In this document: one piece after another, positions 1 to 64,000 of the stretch
Position numbering within the stretch: position 1 is the first letter of the stretch
Layout of the letters: each line of letters begins with the position of its first letter
Origin: Tubiluchus corallicola
Lineage: Eukaryota > Animalia > Priapulida
Direction: 5' to 3'
NCBI GenBank assembly: GCA_030141605.1
Contig: JAQGDQ010000157.1
Span: 261,266 to 325,265, forward strand
DNA: 64,000 nucleotides
Position numbers and translations under genes: made by a program
The notes under the pieces: model-generated
Databases searched by the model: none
What the model was told of the DNA's origin: nothing
What the model saw: the letters and a program-made list of their open reading frames with translations, nothing else

Positions 1-339
1 TTGGCCAGTAAACTAAACAAACTGGAAAATATGATTAATTCTAATTATTACGCAAAACTTAAACGACGATTCAATGCGATTTTGATTGTTCTGCATTTTG
101 GAAACTGCGATTGTGATTACAGGTAATCAACAAAATGTTATGATTATCGTTATTAGTGTGACGCCATAATCGTAGACCCAAGTACTATGAGTGATTATTT
201 TAGTTTATCAAGTTTTTGAAGCTATTGGAAAGTTGGTCATATACGCTAGAACAAACACTCTAAGGCTAATACGTGCATGAGCGTTGCTTTAAAGATAGTT
301 ATGTTATCCGTGGCGAAACCAAAACGAAGTTAAATGTCT

Positions 340-1040
340 ATTTATCATTTTATTTCGCGTTTATACAAGTACCATAGAATAGTAAAAAACTAAATTAAAA
401 ATCACTGTGTAAAAATGTTTCTACAAGACAAATAAAATAAAAATGTAAAAAAAATGTACACAAAGAACGGGGAATTAGTAAGCTAAATATGTAAAAAGGG
501 TTAGTAAGTTTATATTCCCAATAGGCAAAATTTTTTGAAAAAGTCAAAATGGCATCAGTACAGTATTAAGAATGAAACGTAAAATGACTTTAAAATGATT
601 ACAGCCATTTTCGGCACATATTCTAGATGCTGTGGTGCCCCTACGGTAAACAAAAAACTTCATCAATGCAAAATAGTTTTTTGCTTGCCGTAGGGGCACC
701 ACAGCAGCTAGAATATGTGCCGAAAATGGCTGTAATCGTTTTAAAGTCATTTTACGTAAAAGTAGTTTTAGCCTTCATCAGTGAGTTTCAAATTCAGCAA
801 TGCCATACGCAGTTTTATACTTAATACTGATGTCATTTTAACTTCAAATGTTTTTGGCCATTGGGAATATACACTTATTAACCCTTTTTTACGTATTTAG
901 CTTACTAATCCTCTGTTTTTTGTGTAAATATTTATTTTACTTATCTTGTAGTAATATTTTTAATAATGTTTTTAACTAAGCTTTGCTTATTATGTTATGG
1001 CACTTTTTATGTACTGAGATAAACGTAAAATAAAATAAAT
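340..1040. mobile_element. Long foldback (palindromic) element or MITE
   Basis: Arms of about 320 bp are inverted around position ~667, e.g. acagccattttcggcacatattctag..gctgtggtgcccctacgg versus ccgtaggggcaccacagc..ctagaatatgtgccgaaaatggctgt. Confidence 0.75.
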
Positions 1041-2994
1041 AACTAAATAAATAATAAATGTGAATAATACTAATTAAGGTTTAAATTTAAAAAAATAAAA
1101 TTTGGGGATTTTAACGCGGTAGAAATGAAATGACCGACTTTTCTAAACAAACAAAGAATAATCATGACAGTTTTATTTTTATTTACATTAAGAAAACTGT
1201 TCGACAGGTTTTCCTGACGATTCAGTTACCTGACCATGAAATTGAATTGCCCTTGCAATCAAATTAATATTAATACGATGAATATAGTATCAGTAGTTTT
1301 TATTTTTATAGGCTTGACATCAACCGTAAAATGATTATTTTTTGGACCTTTTTGGCAAAAATTGGTGGGTAAGTACTAAAATCTTTGTAGTTTAGCTACA
1401 TTTATATTGCTACATTTATATACAAATTGGATAAAAATTCTCAGCCTCTATGGAATTTCAAAAAAGGATAACTTTTTTGTATCCACCCTGTATATAGCTA
1501 TTGTTATAATGATAGGATTTTTTTAAATTTCGTAGTAATGTTTGCTGTTTTCTTCGACAAACACCTGGCAATTTAAATCTCTCAAAAAATAAAAATAAAC
1601 AGCGATTGGAAATTAAATATTAAACAGAAAAGTAAATGAAATTAAAAATAAACAAAATGTAGGATAGTAAATTTTCTGCATATATAACGCAAGCCAGCAC
1701 CATTATGTGTTATACGTTTTTGCGTATCCAATAGTGTGCAAAAATCAATACAAATAGCTGCATAATATTAGCGCAATTCCTCAGTTCTAATAAGCGGGTT
1801 CATTAAAAACGATATAAAGTGATTTTTACACAATAACTCTGTAACACACAACTTTGTTTTTGATTCTTTCTGTGCATTATTCCTTATTTGTAAATTGTCT
1901 TGCCGTTCTAACAACAACTACAACGGCTGGCAACACAAATAACACGATAAAAATACTTTAATATTTATCGTATCTTTTTATTAAAATAAATTCACTATCC
2001 GATCCACAAAAACGTGTTTACGACACTGTTCTTTCTATTTAGACTCTCTTCTTTATCCGTCCACCATACTCTGTATATAGTCCTACTTGCGAATTCGTTC
2101 GCAACAAACTCATTCCGAGTGTCTGGTTAACGGCACTCAAAATAAGACAGTACCATCGGAAATTTACATGAATAAGATCTTTTTTAAAAAAACATGTAAG
2201 TATCAGCGTCCTACAATCTTACTCAGAGAGATCTGTCAGTGCTAGTTGCTTGAACGAGTGTACTCAGTGTACTTTATACATGTACATATATACTAATATG
2301 TTAGCCAGGTTCTAGGCAGTTTAACGCAAAGGGCAAAACTGTTTTTAGCGCCTTCTCCTCAATGGTCAACCCCTTCCCCCACGGTCTCCATCCACTATGC
2401 ATCCAATATTGACTTTTTCTTGTATACTATTATAATAAAGTATAATGGTACTTGTGCGTTAGGCTTATGCTTGTAAACTAATTAAGTAGAGTTAATTACC
2501 TATCTACAGATGTACTGACTGAATTTGAAAGTGTGTCTATAATTTGCTTGAATTTGAAATTGGATTTATGACCCCATTGTACTCTATGTGACTCGCCAGC
2601 TTTTTTGCCTTTCGTTTCCTGCATTTCTTCCTAATGACTTCGATTCTTATAGATTTATCTGCCATAGTTAGATAAAATGCTATTGTACGAATTTTTTTAC
2701 TAACGGAAGAGTCATTCTATAAGTACTTATAACAAACCTCTCAGCAAAAACAGGGTAATACGTCATTGATGTCTGCGTGACGTAATGTCAGAAATGACGT
2801 AATCTTAGGAAACCAGATAAAGCAAAATAGAGTGTTTTGCTACGAGAAAACACTTTCTGGTATCGATAAATCATACATTTCAACAGGGAAATAACGCAAC
2901 TAGTTCATTTCATTTAATTAGTGTTGAACACCTATTAAGGAATTACACATACCCTATGCTATTACTTATACAAAATTTAAATATTAAATAAATA

Positions 2995-3070
2995 CTTCCA
3001 AAATTTGGTGCTTCCCAAAATATGGCGCCCTAGGCAACTGCCTAGTTTGCCTAGTAGTAGAGCCGGCCCT
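2995..3070. mobile_element. hAT-like MITE end fragment
   Basis: Ends in gagccggccctg (reverse complement CAGGGCCGGC) with a ggcgccctaggcaa subterminal motif; recognised from memory only. Confidence 0.4.
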
Positions 3071-3639
3071 GATTTATTAGTATATTATTTTACGATATAT
3101 ATTGGAATGTACATAGGAATTGGAATATTGAAACGCCTATACGTTTAACGAATGTAAAATAAATTACAGTAGCCTATAAGCTTACACAAACGCCTAACTT
3201 TTACCAAAGGCGGATATAAGAGACTCATTTCATTTTCCAAGATTTTTCTCCATTTAACTTAAGCCTCCATGATATATGTAGATATTAGATTTTTAGATTT
3301 ATTTATTCATCCACTTAGCACAATACAACAAAATACAAGTTATGTAATTACAAAATTAGCAGTCCATTGCAGTGCTATGAGGGTAGCAGAAGAAATTAGC
3401 TTATAACCTACGTTCAACATGGATAAGACATAATTATGGCATAAACAATAAAAAATACGTTAAATGGAGCAAAGCAAACGCTTACGAGAAAATGATAATG
3501 ACGATATTGATGATGATGACAACGATGGTGATATTAATGCTGACGACAATTGTGGTGATGATGACAATGATATTGAATTTATGCTAACGATGATGATGCA
3601 CAGGATCGATGATTTAAACCAAATTAGCCATTTTGCAGT

Positions 3640-4240
3640 GTTATGGAAATAGTTTAAAATATTGAATTACATAAAAAAATATAAAGTGTGTCATTTTTGA
3701 TTACAGTAATTGGTTAATTTGGCCCATACGACTCATGAATTGATTTTTTAAATTTATTTTGAATATTGGTTCTGATTTATCACGTTTTTTCTGTACAAAG
3801 CTTATTCCATAGTAGGGGCCCAGTGAATATTAAATGATGTCGGGCTGTGTTTGCTCTGCAGTACTATACTTTAACTTCATTTGACCTAGTACTGTGAAAT
3901 TTAACATTTACTTGAACTGAATTATTAAAAAAAGATCAGACGTAGTCTATTAACTTTTTTGTACATATAGATACCTAGGTTATAATTAAGGAAATCATAA
4001 ACTAATAATATTTTACATTCTTTAAAATGGGTGTTATCTATATGTGCCGGGCTGTGCCCTTCTATTTTTTGTAAAGAATGCGCAAAAACTTCCTTTGAGC
4101 TACCTTTAGAGCAGATAATTTTGAAATATATGTTTTCCCCTAGAGAATGGAACAGTAATTAAGATCAGGAAGAATTAAGTTATTATATAAAGGAATTACG
4201 TTTGATTATCATTAAGATAAGAAAAATAAACCGCAAAGAT
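3640..4240 (-). mobile_element. Degraded non-LTR retrotransposon (RT C-terminal region)
   Basis: Minus strand gives LYNNLILPDLNYCSI...LKVAQRKFLRI, typical of the post-RT region of CR1/L2-group LINEs; interrupted frame. Confidence 0.55.
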
Positions 4241-4559
4241 GAAAAAACTCGTTGATTGGCTTGTTTCAAATGTTGACCGGTGAGCCGAAATTTCAGGTTC
4301 ACTTCACCCGGTTTTAATTGCTTGTAAAAATTGCACTTAAGAGTCTTTCAACAGCGATTTTACAGCATTATAAATCAACTGAGCCATGCATCGCTACTAA
4401 GGTCTGCTTCCCCAAGACAAAGGAGACAGCCAAGTTTAATCTATTTGCTTTTCAGTGTCGAAATCTGACACCAGACTGACGATTTTAATCAAAAATCCTT
4501 TGTGCGTCTCGTTTTGTTGTTTTACAGAGTCCGCCATAAACTTGCTGCGGTCGAGGCGA

Positions 4560-5352
4560 ACCACTGCATGGTGGTCCGGGTAGCCACTGTCCACTGTCCA
4601 GACAGTGTCATGATGTGAGTGTCAACTACTGCATGGTGGTCTTGGTAGCCACTGTCCATCGTCCAGACAGTCTCATGACGTGTGTCAATCAGGTAGCCAC
4701 TGCTCAAACAGGGTCATGATGTGAGTTTCAACCACTGCATGGTGGTACAAGATAACCACTGTCCAGACAGGATCATGACGTGACTCTCAGCCACTGCATG
4801 GTGGTCCAAGATAGTCACTGTCTAGACAGGATCATGATGTGAGTCTCAGCCACTGCTGGTAGTCCAAGATAGCCACTGTCCAGACAGGATCATGACGTGA
4901 CTCTCAGCCACTGCATGGTGGTCCAAGATAGCCATTGTCTAGACAGGATCATGATGTGAGTCTCAGCCTCGCCTGGTAATCCAAGATAGCCACTGTCCAG
5001 GCAGGGTCACGATATGACTCTCAACCACTGCATGGTGGTCCAGGAGGCCACTGTCCAGGAAGAGTCATGATGTGAGTCACAACCACTACATGGCGGTCCA
5101 AGATAGCCACTGTCCAGACAGGGTCATGATGTCTCAACCACTGCATGTTAGTCCAGGCAGCCTCAGTTCAGGCAGGGTCATTATGTGAGTGCATGGTGGT
5201 CCAGTGGTCTTAACCACTGCATGGTGGTCCAAGATAGCCACTATCCAGACATGATGTCTCAACCACTGCATGGTGGTCCAGGTAGCCTCTGTCTAGGCAG
5301 GGTCGTGACGTGAGTTTCAACCACTACATGGTGATCCAGGTAGCCACTATCC
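4560..5352. repeat. 59-bp minisatellite, about 13 copies
   Basis: Unit approximately ccactgcatggtggtccaagatagccactgtccagacaggatcatgatgtgagtctcag. Confidence 0.9.
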
Positions 5353-6254
5353 AAGACACATTTACCATTACCGATATGGTGCTCTCAGAACCTCTTATTG
5401 CAGATTCCAAGAGTTTGTTTATGGTACTCATTTTTTGTGTTGCTTCTCATAGTCTTATCCGGAACATTTCTAGATGCAGAATTTTTGCTGATAAATTCGA
5501 TTTTCCCGCTGCGTTCCTAACTGTGGAATTCTCTACTATATTGCACTGAACTAATTACGCTTACTATTTCATTAAGATTCTGCTAGAAATACGAGAGAGA
5601 GAGAGAGTTCTCCTACGACTTATCATCATTAATAGAGTAAAATGTAATGCCCTTTATAGTCTCAAAGATTATAATATTTATTCAATAGCTTTCGCCCTAG
5701 CTGGCCTCAACGTCATGTGATTTCTGAACAGTGACCAGACAAAGAAAGATAAAACCGACACGCCTCCTCATCCTCATTCCGTGACCTCATAGCCCTATGC
5801 GTCTGCGAATTATTAAAGGAACAAAAATAAGTAAGTAAAGAGGATAAATAAATACTGAGGGTAAATCAAGAAGGATTTTTTATATAGCAGAATCATTAAC
5901 ACAGAAAAACGTAATGCCCTTTATAATCTCAAATATTATAATATGTATTCAGTAGCTTTCGCCCTAGCGGGCCACATGTTTATATGTACTTCTAACGTTT
6001 TTGACGATATTTATTGATTCAGCTGTCTGCATGGCAACTCCAATAGCTAGGTGACTAGCAATTCCCTTATAAGCAAACTTATATACTCTAATAATAGTTA
6101 TTGTCGTTACAGTATTGAGCCAAATTCTCTAACACGACACATAAACATCATTATCATTTACTTATAAAATCAAAAATTAAAGACAGTTAGTTGAATTCGT
6201 TATTAGTTGTGTTACTGTAGCGTGCATATGATGGTATTTTTTCTTGCTCTTAGT

Positions 6255-6728
6255 TCATGCTGCTACTGTTGTTGTTGGTTCTGCCTCTATTTCTGTTGCT
6301 TCTTCTGGCGTTGTTGTTGTTGTTACTGCTGTTGTTGGTGTTGTCATTGCAGTTGCTATTGCCATTGTTGTTGTTGCTAGTGCTGTTGTTGATGTTGTCA
6401 TTGCAGTTGCTATTGCCATTGTCGTTGTTGCTAGTGCTGTTGTTGCTACTGCTGTTGTTGATGTTGTCATTGCAGTTGCTATTGCCATTGTTGTTGTTGT
6501 TGCTAGTGCTTTTGTTGCTAGTGTTGTTGTTGTTCCTACTTCTGTTGTTGTTGCTGCGAGTGGTATTGTTGTTGTTGCTGCTGCTGTTGTGTACTTACTA
6601 ATACCGTTGCTGTTATACTTGTTGTGACAAATCTTCTTAACTGACCACGTGACATAAAAAACAGTTTCTACTGTTACATTAGCAGTTTGTGGTAAAAGTG
6701 CATGAATCACAACAACCAAAAACACACT
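6255..6728 (-). other. Thr-rich low-complexity tandem repeat; possible mucin-like exon
   Basis: Degenerate (TGT)n with three copies of gttgtcattgcagttgctattgccatt. The minus frame is open from a ttttaacag acceptor with a hydrophobic start (SVFLVVVIHALL), then TTTTMAIATAMTT repeats. No in-frame upstream exon found. Confidence 0.35.
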
Positions 6729-7494
6729 CTGTTAAAATAGTTAATCATGATTAAATTTTATTTCTTAGTTTGTAAGCCAAACAAGATAAGGAGAATAAAA
6801 AATCAAAACTACACATCATTTGCAACACAGCTGAATGTCATCAGATTGGTCACAAGAAAAATTAAATGTAGGAACTATCAAAACCAACGTAACCCAAGAC
6901 ATTGGCAACTTTCCTTGTAAAAATAAACAAAAATGACATTGAAGACGTACTTATATAGATATTTAAAAGCTCTCCATAAAATCATTGAAACTAATCAAAT
7001 CAATGACACTAAAAAGTTACTTTTTATTATAATTTATAATATAATACTATAATTCATTTAAATAATTATATATATAAAATATAAGCGTAGAACTGTAAAT
7101 AAGCAGGATTACTGTAGATACAAAAAATTAATACATAATTATCATAATACTGTACTGCAGTTATGCATTAGTAAGGTAATGAGCAAATAGAAATGACTTT
7201 ATTTAATGTAAGCAGATCCAATGGCCTTAAAATTATAGCAAAAAAATAAATCTAAGAGGATAACTGACGAGGTCAATCACTCAAATTACACAACATTCTA
7301 TCAATGACAGTAGAGTTGTCCTAGGTTTGCTTTTCAAAGTGAAACATTTGCCATTCAAAACATAAATTTGAATAATATCTTAGCAATTTCTATCCTTAAC
7401 TGATACACGAATTGAATGACTGGCCTCACTAACATAACATTGACTAACAAGTAAAAATTACAATAAGTCAAAAGTTAGTAACACTATAAACATA

Positions 7495-8213
7495 TTAATT
7501 CCTTCAGGGCCGCTTCATTCAAAACAGGTCTCATAAGACCTTCTCTTGAGTTTTTTGTTACTGTATGAGCACAGACATAACTAAATGATTATAAATTAGG
7601 TACTGTCCTATTCAGGAGAATTTCGGCTATCCAATCATTCTATTTGTTTAAACTTTTATATGTGATTTAATTGGATAAAATTAAAAACATGCCCTTTCCA
7701 GGCACACCAGCTTAGCCTATTGAGTAGCTTAGTCTGGTGTACACTTGCGTGATTGTACACACTACTTTATTGCTGCAGTTCAAGAGAACTGTCTGCTGTA
7801 CAGAGTTCCAGGAAAAACCAACTGATCAACCAAGGAAAAATTAACGTTTGATCTTTTAAACTGGAATTTCTCCTTAAAAATAGTAGACTTGAGGCCAAAG
7901 TGTATAAGAGTGTTGCGTCTGGATAGTAGAAATTTTCTGTATTAGCCAATTTCATACAAGTGATACTGTACATTGTTACCGTGCAAACACAGCAGTTACT
8001 GAAAGCTTTTTCCAATTTTTTCGTTAAAAGTCAATTTTTAATTGATATAAATAAGCAAATGCATTTCATATATAATTTTGCATCAAAATCCAGTGTGAGG
8101 AGTAGAAACCTACAAAAATTATCAAATATAACGTAATCGCTGCTTAGTGAAAGCAGTTTTCATGATGAACCCATGCAAAATGCAGGCAATGCTTACGGTC
8201 CTGAAGGAGTTAA
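7495..8213. mobile_element. TTAA-flanked MITE, family B
   Basis: TIRs ttaa(t)tccttcagg...cctgaaggagttaa; homologous to 38347-39312 and 49121-49858. Confidence 0.8.
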
Positions 8214-8414
8214 TAACAATAATGAGCAATTACAAATGACTTCATTTACTACTGGGTAGTCTTTCACCATTGGGTGTAAAATAACAAACGTATGTATTCA
8301 CAAATGTATAAGTTAGATAACAAAAACCTTGCTAAAAGGATAAAAGTAATAAAAATGTTTTACAAAAAAGTGTAACAAAATCTTATTCAATACTTTTTAT
8401 TACGGGCAATCAAA

Positions 8415-9106
8415 AACATTTATAGTTAAAACACCACACCTTTATTAAAACTTTAATTTAGTTAAAACATAGTTAACATAGTTAAAAAATCATGTCAAAT
8501 GTTTTGACAGAGCTACTGCTGTCATCATCAGTGGGAAATTTTTACAAATATACAATCAGTTTATATAGGCAGAGCCTTATGGAGACCCAATATTATAGAG
8601 GCATAGCACAGAACATTATGCACTAATTATGTATTTAAAAGAAGCCAAATGGGTAATGATTAAGCAAAGCGGTACAAAAAATTGATACAGTAAATTATGC
8701 ACCAGTATAAATTTCTTTTCTACTGGTCTGCTTATTCATTACACATTTGGCTTCTGTTAAATGCATAATTAGTGCATAATGTTCTATACTGTAGGCATTG
8801 CCTATCGCTCTTTTCTACTGGTCTGCTTAATCATTAATTATTTGGCGTTTTGTAAATATATAATTAGTGCATAATTTACTGTATCAGTTTCTTTTCTACT
8901 GGTCTGTTTATTCATTACCCATTTGGCTTCTGTTCACCATTATTAGTGCATAGTGTTCTATACGGTAAGCTATGCTTGTATAAACTGGTTGTGTTTGTAA
9001 AAATTTTTCCACTGATGATGACAGCAGTAGCTCTGTCGAAACGTTTGACACGATTTTTAACTACGTAAATTAAGTTTTAATATAGATGTTGTGTTTTAAC
9101 TATAAT
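8415..9106. mobile_element. Foldback element family A with Penelope-type hammerhead motifs
   Basis: Inverted arms tatagttaaaacac...gtgttttaactata; a CTGATGA..GAAAC motif in each arm; homologous to 16505-16860, 18842-19540 and 25572-25760. Confidence 0.75.
9003..9058 (+). ncRNA. Minimal type I hammerhead ribozyme motif (Penelope-like)
   Basis: CUGAUGA (9012-9018), U, stem II GACAG/CUGUC with loop CAGUAGCU, then GAAAC-GUU; palindromic AAACGUUU stem III; stem I is weak. Confidence 0.55.
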
Positions 9107-9182
9107 TAGGAGTGTTAGTAATCCCATTTCAGTCTATGTAAACCTATTCCAATCCATTACAGTCAATTTCAGCTCAGAATAG

Positions 9183-9423
9183 TGTTATGACCCGCTTGCT
9201 GTGATTCTAATTTGTGAGCCAGGTTGGCTTCACATACCTAATTTGTAACTTGATTTTGGCCTAGTTGGGGAGTTGTTATAGAGATGGAAGTAATATCGGC
9301 TGTTTGGGATGGCAGCTCTGATGTTTTGTTTTGTTATTTTTGTTCATTGATGATAAGGAATGATGTGGAAAATGCATCTCCGTTTCCTTAACACAACTTT
9401 GTGTTCGACTCCAACTCATAACA
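9183..9423. mobile_element. Solo-LTR-like repeat (TG...CA)
   Basis: tgttatga...tcataaca termini, about 240 bp; second copy at 54494-54735; no clear TSD. Confidence 0.55.
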
Positions 9424-9469
9424 GTAACATTGTATTTCACATTGTGTGCACATAATAATAATACTAATA

Positions 9470-9660
9470 ATGATTTCGTTTAGGACAGTCCAGGGATAAC
9501 ACAAGTAACTCAATGCTTATTTCCAAGGTGCTCCCGATTATATTACCCGCATGTTATTTCGATAAACCAGCGTTTTTGGTCAAAGTTTCGGTGGTACAAT
9601 TTTGTAAGTTTTTGGTACGACTCGGTCGAGGTGCGAAACCGCGACCTCCCGGGTCTGATC
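9470..9660 (-). mobile_element. tRNA-derived SINE remnant
   Basis: Minus strand ggtcgcggtttcgcacctcgaccgagtcgtaccaaaaactt...tgtacc resembles a B-box plus common SINE body; degenerate. Confidence 0.4.
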
Positions 9661-11896
9661 TGTCATGCATTGTACCCAGGTTCTTCTCTTTCTCACATCA
9701 CAATTTCATAACAATGACCAATTACTCTAGACCGCTTTACCTTATCAGTTTGTAAAAGGATGTAAAAGAGTTAAATGCACAATACTATATAAATTTTAGC
9801 TTATGCACACATATGTATGTACATATATGTCCAACTGAGACTAAATTTATCCTGGTTTTATCGTAAATTTTAACAAAAGTCGTTGTTCTTATGTGATTGT
9901 AAGTAAAACGTAGAAAAGTTTATCATTTTTAATACTTTTCCCAATAATGTAATCTAAATAATTCCAGTGAATGATTCTGTTATTATGGACGTAAATTATT
10001 ATAAATAATTGTTAAAATGTTTTATAAGTAAGTTTGTAATACATGTATTAAGGACATAATTATAATTCACTGTGTTGTATATATGCAGAATTATCATAGA
10101 GGCTTTGCATGTATTATGCAAATAAAGATTTATCATTATCATCTGGACTTGATGGTCTTCATATAACTGCTTCATAGCAACGCTGGAACTTTAATTCAGT
10201 TACATGTAATTCCAGGAAACTTTTGTAATTAATGAACTCCACGAAACAGGTGTTTATAACGTCATAAAATCAAAAAGAATAAATTTAAAAACATTTATTA
10301 GAACCCTTATACATAAGTTGAGAAATAAATGCAGTGCAATGTATCAAATTTGCTGCAAAATTCATTTTATTTTCCTGTAATTTGAAAATGCCATGATATA
10401 ACTCCCAAATCATGAAACACTCAATTCTTTAAAGTCACCACCTCAGTATCAGCCAGCTGCTCTTGAATTTTATAACCTCTCTTTTCAATTCTAAGCTTTT
10501 ATTCTGGCGACAGTAGCTAGTAATGTGTGTTTGAATAAGGTGTCGGTTTCTTAAATTTGAGAATAGAACTGATTCTCACGCTTGTGATATATTAGTTTAA
10601 ACTCTAGCGTTAAATACATTTTCGGTTGTAAATTAGCCGTAAATCGCCAGCCCAATTATTGCAATTTCTGGCAACCAGACGGAACATACCCCGCCCCTTA
10701 TCGGGAAGAAAAGTGAGCTATGGGCTTTTAATTTCTCACATAGATATTAAAAAAGTTGCAGCACGTTTAGAAGTTCAGGAAATTCTTATTTTTGCCAGAC
10801 AAAATGAAAGTCTTTTTTCAAACTTTCGATGATGCCTCTAGCTGTGACTAGTAATATTATTTGCAAGACTCTTGCACCTATTAAAATATGAAGCAAATCA
10901 CAGCGACATCTGCATAACTGAATTGAAAAACTTACAATAAAAAATCAAGGAAAAATGAAAGAAAGCAGGCGTTTGTAACCGCCATGAAAAATGAAAGAAA
11001 GCATGCGTCTGGCACCGCCATCTTTAATAGTTTATTTTCCGGTAAAGGGGCAAGAACTCACAAGGAATGACTAATACTGATGGATTTTTGTCCTTTTGCC
11101 AAGACAAACTACGGCTGTAGCTAGAAACGCCTTATATTTTCTTTCTTTTTTCTTTGTTTTCTTAATTGTGGGATTTTTAAATTCACTACGCTTGTCATTC
11201 GTAATTAACGTGTATCATCTGCATAACATTCTATACAGTTATGGTTCAACATTTTAAGGAGTAGATTGTTTTGAAATACAGTTTAAGATTGGGTCCAGTT
11301 TTGCTTTAAGCTGTCCAAGCTACAATTGTGAGGAGCAGCGGCATCGAGGGTTCTGTGAGAGAACTATGTAGTTTAGGAACTAATGAAAAGAAAAATCATG
11401 AAAGCATTTTATTTAAACGTGCTGACAAAAGAGGTTTACTAAAACACCAGGCCTCCAATTAGCAAGAGATTGTGAATAAATAAGCTTAAGTACACATTAT
11501 TTTACAAACTCAGAAAATTTGTAGGTCTAACATTGTATTTGTTTCCAAGTATTCTGTTACCGTACAGTGTACATGCATCCACAAAATAATAAATATTTCC
11601 CATTTTAAGGTACCTAAGTAATAAATAACATCGAGTTGAATGTTGTTATTACTGTTGTTGCGGAAACACTTATTTGTCCATGGTCAGTACTACACAATGA
11701 TTTTCATTATTAAGTTATGTTAAAGGCTTGCAATATCAAAAATGAAGTTTTACAAAAAAAATGAAGCTCATAAATTAACAACCATATAAACTAGCAGCAT
11801 TTATGGAAACTAAAGGTGCATTAGAGAGACACTAGCGGGCAAATGCCGAAACGAAATTTTTTGTAAGTAGCAGTTAATGAAACGTCATTTATGATA

Positions 11897-13180
11897 TTAA
11901 ACGTGTGTTTGTAAACCAAAACTGTCTATAAGTTGGCATAGTTATTATGCTTCAAAGTAGAATGCACCAAAAATTGGGTCAAATGTCAATTTTTTATTAA
12001 AACAAATGCTAAGTATATTGGACTCTTATATTCTAGCATCAAATTATCTAGAAAATGTTCAAAAAATACTAAAAATATAATTTTGTCACCCCGCATCCAC
12101 TTTTCTGCTCAATAACTAGTACTGCAAATGTAAAAAACTCTTATTTTCAAACTCCAGTAGTAGCTCATGTAAGCAATCATTTTGCTTTGGGCTATTTCTG
12201 CTGCCAAGCCCAAATCTTCGTCAGGAAGAGCCACGTATTGGGTTTACACATAACTTCAATGTGCGCTTGCAAAGTCCGCAGCAACCAACATTTGTGCAGT
12301 TGCTAAGTGTTTTGTAGAAACGCGACAAAAAACAATGGCTGACTTTAACAGCGATTTTCTCAAGATTATGTTTCTCAGTGTGCAGCCTGCACCTCAACTT
12401 CAACATGGATGATCTCAGCTTAGAAATAACAAAGTGTGATGAGCTTGGTATCAAAATGATTCTCACGAAATAGGGAATCAGGATATGTGAATAACTAGAA
12501 AGTTAACCCTTTCAATACGTAGTTACTTTTTAATTAGGCCACGTTGACTTTGCACATTTGACAATAACTTCTTGTGGCGTGTTACTAAAACAGAATCTTG
12601 TAAATAAACAAACAGGTGTTCGTTACTGAGTACTAATGTTAAATATTACATGTAGTTTTATTTCTACACATGCACACACATATGAGCACACATACATGCA
12701 TTCATGCACACACACATGTGCACATCTTCATAAATACGCATGTACTTATATTTAGAAACCAGTTTTCAATAAAAACACAATACTAATCCATAATATGCAA
12801 TCATTTTGTAAGAATGTAGAACAATCAACTAAACATACGTTTCATCAACGATCTCAAGTGATGTTGTATGGGAACATACCATACAGTACAGTTTTGTGGA
12901 ACGCACCTGGCTTCAGATGCTGATTAACTGGTTAGCATTACTTGTTGCAAAGCAAAACCAATCCCACGGCTATTAAACTTTTCTACAATGTTTGTCATGG
13001 CCGTAGCAGTGAAATAAACAGACCTTAGTGACTGCGTTTAGTGCTGAGTTTCAGCGGCAGTCTACCGCCTTCCGTCCCTTGTATGAAAAACATAGGCAGC
13101 AGTGTGCCTGCCGTCTTCCGTAGTGAAAGGGTTAATTGCCGACTTATGGATGATTTTGGTATGCAGTCACACATATATTG
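11897..13180. mobile_element. MITE family D (interrupted by family C)
   Basis: TIR of type tgtgcttgcaaaccaaaaccgtccataagtcggca; homologues at 15090-15630, 20455-21580 and 36278-36890. Confidence 0.75.
12503..13135. mobile_element. piggyBac-type MITE family C
   Basis: TTAA-CCCTTTCA...TGAAAGGG-TTAA; inverted second copy at 24919-25502. Confidence 0.85.
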
Positions 13181-13512
13181 TTTAGGCGAACAAGAATCAT
13201 GGAGTGAAGAAGACATAATTACACAGGATGTCATTTAGAACTAAAGAAAGAATAAAACATGAAGTACAATGAGTTTGTAATCAAGAGGTCTAAAAGTGGC
13301 ACTGCAAATGTATCTTGCAAATTCCAGTGCCGTTAAGACAGTACTAACTCCAGAAACAACTGTAAAGTAAGCACAAACTTTTTACTTTCTAAGGTAGAAT
13401 AATCAAAATAAATTATGCTATAACAATGGTCACTGTGCCATCTTCACATGTTGAAAACCTGTTTCGACTTTTAGCCCAAGAGTTCTTTTATTACCTATAC
13501 CCGGTGCATTCG

Positions 13513-13694
13513 TTATTTAATACCCTGGGCAGCAAGTTCAGCTTGTATGGCTTGCTTGTATTCCGTTATCCCACCTTCCACAGACTTGATTTGCTGGTTT
13601 CCACATACCCATAATTCTTTGCAAATCAGCTTGATCAGTCGCTCATCGTGAGATACCAAGATGGCGCCACCGTTGAATTTGTTAATGGCTTTAC
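13513..13694 (-). CDS. ABCF3: ABCF3 last coding exon
   Basis: [30 protein letters not shown]...GIK, then TAA at 13515-13513. Confidence 0.93.
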
Positions 13695-16600
13695 CTGCAA
13701 ACGATGCATATTTTTGCCACAGTTAATTGTCTGTAGCTATTCAAATAATTTTTATCACATTACAAGAACACTCATTTTTCAAAAACACATATGACAGTAA
13801 TGAATTTCCTACACTGTTAAGTATATGGAACATTACATAATAGTAAACAACTCTGAGTCTGATTATAATTTTTAATTCATTAGCTCAATGATAAATTGTA
13901 ACTGTGAAAAAGCAGAAATGGGTTGCATATTTGCTGATAATATTTTACTTTTAGATGACATTTCCCACTGGGAAATAGTGGTGGTTCTTGTATAGGAACT
14001 GCAGCACCCCCTATTTTCACTCAATATTATCAATAATATTCAATACAGTGAGTCTTTTTTCATTAGTTCTTTCTTTAAACTTGTATGGAGCCAGAACACG
14101 GTGAGGGTAGTACCGTTTGCTTCACAGCCCAACATAGTGTGCTCCAGCAATGCAGTGTTTGGCTGTTTGCACATGTAGCCACATGTCTGAGCCCAGGCAG
14201 AGAAAGTACTATTGCTCACAAAGTTTGTTGTCAGTTATCACGTGCTTACCGTGAATGGATCAAGCTTGAACTGCGACAATTTAGGCTATTAGTACGCAAA
14301 AAATATATTTTTGTTTAGGATTTTATCAAGTTTATGTATAAACTTTCGTATGTTTACAATTACAAAGTACAACATTAAAATTGCATATGCTTGTTTCATT
14401 TTGCATAGTATTAAAACAGTGGCTAAAAATTTTCTGAAGCAGCACCCCACTAATTTTAGCTACGAGCTGCCACTGCTGGGAAAATACACTTTTAATAACT
14501 GTGTTAATAAACTTCCTTGTGTTCTTTAATTTATGATCTTTTTCAGTTATCCAGCAATACTTTTGTTGTCTCAAGATTTATAACTATTCTTTATTATTTC
14601 CATGATACATTTACTCGTGCTGAGAGAATCTAAAGTAAATGAATAGACTATTGCCTCATGGCATTTTTCAGATATTTCCTTTTACTGCTATCGTATTTTA
14701 TAGCAAGTAATTCGTCACCAAGCTTTCTTACCTAGAGCTTCTATTGTTTCAACATCAAGATGATTGGTTGGTTCATCTAATATTAACATGTTAGGTGTTG
14801 TCATTGCCATCAGAGCAAAAGCTACTCGACTTTTCTGTCCGCCAGACAAGCTGGACACTGGCCGGAGTGCGAGGTCGCCAGACACACCGTATGATCCCAG
14901 CTGGTGCCGGTACTCTTCGGTTTTCCGTCCTGCAATTTTGGCAGAATAGTAAATTTGACCAAGCTGGGAATGCTTTCAAATAAAACTTGAATTTTTATTG
15001 TTTCGATTAACTTGTTCATTTCGTCTTTCATTGATGTTTAAAAATTTCCAGTAAGTGCAGGCAGTTATAACTACAATCCAAAATGCACATCATATGTGTG
15101 ATTCCAAATCAAAACCGTCCAAAAATCGGCGTTGTTAAAACTATGTTAAGATGCTTCAAAGTAAAATGCACCAAAATTTGGTCAAATGTCAATTTTTTGC
15201 TTTTTATAAAAACAAACGCTAAATATATTGGGCTTTTAATATTCTAACATATAATTATCAAGACAATGTTAAAAAATACTAAAAATCTAATTTTATAACC
15301 TCGTACTCATTTCTCTGCCTAAAAACTAGTATTGCAAAAAAGTTGTATTTTTAAACTTTGATAGTAGCGCCTGGATGCAGTCATTTTGCCACAGGTTTTT
15401 CTGTTGACAAACCCAGATCTTCGTCTGGAAGAGCCATCTACTGGATTTAAACATACTTCAATGTGCTCTTGCAAAGTCCGTAGCAACCAACATTTGTACG
15501 GGTGCTAAGTATTTTGTAAAAAGGCGACAAAAAACAATGATTAATTTTAACAACAATTTTCTCAAGGTCAGGTTTTTCAGTGCAAGCTTGTATCTAACTT
15601 CAATGTAAACTATCTTAGCTTAGAAATAACATCTCAGTTCTGGAAAGTATCTCAATTCATTTACCTGACTTACTATGGAAGTTTTGGTTCGTTTAACAAC
15701 GTTTGACTTAACATCGCGTTTTGCTGGAATGCACTAACGTCATTAAGCGAGGACTTACTGTTTACTAGCTACATCCATAAGCTTTCTGAGTGTTGTCTTC
15801 AACACTTAGCACTACGTTTTCAGTTCAAATTTTCTGTTGAAACTTTTAGTAATTATAACAGCTTGCATTAGCGTTCTATTTCAGCCTAGATTTCAAGTAG
15901 CTGGTTATACATTAGCCATTGTTGCGCTAAAAAGTTCAAAGTGGCATTCAACAACGGTTCAGTAAAACCATGTGCAGTGGACCAGGAAAACAGTACACAC
16001 AATAACAGCAAAATTTGCAGTTTTGGTATTTTTCTAATTTTGATATTTGTATGTGTTATAAAATGCAAACACAGTCACATTCAGTAAATGTTATATTGTC
16101 TCCCTGTACTGTGCTAGAGATCCTTTTGATAAAAAAATCTCATTCATGCAATAACATTTGCTAAACCACTATACAGCTCCAAATTCATTTTTAAATTGCA
16201 CGTAGAATTCCAAACGAAAAATCTTTTAAAAAGTAAACAGTTTGCATGCATAGAACAGTTGCTTTGAGAGTTCAGTCTTACCAACCTGGAAATCGCGACG
16301 CTAGAAGTTCTACGGAGCTGATGTCCATCTCTAACTGATCAACGTGATGCTGAGTAAAGAATCCAATTTTCAGATTACGATGAGCATGACGAAGTCCACT
16401 AGTGGGTGTTAGTTCTCCCTTGAGTAAGTTTAGCAGCGTGGTTTTTCCACTTCCGTTGTCACCAACCTAGGTACACGACAGACGAATAAACACAGGATGA
16501 AATGATTTATAGTTAAAACACCACAACCTTATTAAAACTACCAGTGTATGCAGTATAGAACATTATGCACTAATAATAGTTAACAAAAGTCAAAATAGGT

Positions 16601-19600
16601 AATGAATAAGCAGACCAGCAGAATAGAAAAGAAAAGAGGCCAGTATTTCTTTTCTACTGGTCTGCTTATTCATTACCTATTTGGCTTCTGTTAAATACTT
16701 AATTAGTGCATAATGTTCTATACTGTAGGCTCTGCCTATATAAACTTTTACATTTATACAGCCAGTTTATATAGGCAGAAAGGTTTGACATGATTTTTTA
16801 ACTACGTAAATTAAGTTTTAATATAGTTGTTGTGTTTAAATTATAAATGTTTATAAGTGCTTGTAATAAAAAAATTGACTGGGATAAAATGAATTCCCAC
16901 AAATTAAGTTATATTTTTCAAAGAATGCTCTTATCACTTTGAAATTTCAGCAGTTATATAGCCTAAAGGACAAGAAATGGGGTGCCTGAAGTAGGTTCCA
17001 GAAAAATCGTCTTAAAAAATTATATTAGTTTACAGCATTTTTATGTACATATCGTACTCGCGCTAAAAGGAATTTTTGTTCGTTTTCATTTTAAGTCTCC
17101 CACAATACTGTTCCGATGGTGCCCTTACATGATGTCATATACGTAATATAGCGTGAATCAGGGGAAGAAAAGGTAATGTTAAATCATGTCCCAAAAAACT
17201 TTCCGTGCAAATCTATATTACTTAGCATTTGGCTTACCTGCTAGACTTATATGTAACTAGAAATAATAATTTAAAATGTTCATGCCAATTGATAAAATAT
17301 CGCTGGATCACCCTCCAGGGTGCGCCACTCACTAACAAAAACGTATTTTTAATCTCATTGACAAGATACAGTAATTTAAAATTTTATTTAGTTAGTAACA
17401 TGTGTGCTACACATGCCCTGATTATTTTTTCAAACTTCATGCAATGTTATTTAAACTTGTTTCACATAACCTGTCATCAAAATGGCTGCATCTAACGGTC
17501 ATTGGGGGTGTTTAAATTTACATGGTTTATACAGCGTTACTGCCGACGCAAGCCTTGCATGCAAAAAGACAGTACATAAGTGGTACAAAATTTCAAGACG
17601 AATTTTTTAGGCTTTATGTAAGTGGAGGGTTTTCTTGTGCTTCAAATAATTTAACAAACACAGCCTTTTAAAAGTACAGAATTTATGAAAAGTAGAACAC
17701 ACAACTCTGAAACTTTTGCTAATATCAATGCACAAGGCAAAGCTATTTGCCACGGAACGCAGTTAATGTAAAAACAGATTTGCCTCGTGTAAGCAAAAAC
17801 TACTGACCAGGCATATCCTCGAATCAGCATCAGCGGAGACACAGACGTTGGAGAAAATGGGGTTGCCTTTTTCATAGTAAAACCCGACTTCGTCAAGTTG
17901 TAGAACAGGTGGTGAAAGCTTCTCGCATTCTTGAAACCTGCAGGTGATGAAACATTAATATCTTTACTAACAGAAATTGATCCTGCACAGAAAGTTGATT
18001 TTAATAAGTTTGTTCAACAAGCTAGCAAGTACAAGATTGAATTATTTCATTATTTTCATACATGCTGTTGGAGTCTTACAAAGCTTCTTCCAGCCTGCTG
18101 TCTTGGTGGGTCATTAATGTATGCTTATTCGACATTTTTGCTCAACACGAAATTAGATGTGGTACAATTTCTACGAGCCAAACTGTGGCTCTTTTAAATC
18201 AATTGAAAATAGTAAAAAATGTACATGGCTGTTATTGATTAAAAAAGTTTCAAGATTCACCAAAAACGATAAAAATGTACATGGCTGCTACTAGTTAAAA
18301 AGTTTCAAGATTTACCAAAAACCATAAAAATATACATGGCTGTTAGTATTTAAAAAGCTTCAAGATTTACCAAAAATGATAAAGAATGTACATGGCTGTT
18401 ATTAGTTAATAAGTTTCAAGATTTACCAAAAATGATAAAAAATGTACATGGCTGTTACTATTTAAAAGATTCACAAAATCAATGTTTTGTTTCAAAATTT
18501 TGTTTTGGCCTACAGTTTTAAGATTGGGTTCAATTTTGCTTTAAATGTTTATAAAAGCAGCAAGCAATTTTTTTTTGGAAATGAAGAAACTGGCAAAAAA
18601 ATTAACACTGCTACAGACTTCACTGTTCTGTTCAAGTCAAATTAAAGCAAAGTCAACAGAAAACGGCCACATTTTTACTCTTTTTAATCAGAGTACTCAT
18701 GAACTTGTACAGAGGAAGATAACGAAAACGATCAATTTTGTCCAACATACCTGAGAGTAACAACTTCTTCTTTCTGTACAGGAACTAACTCTGGTCTGCA
18801 AGAAAAGTGAACGAGTCAATTTTTTATTACAGGTACTTAAAAACATTTATAGTTAAAACATGACAGCTTTATTAAAACTTTTAATTTACATTCTGAAAAA
18901 ATGTTTCGACAGAGTTACTGCTGTCAATATCAGTGGTAATTTTTTTACAAATTTACAACCAGTTTATATAGGCAGAGACTACAGTATAGAACATTATGCA
19001 TTAATTACGTATTTACAAAAGCCAAATAGGTAATGATTAAGCAGGCCTGTAGAAAAGATATTATAACTTTATTCTCAAATATGTAGGTACCTATTAAATT
19101 AATAAAATTAGAATAAAAGTAGAATAAAATTAAAGGAATTGAACTAGTTTACACATTAAGAGAAAGCTTATTAGGGTACATAGATAAACTTTCTTTTATC
19201 AATAAGTCTCAGTTATTTGTAGCTATGGTCACAATTTCTTTTCTACAGGTCTACTTAATCATTACCTATTTGGCTTTTTGTAAATACATAATTAGTGCAT
19301 AATTTACTGTTTCAATTTCATTTCTACTGATCTGCTTATTCATTACCTACTTGGCTTCCGTAAAATATGTAATTAGTGCATAATGTTCTGTACTGTAGGT
19401 TCTGCTTATATAAACTGGTTGTATGTTTGTAAAAATTTACCACTGATGATGCTAGTAGTAGCTCTGTCGAAATGTTTGACATAATTTTCTAACTATGTAA
19501 ATTAAAAGTTTAATAAAGTTGTTGTGTTTTAACTATAAAAGTGAATGAGACATAATGGTATGATGTGTTCACAAACTACTGCATGAACCGTCACAAGCAG

Positions 19601-22600
19601 CATTACAAAGTCTTTCTAATCAAATCCTGCTTCATATTGTCACTAGCTACAGCTAAATATTGTATAAAAAAGGTTAAACACAATGCAAAAATAATCGTAC
19701 CAAAGACATAATAAACTTTTTCGTCTTTGTAGCATACAGTCCATAGACATTGAATCCTACATAATCTATAAAAGATCACCCATACTGGTGGTTGTTGAAT
19801 TCTTACAATAAAGTATGTTTATTCAGGAATATCTGACTGTATTTTTCTTTAAAACTTTGTTTGATGTTGCCAGCATAAAGGTATTTTAAGAGATTATACG
19901 AAACATAACAACCTACAAGAAACAATTTCCTAAAAAATGCTTATTAATTGGTTGTTGTATATCATGCTCTAGCAACGTATTTGCAATGAACAAAGAAGTT
20001 ACATGTCATATGAAGTTTATGGAACTATTACATAAAACTTACAATTTCTCTAATATTTTTATTCGCATTTGTGCCTGCGAAGCTCTCTTTGCATTGTAGC
20101 GCCATCTGTCAATGTAATCCTGAAATAAAGAACAAACAGCTCTAGCAAAAAGCACACAATACTAGATCACACTGTAGTGACAAAATGCACTGTAGTGAAC
20201 ATAACCCTAATTGGCACTAATTTTTGTTTATAAAATTGGCTAAACTTGGTGAACTTGATAAGTCACACCTGAAACAGCTGTGAAATTATCAAATTAATTT
20301 ATTGTACTTTTGACTTCCATAATTATTCTTAATCTGCTGTAGGTTCCAGATCTATGTAAACTTTTGCTTTCAAATCTTATATATTATAAATTTATTATTA
20401 AATCTTATAAATTTTATTGGCAAATGAAACGTTAAACTGATTTTGTTTTAATAAAATGTGTGCTTGCATAGCAAAGTCGTTTACAAGTTAGCAACTAAGC
20501 TTTACTAGTTATTCACATATCTGAATCTTCATTTTATAAGGATCATTTTGATACCAAGCTCATCGCTCTACGTTATTTCTAAGCTGAGACAATCTATGTT
20601 GAAGTTGAGGCGCAAATTACACACTGAAAAACATAACCCCGAGAAAATCGCTGTTAAAGTTAGCCATTGTTTTTTGTGGGGTTTCTACAAAACACTTACC
20701 GTATTTTCCCATGTATAAGAGACCCCTTCAATTTTTAGGCAAAAATTCTGGAAAAAAGTTTTTTGGTAATGAATAACTTTATTCATCATAGAAATCATTA
20801 AATTCCTCATCACTCTCATCAAAAATATCAACTGGAGTCAGACCTTCAGCAATTCCAGCCAGTTCATCATCAGAGGAGTCACTCTGCTCAAAAATGGCAT
20901 TGTCCTCTTTTGACATTTAAAAAAATAATAACTTACCCGGTACATTAATTTTATCATTAGAATTTAGCCATGGAGAAGATTTATTGAAAGGAAACTATAA
21001 TTATTCGAAATAAAACAGTTGTAGAGCACTTATTTCTTTAAAATCATTAGTGTCACAATTTATGCATCTTATTGAAAAGACTTACTCCCATGTATAAGAG
21101 ACCCCCTATTTTTAAAGTGAAAATTCTGAGCAAAAAAGGGTCTCTTATACACGGGAAAATACGGTAGTCACTGCGCAGATGTTGGTTGCTATTGACTTTG
21201 CAAGAACACAATGAAGTTATGTTTAAACCCAGGAGATGGCTCTTTCTCACGAAGATCTGTGTTTGGCAGCAGAAAAACAGCAAAATGACTGCTTCCATGA
21301 GCTACTATCGAAGTTTGAAAATACGAGTTTTCTACATTTGCAGTACTAGTTATTGAGAAAAGTGGGTACGAGATTATAAAATTAGATTTTTAGTATTTTT
21401 TAACATTTTCCCGATGATTTGATGCTAGAATATAAAAATCCAATATATTTAGCATTTGTTTTCATAAAAATAAAAAAATGACAATTGACCAAATGTTTGG
21501 TGCCTTCTACTTTGAAGCACCATAACGTAGTTTTAACTGTGCCGACTTATGGACGGTTTTGGTTTGCAAGCATACACATTGTTCAATTTCAATAGTGTGG
21601 AAAGAGCAACATGTACGACTTTTTATGAAGTGAGTGCACTTTTTACCAAAGGCATTCAACTTCAGTCATCACTTTTGACCAGCTTGTAAGACAAGTAAAC
21701 AAAAAGAGGTGTGTGTCAGAAATAGCAACTGATTATTTAATCTTCACCATATTTTAAGCTCTATTATAAATCTGACTAAAACAGGAAGATTCAAGATCAT
21801 GTAAAATAACTGGTTTGCGTAGCACACTTAATGTTACAAGCCTTTAACTTCGTAGTTAGTCATAAAGTCATTCCTCAATTCTCGTTTAAAGGACAAGACA
21901 AGGGGAAACCTAAAGTAGATTTTAGAAAAATCACCTTAAAAAATAATATTGCTTTACGGCAATTTTGTGCATATATATCGTAATTGCTTTAAAAGGAATT
22001 TTTGTATGCTTTCATTTCAAGTCTCCCACACTACTGTTCTGACAGTGCCATTACATGACGACACCTACACAAACGTAAATCAGGGGAAGAAAAGGAAATG
22101 TTAAATTGTGTCCCAAAAAACTAACAAGGCAAATCTATATTACCTAGCATTTCATTCACCTGCTGGAAATACTTTTATACTAGGTACATTAAGTAAATTA
22201 ATATCAGGACTACTTCCCGACTAACTGAGCATGCACTAACCTGTAGATGTTTTCTATAAGCCATTTGAGCTTCATACTCCCGCTGTTGATTTTTCAATTT
22301 CTCTGTTTTCGTTTTAATGAACTGTTCATAATTTCCCTGATAGGAATCGATACGTTGTGAATGCATGTGGAGAATGTCTGTGGCAACAGCGTTGAGAAAA
22401 TCACGGTCGTGTGACACGCACAAGATCGTTGTTGGCCATGTCTGACAACAAACAAAATAATAAAATGAACCTTTATATATTTTATTCAGTTGTTCTTTTA
22501 TTCTGTTCATTATTTATTTTCTTGTTTTCTTTCTTAGATTAGAATGCCAGTCCACCACTGCACCTGAAAATGTTTTATGAAAAAGAGCAATCAGTTCATC

Positions 22601-25600
22601 TGCTGATTAGACATTAGTTGTGATTGTCATGTTGTTTAGTTTAGTTGAGACAGTTGTTGACCAGTGTGAGCTGTTGTCCCATATGCCGCTGAGCATTCAT
22701 ATGCCAGAGCGGAGGCGGAGCGATAGGCCAATATGTTTGAAATCAAATATGATTCTGTGGTAATAATTCTTTCGCTTTAGTCATTTTTGAAAAAATTGTA
22801 CGTTCCCTTTCAATATTTTGTAGGGTAGATTGTTTTGAAATGTAGTTTAAGATTGAGCCAGTTTTCCTTTAATTCTTACCAATACAATAATGGAAACCTA
22901 CTTTATATAGTTAGCAGACGCAGCCTTAAATGAAAAAGAATAAATGGTGTATAAAAAAGTTTACAAGGAAACAATAAGTTACTCAGTATGTTGGGCTTAT
23001 TTTACTGTTACCACTTAAACTAAAAAAAATTAACAAAGAAATTTGCAAAAAACTGTCTATAAAGCATAAATGTAAAATATTCTACTGCTGAATATAAATT
23101 TTCAGGCGTGGTGGTTGCCGCCATTCTTTTAAAAATTATGACATACCTAGGAGTCTTCGTGACTTTTCGTCGCGTTGTGGCTTTTTGTAAGCGCATACTG
23201 CTTAAACTAATTCAAACTTCTGCAGCTTACCTAATGTTCACGCAAAAATATTACAAAATTAGCTATCTAATTTTTTTGTAAAAACCTATGATACTTTTGA
23301 CGAAGATTGACAGTGTGCTACTTTTCTTCAGGATGAATGACGTCATTGGAAGAAGAATCGGCATTGAAAATGGAGCGCCCAAGCATGAAGTGATCAAGAC
23401 TTAAAGTGATTTTGCTAGTTACACGAGGTCCTTTTTGTAGTTTTATTATTAAATCTTTCTAACATTTTTCGCTGACATTGAAATAAGCCTAACTTCCCAG
23501 AAGACTTGAGCTTTCGTTTAAACACTATGTCAAAATCATCATACTTTTGGTACCGATTTTTCGTACCAAGACATAACTACACAAAAAATTTTACATTCTC
23601 TAAGTTGAGCAATTACCTGCAAATAGTTCTCTAACCATATGATAGCTTTCATGTCTAACATGTTTGTAGGTTCATCAAGTAAAAGTAGATCAGGTCTGAA
23701 AGAATGAAAAAGAAATGATATTTCTGTCCAGTTCAACAACGCCAACAAAATACTTCATGCTGTAACATCCTGTTGAGCAAGTCATAGTGAAAAATCAATA
23801 CCTGGAGAACAAGGCTCGAGCAAGAGCAAGTCGCATTCTCCATCCACCGGAAAACTCTCTACAAAAAAAGCAAAAAAGATGCTCAGAGGAACACACTGAA
23901 ACGATAAACTGGCTTTCTATCATTATAATTGCTGTGGTTTACTTGTGAAAGTAAAAGATTAACGTGCTCAACATTGATAATGACAAAAGTTCAATATAAA
24001 TAAGATTATTATCTGTATTACGTAACATTCATCAAACCAATTCATATCTTCATGTAAGGCTGGCTACTGACAATAAACTATACGACACTATGTCCTCGCT
24101 TTTACGACATTAATCCATTCCAGCAAAATGGGACGGTAAGCGAAACGACATTAAATGAAGCTAAGACTTACAATTAAGCGTTTTATGAGTTTTACTCATG
24201 CTTGTACTGATTAATTTTTTCTGCTTGTTGAAGCCGTTAAGCGAAACGTCGTTAAACGAAGCTAAGACTTCCAATTAAGCATTTTAAGAGTTTTACTCAT
24301 GCTTGTAGTGGGTAAGTGCTTACCTATATTTTCTACAAATTCATTAGATTGTTTTAAACAACATCTCAAAACACATTTGTTTAAATTGTACTTTTTATGA
24401 TGAATTATTTTTAATTTTTAATGTCTTTTAAATTTTGTTTGTTTCGAATTTTAAATGTATTTTATTATTCAGCGTGCTGAGAATTTAAATGATGTCGTGC
24501 ACTATATAAATAACTTTTACATTACATTACTGTACGTAACAACAGTAGGCTAAGACGGAAATATATTACAAAATGCTTGTATTGGTAAACTTATAACAGT
24601 GCTCAATGGCAATGAGGGCCAACAAAGTTTATTGCAAACAGCACATTATACTAATGAGTTTGCATTGCAATATTAAGTCATACCTTGTCGGACGTTTCTG
24701 GTCACTGGATGCAAAACCAAGGCCGCAGAGGATGGTGGAGGCTCGTGAGGGTGCTTTATCCGCTTCTATGGCTTCAAGTTCATGATAAATATTTAGCAAT
24801 TGAGAGTTAATCTCTTCGCTTTTTTCTGATATGCTGAAAGCGTAAATATTTGTAAAGTTAAATAATCATTCACAACAATAAAACCTAAAGATATTGTAAG
24901 AGTAGGCAAAAATTACTGTTAACCCTTTCACAATGGAAGGCGGCACACTGCCGCCTACGTTTTTTATGCAAGGGACGGAAGACATCTACTCAGCTTAGCA
25001 CTAAGTGCAGTCACCCAGGTCTGTTTTGTTTCACTGCTACGGCCATGTAAAACATTGTACAACAGCTTAACAGCCATGGGATTGGTATTGCTTTGCAACA
25101 AGTAATGCTAACCAGCCAATATACATTCGAGACCAGGTGGTACATTCCATAATACTGTACCGTATGGCACGTTCACATGCAAAATCACTTGTAGACCATT
25201 GATTGCGTAGAACGCATATTTACTTGACTGTTCTGCTTTCTTACAAAATGATTGCATGTTACGGATTAGTATTATGTCTTTTGTGAAAACTGTTTCTAAA
25301 TATAAGTACATGCTTATTTATGAGGGTGTGCGTGTGCGACTGTGCATGAATGCACGTATGTGTGTGCATGTGTAAAAATAAAACTAATATTTAATATTAG
25401 TAGTCAATAACGAACAACTATTTGTTTACTTACAAGATTTTGTTTTAGTTACACACCACAAGAAGTTATTGTCAAAAACCAACTACATAGTGAAAGGGTT
25501 AAATTATTACGTCTGAAGAGTTACATACAGTTAACCTAGAAAACAGCGACGAATATCACCCCAGTGTCAAAGCATTTATTATTAAAACAACACAACTTTA

Positions 25601-25921
25601 TTAAAAACTTTAATTTACAACTGTTTAAAAGCTATGTCCAAACGTTTTCAACAACAATTAGCTGTAATCATAAGCCGCACACTATGTAAACAACAACCAG
25701 TTTATATAGGCAGTGCCTACAGTATAGAAAATTATGCACTAATTATGTATTTACAAAGAAGAAAATTTTCATTACTTTGGCTTCGTTGTAAATACATAAT
25801 CTTAATAACTAAAAAGTCCCGCATACTACGGACACAGTCTGTTGTTTCGCGAACTGACCACTAGTTGGCGGGCCATCACTTTGTTTACATCATTACACCA
25901 GTGCAACCACGTGGATATCTC

Positions 25922-25963
<42 letters not shown>

Positions 25964-28900
25964 CATCAATAACTCTATAATATAAAAATATAGAGTTAGT
26001 TATGCAGAGTTACTTGAGTCAATTGCCGACAGTGTTTATATACTTTTGCATAGGAGTGGCCTGCACTAGACGTTTCTGAGACAATTAGGCGACATTAATT
26101 GTTTCTACATTACCGAGAGTCTAATACCACATTAGCATAGTATCGGTAAATACGGACAATTGGCAAATTTGGACTGACATCTGAGTGAACTCTTGATGGT
26201 AATTTCTGAAGGATATTCAAATGCTTGACTAAACAAGAAAATGTGCTATAACAAAAGCATCTAAGCAATTTAATGTGTAAAACACATGAAAAACACAAAA
26301 TTACATCATTTGACTGAGTCAGCAAGCTGAGAAAACTCTTAAAAAGAGCACAATAACTGATTAACATAAAACAAAACAAAGCAAGTACTAGAGCACAACT
26401 TTACCCTAAATTTGAAAGAGCTGCAGTCAATTCTTTTTCTAAACGCAAGAGACCGTCTCTTTTTTCATCACATTCCAGCACAGATTGCAAAGCAGTCGTT
26501 TCGTCGCCGACCACTTCCTGTTCTACGTGCAGCATGCTGATATGGGACGGTATCTTGAGCTCACCACTAAAAATGATAAAACATATGACGCAATGATTAG
26601 GATACTTGAGAAACAAGGCAAACGATTCTTGAGCGACCCGAAACGTCCGACAAAGTATGATTGTATCCTAGCTGGGGTGGCCTAATTTCGGATTGCAACC
26701 ACGCTGTCTTAAGTTCGAGTCCAGTGACTGCCAGCACTAGGACATATACCCTACATGTTATTCGCTGTTTGTGTGTTGCGTCTTTATCTGTATTGTTGTA
26801 ATGGCTATGAAATACTGAAGTGACTGGCGATCATGTCTAGAGAATAGCATCAAGAAACAGAATGTCCAGATTTTCAACGTATGATGATGCACCGAGTTAC
26901 GAGTTGCTTTCGCGCATCACCAGAATGCTCACCACCGGAGTTCCTGGTCACCAGCTGCCTCGGTGTATCATAGACTTAAAGAAAGACAGGATAATTTTTC
27001 ATCTACTACCCCATTTTCAAATCTGATAAAAAGTATACATTTTAACACAAGTAATACTGCAAAAGCATTTCTGATAGTTAAATAATAGATTAAAATCTTA
27101 ATTAATGGCGGACAAGCCCAACCACTGATATCACAAACTAAAGTAATTTTCAACAGCAAAAAAATTCTACGTGTATAACTTTTAATTAAAGATGAGTCAT
27201 TAGAGTAATGAAAGGTGAATCACTAGAGTGACACACGTTTGCTGGAAGGTAGATTTCTGCAAGTTATTAGTACTTTCTCATAAAAGCATGTTTTTTTACA
27301 GAACGAACATATTTATACATGCCTACATTACTGAAAATTATGCAAAAATCTAAACTTTTATAAAAAAATTCAATCCTAATTTTACTGTTAATATGCATGT
27401 GTTTGATTTTGCTTTTGCAATTCTCAAACGAATTATAAGTCAATCAGTGCATAGAAATGCTCAACATCTATTGTGCATTCAGACTAGCGACTCTTCTCGC
27501 CAAGTAAATTACAAACATGTTCAAACTAAAGAGCAAAACTTACTGCGAGTTACTCTCCTACAGAAAGCACGAGCTGACAGTCAATTATCTATTCACTGCG
27601 AGAAGTGTTGAGAGTAACTTGCCGAAGCGAACACACTAGCAGGAAGTCAACTCGCAGCCATTGTCACACTTGCAGTTCACATATGTGAGTTTACTGTGAG
27701 TTAGACACTCGTGACAGAAAACACACTAGTCTGAATGCGTCGTTAGATAATAAATGGTTCACTGAAAGCAACTATGACACAGATATGTTTGAAACTACAC
27801 TCATATCTCGGATTTCCGGGCAAAAGCGGGGAGATATCGCACTGAATTTGTCGATTGCCCGTAATTACCAATACTAAGCTAATACAGTAGGTGCCGTGTA
27901 TTAGACTCACGGTAATGTAGAATCAATCGCCTAATTGTCTCAAAAATGTCTAGCAAGAGCCGCTCCTCACATACAAGCTACACACGTGTCGTTAAACACT
28001 GCTTGGTTACACTGATGTAATGATGTAAACAAAGTAGCATGCAGGACTTTAAACAATGCAGATTTTGTCCAATTTTTCCGATATCCGAAAAAGCGAAGTC
28101 TAGCAAACCGAGATATGAGTGTAAATTCAAAAATTCCTCTCTATCTCACTTAAAACACAAAGAGTATATCTCACTAAAGTGTCACAACTAAATCACAGTC
28201 CCCACAAAAAGACAGACTTGCAAATAAGAACCGACAGATTGTTGAAGGAAGCACCTACGTTGCGATCATTTTCAACATGGTAGTTTTTCCTATCCCGTTT
28301 CGACCGACTAGCCCATATCTACGTCCGAAAGACATTTGAACATCAGCACCTTTGAGCAGAACTCTGAAAGAAGTATGAATTGACAACTTTGACACATTTA
28401 TATAAAAAATATATTGTAAATAATCGCACTTAATACTTAGATTTATGCTAATAGAAGACAAGTAACACTTTATGCATTCTTTATGCAAAGTTAGAAAGTA
28501 CTGCTGTTTGTTTCTTTGGTCTTTGCAGAAAATTATTCTTTACAAATTCTGAATGCATCTAAAAATTTTGCATAACAGTTGTTCAATAAGAAAAAGAATG
28601 TGGTTTCTATAAGAGAGAAGAGCATGGTTTCTATAAGTAAAAAGAGCATGGTTTCTATAAGTAAAAAGAGCATGGTTTCTATAAGTAAAAAGAGCATGGT
28701 TTCTATAAGTAAAAAGAGCATAGTTTCTATAGAGAAAAGAAGCATGGTTTCTATAAGTAAAAAGAGGGTGGTTTCTATAAGAGACAAGAGCGTGGTTTCT
28801 ATAAGTAAAAAGAACATGCTATCCATAAGAGAAAAAAACATGGTTTCTAAAAAGAGAAAAGAGCTTAGTTTGTATAAGAGAACAGAGTGTGGTTTCTACA

Positions 28901-31900
28901 AGAGAAAAAAACACTGTTTCTGTAAGAGAAAAGAACATAGTTTTTATAAGAATAAAGAACATGGTTGCTATAACAAAAAAGAACATAATTTCTATAAGAA
29001 AAAACATGGTTGCCACAAGCAAAAAGAAACATGGTTTTCATAAGAGAAAAGAAAATGGTTTTAGTTTTACAATTGTATTACACTGTATTTATACACAGTC
29101 TGAGTCTGTTATTTCCAGTGATTTGCGAAAAAGTTATTTGACTAGTATAAGATTCTTGACATTCACAAAGCGCATTATTACTGGGCATTTCTGCAAACAT
29201 GATGTATTCAACACACCGTTAGAAGTCAAGACTTGATTCACAGTAAAAATAGCTTACTTGCTGCCAAATGCAATATCACAGTTTTCAATTCGGACATCAA
29301 AAGTCCTGTTTGCACCACTGGCTTCCAGTCTTGTTTCCTTCCTACTGGTTGCCTGACTAGCTGTAGCACTCGATGACAGGTCCCTGAAAAAACAGACCAT
29401 TTTACACCCAGAAAGACTATATCAGGCTTAAAAAATTTATAAACGAATATCACATTGGGTTTAATTTCTGGTGTTTTAACTATTGAATCTTAACATGATT
29501 GAATGCTACATTTTTTACAATTTAAACTTATACATAGAACCCAGAGCTGCAACATTTCAGCTGAACTCCAGCTGGTTTATATCTACAGTCGATCTAGCCG
29601 AAGAGAAACCCAGCTTTATTTGCGGTAGTTGCTCAGTGATGGGAGTCGAGCTAGCCAACATTTTGCTCTTGGGATAATCATGTGACATTACAAATCACTG
29701 GTTGAAATATGGCAAATGCATTATGGATTTGCGATCAGATTGTGTGTGTGCTGGCAGAGACACTAAACTTTAGAAATTTCTGAATGAGACAGATGATCAA
29801 TTCAATATTAATTACACTAGTAGGCAACGTTAGTCATACGTATAGGATAATTTTGGTGTTTTGGTATTGATTTGTCGGTAATGAAGATAAGCTTCACCAA
29901 GAGTTGGATTTAAATTACATTTGCAATAAATCCATTGCTTCTTTATAATAATAAAAAATTGATCTCTAATGCATCATTTGAATTTGTACATCAGCTTTTT
30001 TCTGTGTATAAGCAACATGAATTACTTAAAAAATTTGTCTCCACAATTTAACAGTTAACTAACAATTATCATTTATTTAGTTAACAAAAATTCATCGCTT
30101 CAGCTGACTTAGCTGATTATTTTCTTGAAGCCAACTCAGCTGAAAAGTCAGTCAACCTCAGCCGAGCTAGCTGGTTTACTGTGTAGAAAAATAAAAGCAA
30201 GAAAATTTTGTTACAAACCCATTAACAGTTAAGGGTAAGGCATCATCTTTGCTCCTTTTTTCCTGTTTTTGCCTCAGCTTCGCTTCAGCTTTTCCCAGCT
30301 TTTTCTGGTCCACCAGCTGAAAGAAAATAAATTATGCCAGTAATTCATTTCTGACAAGACACAGCGTGATATAGCATGACATAACACAAGGTAACAAAAT
30401 GTCAATATATCATTCTAGTATCAAAAAAGAGTCATTATACAGCCGTTCTTGCTGCATTTATTTAAAGGAAGACAGGATGATTTTCACATACTATCCCATT
30501 TTTAAGTACGGTAAAAAGTATACATTTTAACACCAATAATACTGGAAAAGAGTTTCTGATAGTTAAATAATAGATGAAAATCTTAACTAACCACAGGCAA
30601 GACCAACTATTGATGACATCACAAACAAATTTAATTTTCAACAGCAAAAATATTCCACTAATGCGTTGCGCATGTTTGCTAAAGCGAAAATTGAAGTACA
30701 GTGTTACTATAACAGACTCAGTGTGTTAGTTCTAAAACTACAGAGTGTTTTAAAACTAGGCAAGTTTCACAAAAAAATTTCATATTTACCGCTGTGCTCA
30801 CGCATGAGCTGCCCAACGTGTGTAGTATATCAGAAACTAACACATCTGAACTGAGAGGTACAGTACCTGTTTTTGTGCAACGCGTTTCCAAAATGCAGGC
30901 ACTAGCGCCCACCTAACTAGCACATGGCAAAATGCATGTAACAGTGAAGAACTAGTGGCATGAATGAGAAATTGTGTTTGTGTGGTAATAATTCTTTCAG
31001 GTAAATCATCACTAGTAAAAAAAAGAGTATGTATCCTTTCAATACTTTAAACAGTAGATTGTTTTGACCTACAGTTTAAGATTGGTCCGGTTTTACTTTA
31101 AGAAACAATACCTCAAAGCAAAAAACTGCAGAGTAAGTTAAAATGGCTGGTTTATACCAAGCAGATACAACTGACCAACATAAGGTCCCTTACTGTGGTT
31201 TCTTTGCGAACTGTGCACCATATACTCGTATCTTCTTGAGCTTTTTGCTCTAATTCGGCAGCTTTGGAACTCAAATGAACAGTTTCATCCAACTTGCGAA
31301 ATTCATTTTCCTGATTCGCTTCTGCATCACTAAAAATACGCACATACACTAATTATTGCTTGAGACAGGCCATACCATTGTATTTGATACGAGATGCAAG
31401 AAATACTACAAATGCGCCAATCTCAGTAAACGTTACAATTTAGCACTGTGACCAGATGAGAGGAAATAATCGAAACACAAAGTTGCACTTTTGGGTTTTA
31501 AAAACAAAACTGCTCTAAAGAATAAAAAAAAACAAATTCGAATACAAACTGGAACAATTTACTAATTTACAGATTTTAATGTCTCTACACAAAGTGACAA
31601 CATTTCCAAATTTGCTGGCATGCAAACAGTTACACAAGTTCATATAAATATATTATGCTTATCCTCCCAGTTGATTGATAGACATGTGGGTGGTGATTAT
31701 TGTATAGGCTTAGATAACATTTAGGATAGATAACATGTACAGTAAGACCTCACTTAACGACTCTCCATTTAGTGACGTTTCTTTTTAACACTTGACACCT
31801 TTTTTCACTTAACAACGCACAATTTCATTTTAACATCAATTTTGTTTTACTTCGCTTGAAGCCAATTTTTATTTTATCAACAACTCTTTTACCTAATTTA

Positions 31901-33746
31901 ATGTATGAAAACAGTGCAAATATTATACAAGTATACGTTTTTGCTTCCAGACTGACCACTATACGCTAGCCGTTTACAAGTATCAAGCCAGACCTGGGAG
32001 TAAATTTTATGCAAGGAATTGTAACCTGATGCTATAGCAACCAGACTAGACAAAGTTCCCAAGGTGGCCTCATGGCTTGGCTTTAACTTTGCTGTAGTGT
32101 TTACTGTTTAACCCCCTAAAGAGAGAGCGCTAGCCAGGTAAGTAAGATGCATAGGTGGTTTCAAGCAAGCAGAAAGAAATTAATCAGTAGAAACATGAGT
32201 AAAACTCATCAAGCCTTTCATTTATATTATTTAAGCAGCATTGTTTTTTGCCTCTGGAACATACCTTTATTCTTTTACATTACTTTCTATGGAAGTCTTG
32301 GCCTCGTTTAACAACGTTTCGCTTATGGTCACATTTTGCTGGAACGCATTAGCTTTATTAAGAGAGGATTTACTGTACTTACATGTATTATAATTATGTG
32401 TTACGTGGAACGATTCAAAGTTCCCCTAATATTGGTATATAGTTGCTTTCATTACCCACATCGCTAGCATTACCTTTCCTATATATTAGTGCATTATATT
32501 TGCACATTATATTTGCCAGCTTCCACCACAATTGCAGTAACTAGGCATTTTAAAGAAAATTGGATTAGCATGTGACACAATTTTCACTTTCTATCATAAA
32601 CTTTATGTAATTTTGCACACTATGTTACAAAAAAGAAAATAAATTATTTAGAACAGTAAGTTACCCTCGAATGAAGTGCCACAGCTTGTCACATTTTTGT
32701 TTAACCTCTTCAGGAGTAGTCGATTCAGAAGCCACATCAATCAGGACTCCTCCGATGGCATCAAAGAATTCTTCCACGTCAGAGAAGTCATCGGCGCCGT
32801 GTTGCACTACTCCTGGAAGAAACCAACAAGTTACTAAGGGAGCAAGTCCAGGACTGAACTGATTCGTTGAGAGATTATTAATCAAATACAAAACTAAAGG
32901 AAGAGAGGATAATTTTTCATATACTATCCATTTTCAAGTCCAATAAAAGTATACATTTAAACATAATTAATACTGCAAAAGAGTTTCTGGTAATTAAATT
33001 ATACACTAAAAACTTAATTAATGGCGGGCGAGTCCAACCATCGATGACATCACAAACTAACATAGTTTTCAACAGCAAAAATATTCCATGAGCGTGTTGT
33101 ACAGGTTTGCGAAAGCGAAAATTGAGGAACAGTGCTACTGTAAAATATTCAGTATGTTGTACTAAAACTAGGCATGTTTTACGATAAAAATTCAAATTTC
33201 ACATTTACTGCTATGCTCACGCATGAGCTGTTGAACGAGTGTAGCTTGTCATAAAACTAACACATTTGCACTGAGTGGTATAGTACCTGTTTTTTGTGCA
33301 ATACGTTTTCGAAATGCAGGCGCTAGTGCCCGTCTAACTAGTGAACGGCGAAATGCATGTAACACCAACAGCGAAGAACTAGCGCGTAGTGGCGCGAAAG
33401 TGAAATTGTGTCTGTGTGGTAATAATTCTTTCACATAAATCATGTAAATCTTGCAAATTATTTTTGTATTGTATATTGGGGACCATCTTTGTGTCAGTTA
33501 TAATGAACTGTTTGATTCAAGCTAAAAAAACTGTTTAAATAAAAATATTAAAATATATAATCAGCACAGACAAGTATTCAGTAGAGGATATATGCTTATT
33601 TTACCAAATTACAATGTACATTTAACAAGAGTAGACAGGGTGTGCTTACAAATAAATATTTGATAACTCCCACCTTCTACATATTCTCTAACATCGGAAT
33701 CTAAATCAGGAAAAAGTTGTGCAAGCACTTCACAGCAGGCTGACAT
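13513..33746 (-). CDS. ABCF3: ATP-binding cassette sub-family F member 3 (GCN20-like), 17 coding exons, 715 aa
   Basis: Exons (minus): 33746-33674, 32812-32665, 31329-31194, 30316-30219, 29383-29258, 28363-28259, 26566-26405, 24833-24684, 23858-23802, 23695-23617, 22441-22241, 20119-20043, 18795-18751, 17937-17808, 16466-16286, 14929-14732, 13694-13513. All introns are GT-AG, phases match, total 2148 nt. N-terminus [25 protein letters not shown] resembles ABCF3. Two NBDs: Walker A GRNGIGKT and GDNGSGKT, signatures FSGGW and LSGGQ, Walker [10 protein letters not shown] and MLILDEPTN, two VSHD switches. No TM domain. Confidence 0.95.
13976..14475. mobile_element. hAT-type MITE family H
   Basis: (C/T)AGTGG...CCACTG termini with perfect 8-bp TSD CTGGGAAA; inverted copy at 37390-37920. 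Confidence 0.85.
14732..14929 (-). CDS. ABCF3: ABCF3 coding exon 16
   Basis: [35 protein letters not shown]...[16 protein letters not shown]. Confidence 0.95.
15090..15630. mobile_element. MITE family D, partial
   Basis: Collinear similarity to 11900-12430. Confidence 0.7.
16286..16466 (-). CDS. ABCF3: ABCF3 coding exon 15 (Walker A of NBD2)
   Basis: [21 protein letters not shown]...FTQHHVDQL. Confidence 0.95.
16505..16860. mobile_element. Foldback family A, internally deleted copy
   Basis: Same arm ends and central ctactggtctgcttattcattacc unit; the hammerhead segment is deleted. Confidence 0.7.
16963..17645. mobile_element. TTAA-AG-terminated (Kolobok-like) MITE family G
   Basis: aaggacaagaaa...ttttcttgtgctt; inverted homologue at 42675-43333; partial copies at 21886-22170, 35480-36060 and 45742-46140. 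Confidence 0.7.
17808..17937 (-). CDS. ABCF3: ABCF3 coding exon 14
   Basis: [21 protein letters not shown]...DSRICL. Confidence 0.93.
18210..18475. repeat. About 56-bp minisatellite, 5 copies
   Basis: Unit aaaaatgtacatggctgttattagttaaaaagtttcaagatttaccaaaaatgat. Confidence 0.85.
18751..18795 (-). CDS. ABCF3: ABCF3 coding exon 13
   Basis: [14 protein letters not shown]; phase 2/2. Confidence 0.88.
18842..19540. mobile_element. Foldback family A with degenerate hammerhead motifs
   Basis: Inverted arms; motifs at 18901-18935 (minus) and 19440-19481 (plus). Confidence 0.75.
20043..20119 (-). CDS. ABCF3: ABCF3 coding exon 12
   Basis: [25 protein letters not shown] (inter-NBD linker). Confidence 0.93.
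20455..21580. mobile_element. MITE family D with nested pogo-like element
   Basis: Family D TIRs at both ends; interrupted at 20697-21166. Confidence 0.75.
20697..21166 (-). mobile_element. pogo/Tc1-mariner non-autonomous element
   Basis: TA-CCGTATTTTCCC...GGGAAAATACGG-TA. The internal minus-strand acidic remnant [18 protein letters not shown]...DESDEEF resembles a pogo transposase C-terminus. Confidence 0.8.
22241..22441 (-). CDS. ABCF3: ABCF3 coding exon 11
   Basis: [23 protein letters not shown]...YQGNYEQF...HLQ. Confidence 0.95.
23617..23695 (-). CDS. ABCF3: ABCF3 coding exon 10
   Basis: [26 protein letters not shown] (Walker B). Confidence 0.95.
23802..23858 (-). CDS. ABCF3: ABCF3 coding exon 9
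   Basis: [18 protein letters not shown] (ABC signature). Confidence 0.95.
24684..24833 (-). CDS. ABCF3: ABCF3 coding exon 8
   Basis: [35 protein letters not shown]. Confidence 0.95.
24919..25502. mobile_element. piggyBac-type MITE family C
   Basis: TTAA-CCCTTTCA...TGAAAGGG-TTAA. Confidence 0.85.
25924..25963. repeat. (TTA)n microsatellite
   Basis: Seen directly. Confidence 0.9.
26405..26566 (-). CDS. ABCF3: ABCF3 coding exon 7
   Basis: [33 protein letters not shown] (Q-loop). Confidence 0.95.
26665..26745 (+). mobile_element. tRNA-derived SINE head
   Basis: A-box-like agctggggtggcctaa, gattgcaacc loop, B-box gttcgagtcc, then aggacat; homologous to 63870-63955. Confidence 0.55.
27796..28123. 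mobile_element. Tc1/mariner-type MITE family F
   Basis: TA-CACTCATATCTCGG...CCGAGATATGAGTG-TA; copies at 41788-42204 and 46333-46877, partial at 25810-26190 and 40490-40635. Confidence 0.8.
28259..28363 (-). CDS. ABCF3: ABCF3 coding exon 6 (Walker A of NBD1)
   Basis: [34 protein letters not shown]. Confidence 0.95.
28590..29060. repeat. 24-bp minisatellite, about 19 copies
   Basis: Unit agcatggtttctataagtaaaaag, decaying towards the right. Confidence 0.9.
29258..29383 (-). CDS. ABCF3: ABCF3 coding exon 5
   Basis: [37 protein letters not shown]; GTAAG donor. Confidence 0.92.
30219..30316 (-). CDS. ABCF3: ABCF3 coding exon 4
   Basis: [21 protein letters not shown], matching the conserved ABCF3 KKLEKAEA segment. 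Confidence 0.9.
30461..31100. mobile_element. TTAA-AG-terminated (Kolobok-like) MITE family E
   Basis: ttaaaggaagacagg...ccggttttactttaa; homologues at 26976-27180, 32895-33445, 39880-40490, 41248-42250, 47170-47468 and 58533-59125. Confidence 0.75.
31194..31329 (-). CDS. ABCF3: ABCF3 coding exon 3
   Basis: tttttag acceptor; [19 protein letters not shown]...KETT; GTAAGG donor. Confidence 0.85.
31738..32377. mobile_element. Tigger/Tc1-like MITE
   Basis: TA-CAGTAAGACCTC...GAGGATTTACTG-TA; related fragments at 15660-15762 and 24095-24305. Confidence 0.7.
32665..32812 (-). CDS. ABCF3: ABCF3 coding exon 2
   Basis: ttccag acceptor; [26 protein letters not shown]...WHFIR; GTAAC donor. Confidence 0.9.
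33674..33746 (-). CDS. ABCF3: ABCF3 coding exon 1
   Basis: ATG at 33746; [24 protein letters not shown]; donor G|GTGGGA, phase 1. Confidence 0.85.
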
Positions 33747-33930
33747 ATTGACGATCTTCCCAGCATGCCCCTGCAATGATTCACCAGGCAAATACAACCG
33801 AGTAAAGCTAAATTCCATTTACTCTAAAACATTATTTTTTTACGACCATTATACTGCTCAATGATAACCAATCCAATAGACGCAGAAAATTAATTACTAT
33901 ATTCTTAGAAAGTTTGAAAATTTTTTGTAT

Positions 33931-33999
33931 GTCTGTCGGTACTCGAATGCAGGCCTTGTGCTTTGCGACCAGCAATGCTAAATGCTACACGACAGAGGC
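33931..33999 (-). mobile_element. tRNA-like SINE head or tRNA pseudogene
   Basis: Minus strand GCCTCTGTCGTGTAGCATTTAGCATTGCTGGTCGCAAAGCACAAGGCCTGCATTCGAGTACCGACAGAC; degenerate A/B boxes and partial acceptor stem. Confidence 0.35.
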
Positions 34000-36277
34000 A
34001 CTTTGATGCACAGAGGTGAGGTACCATACATACGTAGCATACTATCTTGGCATATCTGGAGAAAATCCTGAATGAGATTTGCCTCGGCGTTCTACGAAAA
34101 TAGGAGCTTTGGGAATCAATAAAGAATGTATATCACCACATGAAAAAGATACACTACACAAGATATATCAGTGAGTTAATAACCGTAAGCCGAGGTTGAC
34201 GTAAAATAACAGTTGTGAGAAGTGATTGCATACCTGTACTTTAGCTTTTATATAATATTAATTCTTTATTTGTCATTAAAATGGTTCACTCATTACAATA
34301 AAAGTGAGTAAGCCTCAGCATAATGTTAAAGTAACAACATTGTTCAAGACAAATGCGTCAAGTGCAGACTAAAAAAAACTAAAGTGCAAAACTAAGGTCT
34401 AATTATTTACAATAACATGCACATATTTACAAACACGATATTAAAACTTATTTACAAAACAATATTACAAAAGTACATTAAATTTTACACAACGTTTACA
34501 TTGCATATACATTTGACATGACACAATTAACAAAACCTTTACATTACATGAATTTTATATTCATTACATTTAGATTATTCATGCATTTGACATTACATAA
34601 TTAACAGAACACGCATTACACTACAAAAATTTTATATTCTTAGTCATTTACGTAGATCAGGGCCTGGCGTAGTTGAAAGTCGGGTCTGTGTAATTATCAG
34701 ATGCATAATTTGGAAGTTGAAATCTGTTATATTGATATTTTTTTATTTTTTTTAAACTGGTGTAGAGATTTGATTTGTTTTGTTTCACTGGGTAGTTCCA
34801 TAAATGTATGGTTTGTTTGAGTTATTTCCAAATTTATTGCTTACTGCAATTTGCTTTAATTTGTGCGTTCTATTGTTTCACGCGGTATCTGGATTGAACG
34901 ATAAAGGATTTTTTATAAACGGAATGCTCAGTTTATTGATATATTTATAAAAAATATCAGTGTTTTGTAATCTCAATAGGATTCTAATATGCTATTCTTC
35001 TAAAATAAATGTGTCAGTCACTGTCAATGGCAAGATGAAAATATCACAGTTAATAAAGACGTTGTAAACAATGCATAAGAAAAAGGCCATACGAAAAGGA
35101 CAAAAATGGAAAAACAGAAAAAAGCACCTGTATGTTTTTGCTGCGATATATATACTTTTATCATTTTTGCCTACATTCATAATTTTTGAAGACCCTGCAA
35201 AAAGGAGCCAGTGGGTTCCTACTTACTTTTCATCAATATCTGCAGTATAATTATAACTGTAAGTTTACATTTCAGGGAGTCCTGTTACGGCCAAACAAAG
35301 CTACCCTTGGCAAGTTCTCATCAAATACAATGGACGTTTTGTATGTGGACGTTCTCTTGTGCACCCATGTTTTATACTCACAGCAAAGTACTGTTTAGGA
35401 GTTACTCCTAAATGGGTTAGTGTAATATTAGGTGAGCATTAATAATAGCATTAACAGGTTCAACACAAGATACTTTATAAGATACAAGCTGTCTTTACAG
35501 TCTTTTTGTGTAAGGAGTTTGCGCTAGCAGTTATGGCCCTTAGGTGCAGCCATTTTAATGGTTTACAAGTCTTTTGAAACAAGTTTACATAACATTGCGT
35601 AAAGTTTGAAAAATCAATCAGAAGTTTCGTAGCGCACTCTTCACTAACTAAGTAAAAGTATAAATCACTTTATATTGTCTGTAAGATCAATAACATACTT
35701 TTGGTGAATCAGTGGTGCACACTGGGATGGCGATGGAGTGCCGTTTTACCAGGTGGCACGAATATTTCAAATTTTTAAGAATTTTCCTTTCCAATTACAT
35801 AAGTCTTTCAAACAAGTAAGTGTTCTTTTACATGCGATGTACACATTAAATAAAGTCTAAACTGGATTAGTTTAATGTACATTTATATAAAAGCGTTTAT
35901 CCGTTTTCTGTTAAGGCGTGCAACAACCTCACACCACTATCAAGTCAATCCTAGTTAATAATGAACAATGGTTATCTCTGATCATAACTATGGCTTACAC
36001 TATAAGTGTGATGCTGAGTAATATAACTTTGTAATGAATTTTCTTTGGGATATAGTTTAAAATTCCCATTTTCTTCCCATTTAATTATCCCGGCTTTTTA
36101 AAACCCACAGGTGCACTATTTACAATTGATTAGAGATATAGTAAAATGAACATTAGCTTACATTGATATAAAATGATTATTTTGCATTTCAAATCAAACA
36201 TAACGATACAATGTTAATAGCAAAAAATCACAGAAAAAGCTTGGCAAAAGGTAAAAAATATTCATAAAAACAAGAAA

Positions 36278-36890
36278 GATGTGCTTGCACAGCAAAATCG
36301 TCCATAAGTTGGCAATTAAGTTTTTCTAGTTATTCATATATCCAGAATCTCCAGGATCATTTTGATAGCAAGCTCATCGCTCTATGTTATTTCTAAGCTG
36401 AGATAATCCACACTGAAGTTGAGATAGACGCTATGAAGTGTAAAATGTAACCTTGAGAAAATCCCTGTTTAAGTCAACCATTGTTTTTTGTCTCGTTTCT
36501 TCTAAACACTTAGCAACCGTACAAATGTTGGTTGCTATGGACTTTGCAAGAGCACATTGAAGTTATTTTTAAATCCAGTAGATGGCTCTTCCTGACAAAA
36601 ATTCGGGCTTGGCAAAGAAAAAACCTGAATCAAAATGATCGCTTCCACAAGTTATAGGAGTTTGAAAATACAACTTTTTCACAATTGCATTACTAGTTTC
36701 TAGCCAGAAAAGTGGATACGTTGTTATAAAATTACATTTAGTATTTTTTAAACATTTTCTTGGTAATTTGGTGCTAGAATATAAAAGTCTAATACGTATA
36801 ATTAGCATTTATTTTTATAAAAAATGTGAAACATTGACTTTTGGCCAAATTAAATGTGCCAACTTACGGATGGTTTTGGTTTGCAAGCAT
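36278..36890. mobile_element. MITE family D, uninterrupted copy
   Basis: Both TIRs present; shows the empty TTAA and TA sites that are filled in other copies. Confidence 0.75.
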
Positions 36891-37141
36891 AGTAATTGTC
36901 CAATTTTGCTCGTTTGATCCCAGTGATCCTTAATTTAGCCCTATGAGCATCTCTTACAAGGTCTTTGATTCAAATCTGGTGTCTGCACATTTTTTTACAT
37001 TAATCTTTTTGATTCCTGCAAGTTCCAGTTTTGACAAAAATTTAAGGGCTTCTTTCATTATTAATAATTTAATTCTGATAATAATAACCCTTAACATTTC
37101 ATAATAATCTGTAATCAATTTCAGTTTTGCACGACTAACGA

Positions 37142-37255
37142 TCACAATTTCCTGCTTACAGGATTGAAGTAAAAATCTTTGAGCAAAAATGTTTGAAATT
37201 CCGCAGACTGCTTCAATCCACCCATCGTCTCTCTCTGTGACACTAGTTTGTTAAC
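37142..37255 (-). CDS. caspase alternative terminal exon 10b (distal)
   Basis: tttttgcag acceptor, phase 0; VNKLVSQRETMGGLKQSAEFQTFLLKDFYFNPVSRKL then TGA; canonical caspase C-terminus. Confidence 0.85.
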   Translation of the reverse strand, partial: VNKLVSQRETMGGLKQSAEFQTFLLKDFYFNPVSRKL

Positions 37256-40200
37256 CTGCAAAAACATTAAATCATTTATTTTATAAATGTGAAGCGTAAC
37301 AACACCCAGTCAAAGCTACTCAGCATTAGGGAGAATTCATGTGAGGCACGGCCGTATAGGTTTCAGAGTAGAGGAACCTACCTCTTACTCAGTGGCGACT
37401 CATAGCTAAAATTAGTGGGGGTGCTGTTTCAAAAATGTTTCAGCCATTGTTTTAATACTGTGTAAAACGAAACAAACATAATTATGTAATTTTAATGTTG
37501 CAATTTGTAATTGTAATTTTAAACAAACAAACATTCGAAAATTTATACATAAACTTGATAAAATCCTAGACAAAAAATATTGCTTGCTTTTGAGTAGCCT
37601 AAATTGTTGCAGTTCAAGAATATGCTGGTACACGGCTTTTAAGCATGTGACAACTGATACCACACTGCGTGAGCGACAGAACTTTTTCTACTTAAAGTCT
37701 TGTCTCAGATATGGCCACATACGCACAACAGCTAAGTTGCTTGAGCTGTGAGCACACTGTACTGGGCTGAGAAGCAAACAGTACTACCCTCACGTGCTCT
37801 GGACAGTACAAGTATAAAGAAAGAACTAAAGAAAAAAGACTTATACTGAATAATATAGATATATATAGCGAAAATAGGGGGTGCTGCAGTTCCACAGTGC
37901 CAACACACGAGACGCCACTGCACTTACTCTACATAAAGTAGTGTTCTAAATCATGGACTATAGCACAGAACAAAACCCATTACCACGAATTCTTTACTGT
38001 GACATCTGAATTAAAACAAGTCAGCTCGCTAGCTCAACGTGACCAAAAATGCTAGAAATCTTTTTTAAAAACTGTACGAAATCAATTAGTCATATTCCGT
38101 TAACAGGTAATTAAATGGTAAAAATGAACAATGTTAGGATTCTTAGATTATCTGGCCTACTTAATATGCAACATGAATTCTTGATGAAACTTTTAGTAGT
38201 TAGTTAATTAACCTGTCAGGTTTATCGAGTTCTGGTTTATTACTGCTACTGTCATTGCATCAGCTAATTAAATGTCTCAGCCAATTAATTTTTCTTATAA
38301 CATTCAAAGTAGCAATTGTTTCAATGGGTCTTTTATCTCTACAACCTTAACTCCTTTAGGACTGCACTACTCATAATAGGTCTTATAAGACCTATGACTT
38401 TTCTACTACTGCATGAGCACTGACATAACTAAATGATTACAAATTAGGTACTGTTCTGTTCAGGAGAATCTCGGCCATCCAATCTTGCTATTTGTTTAAA
38501 CATTTATAAGTGATTTAATTTGATAAAATTAAGAAAAACGCCATTTTCAGGTACTTCAACTTAGCTTATTGAGTAGCTTAGTCTGGTTTACACTTGCGTG
38601 ATTGTACACACTATTTTATTGATCACCTGATTATTATAACTCAAGAAAACTGTCTGCTGTCATAGATTTAGATGAAGCGCATTCACATAGAGAGATTGCT
38701 AGCTTACGTATAGAACAATATTTCAAAGGTGTGCCGCTCAGGGGCTGGTTTTGTCTAACAATCGAATGCAGTTTTTCTGTATTGTACAACATGGCATCCA
38801 TTGTTTGCCTAACAGAAGAGCATATAGCGTATAATTTCTATTAGAATATGGCGTCCATTGTTGTTTCTCTTTTTGCACGAGTCTAGCAATCTCTCTGAGG
38901 ACGCACCTAAATCTCTTGTTTGCTGTACAGAGTTGTAGGTAAAACAAACTGATCAGCCCAGGAAAAATTAAAACCATTTCATCTTTTAACAGGTATTTCT
39001 CCTTAAAAATAGAGTAGATATGAGGCCAAAGTCTATCAGAGTGTTATGTCTGGATAGTTAAAACTTTCTGCATTAGCCGATTTCATACAAGTGGTATTGT
39101 ACTCTGTTACAGTACAAACACTGCAGCTACTGAAAGCTTTTTTCTATTTTTGTTAAAAATCGATTTTAATTTGTTTAAGGTAAGTAAAAAGCATTTCATA
39201 GATAATTTTGCAGAAAAATCTATTGAGTGAAGTGTAATCGCTGCTCAGTGAAAGCAGTTATTCATGAACCCATGCAAAATGCAGCAAATGCTTACGGTCC
39301 TGAAGGAGTAAAACAAAAGAGTGGTGCTCTTCCTGTTTATTTTATTTTTAGTTTAATTTTACATAAACTTGCACTGACGAAACTACTATGTTATTTAAAA
39401 ATGTAGAAACAATTTTACCATTATCACTGATTTTAGCATTGCAACTAGAAGGGTTCAGATAAAGCTCCTTGATTAGACTACTTTCTCTAGATGGAAGAGC
39501 ACCACTCTTGCCCACTCGAACTGACACTAACTGTCCCACCTGAATAATATGAAAACAAATTCAGTGAAAAATGTAAAGTGATTGTCGTAACATGTGAAAA
39601 ATAATACCATTTATAAAAAACATGATGAACAAACAATCACGTAAAGTAAATAAAACACCTCACCTCAGTTAGAAGTTTATTGATCTCATAATATTTTGCA
39701 TAATTCATAAAAACTTCAACTAGAGATTGGATAAACCAGGATCCATGAGCCGTGTTTCTGAAGCTTTGATGACCTGTAACATTACAATCAGTGCTCATTC
39801 AGAAACATATAAAAATGTGCTCGTTACATTTATATATTTTACTGTGCAATTTGCATTGTACCTGGTGTAGGGGAAAATTTTAAAACAAAACCAATCTTAA
39901 ACTGTAGGTCAAAACAATGTACTCTTTAAAATATTGAAAGGAACCATACTATTTTTTCAAAAATGATTTACGTGAAAGAATTATCACCACACAAACACAA
40001 TTTCACATGCGCGCCACTAGTTCTTCGCCGTTACATGCATTTCGCCATTCGCTAGTTGACTGCCACTAGCGCCTGCATTTTGGAAAAGCATTGCACAAAA
40101 AACAGGTGCTGTGCCTCTCCGTTTAGATGTGTTAGTTTGTGACGAACTGCACACGTTCTACAGCTCACGCGTGAGCTGAGCAGTAAATTTCACATTTGAA

Positions 40201-43200
40201 TTTTTATCTGAAAACTTGCCTAGTTTAGTACAACATACTGAATATCTTATACCACCACTGTACTTCAATTTTTGCTTTCACAAACATGTGCAACACACAC
40301 GCGTGGAATATTTGTGCTGTTGAAAATTATGTTACTTTGTGATGTCATCAATAGTTGGGCTCGCCTGCTGTTAATTAATTTTTTAATCTGTAATTTAATT
40401 ACCAGAAACGCTTTTGCAGTATTTATTATGTTAAAATATGTACTTTTTATCGGATTTGCAAATGGCGTAGTATATGAAAAATCGTCCTGTGAGACAATTA
40501 GATGATTGATTCTACATTATCGTGAGTCTAATACACGGCGCCTACTGTATTATCTTAATATCGGTAAATACGGACAATCAGTAAATTTGGACCGATGTCT
40601 CCCTGCTTTTCTGTCAAACTGAGATACGAGTGTAAATTAATTTCGTTCATTTTTCAGTTTCACTTGGTTTGAATTCAAAGTTCTGTTAACAAGATTAATA
40701 AGTTAATAAGACTGTGTTATGTCAGTTAAATATATCTGTATGATTTATAGACCTCTTGCTAGAAAAATGCACGAAGATGCGAAAAAAACCATCACAATTC
40801 GAGAGGGGAAGTTTAAGTTAACCAAGGATCCACTTGTAATACAGGCTAGTATACAAAAGCAACATATCTGTTTCAAATCAATTACATAAACATTACTCGT
40901 GCCATGTCAACAATAAGTGCTTACCTGGCATACTGGATCGACAGATGAGAAAATCCCCTAAATTAGGGTCCTTAGTCTTTGGAGGCAGTACTGGCATTGC
41001 ATCAGCGACGTCTGCACCATTATGTAGCTGCGTAGACACTAATGGAGAAGTACTGCTAGTCCCGATCATGCTGAGATCGCTATCCGGCCCTAGCAGATGC
41101 GACGGGGCTGGTACTGGAGGGTTGACTGAAGGCATGGCAGAGTCTCCAGAGTCAGCACCTACGTCGACACGATCTAAAGTGATTATATATAGACTCCGTT
41201 AATAAGTGATGTTTAGAAGGCAAAATACAAAAAAAATTTTCTTAAAAGAAAACCCAATCCAATCTTAAATTATAGCTCAAAACAATCTACCCTACAAAAT
41301 ATTGAAAGCGAACACACTGTTTTTTCAAGACTGACTTAAATTAAAGAATCATTAACACGTAAACCTAATTTCATGTTCAGGCAGTTAGTTCTTAGCTGTT
41401 GCATGCATTTCGCCATTTGCTAGTTAGATGGGCACTAGCGTCTACGTCTCATCGCACAAAACACATTGCACAAAAAAACAGGTGCCGTAGCTCAGTTTTG
41501 ACATGTTAGTTGTGACATAGCATACGTGTTGAAAGCTCATGCGTCAGCACAGCAGTAAGCCTGCAATTTAAATTTTAAACTTAAAATTTGCCGAGTTTTT
41601 GTATATCAAACTGAATTTCCACTTTCGCAACTACATGCAACACGCTTATGAATTGTTTTAGCTATTGAAAATTATGTTCAGTTGTGACGTTTTTCACTAG
41701 TTGGGGTTGCCTAGTTTTTAACCTGTTATTTAGTTATTAGAAAAGCTAAGGCATTATTATAGGTGTTAAAATGCATAGTTTTTACTATACACTCATATCT
41801 CGGTTTGCTGGACCTCACTTTTACGGATGTCGGAATAATCGGACAAAATCTGGACCCCTGAAAAGTCCTGCAAACTACGAACACAGTCTGTTGTTTCGCG
41901 AACTGACCGCTAGTTGGCAGGCCGTCACTTTGTTTACATCCAGGCAGCATGTAGCGACACGCATGTAACTTGTATGTCAGTGTGTTTAAGTGGTTTAATT
42001 AGTCTGTGTAAACGGTTTAGTGTCAGTTCAGCCGGAGCGGCCCATACTAGACGTTACTGAGAGAATTACATGACTGATTTTGCATAACCGTGAGTCTAAT
42101 AAACGGCGCCTATTGTATTAGCCTAGTATCGGTAAATACGGACAATCAGCAAATTCGGACTGATGTCTCCTCGCCTTTGTCTGGCAAACCGAGATATGAA
42201 TGTATTTTAAAATAGGCTAGGATATGAAAAATCATACTTTTTCTTTTAATGTCGTTTATTCTTAAGTTCTGAATGTGTTAGTTGTAATAATAACTGCCAC
42301 TAGGGATATCAAAATATCATTAATAAAATTTTGTTGAACACATTTTGCTACAATTCTTTTCAATAATGACAATGATAATTGTATTAAACAGTCCTACACC
42401 CCTGCCATTTAAATTAAACCACAGCGCTGTAGCGAAAGTAATTGACCTAACTAGTTTTATTGCTTAATATTTTGTAAAACAGGAAATATATGCAAAAAAA
42501 CTTACCTCCTCGACAAGCTTGTATTATGAACAGCTTCGGTTTTCCACTTAATGCTGGAGCCGAGTTTCCTGAAAGGTACATCAGTGTAATCTTGTTACAT
42601 CATTTCCTTAAAAATCACAAAAAATAATAACTTCTCAAATAATGATTTTGATTTGAAATGGCCCTAAACTTTATTTAAAGCACAAGAAAACCCTCCACTT
42701 ACATAAAGCTTAAAAAACTTGCCGTGAAATTTTATGTCACTTACATACTGCTTTTTTCCATGCAGGGCTTGAGTCGACAGTAACACTGTATAAAACTTGA
42801 AAATTTAAACTCCTGCGATGACTGTTTGGTGCAGCCATTTTAATGGTAGGTTGAATCAACTTTGGATAACATTGCACGAAGTTTGAAAAAATAATCAGAG
42901 CATTCGTAGCATTAGTACATTTTTAAATTATTGTATCTTGTCAATAAGATTTAAAATACGTTTTCTGGTTAGTGAGTGAATAATAAGGAGGATGAGCCAG
43001 CGACATTTTACCAAATGATGAAAACATTTTAAATTATTATTTCTAGTTGCATAAGTCCTTCCAGCGGGTAAGCGAAATGCTAAGTAATATAGATTTGCGT
43101 GGAAAGTTTTTTGGGACATAACTTAACATTTCCTCTTCTTCCCTTGATTTACGCTGTATTACGTCACGTAATGGTGCGGTCGGAACAGTATTATGGGAGA

Positions 43201-46200
43201 TATAAAATGAAAACAAACAAAAATTCTGTTTAACATGAGTACCATATATGCATAAAATTGCTGTAAAGTAAAATAACTTTTTAAGGCGATTTTTCTCAAA
43301 CCTACTTCATGTACCCCTTTTCTTGTCCTTTAAGCCTTCACAATCTGCAATGATTTTTACAAGTCACTCAAGTATCAACTTTTAAATTTGGAAATATTGA
43401 AAGTGTCACAATACTAAAATATAAATTCTGAAACACTATGATGCAGCCGTATCTGCTTAGCTGGTGTTTGATTAACTGTGGTTTTCTGTATCTCACATTC
43501 CACCTCAAAGTGCGATATGTTTCTGCCATACAGAAGTAGTGATGTACCTATAACTGCTTAGTTATTAGTGCTTTTTTTGGTTTCCATGGATACGAATTAC
43601 GAAAGGTCAACTAAACATAACGGCGCCTTTTGCAAGCAGTAAACTGTGAAATAAAATCGCATTACGCCATTTGCCAACGGTGGTACCCGCTCAATGGAAT
43701 TTTTTGCAGATTTTCCGCACAAAACTCACCTTTCGAAAGAGAGTGCACTGCCAAATAAAACGATTGGTAAACACTCAATGCAAACAGCTAAAGGTGAAAA
43801 ACCCAGCCAAAGATACGAAACCTCAGTCATAGATATGAAACTTCATCATAGATATGAAAAGAGCTCTAGCTGCTATATTTGCAATTACGGCCTCGGTCAC
43901 AGTTACAGGCGTGCCTTCAAACTAGTGTTTTCTCGCAAGCTAATGAGCTGCGAGGTGCTTTTCGACAGTAAGCGCGAGCAGACACTTCATTTTCATTTTG
44001 CTATGAGAAATTTGTCAAGGCTTTCACTCTACACACTAGTTCGCAGGAAATGAACTCGCCGCAAGTGTCGGAGAGTTTGCAATAACTTGCCGACAGTAAC
44101 TCGCAAAGAATTTCACATTTTGCGAGTCTGATGCCAGACAGAAAACAAGATAGTCTGAATGTAATGTAACAATATGAATCTCACGTGAGAATGCATCAAG
44201 GACGTCAGCCATTTTGATGACATCACCATCTACTCCTAGGATCGCGTCACCACTGTCATCTTTTCCATGGCTCAAAATAACGACTACCGAGCAATCTAAA
44301 TGGTCAGGTCGTTTTGCAAAATCCCGCAGATCAGAAAGCATCACCTGCAAATGGAAAGTTCTTATTATCAACACACCGCTGAAATGTATAGTGAAGCCAC
44401 ATTGAAAAACAGTAAAGATTAGAAAGACTAGAAATTGGCCATCAACATATAACAATATCAAGCTTAGGGTAGGTAGGTGGCAGATCTATCTTTGCTTTTA
44501 GTAATTCAGAAAAACTGAGTAGGTGTCTCAAAGAATTCAGTCAAAATCAAAAAGCTCACAGTCCTAAGTGGTACCTGGGCAGTTTTGTCCTTTCGTTCAG
44601 GCAGAACCTTGAATCCCAAACCGTCAAACAGGTAATTAATGTTAATCGAGTCAAAGTCGGTGCCGTAACGTTCAATGAGGCAGGTGTGCCTTGCAAACAC
44701 TCTATTGTTTAATATGAGACATAACCCACGTGGCTCACTCTCCATTCTAGAATAAACAATAAAATTGAAATTAAAGAATTAATTAATCAGAAATAGAATT
44801 AAGACGAAACTATAAAATTATTAATTAAAATTTCAAAACAATTGACAGTTGATGTAGTGGCAATGAATACATCTGAGGCGAGCCGCCAGACCAGAGGCTA
44901 GCTCGTTATGCGTAAGATGAGCCACTGAACTGCAATGTGTGTCAGATATGTGACAAAGAGAAAAATGTGAAGAAGTGGGGAACAAGTCTAAAAATAAAAA
45001 TAAGATTAAGGCTAAATGTGAATATAAATGTAAATATATATAAAATATGTAAATAAATGTAATCATAAATGTGTATGTTCTGATAATTATGGTATAAGCG
45101 GCAACACTACTCGGCCATTAATACACCAATTTGGCAGAAATTTTGATACTTTTTAGCCTCCAATACACTGAACATCATACAAAACGGCAACCCTGGCAGA
45201 GAGTTAGCCGTGAAAAAACATGGCCGCGTTCTGCGTTCTCGGAAAGAACGATGTTATGATAAATATTGCATTTTACGTTTTAAATTTAAAAAACATGCAT
45301 TTTATATGACTGCGTGAAGTAAGCATATGAACATACAAAAAAATTATAAAATTCCCGGCCGGCAGCGTGATAAAAACATTACCTGGGCGATTAGACGGAA
45401 ACAGAAATATTTTTATTATCGGCCTTAGTGAAACATGAATAAGGAGATGAGAATAAAAGCATGTAAATTGAACATTAATCTGTATTAATTAGTTAACAGG
45501 GATTTGCGACAAAATTAAACGGATGTACTCTGTGAAAACAAAATTTGTTTTACCTATAACAGGTTTCTGGATTATATCGACTGACTATTCCTGGTTGCAC
45601 GTTTACGTCTATAAACTGGGATGGCACTGAAAAGACGAAAATAAATCACTCACCAATACAAATGTAATCAATACAAATCCTCGACACTATGAAATATAAA
45701 TTCCTTTTTACATGGGCAAGAGCAAAGTGAGATATGAAGAATTAAAGCACAAGAAAACACTCTTCATAAATCTGTTAGCAGTAACACTGTAAAGAACTTG
45801 TAAAGCTAAACTACCGCGACGACTGTCAGACGCAGTCATTTTAACAAAGTCATTAAAACAAGTTTAGATAACATCGTGTAAAGTTTGAAGAAAATAATCA
45901 GAGCATTCGTAATGCATGCTTCACTAGCTAAACAAAAGTTTAAGTTACTTTATGTTGTGATTAAAACCTATAACGTGTTTTTTGGTGAATCAGTGGTGTA
46001 CGCTGAGATGGTGATACAATGACATTTCACCAGTTGGCGCAAACATTTTAAATTATTCAGTTACATAAATCTTTCAATCGGGCAAGCGTAATGCTAAGTA
46101 ATATAATTTTACATGGAATTTTCTTAGTATATACTTTAAAATGTGCCTTTTTTCTCCATTAAATATCAGTTAAGTATGTTAAAGCAAAACTCAAAAGTTA

Positions 46201-49200
46201 AAAAATGATCTTTTGCAACTGACTTTTAATTGTAATTTGGTATGTCTTACTTTAGAACATAAAATTATAACAGCGAGACTGACATTATAACAGAAAGACA
46301 AAGATGTATTTTCTGCATTGAGGTTAAAGTGATATACTCGTATCTTGGTTTGCCAGACCTCACACTTACGGATATCGGAAAAATCGGACAAAATTTGGAA
46401 CGTTTAAAGCCCCGCATACTACTTTGTTTACATGTCAGTTTGTTTATATCATTACATCAGTGTAACCAAGCAGTGTTTAACGACACGTGTGTAACTTGTA
46501 TGTGAGGAGCGGCTCGTGCTAGATGTTTTTGAGACAATTAGGCGATTGATTCTACATTACCGTGAGTCTAATACACGGCACCTACAAAATCTGAACGTCA
46601 CTTTGTTTACATCATTACATCAGTGTAACAATGTGTACATATATCTATATATAAAAATATAGAGTCAATTACGAGGAGTCAATTGCCGAAAGTTTTATAA
46701 ACTATTGCACAGGCCCGTACTAGATGTTTTTGAGGCAATTAAGCAATTGATTTTACATTACTGTGAGTCTAATACATGGCGTCTACAGTATTAGCTTAGT
46801 ATCGGTAAATACAGACAATCGGCAAATTTGGACAGACGTCTCCCCGCTTTTGTCCGGCAAACTGAGCTATGAGTGTAACTAAATCTCTCGTCTTGTGCTT
46901 AGCTGACATTTTGCATTGCAAAGTGTAAATTAGACCGCTAAAGAATTAAGCAAAAAATGCAAAGGTGAAAATATGCCTAGAACAAAGATGCTGATTGGCC
47001 CAAGTCAAAATGCAGACAATCGTGTGGCTTTACATCACAATTTTTATGTCTGCATAGCAAGCAAGGTAGATTTATGTAGCAAAGTTTGGATTTAATAAAC
47101 GACGGATTTTACTAGGTTAACAGTTCCATTGTAGCCATAATAAGGGGCTGGATTTATTTCCGTGGATCTATTAAAGGAAGACAGCATATTACCCCATTTT
47201 CAAGTCCGATAAAAAGTATACATTTTAACACAATGCGTACTGCAAAAGTGTTTCTGATAATTAAATAATAAATTAAAAACTTAATAAACGGATGACATCA
47301 CAAAGTAACATAAATTTCAACAGCAGAAATATTCCACGAGCGCGTTGCACTTATTTGCAAAAGTGAAAACTGAAGTACAATGCTAATGTATGATACTCAG
47401 TGTGCTGTACTAAAACTAGGAAAGCTTCAAGATAAAAATTCAAATTTAAAGTTTACCTCTGTTGCTTTAAGCAAATTGTACTGTAGTTGCAAGCCATGTA
47501 AAACAACATGGCTGAAACAAATGCCATTGAAAACTACACTTGTACTTTAATTTCATTTACGATATATTAATTTCAAAATCTTACCTACCATCATTTGGAA
47601 GGTAGTTTGCTTTCGGTGGTTCAGCAGGGTCAAGAGGACCGGTAGCGGCTCTTACGCTTCCGAGGTGATTGCTAATTCCAGGAGATCTGAAGAGCAAAAT
47701 GCACAGAATTGAGAAGTTCGCTTTCTTGTATATTGTTTTGCTTAACTTGCTCGAGTGATTATGCTAATAATTAAAACACCTTTTCAAGATTCATTTTATT
47801 TTATTTTTCTCTACAAATTAGATGCAACTGCAGAAAAAAAATTGATGTAGAAAAAAGGCAGGGAAAAATGAAATTATCACATCAGAAATAAAACAAGAGA
47901 AAACAATGGCAAAGCTATTGTTGTATTCCATCAAAAAATTTTTGCTTATTCATTTTGGAAAGGTAAATTGCACAGTTTGGAGTAATACTATCATTAAATT
48001 AATCAAATTATTGCATTGTGCATTTTTGATCTTTTTATATACTATATAATTATTTTGTGTGGAAATAAAAGAATTTGGTTGATCTTACCTTGCCAGCTGT
48101 CGTGAAGCTCACAATTCCATCAATATGTTTAACTGATTATCATCAATAGCATCACTGTAGATGCATTTATCCTTTGAATGTTAATCTGATAGTCATAGTA
48201 TTACATTCTTTTGCTAAAATATTGAATTTAAATCTAATGCAAAGAACTCACTAAATTTCAGCTATAAAACTGATTTATTCCTCTGTACACAGTCTCACCT
48301 ACATCATTGCACAGAAGCTCAAACTAGTGTGCATAACATTTCCCTTCAATCATTTGCTGGTTCTTTTCATTACCTGTATAGAAAGTTTTACCTGGGAGTT
48401 GCTTTTGCAGAGCTTCAGATTTCACTCTGCTGTATTATTTCTGACTTCTTAAAAATAAAATATACGTGATATGAACATATCACTTTCCTGCATTCTACCT
48501 TGGTTATGGTGCAGTTTTATTCTTCCAAAGCAGCAGTTTTTCAGCATATACCTTTAGAAATCTTCATACAAGCCTCAAAGTGGCAACACTTGAACAAACA
48601 TTAAAATTTAGAAAACACTTTATAGAATAACAAGTCTTATAGATCTTACATCAGTTCAGCTAATTCTCCCTGATTTGATTTACTAAGAGCTTCAAGAAAC
48701 ACACGAAAAGCTCGATCATCGCTTCGCAGTAGCAAATCAATCAACTTGCTTCTTTGGTTAAACATTACAGATTCACCCTGCAAAACAAAATTACAGATTC
48801 ACCCTGCAAAACTGGCCACGTGTTATTAACCAGAATGGAAGCACTAATGAGCTTGGATAAGGCACATTCTCCTTGGTCATTTCTTGTAAAGTAAATGTTC
48901 CGTAAGAAAATCATGGGAAGAAATTACTTTTTTAATGGAGTTCTCTTTTTTCGTAAAAATTTATAATACTTATATGCATTGTTATAGTAGATCATTTTGC
49001 ACATTAGAAGACGAAAGTAACCACAACAAAGTAACATTGTATACAGCAGATCCATTTAGTGGCATATTAGAGGGCAGTAATACGAGCTCCGTAATGGTCT
49101 GGACAATGGCCCACAGTCTCTTAACTCCTTCAGGACTGCACCATTCAAAATAGGTCTTATAAGACTATGACTTTTCCGCTACTGTATGAACACAGACATA

Positions 49201-50733
49201 ACTAAATAATTACAAATCAGGTACTGTTCTATTCAGGAGAATCTTGACTATCCAATCATGCTATTTATTTAAACATTTATATGTGATTTAATTGTATAAA
49301 GTTAAGAAAAACGTGCTATTTTCAGGCACTCCAACTTAACCTATTATTGAGTAGTTTAGTCTGGTGTACACTTGCATGGTCCTATGCACTAATTTATTGA
49401 TCCTTTGCTTGCTGCAGCCCAAGATGAGCTGTGTTCTGTTGCTATTCCAGGAAAAACCAACCGATCAGTAAAGGGCAAGTTAAGGCGCTCATCTTTTAAC
49501 AGGAATTTTTCCTTAAAAATAGAGTAGACTTGAGGCCAAAGTCAATCAGAGTGTTGTGTGTGAATAATTGAAATTTTCTGCATTAGCTGATTTCACACAA
49601 GTAATACTGTACATTGTTACAGTGCAAACACTGCACATACTGAAAGCTTTTTTAATTTTCTCGCAAAAAATTGATTTTTAATTTGTCTAAGCAAGGTAAG
49701 CAAGTGCATTTCACATGCTTCAATTTTGCATGAAAATCCATTGCGTGAGGAGTAGAAACCTACAAAAATTACGAATAACATAATCGCTGCTTAGTGAGAG
49801 CAGTTTTCCATGAACTCATGTAGAATGCAGCAAGCACTTATAGTTCTGAAAGAGTTAATGCAAAATTTCATCCTCCTACAATAAAAAGCTTTTAAAAATC
49901 TCAACAATAACAACAACTCAAGCATAAATTCATGTCAGTCTGCCGGATCCAAAATTTACAAGCAAATATGCCACGTACGTTTTGCCAGTTTGGAATGAAC
50001 TATAGGATCATTATTATGGACTCGCTATCATTGCTGTTATTAACACTTCTGTCAGGATAATTAGGCAGACTAATCGCAAAAAGGTTTATTTTGGAAATAA
50101 ACAAATAACTTTACATATTGACAAGTATGTTGACATGATGAAACTGCTACACTGTAATGATTAGGTGCTATGCGAGTACACTCATTCAAACTCTATATCA
50201 TTATCTATACCATTATTGAAAATAGTCAACAACACCAGTCCGAGTACCGATCTCTGCGGAACATATACAAGTATGCCAATTTATAGCAAGTATAAGAAAC
50301 AACAAAAGAAGAAAAGGTGCAATCTTGTTGTAGAGATAATGAATAACAAAGACAACCAGAAACTCATTCTAGTGCTACAAAGTAGGTATCTCAATTTAGT
50401 TCATAAAGTTTATTAAAGTAAAATAACTGTATCTGGCAGGCAATTGGAAACTCTCAAGTTCAATATCAGGTCAGATTTTTTTCGTAACTCTTATAATTCT
50501 TGTCATATCAAATACTAGCATCTCATTTTTGGCTACAACCAAACTCCTCTAGCCATTAAAATCACTTAATTACACAGATTTCAGGAAACAAAGTAACTGA
50601 CTTTTACAGTTTCCACGCGGAACTGATCGAAAACATTTTCCTGCTGCAAATAGAACAGCACTGGATCCACATTTAGATCTTGCACAAGGCGGTACAGATG
50701 TTGTTTAATTGCACGTTTGTCCTCATCCTTCAT
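37142..50733 (-). CDS. CARD-containing initiator caspase (caspase-9/caspase-2-like), about 432 aa with distal last exon or about 458 aa with proximal last exon
   Basis: Exons (minus): 50733-50602, 48777-48650 (CARD), 47686-47589, 45626-45554, 44746-44575, 44344-44185 (ILSHG), 42568-42506 (KPKLFIIQACRG), 41173-40925, 39773-39664 (SFRNTAHGSWFIQ), then 39539-39348 or 37255-37142. Boundaries are GT-AG with consistent phases. An in-frame TAG upstream of ATG 50733 supports that start. Confidence 0.9.
37390..37920. mobile_element. hAT-type MITE family H
   Basis: CAGTGGCG...CGCCACTG with near-identical 8-bp TSD (ctcttact/cacttact). Confidence 0.8.
38347..39312. mobile_element. TTAA-flanked MITE family B
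   Basis: ttaactcctttaggac...gtcctgaaggagtaaa. Confidence 0.8.
39348..39539 (-). CDS. caspase alternative terminal exon 10a (proximal)
   Basis: attcag acceptor, phase 0; VGQLVSVRVGKSGALPSRESSLIKELYLNP... then TAA. It could instead end at an internal donor near 39419. Confidence 0.7.
   Translation of the reverse strand: MGQLVSVRVGKSGALPSRESSLIKELYLNPSSCNAKISDNGKIVSTFLNNIVVSSVQVYVKLN
39664..39773 (-). CDS. caspase exon 9
   Basis: HQSFRNTAHGSWFIQSLVEVFMNYAKYYEINKLLTE; GTGAG donor, phase 0. Confidence 0.93.
40925..41173 (-). CDS. caspase exon 8 (inter-subunit linker and start of small subunit)
   Basis: DRVDVGADSGDSAMPS...DVADAMPVLPP...GDFLICRSSMP. Confidence 0.9.
41788..42204. mobile_element. 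MITE family F nested in family E
   Basis: TA TSD and family F TIRs; family E sequence resumes on both sides. Confidence 0.8.
42506..42568 (-). CDS. caspase exon 7 (catalytic Cys)
   Basis: NSAPALSGKPKLFIIQACRG. Confidence 0.95.
42675..43333. mobile_element. Kolobok-like MITE family G
   Basis: TTAA-AGCACAAGAAA...TTTCTTGTCCT-TTAA. Confidence 0.78.
44185..44344 (-). CDS. caspase exon 6 (catalytic His)
   Basis: DCSVVVILSHGKDDSGDAILGVDG. Confidence 0.93.
44575..44746 (-). CDS. caspase exon 5 (start of large subunit)
   Basis: MESEPRGLCLILNNRVF...ERYGTDFD...LFDGLGFKV. Confidence 0.93.
45554..45626 (-). CDS. caspase exon 4
   Basis: PSQFIDVNVQPGIVSRYNPETCY, giving the canonical Y-x-M junction (CYRMESEPRG) with the next exon. 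Confidence 0.8.
46333..46877. mobile_element. MITE family F (with internal duplication)
   Basis: Family F TIRs; the internal segment gattctacattaccgtgagtctaatacacgg occurs twice. Confidence 0.75.
47589..47686 (-). CDS. caspase exon 3 (Pro-rich linker)
   Basis: SPGISNHLGSVRAATGPLDPAEPPKANYLPND; phase 2/1 joins both neighbours. Confidence 0.7.
48650..48777 (-). CDS. caspase exon 2 (CARD helices 4-6)
   Basis: NQRSKLIDLLLRSDDRAFRVFLEALSKSNQGELAEL; GTAAG donor. Confidence 0.88.
49121..49858. mobile_element. TTAA-flanked MITE family B
   Basis: ttaactccttcaggac...tctgaaagagttaa. Confidence 0.8.
50185..50262 (-). mobile_element. LINE reverse-transcriptase fragment
   Basis: Minus strand VPQRSVLGLVLLTIFNNGI, a degenerate GVPQGSVLGPxLFxIYINDI RT motif. 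Confidence 0.55.
50602..50733 (-). CDS. caspase exon 1 (CARD helices 1-3)
   Basis: MKDEDKRAIKQHLYRLVQDLNVDPVLFYLQQENVFDQFRVETVK; acceptor ttttccacag at 50801 implies an upstream UTR exon. Confidence 0.85.
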
Positions 50734-53724
50734 TGCTGCTTTAATTTCAGTGGTTGACGGTGCGATACTCAATATTATACAGATCTATACAGTTCTGTAC
50801 CTGTGGAAAAATAAGCAAAGTATATTAGTATTAAACTTTGTTTCTACAAGACATTTTGTATTAATACAAGCGGTGTCTTATGTTTCATAAAGACGGGCTG
50901 ACCTGTTTATAAACGCTTATGTTTTGCATTGTTTCAAAATTGCTTTCACGATCCAGAAATTAGTGCGATGTGGCTTCCACATAAAGCCTTCATGTGTAGA
51001 CATTAACGAAAATAGGTGAAATAACAAAAGTTACATACAAGTCTAAGGATGCACCACTTTGCTTTTTAATCAAAACATATTTGCACACATGAATGCAGTA
51101 CAGATATAGCATACACATAAAGAAACCGCCATATAGCAAACAGCCTTCAGTATATGGCTTCAGTCCAGCACACGCACATGTGTGTTGGATTTAGCCAACT
51201 GAATTTTGACTTATTTTCTAAGGGCTGTGTGCATAGTGATGGGTCACGTGTCTTACCAGATTGCAAGTGTGGCTTCCTTTTTGAGACACATTAACGTTTA
51301 ATATTAAAATGATCTCTTTTTAGCCTAGCTAGATCACTGATGCTTGTCAAAATCAAGGAAATATTAGCCTCTGATAGTATCAGTTTTAGGAATTGTCAGA
51401 TAACGATATTACAAATCTTCTTCTTCATAGGAATGCAAGCTTAAGCTAAGAAATGAATTGTTTAATGTTTCAGTGTATTCAAGATTTTATACATATTTGC
51501 AAAAAGCGTTTTTGATAGTTTTTAATTAAGCTTCTGAGACAATGTTTTTACTTTTTAATTAATGATTTTTTTCACATTGTATATGCTGCATATACAATAT
51601 TGTGACCCTAGTTGGTATTATGCAGTAATGTTTTATTATTTTCAATATTATGGTATTATAAGCCTACTAATTCATGGTAACTTCAAATGTAAATCTTGCA
51701 CGTTATTTTTGTACTGTATATTGGGGAGAATGTCTGTAATCAGTTTTAATGAACTGTTTGATTCAAGCCAAATAAGACTATATTTAAAAAAAAAAGAAAA
51801 TGTCGTGTAATAATTTTTGATACAGAAAGAATAAAAACGTAACACAAGTCTGTCAACTCTCACGTATTAGGTGTCACACGCATTTTAAATCTTTCACACG
51901 AGCACACGCATCAAAAATTTAATTTCAGCTCTCACGCATCCACAACTTCATACAAATTTGCAACATCACCTGGCTTCCTTTACCACTAGTACCAACCACA
52001 ACACAAGCAGTAGGATACTCTTAACAGTACAGTAGCATTCATGAGTCTTATGATGTACATATCACACTAAATGTTATCAAAATTGAAAATTAAGCATTTT
52101 TCGGACTTCGGTGCTCTTGAGCTTTCCAAGTTTATAAAAGGATGAGACAAATTGGACAGTAATTATGGGAATGCAAGAATATAAATCATTTGCTTTGTAG
52201 AAGTCGAAGAATCTAATAAAACAAATTTAATAACCCTGATTTAAGCACCCACCGTGTATGATAAATCTAATGATGGTAGATATTGTGGAACTGTCAGAAC
52301 AAGGAAAAAGTAAGGTAACATCACACAGTAATATTCGGATATTATTCTGGGTGAGTGCATTTAAAAGAGAAATGTACTGGATGTGTCAGTAAAGTGGGCA
52401 GTAGAGCAGAAAGTAGTTGGGATCTTCATTGGGAGTACCACAATAGCACTATTGAGAAGGGGCAACAAAATTAGAATACAGAATGTGTGCTTTCAGTAAA
52501 ACTGCAATTCATTCTCATCCATGCTTTGTGAACTTACCTAATATCAGCAGCAAGTTGAGGTGGTGACTTAGTAACTTTAAACTCATCTAAGTTGTCTGGT
52601 TTACCTTTAAACTGAGTGAGCTAGGGGCATTTCTGACCTCAAAGAACAAATTGTTCCAAGTTAAGGTTAATGAACTTATAAAAGAACTGCAACCCACAGT
52701 AATATTGTGATATTCATTGTAACATTGATCGCTATTACGAAATGTATGATTCCCTGTGATTGTTCCTACTGTGGGTGGTAACAGATTTAAATATTAAGGG
52801 GCAAGACCATTGGACATTTTAAATAGTTGTATAAGTTTGTGTAGCATAAGTTTGTGTAGCATAATGGAAGCAAGCCCAACTCACTGTATAAATGATAAGG
52901 CTGATATCGATTATTATTAGGATACCGTGGATACACACGATCCCCCTCACCAAAACGGAGAGCAAACTGACATCAATAAAAAGTGCCAGTTTGCAAGATA
53001 AGAAATATGCAAGATTGGGGCTGTCACGTTTACACACATAAAAAAGGAAACCTTTAGTTGTCACTCTATATTACAACAACTAATTAATGAACGTTTACTT
53101 ATTTTTGTAAACGATAAACGGTTGCCATTACCTTCTGAAGTGACCAAATAACACACAGCTAATTATTTGGTAAGTCCACTATACTGTTTCAAAAGTTTTG
53201 ATAATTTTGTTATCGTCAATACCAAAAATCTTCACGAATCCTCACAGTGCGCCAAAGTGTGAAAAGAAGTAATACATTTGTTCGTATTTTGTTTTTGCGA
53301 TTAGCGGCTACGCTGGCGGCATCAAACAGCGGATGATTAAAACATTTCGAGCGGCCCATTGACTGTAATAATTAAGTTCACCAATAATGTTGGCATACGC
53401 GCAATTCGAGAAGCCAAAGTCACTTTTGCGTTTTTATAGAAGAAGAATATTTTAATTATAAGCAATTATTAGTTCAAAAAAGCTGAAAATATTTCATGAA
53501 AAGGAAAAAACTGTAGCAATAAATTTGTATTATGTTTTTGCAAATACTTCTTGTAAGTAAAATTTTATTGTTCTTCCTGAAGAAAGAGGCTAGCTGACTG
53601 CATGATGGGCTGCCTACTATGTAAAAAAGTAATGCATTTTTTATTGATTTATTGATTTTTCTCTCCCTCCCTTTCTTAGAGAGAAAGAGACAGTGGGAGA
53701 GAAAGACAAACAGTGAAAGGGAGG

Positions 53725-53725
<1 letters not shown>

Positions 53726-53819
<94 letters not shown>
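53726..53819. repeat. (GA)n microsatellite
   Basis: Seen directly. Confidence 0.95.
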
Positions 53820-53821
<2 letters not shown>

Positions 53822-54132
53822 TGGAGGGAGAGAGACAGAGACAGATCCTTCTTTTCATTTTGTTGAAGGTTCTGCCATTTGTATCTTGGTCGTTTTACTC
53901 CAATGCGAGGTAGCAGATTTAGCACATTAAAAATTGCACCCATTTACGTGCCCTGCAATTAATCTACATAATTACACATATATTATATTGTATGTTTGTA
54001 TATAAATAATGCGCACACGTACGCATGCACACAACAAGTAATTGCATACAGTGCTTCATATATAAATAATCAATACAGCAGTAGAGATGAGTAGGACTGA
54101 ACTGCCAGCTTAGGGTATCTTAATACACCCAT

Positions 54133-54133
<1 letters not shown>

Positions 54134-54180
<47 letters not shown>
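54134..54180. repeat. (CA)n microsatellite
   Basis: Seen directly. Confidence 0.95.
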
Positions 54181-54182
<2 letters not shown>

Positions 54183-54493
54183 ATATACATGTATGATGTA
54201 TGCATTATTACATACAAAGATTCCATGAAGCTGGGCCTATATATTTAACTACATAAAATGATTGCCCTTAGCACCTAGGCCTGTATAAAATCAATTAATT
54301 TAAGCCCATCAATAAATAATAATATTTATCAAGACTTGTCTGTGGATTTAGCCATAGGCGTTTTATTAATACGCTTATACAAGTACGTTTTTTACACGTA
54401 AACAAACTGTATTTAAAGCACATTTATTTTCTTAAAATGAATCTTAAAAAAATTAGGCTAAATATAAGTGACGTCTACACATGATATATAAGA

Positions 54494-54735
54494 TGTTATG
54501 ACCCGCGTGCAGATTCTAATTTATGCGCCAGGTTGGCTTCTGGCTTGAATTCTGTAACTTGATTTTGACCTGGTTAGTCGGTTGTTATAGAGGTGGAAGT
54601 AATGTCCGTTGCTCAAGATGAGAGCTCAGATGTTTTGATTTTTATTTTTTGTTTACTGACAATAAAAAGGACGAATGTCTCAAATGCATCTCCGTTTGTT
54701 CAACGTGATTTTATAACTAACTCCAACTCATAACA
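54494..54735. mobile_element. Solo-LTR-like repeat (TG...CA)
   Basis: Homologous to 9183-9423 with the same tgttatga/tcataaca ends. Confidence 0.55.
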
Positions 54736-55849
54736 ACGTATGATTATATGCTCTTTAAACATCTTTTAACTTGAAATTAACAAAACATGCAGATGCTTAG
54801 ATTAAGTTTTGCTCTGGAAAAATTATCTGCTCTTCTGAAAAAAATCGATTTTTTTCTGTGAAAGGTATTTTACATGAAAGCCAGGCCTAATATTTCTTCA
54901 AGTTATATTTCCTGATAAGAACATATTAAATAGGAATGTTTTTTTAGAAATTTGTAAACTTGTGTTTGCAAACTTTCTTTATGATCAACATTCTTAACTT
55001 CTTTTGTAAATAAGCCTATTAATTTTTATGAGATATGATTATAATAATTTTTATTTTAACTACAAATTATTCTTAACGCCTTATGCTTGCTTTAAATAAT
55101 ATTCAAAAAGATAACAGCTGCTATAAATCGCCAAAGAGAGATGTAGGCCTTGCAGTCTTTGCTTAGCGTACAAAATATTTAACTAGTAACAAAAGTTTCA
55201 AAACTGTGTTATAATTAACATTTTATTATAATTACCTGGCTGCATCCTTGCGAAATTTAAAAAGATATCTTTTTGTGTTTTTGCAACTCACTGCTGAGCA
55301 ATTTATGAGCGCCTGTTAACCGGGCTGGTTTTGATGGTCTCATCAATTCATCTGCTACAGTACCCACAGCCTGCGCTGTTGCGTACCTGACAACAACAGG
55401 CCGTACTGAATAGCCGCTAGGGCGACACTAACTGCGCGAACTACTGCGCAGAAGTATTCCCTACTTTATTGTGTATACTTTGTTATTTGCAATGCGCTAA
55501 CCTTTTTCAAAGATTTCTAGCTGCTACGATCAGTTATCAAACTTATCATGAAAATTATAGGAATTGACTGCTTTCGCAATCAATGTGTACAATAGATGGA
55601 GAAAGATTTTTATAATGATTGCTTTAGCAGATGTTTATCACTATGTTTAAATTTACTAAGTGATTAGTATGCTTCGACCACAAGAAACTGGAAGGATAAT
55701 TATCTTTGTGAGATAGATAACTGTGGTAATGTGATAAAAACCCGTTGCACTTTACCGACGTACAACGGTATATTGTTGCTTTTGGTCACATTGACGATGA
55801 AGTGAAAATATTTTCATAAACGTCATGTAAAAGCAAGCAACAGGAAGAA

Positions 55850-56881
55850 ATGAATTTTAGTACTCTTTTTCAAGATTTTAACGCGAGCAAATTTTTGGTT
55901 TTTTGCTGTCTGTTAGTATTTTCTGTTTTACTTTCGTTAAAGTTTGATGGATTTGTTACTTGGAGTTACTGGAACATATTCTTGCCACTTTGGTTTTGGA
56001 AATTCATGGCAGTGTGTGGTGCATCAGTTGGTAGTTACATTTGGTGGCGCAATCCGCAATACAGAGTTGAAGGAGGTTTTACTGAGTACAAAGCCATGAT
56101 GATAAGTGTAGCACTACATTTACTTCTGCTTTCGTTTGAGATGCTTGTATGTGACAAATTAGAAAATGGGCACAATCCGTGGACACTTATCTTCATCCCT
56201 CTTGTATTTTTGTCTCTTTTTGCTATAGCCGCCAGTATTTGGTCATTTCGACATGATCGAACTTTTGAGTTAGAGCTGTTTTGCGCCGTGAATATGCTGC
56301 AATTTATATTCATTGCACTAAGACTAGACAACATTATTATATGGAGCTGGGTAGTAGTGTTGATACCTACATGGATTGTAATGTGCGTAGCTTTAATAGG
56401 AGTCCTCTACGCTGTCATACTTGCAATAATTTTGCTCAGATCTCCGCACATAGTTCCAGAGCAACGTCAAGGCAATGTATATTCTGCAATTGCGTACACA
56501 CTAATTGTCATTCCTCTGCTTTGCTGGTTGATAATGTTAACTAACAAGCTAGATTATCTTCATAGCAGAAAACCTTTCATTCTTATCTGTCTGCCGTTGT
56601 ATATATCCTTGCTCACGTTAATCATCATATGCTTTGGTTCAAAAGGTGGAAACCGGTGGTGGTTTGGTATACGTAAAGACTTCTGCCATTTTCTGCTGGG
56701 AGTTTGTCCACCATTGCAGGAATATGGCAACATATCATACACAATGCAGAGTGATAGCGCTGAAGAATCGTCACCCAACAGTAGCAACAGAGATGTTCGT
56801 AAATCAGGTAGCTCCAGTTCAAGCAAAGGGCTAATAGACTGTGAATTCCGGCCAGTTGTATCTATAGAAACTCCAGATTAG
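55850..56881 (+). CDS. TMEM185: Transmembrane protein 185 (FAM11/Ee3 family), 343 aa, single coding exon
   Basis: Family hallmarks recognised along the whole ORF: LFQDFNxSKFL, RNPQYR, FRHDRxxELExxCxVNxLQFIFIALRLD, KGGNxWWFGIRKDFC, EYGNISY, C-terminal IExPD. Multiple TM segments. AATAAA at 56902. Confidence 0.95.
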   Translation: MNFSTLFQDFNASKFLVFCCLLVFSVLLSLKFDGFVTWSYWNIFLPLWFWKFMAVCGASVGSYIWWRNPQYRVEGGFTEYKAMMISVALHLLLLSFEMLVCDKLENGHNPWTLIFIPLVFLSLFAIAASIWSFRHDRTFELELFCAVNMLQFIFIALRLDNIIIWSWVVVLIPTWIVMCVALIGVLYAVILAIILLRSPHIVPEQRQGNVYSAIAYTLIVIPLLCWLIMLTNKLDYLHSRKPFILICLPLYISLLTLIIICFGSKGGNRWWFGIRKDFCHFLLGVCPPLQEYGNISYTMQSDSAEESSPNSSNRDVRKSGSSSSSKGLIDCEFRPVVSIETPD

Positions 56882-58532
56882 ACACACGTTCAAGTAATGC
56901 CAATAAAAGTCTGTACTTGATAACATGGTGGTCCATAGGTAGTTTTACGTTCTTACCTGGCAGTGTAGCAAAAGTTTATGAAAGAGTCCATTGTTCGTAA
57001 AAAAACTGTAATTATAAATTAGTATATGCACAGTTACAATAGTGAGGTATGTAATTATTGTTATGAGGAGCCGTTCCCTGCCACATTGAACAGATCAGTT
57101 TGTGTGGTACGGCTGCTAAATTGTCTAATTTTGCTTGATTTCAGAATAGTAGGTTTGTTGTAATGCAATTGCACTGTGTGTGTGTGTGTGCGTGCGTGCG
57201 TGTGTGACAATACTCTTTATGTTTATATTGCATAATATCTATGTACATTTCAGTTGTATCTTATTTAATTTGTTTAATGAGATAATACTTAAATATTGTC
57301 GATGGTAGTGACCTGCTGTTCTGTTTTAATTCTAATTCTTATTTTATAATTGGACAATTTGTAGATTTTTTGCCTTATATTGATGCAAGTCTCCGTTTTA
57401 TGAAAAAAAGCCCCTGACAAGCTCAGTTATGTGATTTGGAGTTGCTGAATTCATTAGTGTTTTCTAGCACAGGCACAAAAATTATATTTGTATTATGTAC
57501 AGTATTAAATTTTTATATACGTTGGTGCCCTATACTTGCCATTATTTAAATGATCATCGGATAGGATCATTTGATTCTGACGAAATGAAGTTAACGTTCA
57601 GATCATGCGAATGTTTTTTGTTTAAATTATCAATTGTTAATTGTTTGTTCTCTGATTATGATTATTATTGATTTTTTTAAATATGTTGTCTGTCATACTT
57701 TTTGTTGATAACAAGTATCAATATTATTTTGATCAAAAAATAAAATTAAAAAATAATAAATGAAAGAAGGTTGTTTGCTGCTTAGTTGTAATTTAAAACT
57801 GGAAGGCAACTTTTTGCTTGCTTAATGCAATCAGTTCTTTCTGAATCTGTAAAAACCTGCTGTCTGTCTGTTAGTTTGGCTATCCTCGACAAGTAAAACC
57901 TATTTGTTTTTGGGGTTCTTGCATTCTTTAAAATGACAGCAGTAATCTGTAATATTTAAAAAATGTAGCATGTTGGAGACCAAGCGTGTGTCCTTATTCT
58001 AGTATGTTACTCATCTTTCATGTCATTGTTGATGATCTGTCTCTAAGTACTTTTTTTCTCAGTACTTTTACTCCATCAACTGACAGTCTTCTGACTATTA
58101 AGTTACCGTCATTACTGTACATAGTTGCTGTCTGAGACATACATGTAGCTAGAATAATTTTTGGTTATTCTTGTGAGGCACTTGAGTCTATCGGTTCCTG
58201 AGCCTAACACTAGAAGTGAGCATTGAATGTTCGATCCTAAATGGTTTTTTTAACTTGAATTCCATTTGAATGTAAAATTATAAATTCAAATAATTCACAG
58301 CTTCCACTACATAATTACATTCTTTATCTTTGAAAAGTTTGAAACATCATGAAATCAGCATAATTTTAGCTGTGATTTCGGTGCACTTTTAAACAAATAT
58401 TAGTTCTTTTACTGCAGAACAAAGTCAAGCATACAATATACATGACCTTGCAAGACTACCTTTTTTAGAGAGTGTTATTTCTATGATGGCTAATTTTGTG
58501 GCATTATTCGAATAAATCATTGTCTTCCATGT

Positions 58533-59125
58533 TAAAGAAAAAACCGGACCCGATGTTTATAGGTCAAAGCAACCCACTCTTTAAAATTCTGAAATGAAAC
58601 ATACTATTTTTTAAAGAATGACTTACGTAAAAGAATAATGGCCACACAAATGTGTTCGCACCATTAGTTCTTTGCTGTTACATGCATTTTGCCATTCACT
58701 AGTTAGACGGGCACTAGTGCCCGCATTTCGGAAAGCGTTGCACAAAAAAACTGGTGCTATGCCTCTCAGTTCAGATGTGTTAGTTTGTGATGAACTGCAC
58801 ACATTTAATGGCTCATGCGTGAGTGTAGCAGTAAATTTGAAAGTTGAATTTTTATCTTAAAACTTGCAGAGTTTTAGTACAACACACTGAATAGCTTACA
58901 TAGCACAGTACTTCAATTTTCACTCGCAAACACGTTGGAATGTTTTTGCTGTTGAAAATTATGTCAGTTTGTGATGCCATCACTAGTTGGGCTCACCTGC
59001 CATTAATTAAGATTTTAATCTATTATTTAATTACCAGAAACTCCTTTGCAGTGTTATTGGTGTTAAAATGTATACTGCTTGCCGTACTTGAAAATGAGTA
59101 GTATATGAAAAATCATCCTGTCATT
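58533..59125. mobile_element. Kolobok-like MITE family E
   Basis: Inverted homologue of 30461-31100. Confidence 0.75.
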
Positions 59126-59929
59126 AATATGTAATCATCGATATTAAGATGTATTAATTTTGCTCTCTGTATAAAGCGATAGTAGTACTGTATATACACT
59201 ATGCAGTGACATTTAGTTCCCAGTTTTTTGTTCTTGTCTGCTGCTGCAAGAAGATTATAGCCACTGAAAGTGTTGCAGACTTCAAAAATGGAGAAGACAA
59301 TAGCACATAGCAACTGCATAACTATCCACTACCCAGGATAGGATTACCGTAGATTACCATAGATTGACATGGTGAAGCCTATAATATTATGTAGGCTTTT
59401 TGCCCATAGTTTTCTCTCTCGTTGAGTTCTGTTAATCGTTTTATCTTGTTTTCTTTTTTGCATTTTTAATATATAGTTATATTTCCTCACAAAAGTTGTC
59501 TCTCTAGTAGTAGTGGAAGTGCCGCCTAGTGGCAGTTGTCATGGTATGGTGAGGAAGCAATTCGGCCAGTGACTGGTATGGTGGAACAGTCAGTATAGTG
59601 ATGGTTATTGAAATGTTTGAATTGTTAATTGCAGCAGGGTGTATTTTAAAAGACATTTAGAGTCCACTCGGGCTGGAGTGGATCATGGAACTTCATTGGA
59701 TGGTCTGCCCAGTAGGCAATAATAAGTTCAGTTTTGGTGATACTGATGCCAATGAGGAACTTTTTCGTTATTCATTATAGCATCTGCACTGAAGAATGAT
59801 AATCATGGTGCCAGTAAACTGACGCATAATGAACGGTACACAACAAAAATGAGCGAATCCTAACAAGATTACATACTCTCTCTGTACATGGCAACATTAA
59901 TTACCACCAAGGCACTGATGTGTGTCCTT

Positions 59930-60440
59930 TGTTAAAAAGCAAACAAAATTTTGGGGATGATAAAGCAGCACATAGTTTCTAGAAATAAAGAAGTTATATT
60001 GAAATTATACATTGGTTTGGTTAGACCTCATCTAGAATTTTATATGCAGTTTGGAATCCCCATAATCAGAAAGATATATTGCTTATGGAACATGTACGAA
60101 GGCGTGCTACAAGAATAATATTCGGTTGTAAAAATCTGATATATTTGGAAAGATTGTTAACATTGGAGTTTGACCACGCTTGAGTAAAGAAGACACCTTG
60201 CAGATCATATTAAAGTTTATAAAATACTAACTAAGAAAGAAAACATTTTGCCCGCAAAAATCTTTAATTTAGTTGTTGATTCTAAAACTAGAGAACATAC
60301 TTTAAAACTATTTAAAGAGCGGTTACATCTTGATATTCATAAATATTCATTTTTCTGTGAGAGTTGTGAATGAATGGAATAATCTGCTTGCCGAATCAGC
60401 CATAGTGCAGTTTAAATCCTTAATCGACAATTATTTTGCG
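59930..60440 (+). mobile_element. CR1/L2-group LINE 3' fragment
   Basis: KKANKILGMIKQHIVSRNKEVILKLYIGLVRPHLEF...EHVRRRATR...RVVNEWNNL, with frameshifts. Confidence 0.8.
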
Positions 60441-60984
60441 GAAACCTACAGGGTTTCTATGAGTGTACTCGCTTAATCCCTAAGTATGACAGAATAACAG
60501 TATAAGTCTTATCGATTCCGGCATTTCAGCTGCGCCGGCTTCTTAAGATAGTGGTCGTGGTGGTCATCATTATTCTTAGTACTCAAGCAACACTGTCTTA
60601 ATGTCCGCCTCCTGTAAAAATGTGATACCATGACGTTTGAGATTAGAAATTTCCTTTCGTTCTACATCTGTTAAGTCGTGTAATTTATTATGTATGCCAG
60701 GTTTTTGTACTTTTGTCATTATGTATGCTAGAGTTTCACTGTACTTTAGTGTTTCATGTAATTTTGAATTTCAGTGGTTTACTATTTCAGTTTTGCCAAC
60801 TTCAGGGAATACGAATAGATTTTGAGTGATGATGTATCGCAAGCGGTTGGGGTAGATATGAATGGGTGCCATCAACAGATGGAGCATACCACGTTTTAGA
60901 ACTTAAAACCGCGTAAATAATGATGATGAATTTTAACATCAGAGTAATTTTTATAATACATTTTTTCTGCTCTGTACAGCGTTA

Positions 60985-61603
60985 CATTGGCGTAGTGTGG
61001 GGTGTGCGGACCAAACAGGGCGGCTAATACTTTCTGTTAATATTAGGCCAACAACACAAATACTTCTGTTTTTTAATCGCCAGGGTAAATTAATTTTTAT
61101 CGCACACCTGGCCGGAAATTTTATAGTTTTTTTCGTTCATATTCTTAGCTAGTCATATAAAAGCATATTTTGATTAAAACATGAAACTCAATAATTACTA
61201 TAAGTATAACATTGCTGTTGCGGCTGGCGAGGGCACAGCCGTGTTTCTCTACAGCTGACTCTCAAACTGTCAGCATGGCTAGATGCGAGGGTAGTTTTCT
61301 AAGCTGAAATTAATAAAGAATTACCTTCGCGCAGCTGTGAGCAATCATCGACTCACTAACGTAGTGATTCTTTCTATTGAAAGAGAATATACTAAATCAC
61401 TTGATGTTGAAGAGATCATAAAGGACTTTGCAATTCGAAAAGTCAGAAAGATAAACATCTAGTTGTTCAGTGTTTTTCTTATTTTCGTCAAGAAATACCT
61501 TAGTCTTTATAAGAATAAATGTGTCTTTGTAGTGGTCAAAGGTGTTTTACGTTTAAGGAAGGGGCCAATTTGGCTACCAGGGTGGCCAAACCTCTCACCA
61601 CTG
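60985..61603 (+). mobile_element. Internally deleted hAT transposon with transposase C-terminal (dimerisation domain) remnant
   Basis: ca(t)tggcg...ccactg ends; 61285-61462 translates as CEGSF/SKLKLIKNYLRAAVSNHRLTNVVILSIEREYTKSLDVEEIIKDFAIRKVRK; related inverted fragment at ~45230-45430. Confidence 0.75.
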
Positions 61604-62636
61604 CAGTGTAGTTTCCTAGCCTAATTAGCCTATTTTAGTTATTACAGAGCTTCCAGCCATTTGAAGTACAAACGAGTATGAAACGGAAAACCCGAGGCTT
61701 GTATCGTCCCAGGCAGGGGGCAAATTATGCATCAGAAATTTTTGTTCTTGGGCAGCAAAATCAAATTACCAGAAAATTGAGCCAAAAAAAATTAGGTAAT
61801 TTTTAGGTACCAGTGAGCTTTCTTATGCTGTTATTGAATTCGCCATGCTCTGTATACAAATATGTTCTTTTGTATTCATGAAAAGGCTCAATAGCACCAA
61901 AAGTGTTTAATTTTCAACAATTCTAATACCCTTTAGTATAATATACATTGTTAGATTCATGAACACTATGTGTGTTACTGAAGTAATACTACTAATTATG
62001 TTGTGCTTGGTAAAATGTGATGGCAAAGGAAGCCATTCAAGCCAGGTGATTTGCAAACTTGCGTGAGACGTTGCAGAATGCGTGAGAACTGAAATTTGAT
62101 GTGTATGTGAGTGTGAAAGACTTAAAATTCGTGTGCTGCATGCCAAATGTGTGAGAATTGGTAGGTCAAGTTATTATTGTGATGCAATTTTGGCTAGCTT
62201 GTGCAATTTAATTGTTTTTGGAATCAGTGCTAGTTATAGATGTAGCCTTAATCAGTCACTGTGCGCATATAGGTTCGACGTTTTTTTCTGACCAACAAGC
62301 TATAAACATGGCCAGCCAGCAACTCCTTCATTACTCCTCGCCCACATATACACATATACATATACACTTTTGATTGCACACAGGACAGGCGTAATGCTGA
62401 GTTAAATACTATGCATTATTCCAATGGGAATCTGCTCCAGTAACCGCTTAACTCGTTGTACTCGCAAAACGATTCTCTTTGCAGTCAGTTTGCAAAAGCA
62501 CAAACTGAAAACTAGAATTCACCACTCAGCAGCAGAGTTGGGCCAACAGTACATTTGTGGCATTTCCGGGTCTGACTAATTATAAACTTTATCTCACTGA
62601 ATTTGCATGGATGGTAGAGGTGTGGTCTTAGCCACG

Positions 62637-63801
62637 TACAGGGTGTCTCAAAAGGTACTGTAAATTTTGATTTCTATTTTTTTCATTTTCTCAAATCTTG
62701 GCAGGTTCTTGCACATGTCAAAACGTGTCTTTGTCAGTTTGTTTTATTTATTTTTTACTGGAACCCCGTTGCTATGACAACGACAGATTTCTTAGAATTG
62801 AGGTGCAAAATCAGCCGGACATGAGGTCTTTTGATCACACTCACTGAAGTTCAGGGAAAATTCAGAGCACATTATGAACCATGCTTTTCTCTCACTATTA
62901 ACAACGTATACATTTAATATAATCATGCTGTATTTTTGTCATATTGTAATTTCTCTTCTCTTTACTAAAAACATAGAACTAAAACGTAGGTCTTTATAAT
63001 AGACCAGTAAACCTTTATTTCTAAACATGTACCAATTACTATAGTTTCATCATCATTGTAAAAATGTAATATTCATCAATAATTTTGCATGTATTTTAAT
63101 GCTCGTTCTTGTTTTTTATATAAAAGTAAAAGTACATACATTTAGAAAATTGCTACAAATTAAACTTGATTCAGTATTTGTTTGTGTCGAAAATGCGAAA
63201 GTATTTGAATTCAGGGCAATCAGTGTCCCCCAACTTTTGCTTTCCCACCTATTTTTGTTAAAATTCAAATCGTTAAAATCAGATAAAATATTTTCGAAGA
63301 ATAAAAATCAACCATTCATCGTAATAAAATTAAGCATTTTTGACAAAGCCCTTCGTCAGTAATTACATACTGTTAGGGATTTTCTCAAATTCCCGACTTT
63401 CATTGGACTCTCCCTGAAGTTCTTCTGACTTTAAGTTCTGACTTGGCAGATTTGACACCCTGCATTTTTTTACAACACCATATCAAGCAAAAACTTATGC
63501 AAAACGACTAACACTTCTTCATGAAGTCAAAATAACAATTAGAGGTTATTGCATAAACGTTTAACTTAAAATGCTTGCTTATGTTAGAAATACATGTGTT
63601 AATTATTAGCAAAAGTGCTTCAACAACGAAGGTAGCAAAAAAGGAAAGGCTACATTATGGTAGTTCTCTCCAGATTTTCGTCTAATTTGGCTAAAAGAAT
63701 TGCCCAGCATTTTAGTTTCTCTGTGGCAATTTTCAAATGCTGCTTTGCTTGCTAAAAATAGAAAATGTAAAGTGTATGCTAAACTTCTGAAACACCCTGT
63801 A
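62637..63801. mobile_element. Tc1/mariner non-autonomous element
   Basis: TA-CAGGGTGTCTCAAAAG...CTTCTGAAACACCCTG-TA. Confidence 0.75.
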
Positions 63802-63869
63802 TAATTATGCCTTCCCTCTACGAAGTAAACATCCACAACAGCACAACCAGTGCGGCAAATAAACTTCTT

Positions 63870-63975
63870 GGGTTAGATGGTCGAGTGGTCTAGAATTTGG
63901 ACTGCAACCACTCATTCTTGAGTTCCAGTTTAGTAGTTGCCAACCCCAGGACATTTGCCGTGGGCCAGCCACAAA
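63870..63975 (+). mobile_element. tRNA-derived SINE head
   Basis: A-box TGGTCGAGTGG, gactgcaacc loop, degenerate B-box gagttccagt; homologous to 26665-26745. Confidence 0.55.
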
Positions 63976-64000
63976 AAAAAATTATTTCTGTCTTACCCCA

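What the first reader, a model, noticed from the sequence alone, without database searches (positions are those of the whole stretch)
37142..39539. Initiator caspase with two duplicated, interchangeable last exons that swap the dimer-interface beta6 strand
Seen: after exon 9 (phase 0 donor at 39664) there are two phase-0 exons with good acceptors and open frames. They are homologous to each other: 10a VGQLVSVRVGKSGALPSRESSLIKELYLNP and 10b VNKLVSQRETMGGLKQSAEFQTFLLKDFYFNP (shared VxxLVSxR...LxKxxYxNP). No second copy of any upstream exon lies between them, so this is not a tandem gene. Established: this segment of the small subunit carries loop L4 and strand beta6, the homodimer interface (GCFNF in human caspase-9, CIVSM in caspase-3), and swapping those five residues changes caspase-9 dimerisation. 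The equivalent pentamers here are SRESS (polar) and EFQTF (hydrophobic). Inference: one gene may encode two caspases with the same CARD and catalytic dyad but different dimerisation or substrate properties, or an active form plus a heterodimerising regulator. I do not recall this arrangement being described for caspases.
Basis: partly seen in the sequence, partly recalled or inferred. Interest (0 to 1): 0.8.

Follow-up and report, generated by a model that had tools for sequence, protein, structure and literature searches.

The report
Caspase with two duplicated last exons
A cell-death protease (caspase) gene, likely from a priapulid worm, carries two long-diverged, still intact copies of its last exon, and it likely uses either one to make a near-standard enzyme or a variant with an altered pairing surface that is predicted to be weaker or short-lived.

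Summary
A nine-exon CARD-caspase core (395 aa, catalytic SHG and QACRG intact; closest relative Priapulus caudatus XP_014678986, 44%) is followed by two homologous phase-0 terminal exons, a (39539-39348) and b (37255-37142). No copy of an upstream exon lies between them. Silent sites are nearly saturated, yet both match the Priapulus last exon at 16 residues, which rejects a copy dead since duplication (0 of 20,000 simulations). Recent death (under about 0.1 substitutions per site) is not excluded. Exon a has a strong acceptor and an AATAAA just after its stop. Splicing to either exon is inferred, not shown. The larger difference is that a lacks the conserved Asn and Lys-Gln, fits the family profile poorly (6-8 bits against 29-31) and has a 33-residue hydrophobic tail. 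The mechanism is known (77 human C-terminal cases, no CASP hit in that catalogue), and caspase-10B already swaps a caspase's last exon. The scan has noted duplicated last exons in other genes and genomes, none in a caspase.

The parts
50602..50733 (-). coding exon 1, CARD first half (ATG at 50733)
   Evidence: Pfam CARD E 6e-4; joined to exon 2 in a contig of run X1
48650..48777 (-). coding exon 2, CARD second half
   Evidence: Pfam CARD E 4e-5; joint 48778-50603 in X1
47589..47686 (-). coding exon 3, linker
   Evidence: GT-AG, frame and alignment to P0053
45554..45626 (-). coding exon 4, linker
   Evidence: tblastn with P0001/P0002; frame
44575..44746 (-). coding exon 5, large subunit start
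   Evidence: Peptidase_C14; 66% to Priapulus
44185..44344 (-). coding exon 6, catalytic His (SHG)
42506..42568 (-). coding exon 7, catalytic Cys (QACRG)
40925..41173 (-). coding exon 8, intersubunit linker and small subunit start
39664..39773 (-). coding exon 9, last shared exon, phase-0 donor
   Evidence: Peptidase_C14 E 2e-8; PDB hits to CED-3 and caspase-3
39348..39539 (-). terminal exon a (proximal): 30 homologous codons plus a 33-residue hydrophobic tail, stop included
39336..39346 (-). two overlapping AATAAA right after the stop of a, with a T-rich element downstream; candidate proximal poly(A) site
   Evidence: chance within 30 nt about 0.04; downstream element matched by 9 of 94 sites
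37390..37920 (.). 531-nt MITE-like insertion with terminal inverted repeats and an 8-bp target-site duplication (1 mismatch) in the a-b spacer
   Evidence: the label hAT-like is recalled from the 8-bp duplication
37142..37255 (-). terminal exon b (distal): 37 codons, closer to the family pattern, stop included
36808..36813 (-). first AATAAA downstream of b (an ATTAAA lies at 37073); weak candidate distal poly(A) signal
   Evidence: 33 of 94 sites have as good a downstream element

Best explanation
An old tandem duplication left this CARD caspase with two intact last exons, and the gene likely uses them as alternative endings: exon b would give a near-standard initiator caspase, and exon a would give a variant with the same CARD and catalytic dyad but an altered dimer-interface segment that is predicted to be less active or less stable. 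The inferred choice is by alternative polyadenylation: splicing exon 9 to the near acceptor and cleaving at the AATAAA right behind a's stop gives isoform a (458 aa); skipping a across a 2.4-kb intron gives isoform b (432 aa). No consensus-like phase-0 donor was found in a, so the two cannot plausibly be used together. Shown: anatomy, homology, past selection on both copies, intact signals. Inferred: present-day splicing, poly(A) use and all biochemistry. Isoform a would most likely act as a damper, competing for the CARD platform or forming weak heterodimers, much as caspase-10B differs from 10A/D.
For: Codon pattern: in the 24 unambiguous codons, identity is 9, 17 and 10 at positions 1, 2 and 3; 7 of 10 shared residues use different codons. 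Both copies are equally close to the outgroup P0053 (16 of 30 and 16 of 32), and a alone keeps six outgroup residues that b lost. Codon models reject 'a dead since duplication' by 6.6-7.7 log-likelihood units (4.6 without outgroup) and 'b dead since duplication' by 7.8. In three neutral simulations 0 of 20,000 copies kept 14 of 24 outgroup residues. Acceptors rank 2nd (a) and 4th (b) of 778 AGs with a matrix trained on the gene's other eight acceptors, and 5th and 15th with an untrained score. AATAAA plus a T-rich element follows a's stop. The gene is live in a relative: an X1 contig joins exon 1 to exon 2, and 9 of 9 listed differences in exon 1 (17 in all) are synonymous. For a weaker a: profile score 5.8-7.9 bits against 29.4-30.7 for b, HHalign 19% against 94%, last-21-residue hydropathy 1.06, above all 108 relatives (max 0.94).
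Against: Recent death of a is not excluded: up to about 0.1 neutral substitutions per site costs only 1.3-1.5 log units, and a's defects (Gly where 97 of 110 relatives have Asn and none Gly; no Lys-Gln, held by 99 and 95 of 110; Arg at pentamer position 2, 0 of 110) are also what early decay looks like. The tail looks like read-through into AT-rich DNA (7% chance of staying open). Decoy acceptors score as well as a with the untrained score (39299, 37798). All six Priapulus caudatus RefSeq isoforms seen (two loci, 3 each) have one ending per locus, so the arrangement was not seen conserved. The test rests on 24-30 codons, and a matches the second Priapulus paralog no better than background.
Confidence: 0.55

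Rival explanations
1. Exon a was used for a long time but has recently died or decayed into a leaky, degraded minor product; only b makes protein that matters.
For: Loss of near-invariant Asn and Lys-Gln and an unprecedented Arg; poor profile fit; hydrophobic read-through-like tail, a known degradation signal in human cells (bioRxiv 10.1101/2022.07.20.500724, abstract only); likelihood allows about 0.1 substitutions per site of neutral decay.
Against: Best fit is no neutral phase at all. Frame, acceptor (rank 2 or 5 of 778) and poly(A) signal are all intact. A strong dead acceptor 124 nt behind the donor would divert transcripts from b and should be selected against (inference). Exon b also carries rare residues (Phe at pentamer position 5, 0 of 110), so this lineage drifts here anyway.
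Confidence: 0.28
2. Two complete tandem paralogs diverged under selection as separate genes, then one lost its promoter and exons 1-9. Exon b is the orphan, and a is the only ending of the surviving gene.
For: Explains selection on both copies without alternative splicing. This family duplicates in priapulids (two 84%-identical genes in P. caudatus). Neutral decay of b up to about 0.2 costs only 1.45 log units. Exon a sits next to exon 9 with its own poly(A) signal.
Against: No remnant of any upstream exon in the 2.1-kb spacer. It would leave a canonical core with the less canonical ending as its only option. The acceptor of b is still strong.
Confidence: 0.1
3. Both isoforms are fully active enzymes that differ in dimer affinity or substrate preference through loop L4 and strand beta6.
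For: Exon a keeps Pro, ESS, Leu, Lys and Tyr of the outgroup. Glu at the interface centre is tolerated: caspase-1 has Glu390 there and V266E activates procaspase-3 (PMC2805924, passages). Natural caspases without Lys-Gln exist (P0108, P0110) and one has Lys at pentamer position 2 (P0059).
Against: No fetched member combines all of a's departures; 34 of the 35 lowest-scoring members shown score 25 bits or more against a's 6-8 (most members were in the training set).
Confidence: 0.2

Closest known systems
Tandem exon duplication-derived C-terminal substitutions (human catalogue, PMC8373072; e.g. GNAO1, MASP1)
   Same: Homologous duplicated 3' coding exons used by alternative poly(A); 77 of the 236 human events are C-terminal (passages).
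   Different: No CASP or CFLAR hit in that paper's supplementary table (GNAO1 and MASP1 found as positive controls) or in the one held supplement of PMC9741552. Those events have transcript support; this one has none yet.
Human caspase-10B versus 10A/D (PMC3101821)
   Same: [quoted passage not shown]
   Different: DED caspase, not CARD. Whether the 10B exon is a homologous duplicate was not tested here; it is not in the human duplicated-exon table.
Priapulus caudatus caspase-2-like XP_014678986.1 and ced-3-like XP_014664473.1
   Same: Closest proteins (44% and 41% over the whole length); one clade with the window's core (100/97); last-exon segment ends in the same YFNP pattern.
   Different: One annotated ending per locus in 6 of 6 isoforms seen; genomic DNA not available to check for an unannotated second exon.
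CARD initiator caspases CED-3, caspase-9, Dronc
   Same: CARD plus caspase domain; the Priapulus model's best Foldseek hits are CED-3 (4m9r) and caspase-9 (3v3k); groups with nematode CED-3 and hymenopteran CARD caspases (85/73, not firm).
   Different: Orthology to any one of them is not resolved; no vertebrate caspase-9 or -2 was in the tree. The label Dronc-like for the hymenopteran proteins is recalled.

Membership tests
CARD initiator caspase (peptidase C14A) | N-terminal CARD | tested here: met
   PF00619 on exons 1 and 2 (exon 1 alone is under the cut-off, as a half domain)
CARD initiator caspase (peptidase C14A) | His-Cys dyad in SHG and QACxG | tested here: met
CARD initiator caspase (peptidase C14A) | complete small subunit with family-type C-terminal strand, isoform b | tested here: met
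   29-31 bits; HHalign 94%, E 1e-7
CARD initiator caspase (peptidase C14A) | complete small subunit with family-type C-terminal strand, isoform a | tested here: inconclusive
   homologous (HHalign E 1e-3, 19%) but 6-8 bits and conserved residues lost
CARD initiator caspase (peptidase C14A) | Asp-specific proteolysis after dimerisation | not testable with these tools
   needs enzyme assay
Tandem-duplicated alternative terminal exons | two homologous exons in tandem, same phase, each with its own stop | tested here: met
Tandem-duplicated alternative terminal exons | shared upstream exons, no second gene body | tested here: met
Tandem-duplicated alternative terminal exons | purifying selection on both copies | tested here: met
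   for most of the time since duplication; the most recent period is not resolved
Tandem-duplicated alternative terminal exons | a poly(A) site for each exon | tested here: inconclusive
   motifs only
Tandem-duplicated alternative terminal exons | both junctions present in transcripts | tested here: inconclusive
   could not be decided with the one run offered; see Tried and rejected
Tandem-duplicated alternative terminal exons | pair conserved in related species | tested here: inconclusive
   not in P. caudatus annotation; no relative's genome available

The most novel reading that the evidence does not exclude
One initiator caspase gene encodes both the enzyme and its own catalytically intact modulator by swapping a duplicated exon that carries half of helix alpha5, loop L4 and the dimer-interface strand: a natural version of the GCFNF/CIVSM swap experiment, switched by poly(A) choice and kept by selection since silent sites saturated.
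Probability: 0.3. Interest if true: 0.62.

Novelty: new member of a known kind. Interest (0 to 1): 0.4.

Why it matters
Initiator caspases are switched on by dimerisation, and engineered changes in this five-residue strand alter dimer state, apoptosome binding and activity (PMC5123071, PMC2805924). A natural pair of isoforms identical except for this segment would be a clean test of how the interface tunes activation, in an early-branching ecdysozoan near the CED-3/Dronc lineage. The splicing mechanism itself is common, the pair was seen in one genome only, and neither use nor function is shown, which keeps the score moderate.

Tried and rejected
RNA: no RNA holder was listed for 36850-39800; one run (X1, RNA by guess, contigs) came by species label. 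It joins exon 1 to exon 2 at about 87% identity but has no cover on exon 9, a or b; this blank is no evidence either way. No whole genome is held. Homolog searches: exon 6 as query, 0 of 18 candidates scored; alignment A1, 97 of 734, no a-like ending seen among the priapulid proteins; alignment A2, 1 of 7, an unrelated caspase fragment. Complex prediction (two Priapulus bodies plus the a and b peptides as separate chains) gave no verdict, score 0.00, alignment not used; not evidence. Single-sequence fold of P0053 was unusable (pLDDT 36). ESM Atlas: no usable hit for a. Idea that a decayed exon 9 copy lies upstream of b (an AG at 38005 and a donor-like site at 37381 flank the MITE at suggestive distances): rejected, DNA score 83-86 against shuffles 83 +/- 9 and profile rank 1558 of 6336. 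Idea that the duplication is recent and visible in flanks: rejected. Idea that a splices on into b: no consensus-like phase-0 donor in a. Haplotype or assembly duplication: rejected, the copies are only 50% identical over 72 aligned bases. First codon-model run had fits that did not converge; it was redone. Literature: searches listed no paper on duplicated last exons in a caspase; I saw listings only for these, the library lacks most subscription journals, and the caspase-10 supplement (.doc) was not read.

Full report
The gene. The minus strand holds nine coding exons (50733 to 39664) that splice with GT-AG boundaries into 395 residues without a stop: a CARD, SHG, QACRG and most of the small subunit. 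The closest proteins are two Priapulus caudatus caspases (44% and 41%); in a 31-row tree the core forms a clade with them and one unnamed fragment (100/97). The animal is therefore likely a priapulid but not P. caudatus; this is inference from homology. A contig of run X1, about 87% identical in exon 1, joins exon 1 to exon 2, and 9 of 9 listed differences in exon 1 are synonymous, so the gene is spliced and constrained in a relative.

The observation. Against 1186 other AG-anchored open peptides of the window (mean 15.7, maximum 30-32), a scores 49 with the P0053 last exon and 45 with b. With the other Priapulus paralog it scores 35, equal to the background maximum. DNA similarity is weak inside the exon and absent in the flanks, so the duplication is old. 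No upstream exon is repeated in the spacer, which holds transposon pieces including a 531-nt MITE.

What the exon encodes. In an AlphaFold model of P0053 (mean pLDDT 82) the equivalent boundary (405/406) falls inside helix 399-413, and strand 425-428 is the start of the pentamer VFESS. So the swap covers half of alpha5, loop L4, beta6 and the C-terminal segment (element names are from general knowledge). The pentamer is the caspase-9 dimer motif GCFNF; F404D blocks dimerisation and the CIVSM swap enforces it but lowers activity (PMC5123071, passages). The centre position is Glu in a and both Priapulus genes and Gln in b; caspase-1 has Glu there and V266E activates procaspase-3 (PMC2805924, passages). 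The 'polar versus hydrophobic' contrast is thus misleading: a keeps the outgroup's ESS, b has moved to QTF.

Is a dead? Not for long. In 24 unambiguous codons identity is 9, 17 and 10 at the three codon positions, and 7 of 10 shared residues use different codons. Exon a matches P0053 at 16 of 30 residues and b at 16 of 32; six matches are private to a, four plus the Lys-Gln pair to b. Codon models reject death since duplication for a (6.6-7.7 log units; 4.6 without the outgroup) and for b (7.8). Three neutral simulations, one starting from a sequence chosen to favour the null, gave 0 of 20,000 copies with a's outgroup identity. The same models cannot exclude a recent neutral phase of about 0.1 substitutions per site for a or 0.2 for b. 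Signals are intact: acceptors rank 2 and 4 of 778 AGs with a matrix trained on the other eight acceptors, 5 and 15 with an untrained score under which real acceptors rank 4 to 98 and some decoys do as well. AATAAA follows a's stop at once (chance about 0.04), with a T-rich element matched by 9 of 94 sites.

The two endings are not equals. A profile from 110 fetched caspase segments gives b 29-31 bits and a 6-8, barely over the background of 5; HHalign gives 94% and 19%. Exon a has Gly where 97 of 110 have Asn, lacks the Lys and Gln held by 99 and 95 of 110, and has Arg at pentamer position 2 (0 of 110; Lys once). Its tail runs 33 residues past the shared end, longer than in 89 of 90 relatives in which the motif was found, and its last 21 residues are more hydrophobic than in all 108 relatives scored; such tails trigger degradation in human cells (bioRxiv 10.1101/2022.07.20.500724, abstract). 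Exon b has oddities too (Phe at pentamer position 5, 0 of 110).

Mechanism. Most likely (0.55) both endings are used by alternative polyadenylation, b giving the working caspase and a a weaker or short-lived variant with the same CARD and dyad. Rivals: a recently dead (0.28); b an orphan of a lost tandem paralog (0.10). Transcript evidence for the junctions could not be obtained (see Tried and rejected). The six P. caudatus isoforms seen show one ending per locus.

Comparison with what is known. Duplicated alternative 3' exons are an established class: 77 C-terminal events among 236 in human (PMC8373072, passages), with no CASP hit in its table or in the held supplement of PMC9741552 (main text not read). 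Human caspase-10B swaps the last 49 residues through an alternative last coding exon and becomes inactive and unstable (PMC3101821, abstract and passages). My seven searches for a duplicated caspase last exon listed none, in a library that lacks most subscription journals. Earlier scan notes report the same layout in other genes and other duplicated-exon arrays in this genome; these are unchecked and count as context only.

Verdict. Real feature, known mechanism, new gene family for it; use and function unproven. Interest 0.4.

Noticed in passing
window 35263-35439 (+): Single trypsin-like reading frame (Pfam Trypsin E 2e-8) between the caspase and the next gene; it reads LTAKYC where the catalytic His motif is expected, and a motif scan found no other trypsin piece in the window. 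Probably a gene fragment.
   Followed up: partly
window about 33750 down to 14700 (-): Multi-exon gene directly downstream whose open frames carry ABC-type Walker A and signature motifs; looks like ABCF3 (name recalled, not tested).
   Followed up: no
window 55820-56878 (+): Intronless TMEM185 gene, 353-codon frame (Pfam E 2e-44); possible retrocopy or intron loss; exact protein not in the collection.
   Followed up: partly
window 37920-37390: MITE with 8-bp inverted ends and an 8-bp target-site duplication; a second copy lies near 14475-13995.
   Followed up: partly
P0002, P0052, P0150 (Priapulus caudatus RefSeq): The ced-3-like models are fused to RPA1-type N-terminal domains (Pfam PF04057 and others); likely an annotation chimera or a partial duplication next to RPA1.
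   Followed up: no
run X1 against window 50603-50734: The run carries the same species label but differs at 17 of 132 bases in exon 1, so it is a related or cryptic species, or a paralog.
   Followed up: partly
window 28576-29040 and 6232-6731: Short-period tandem repeats (about 24 nt and 3 nt based) giving long spurious open frames.
   Followed up: no
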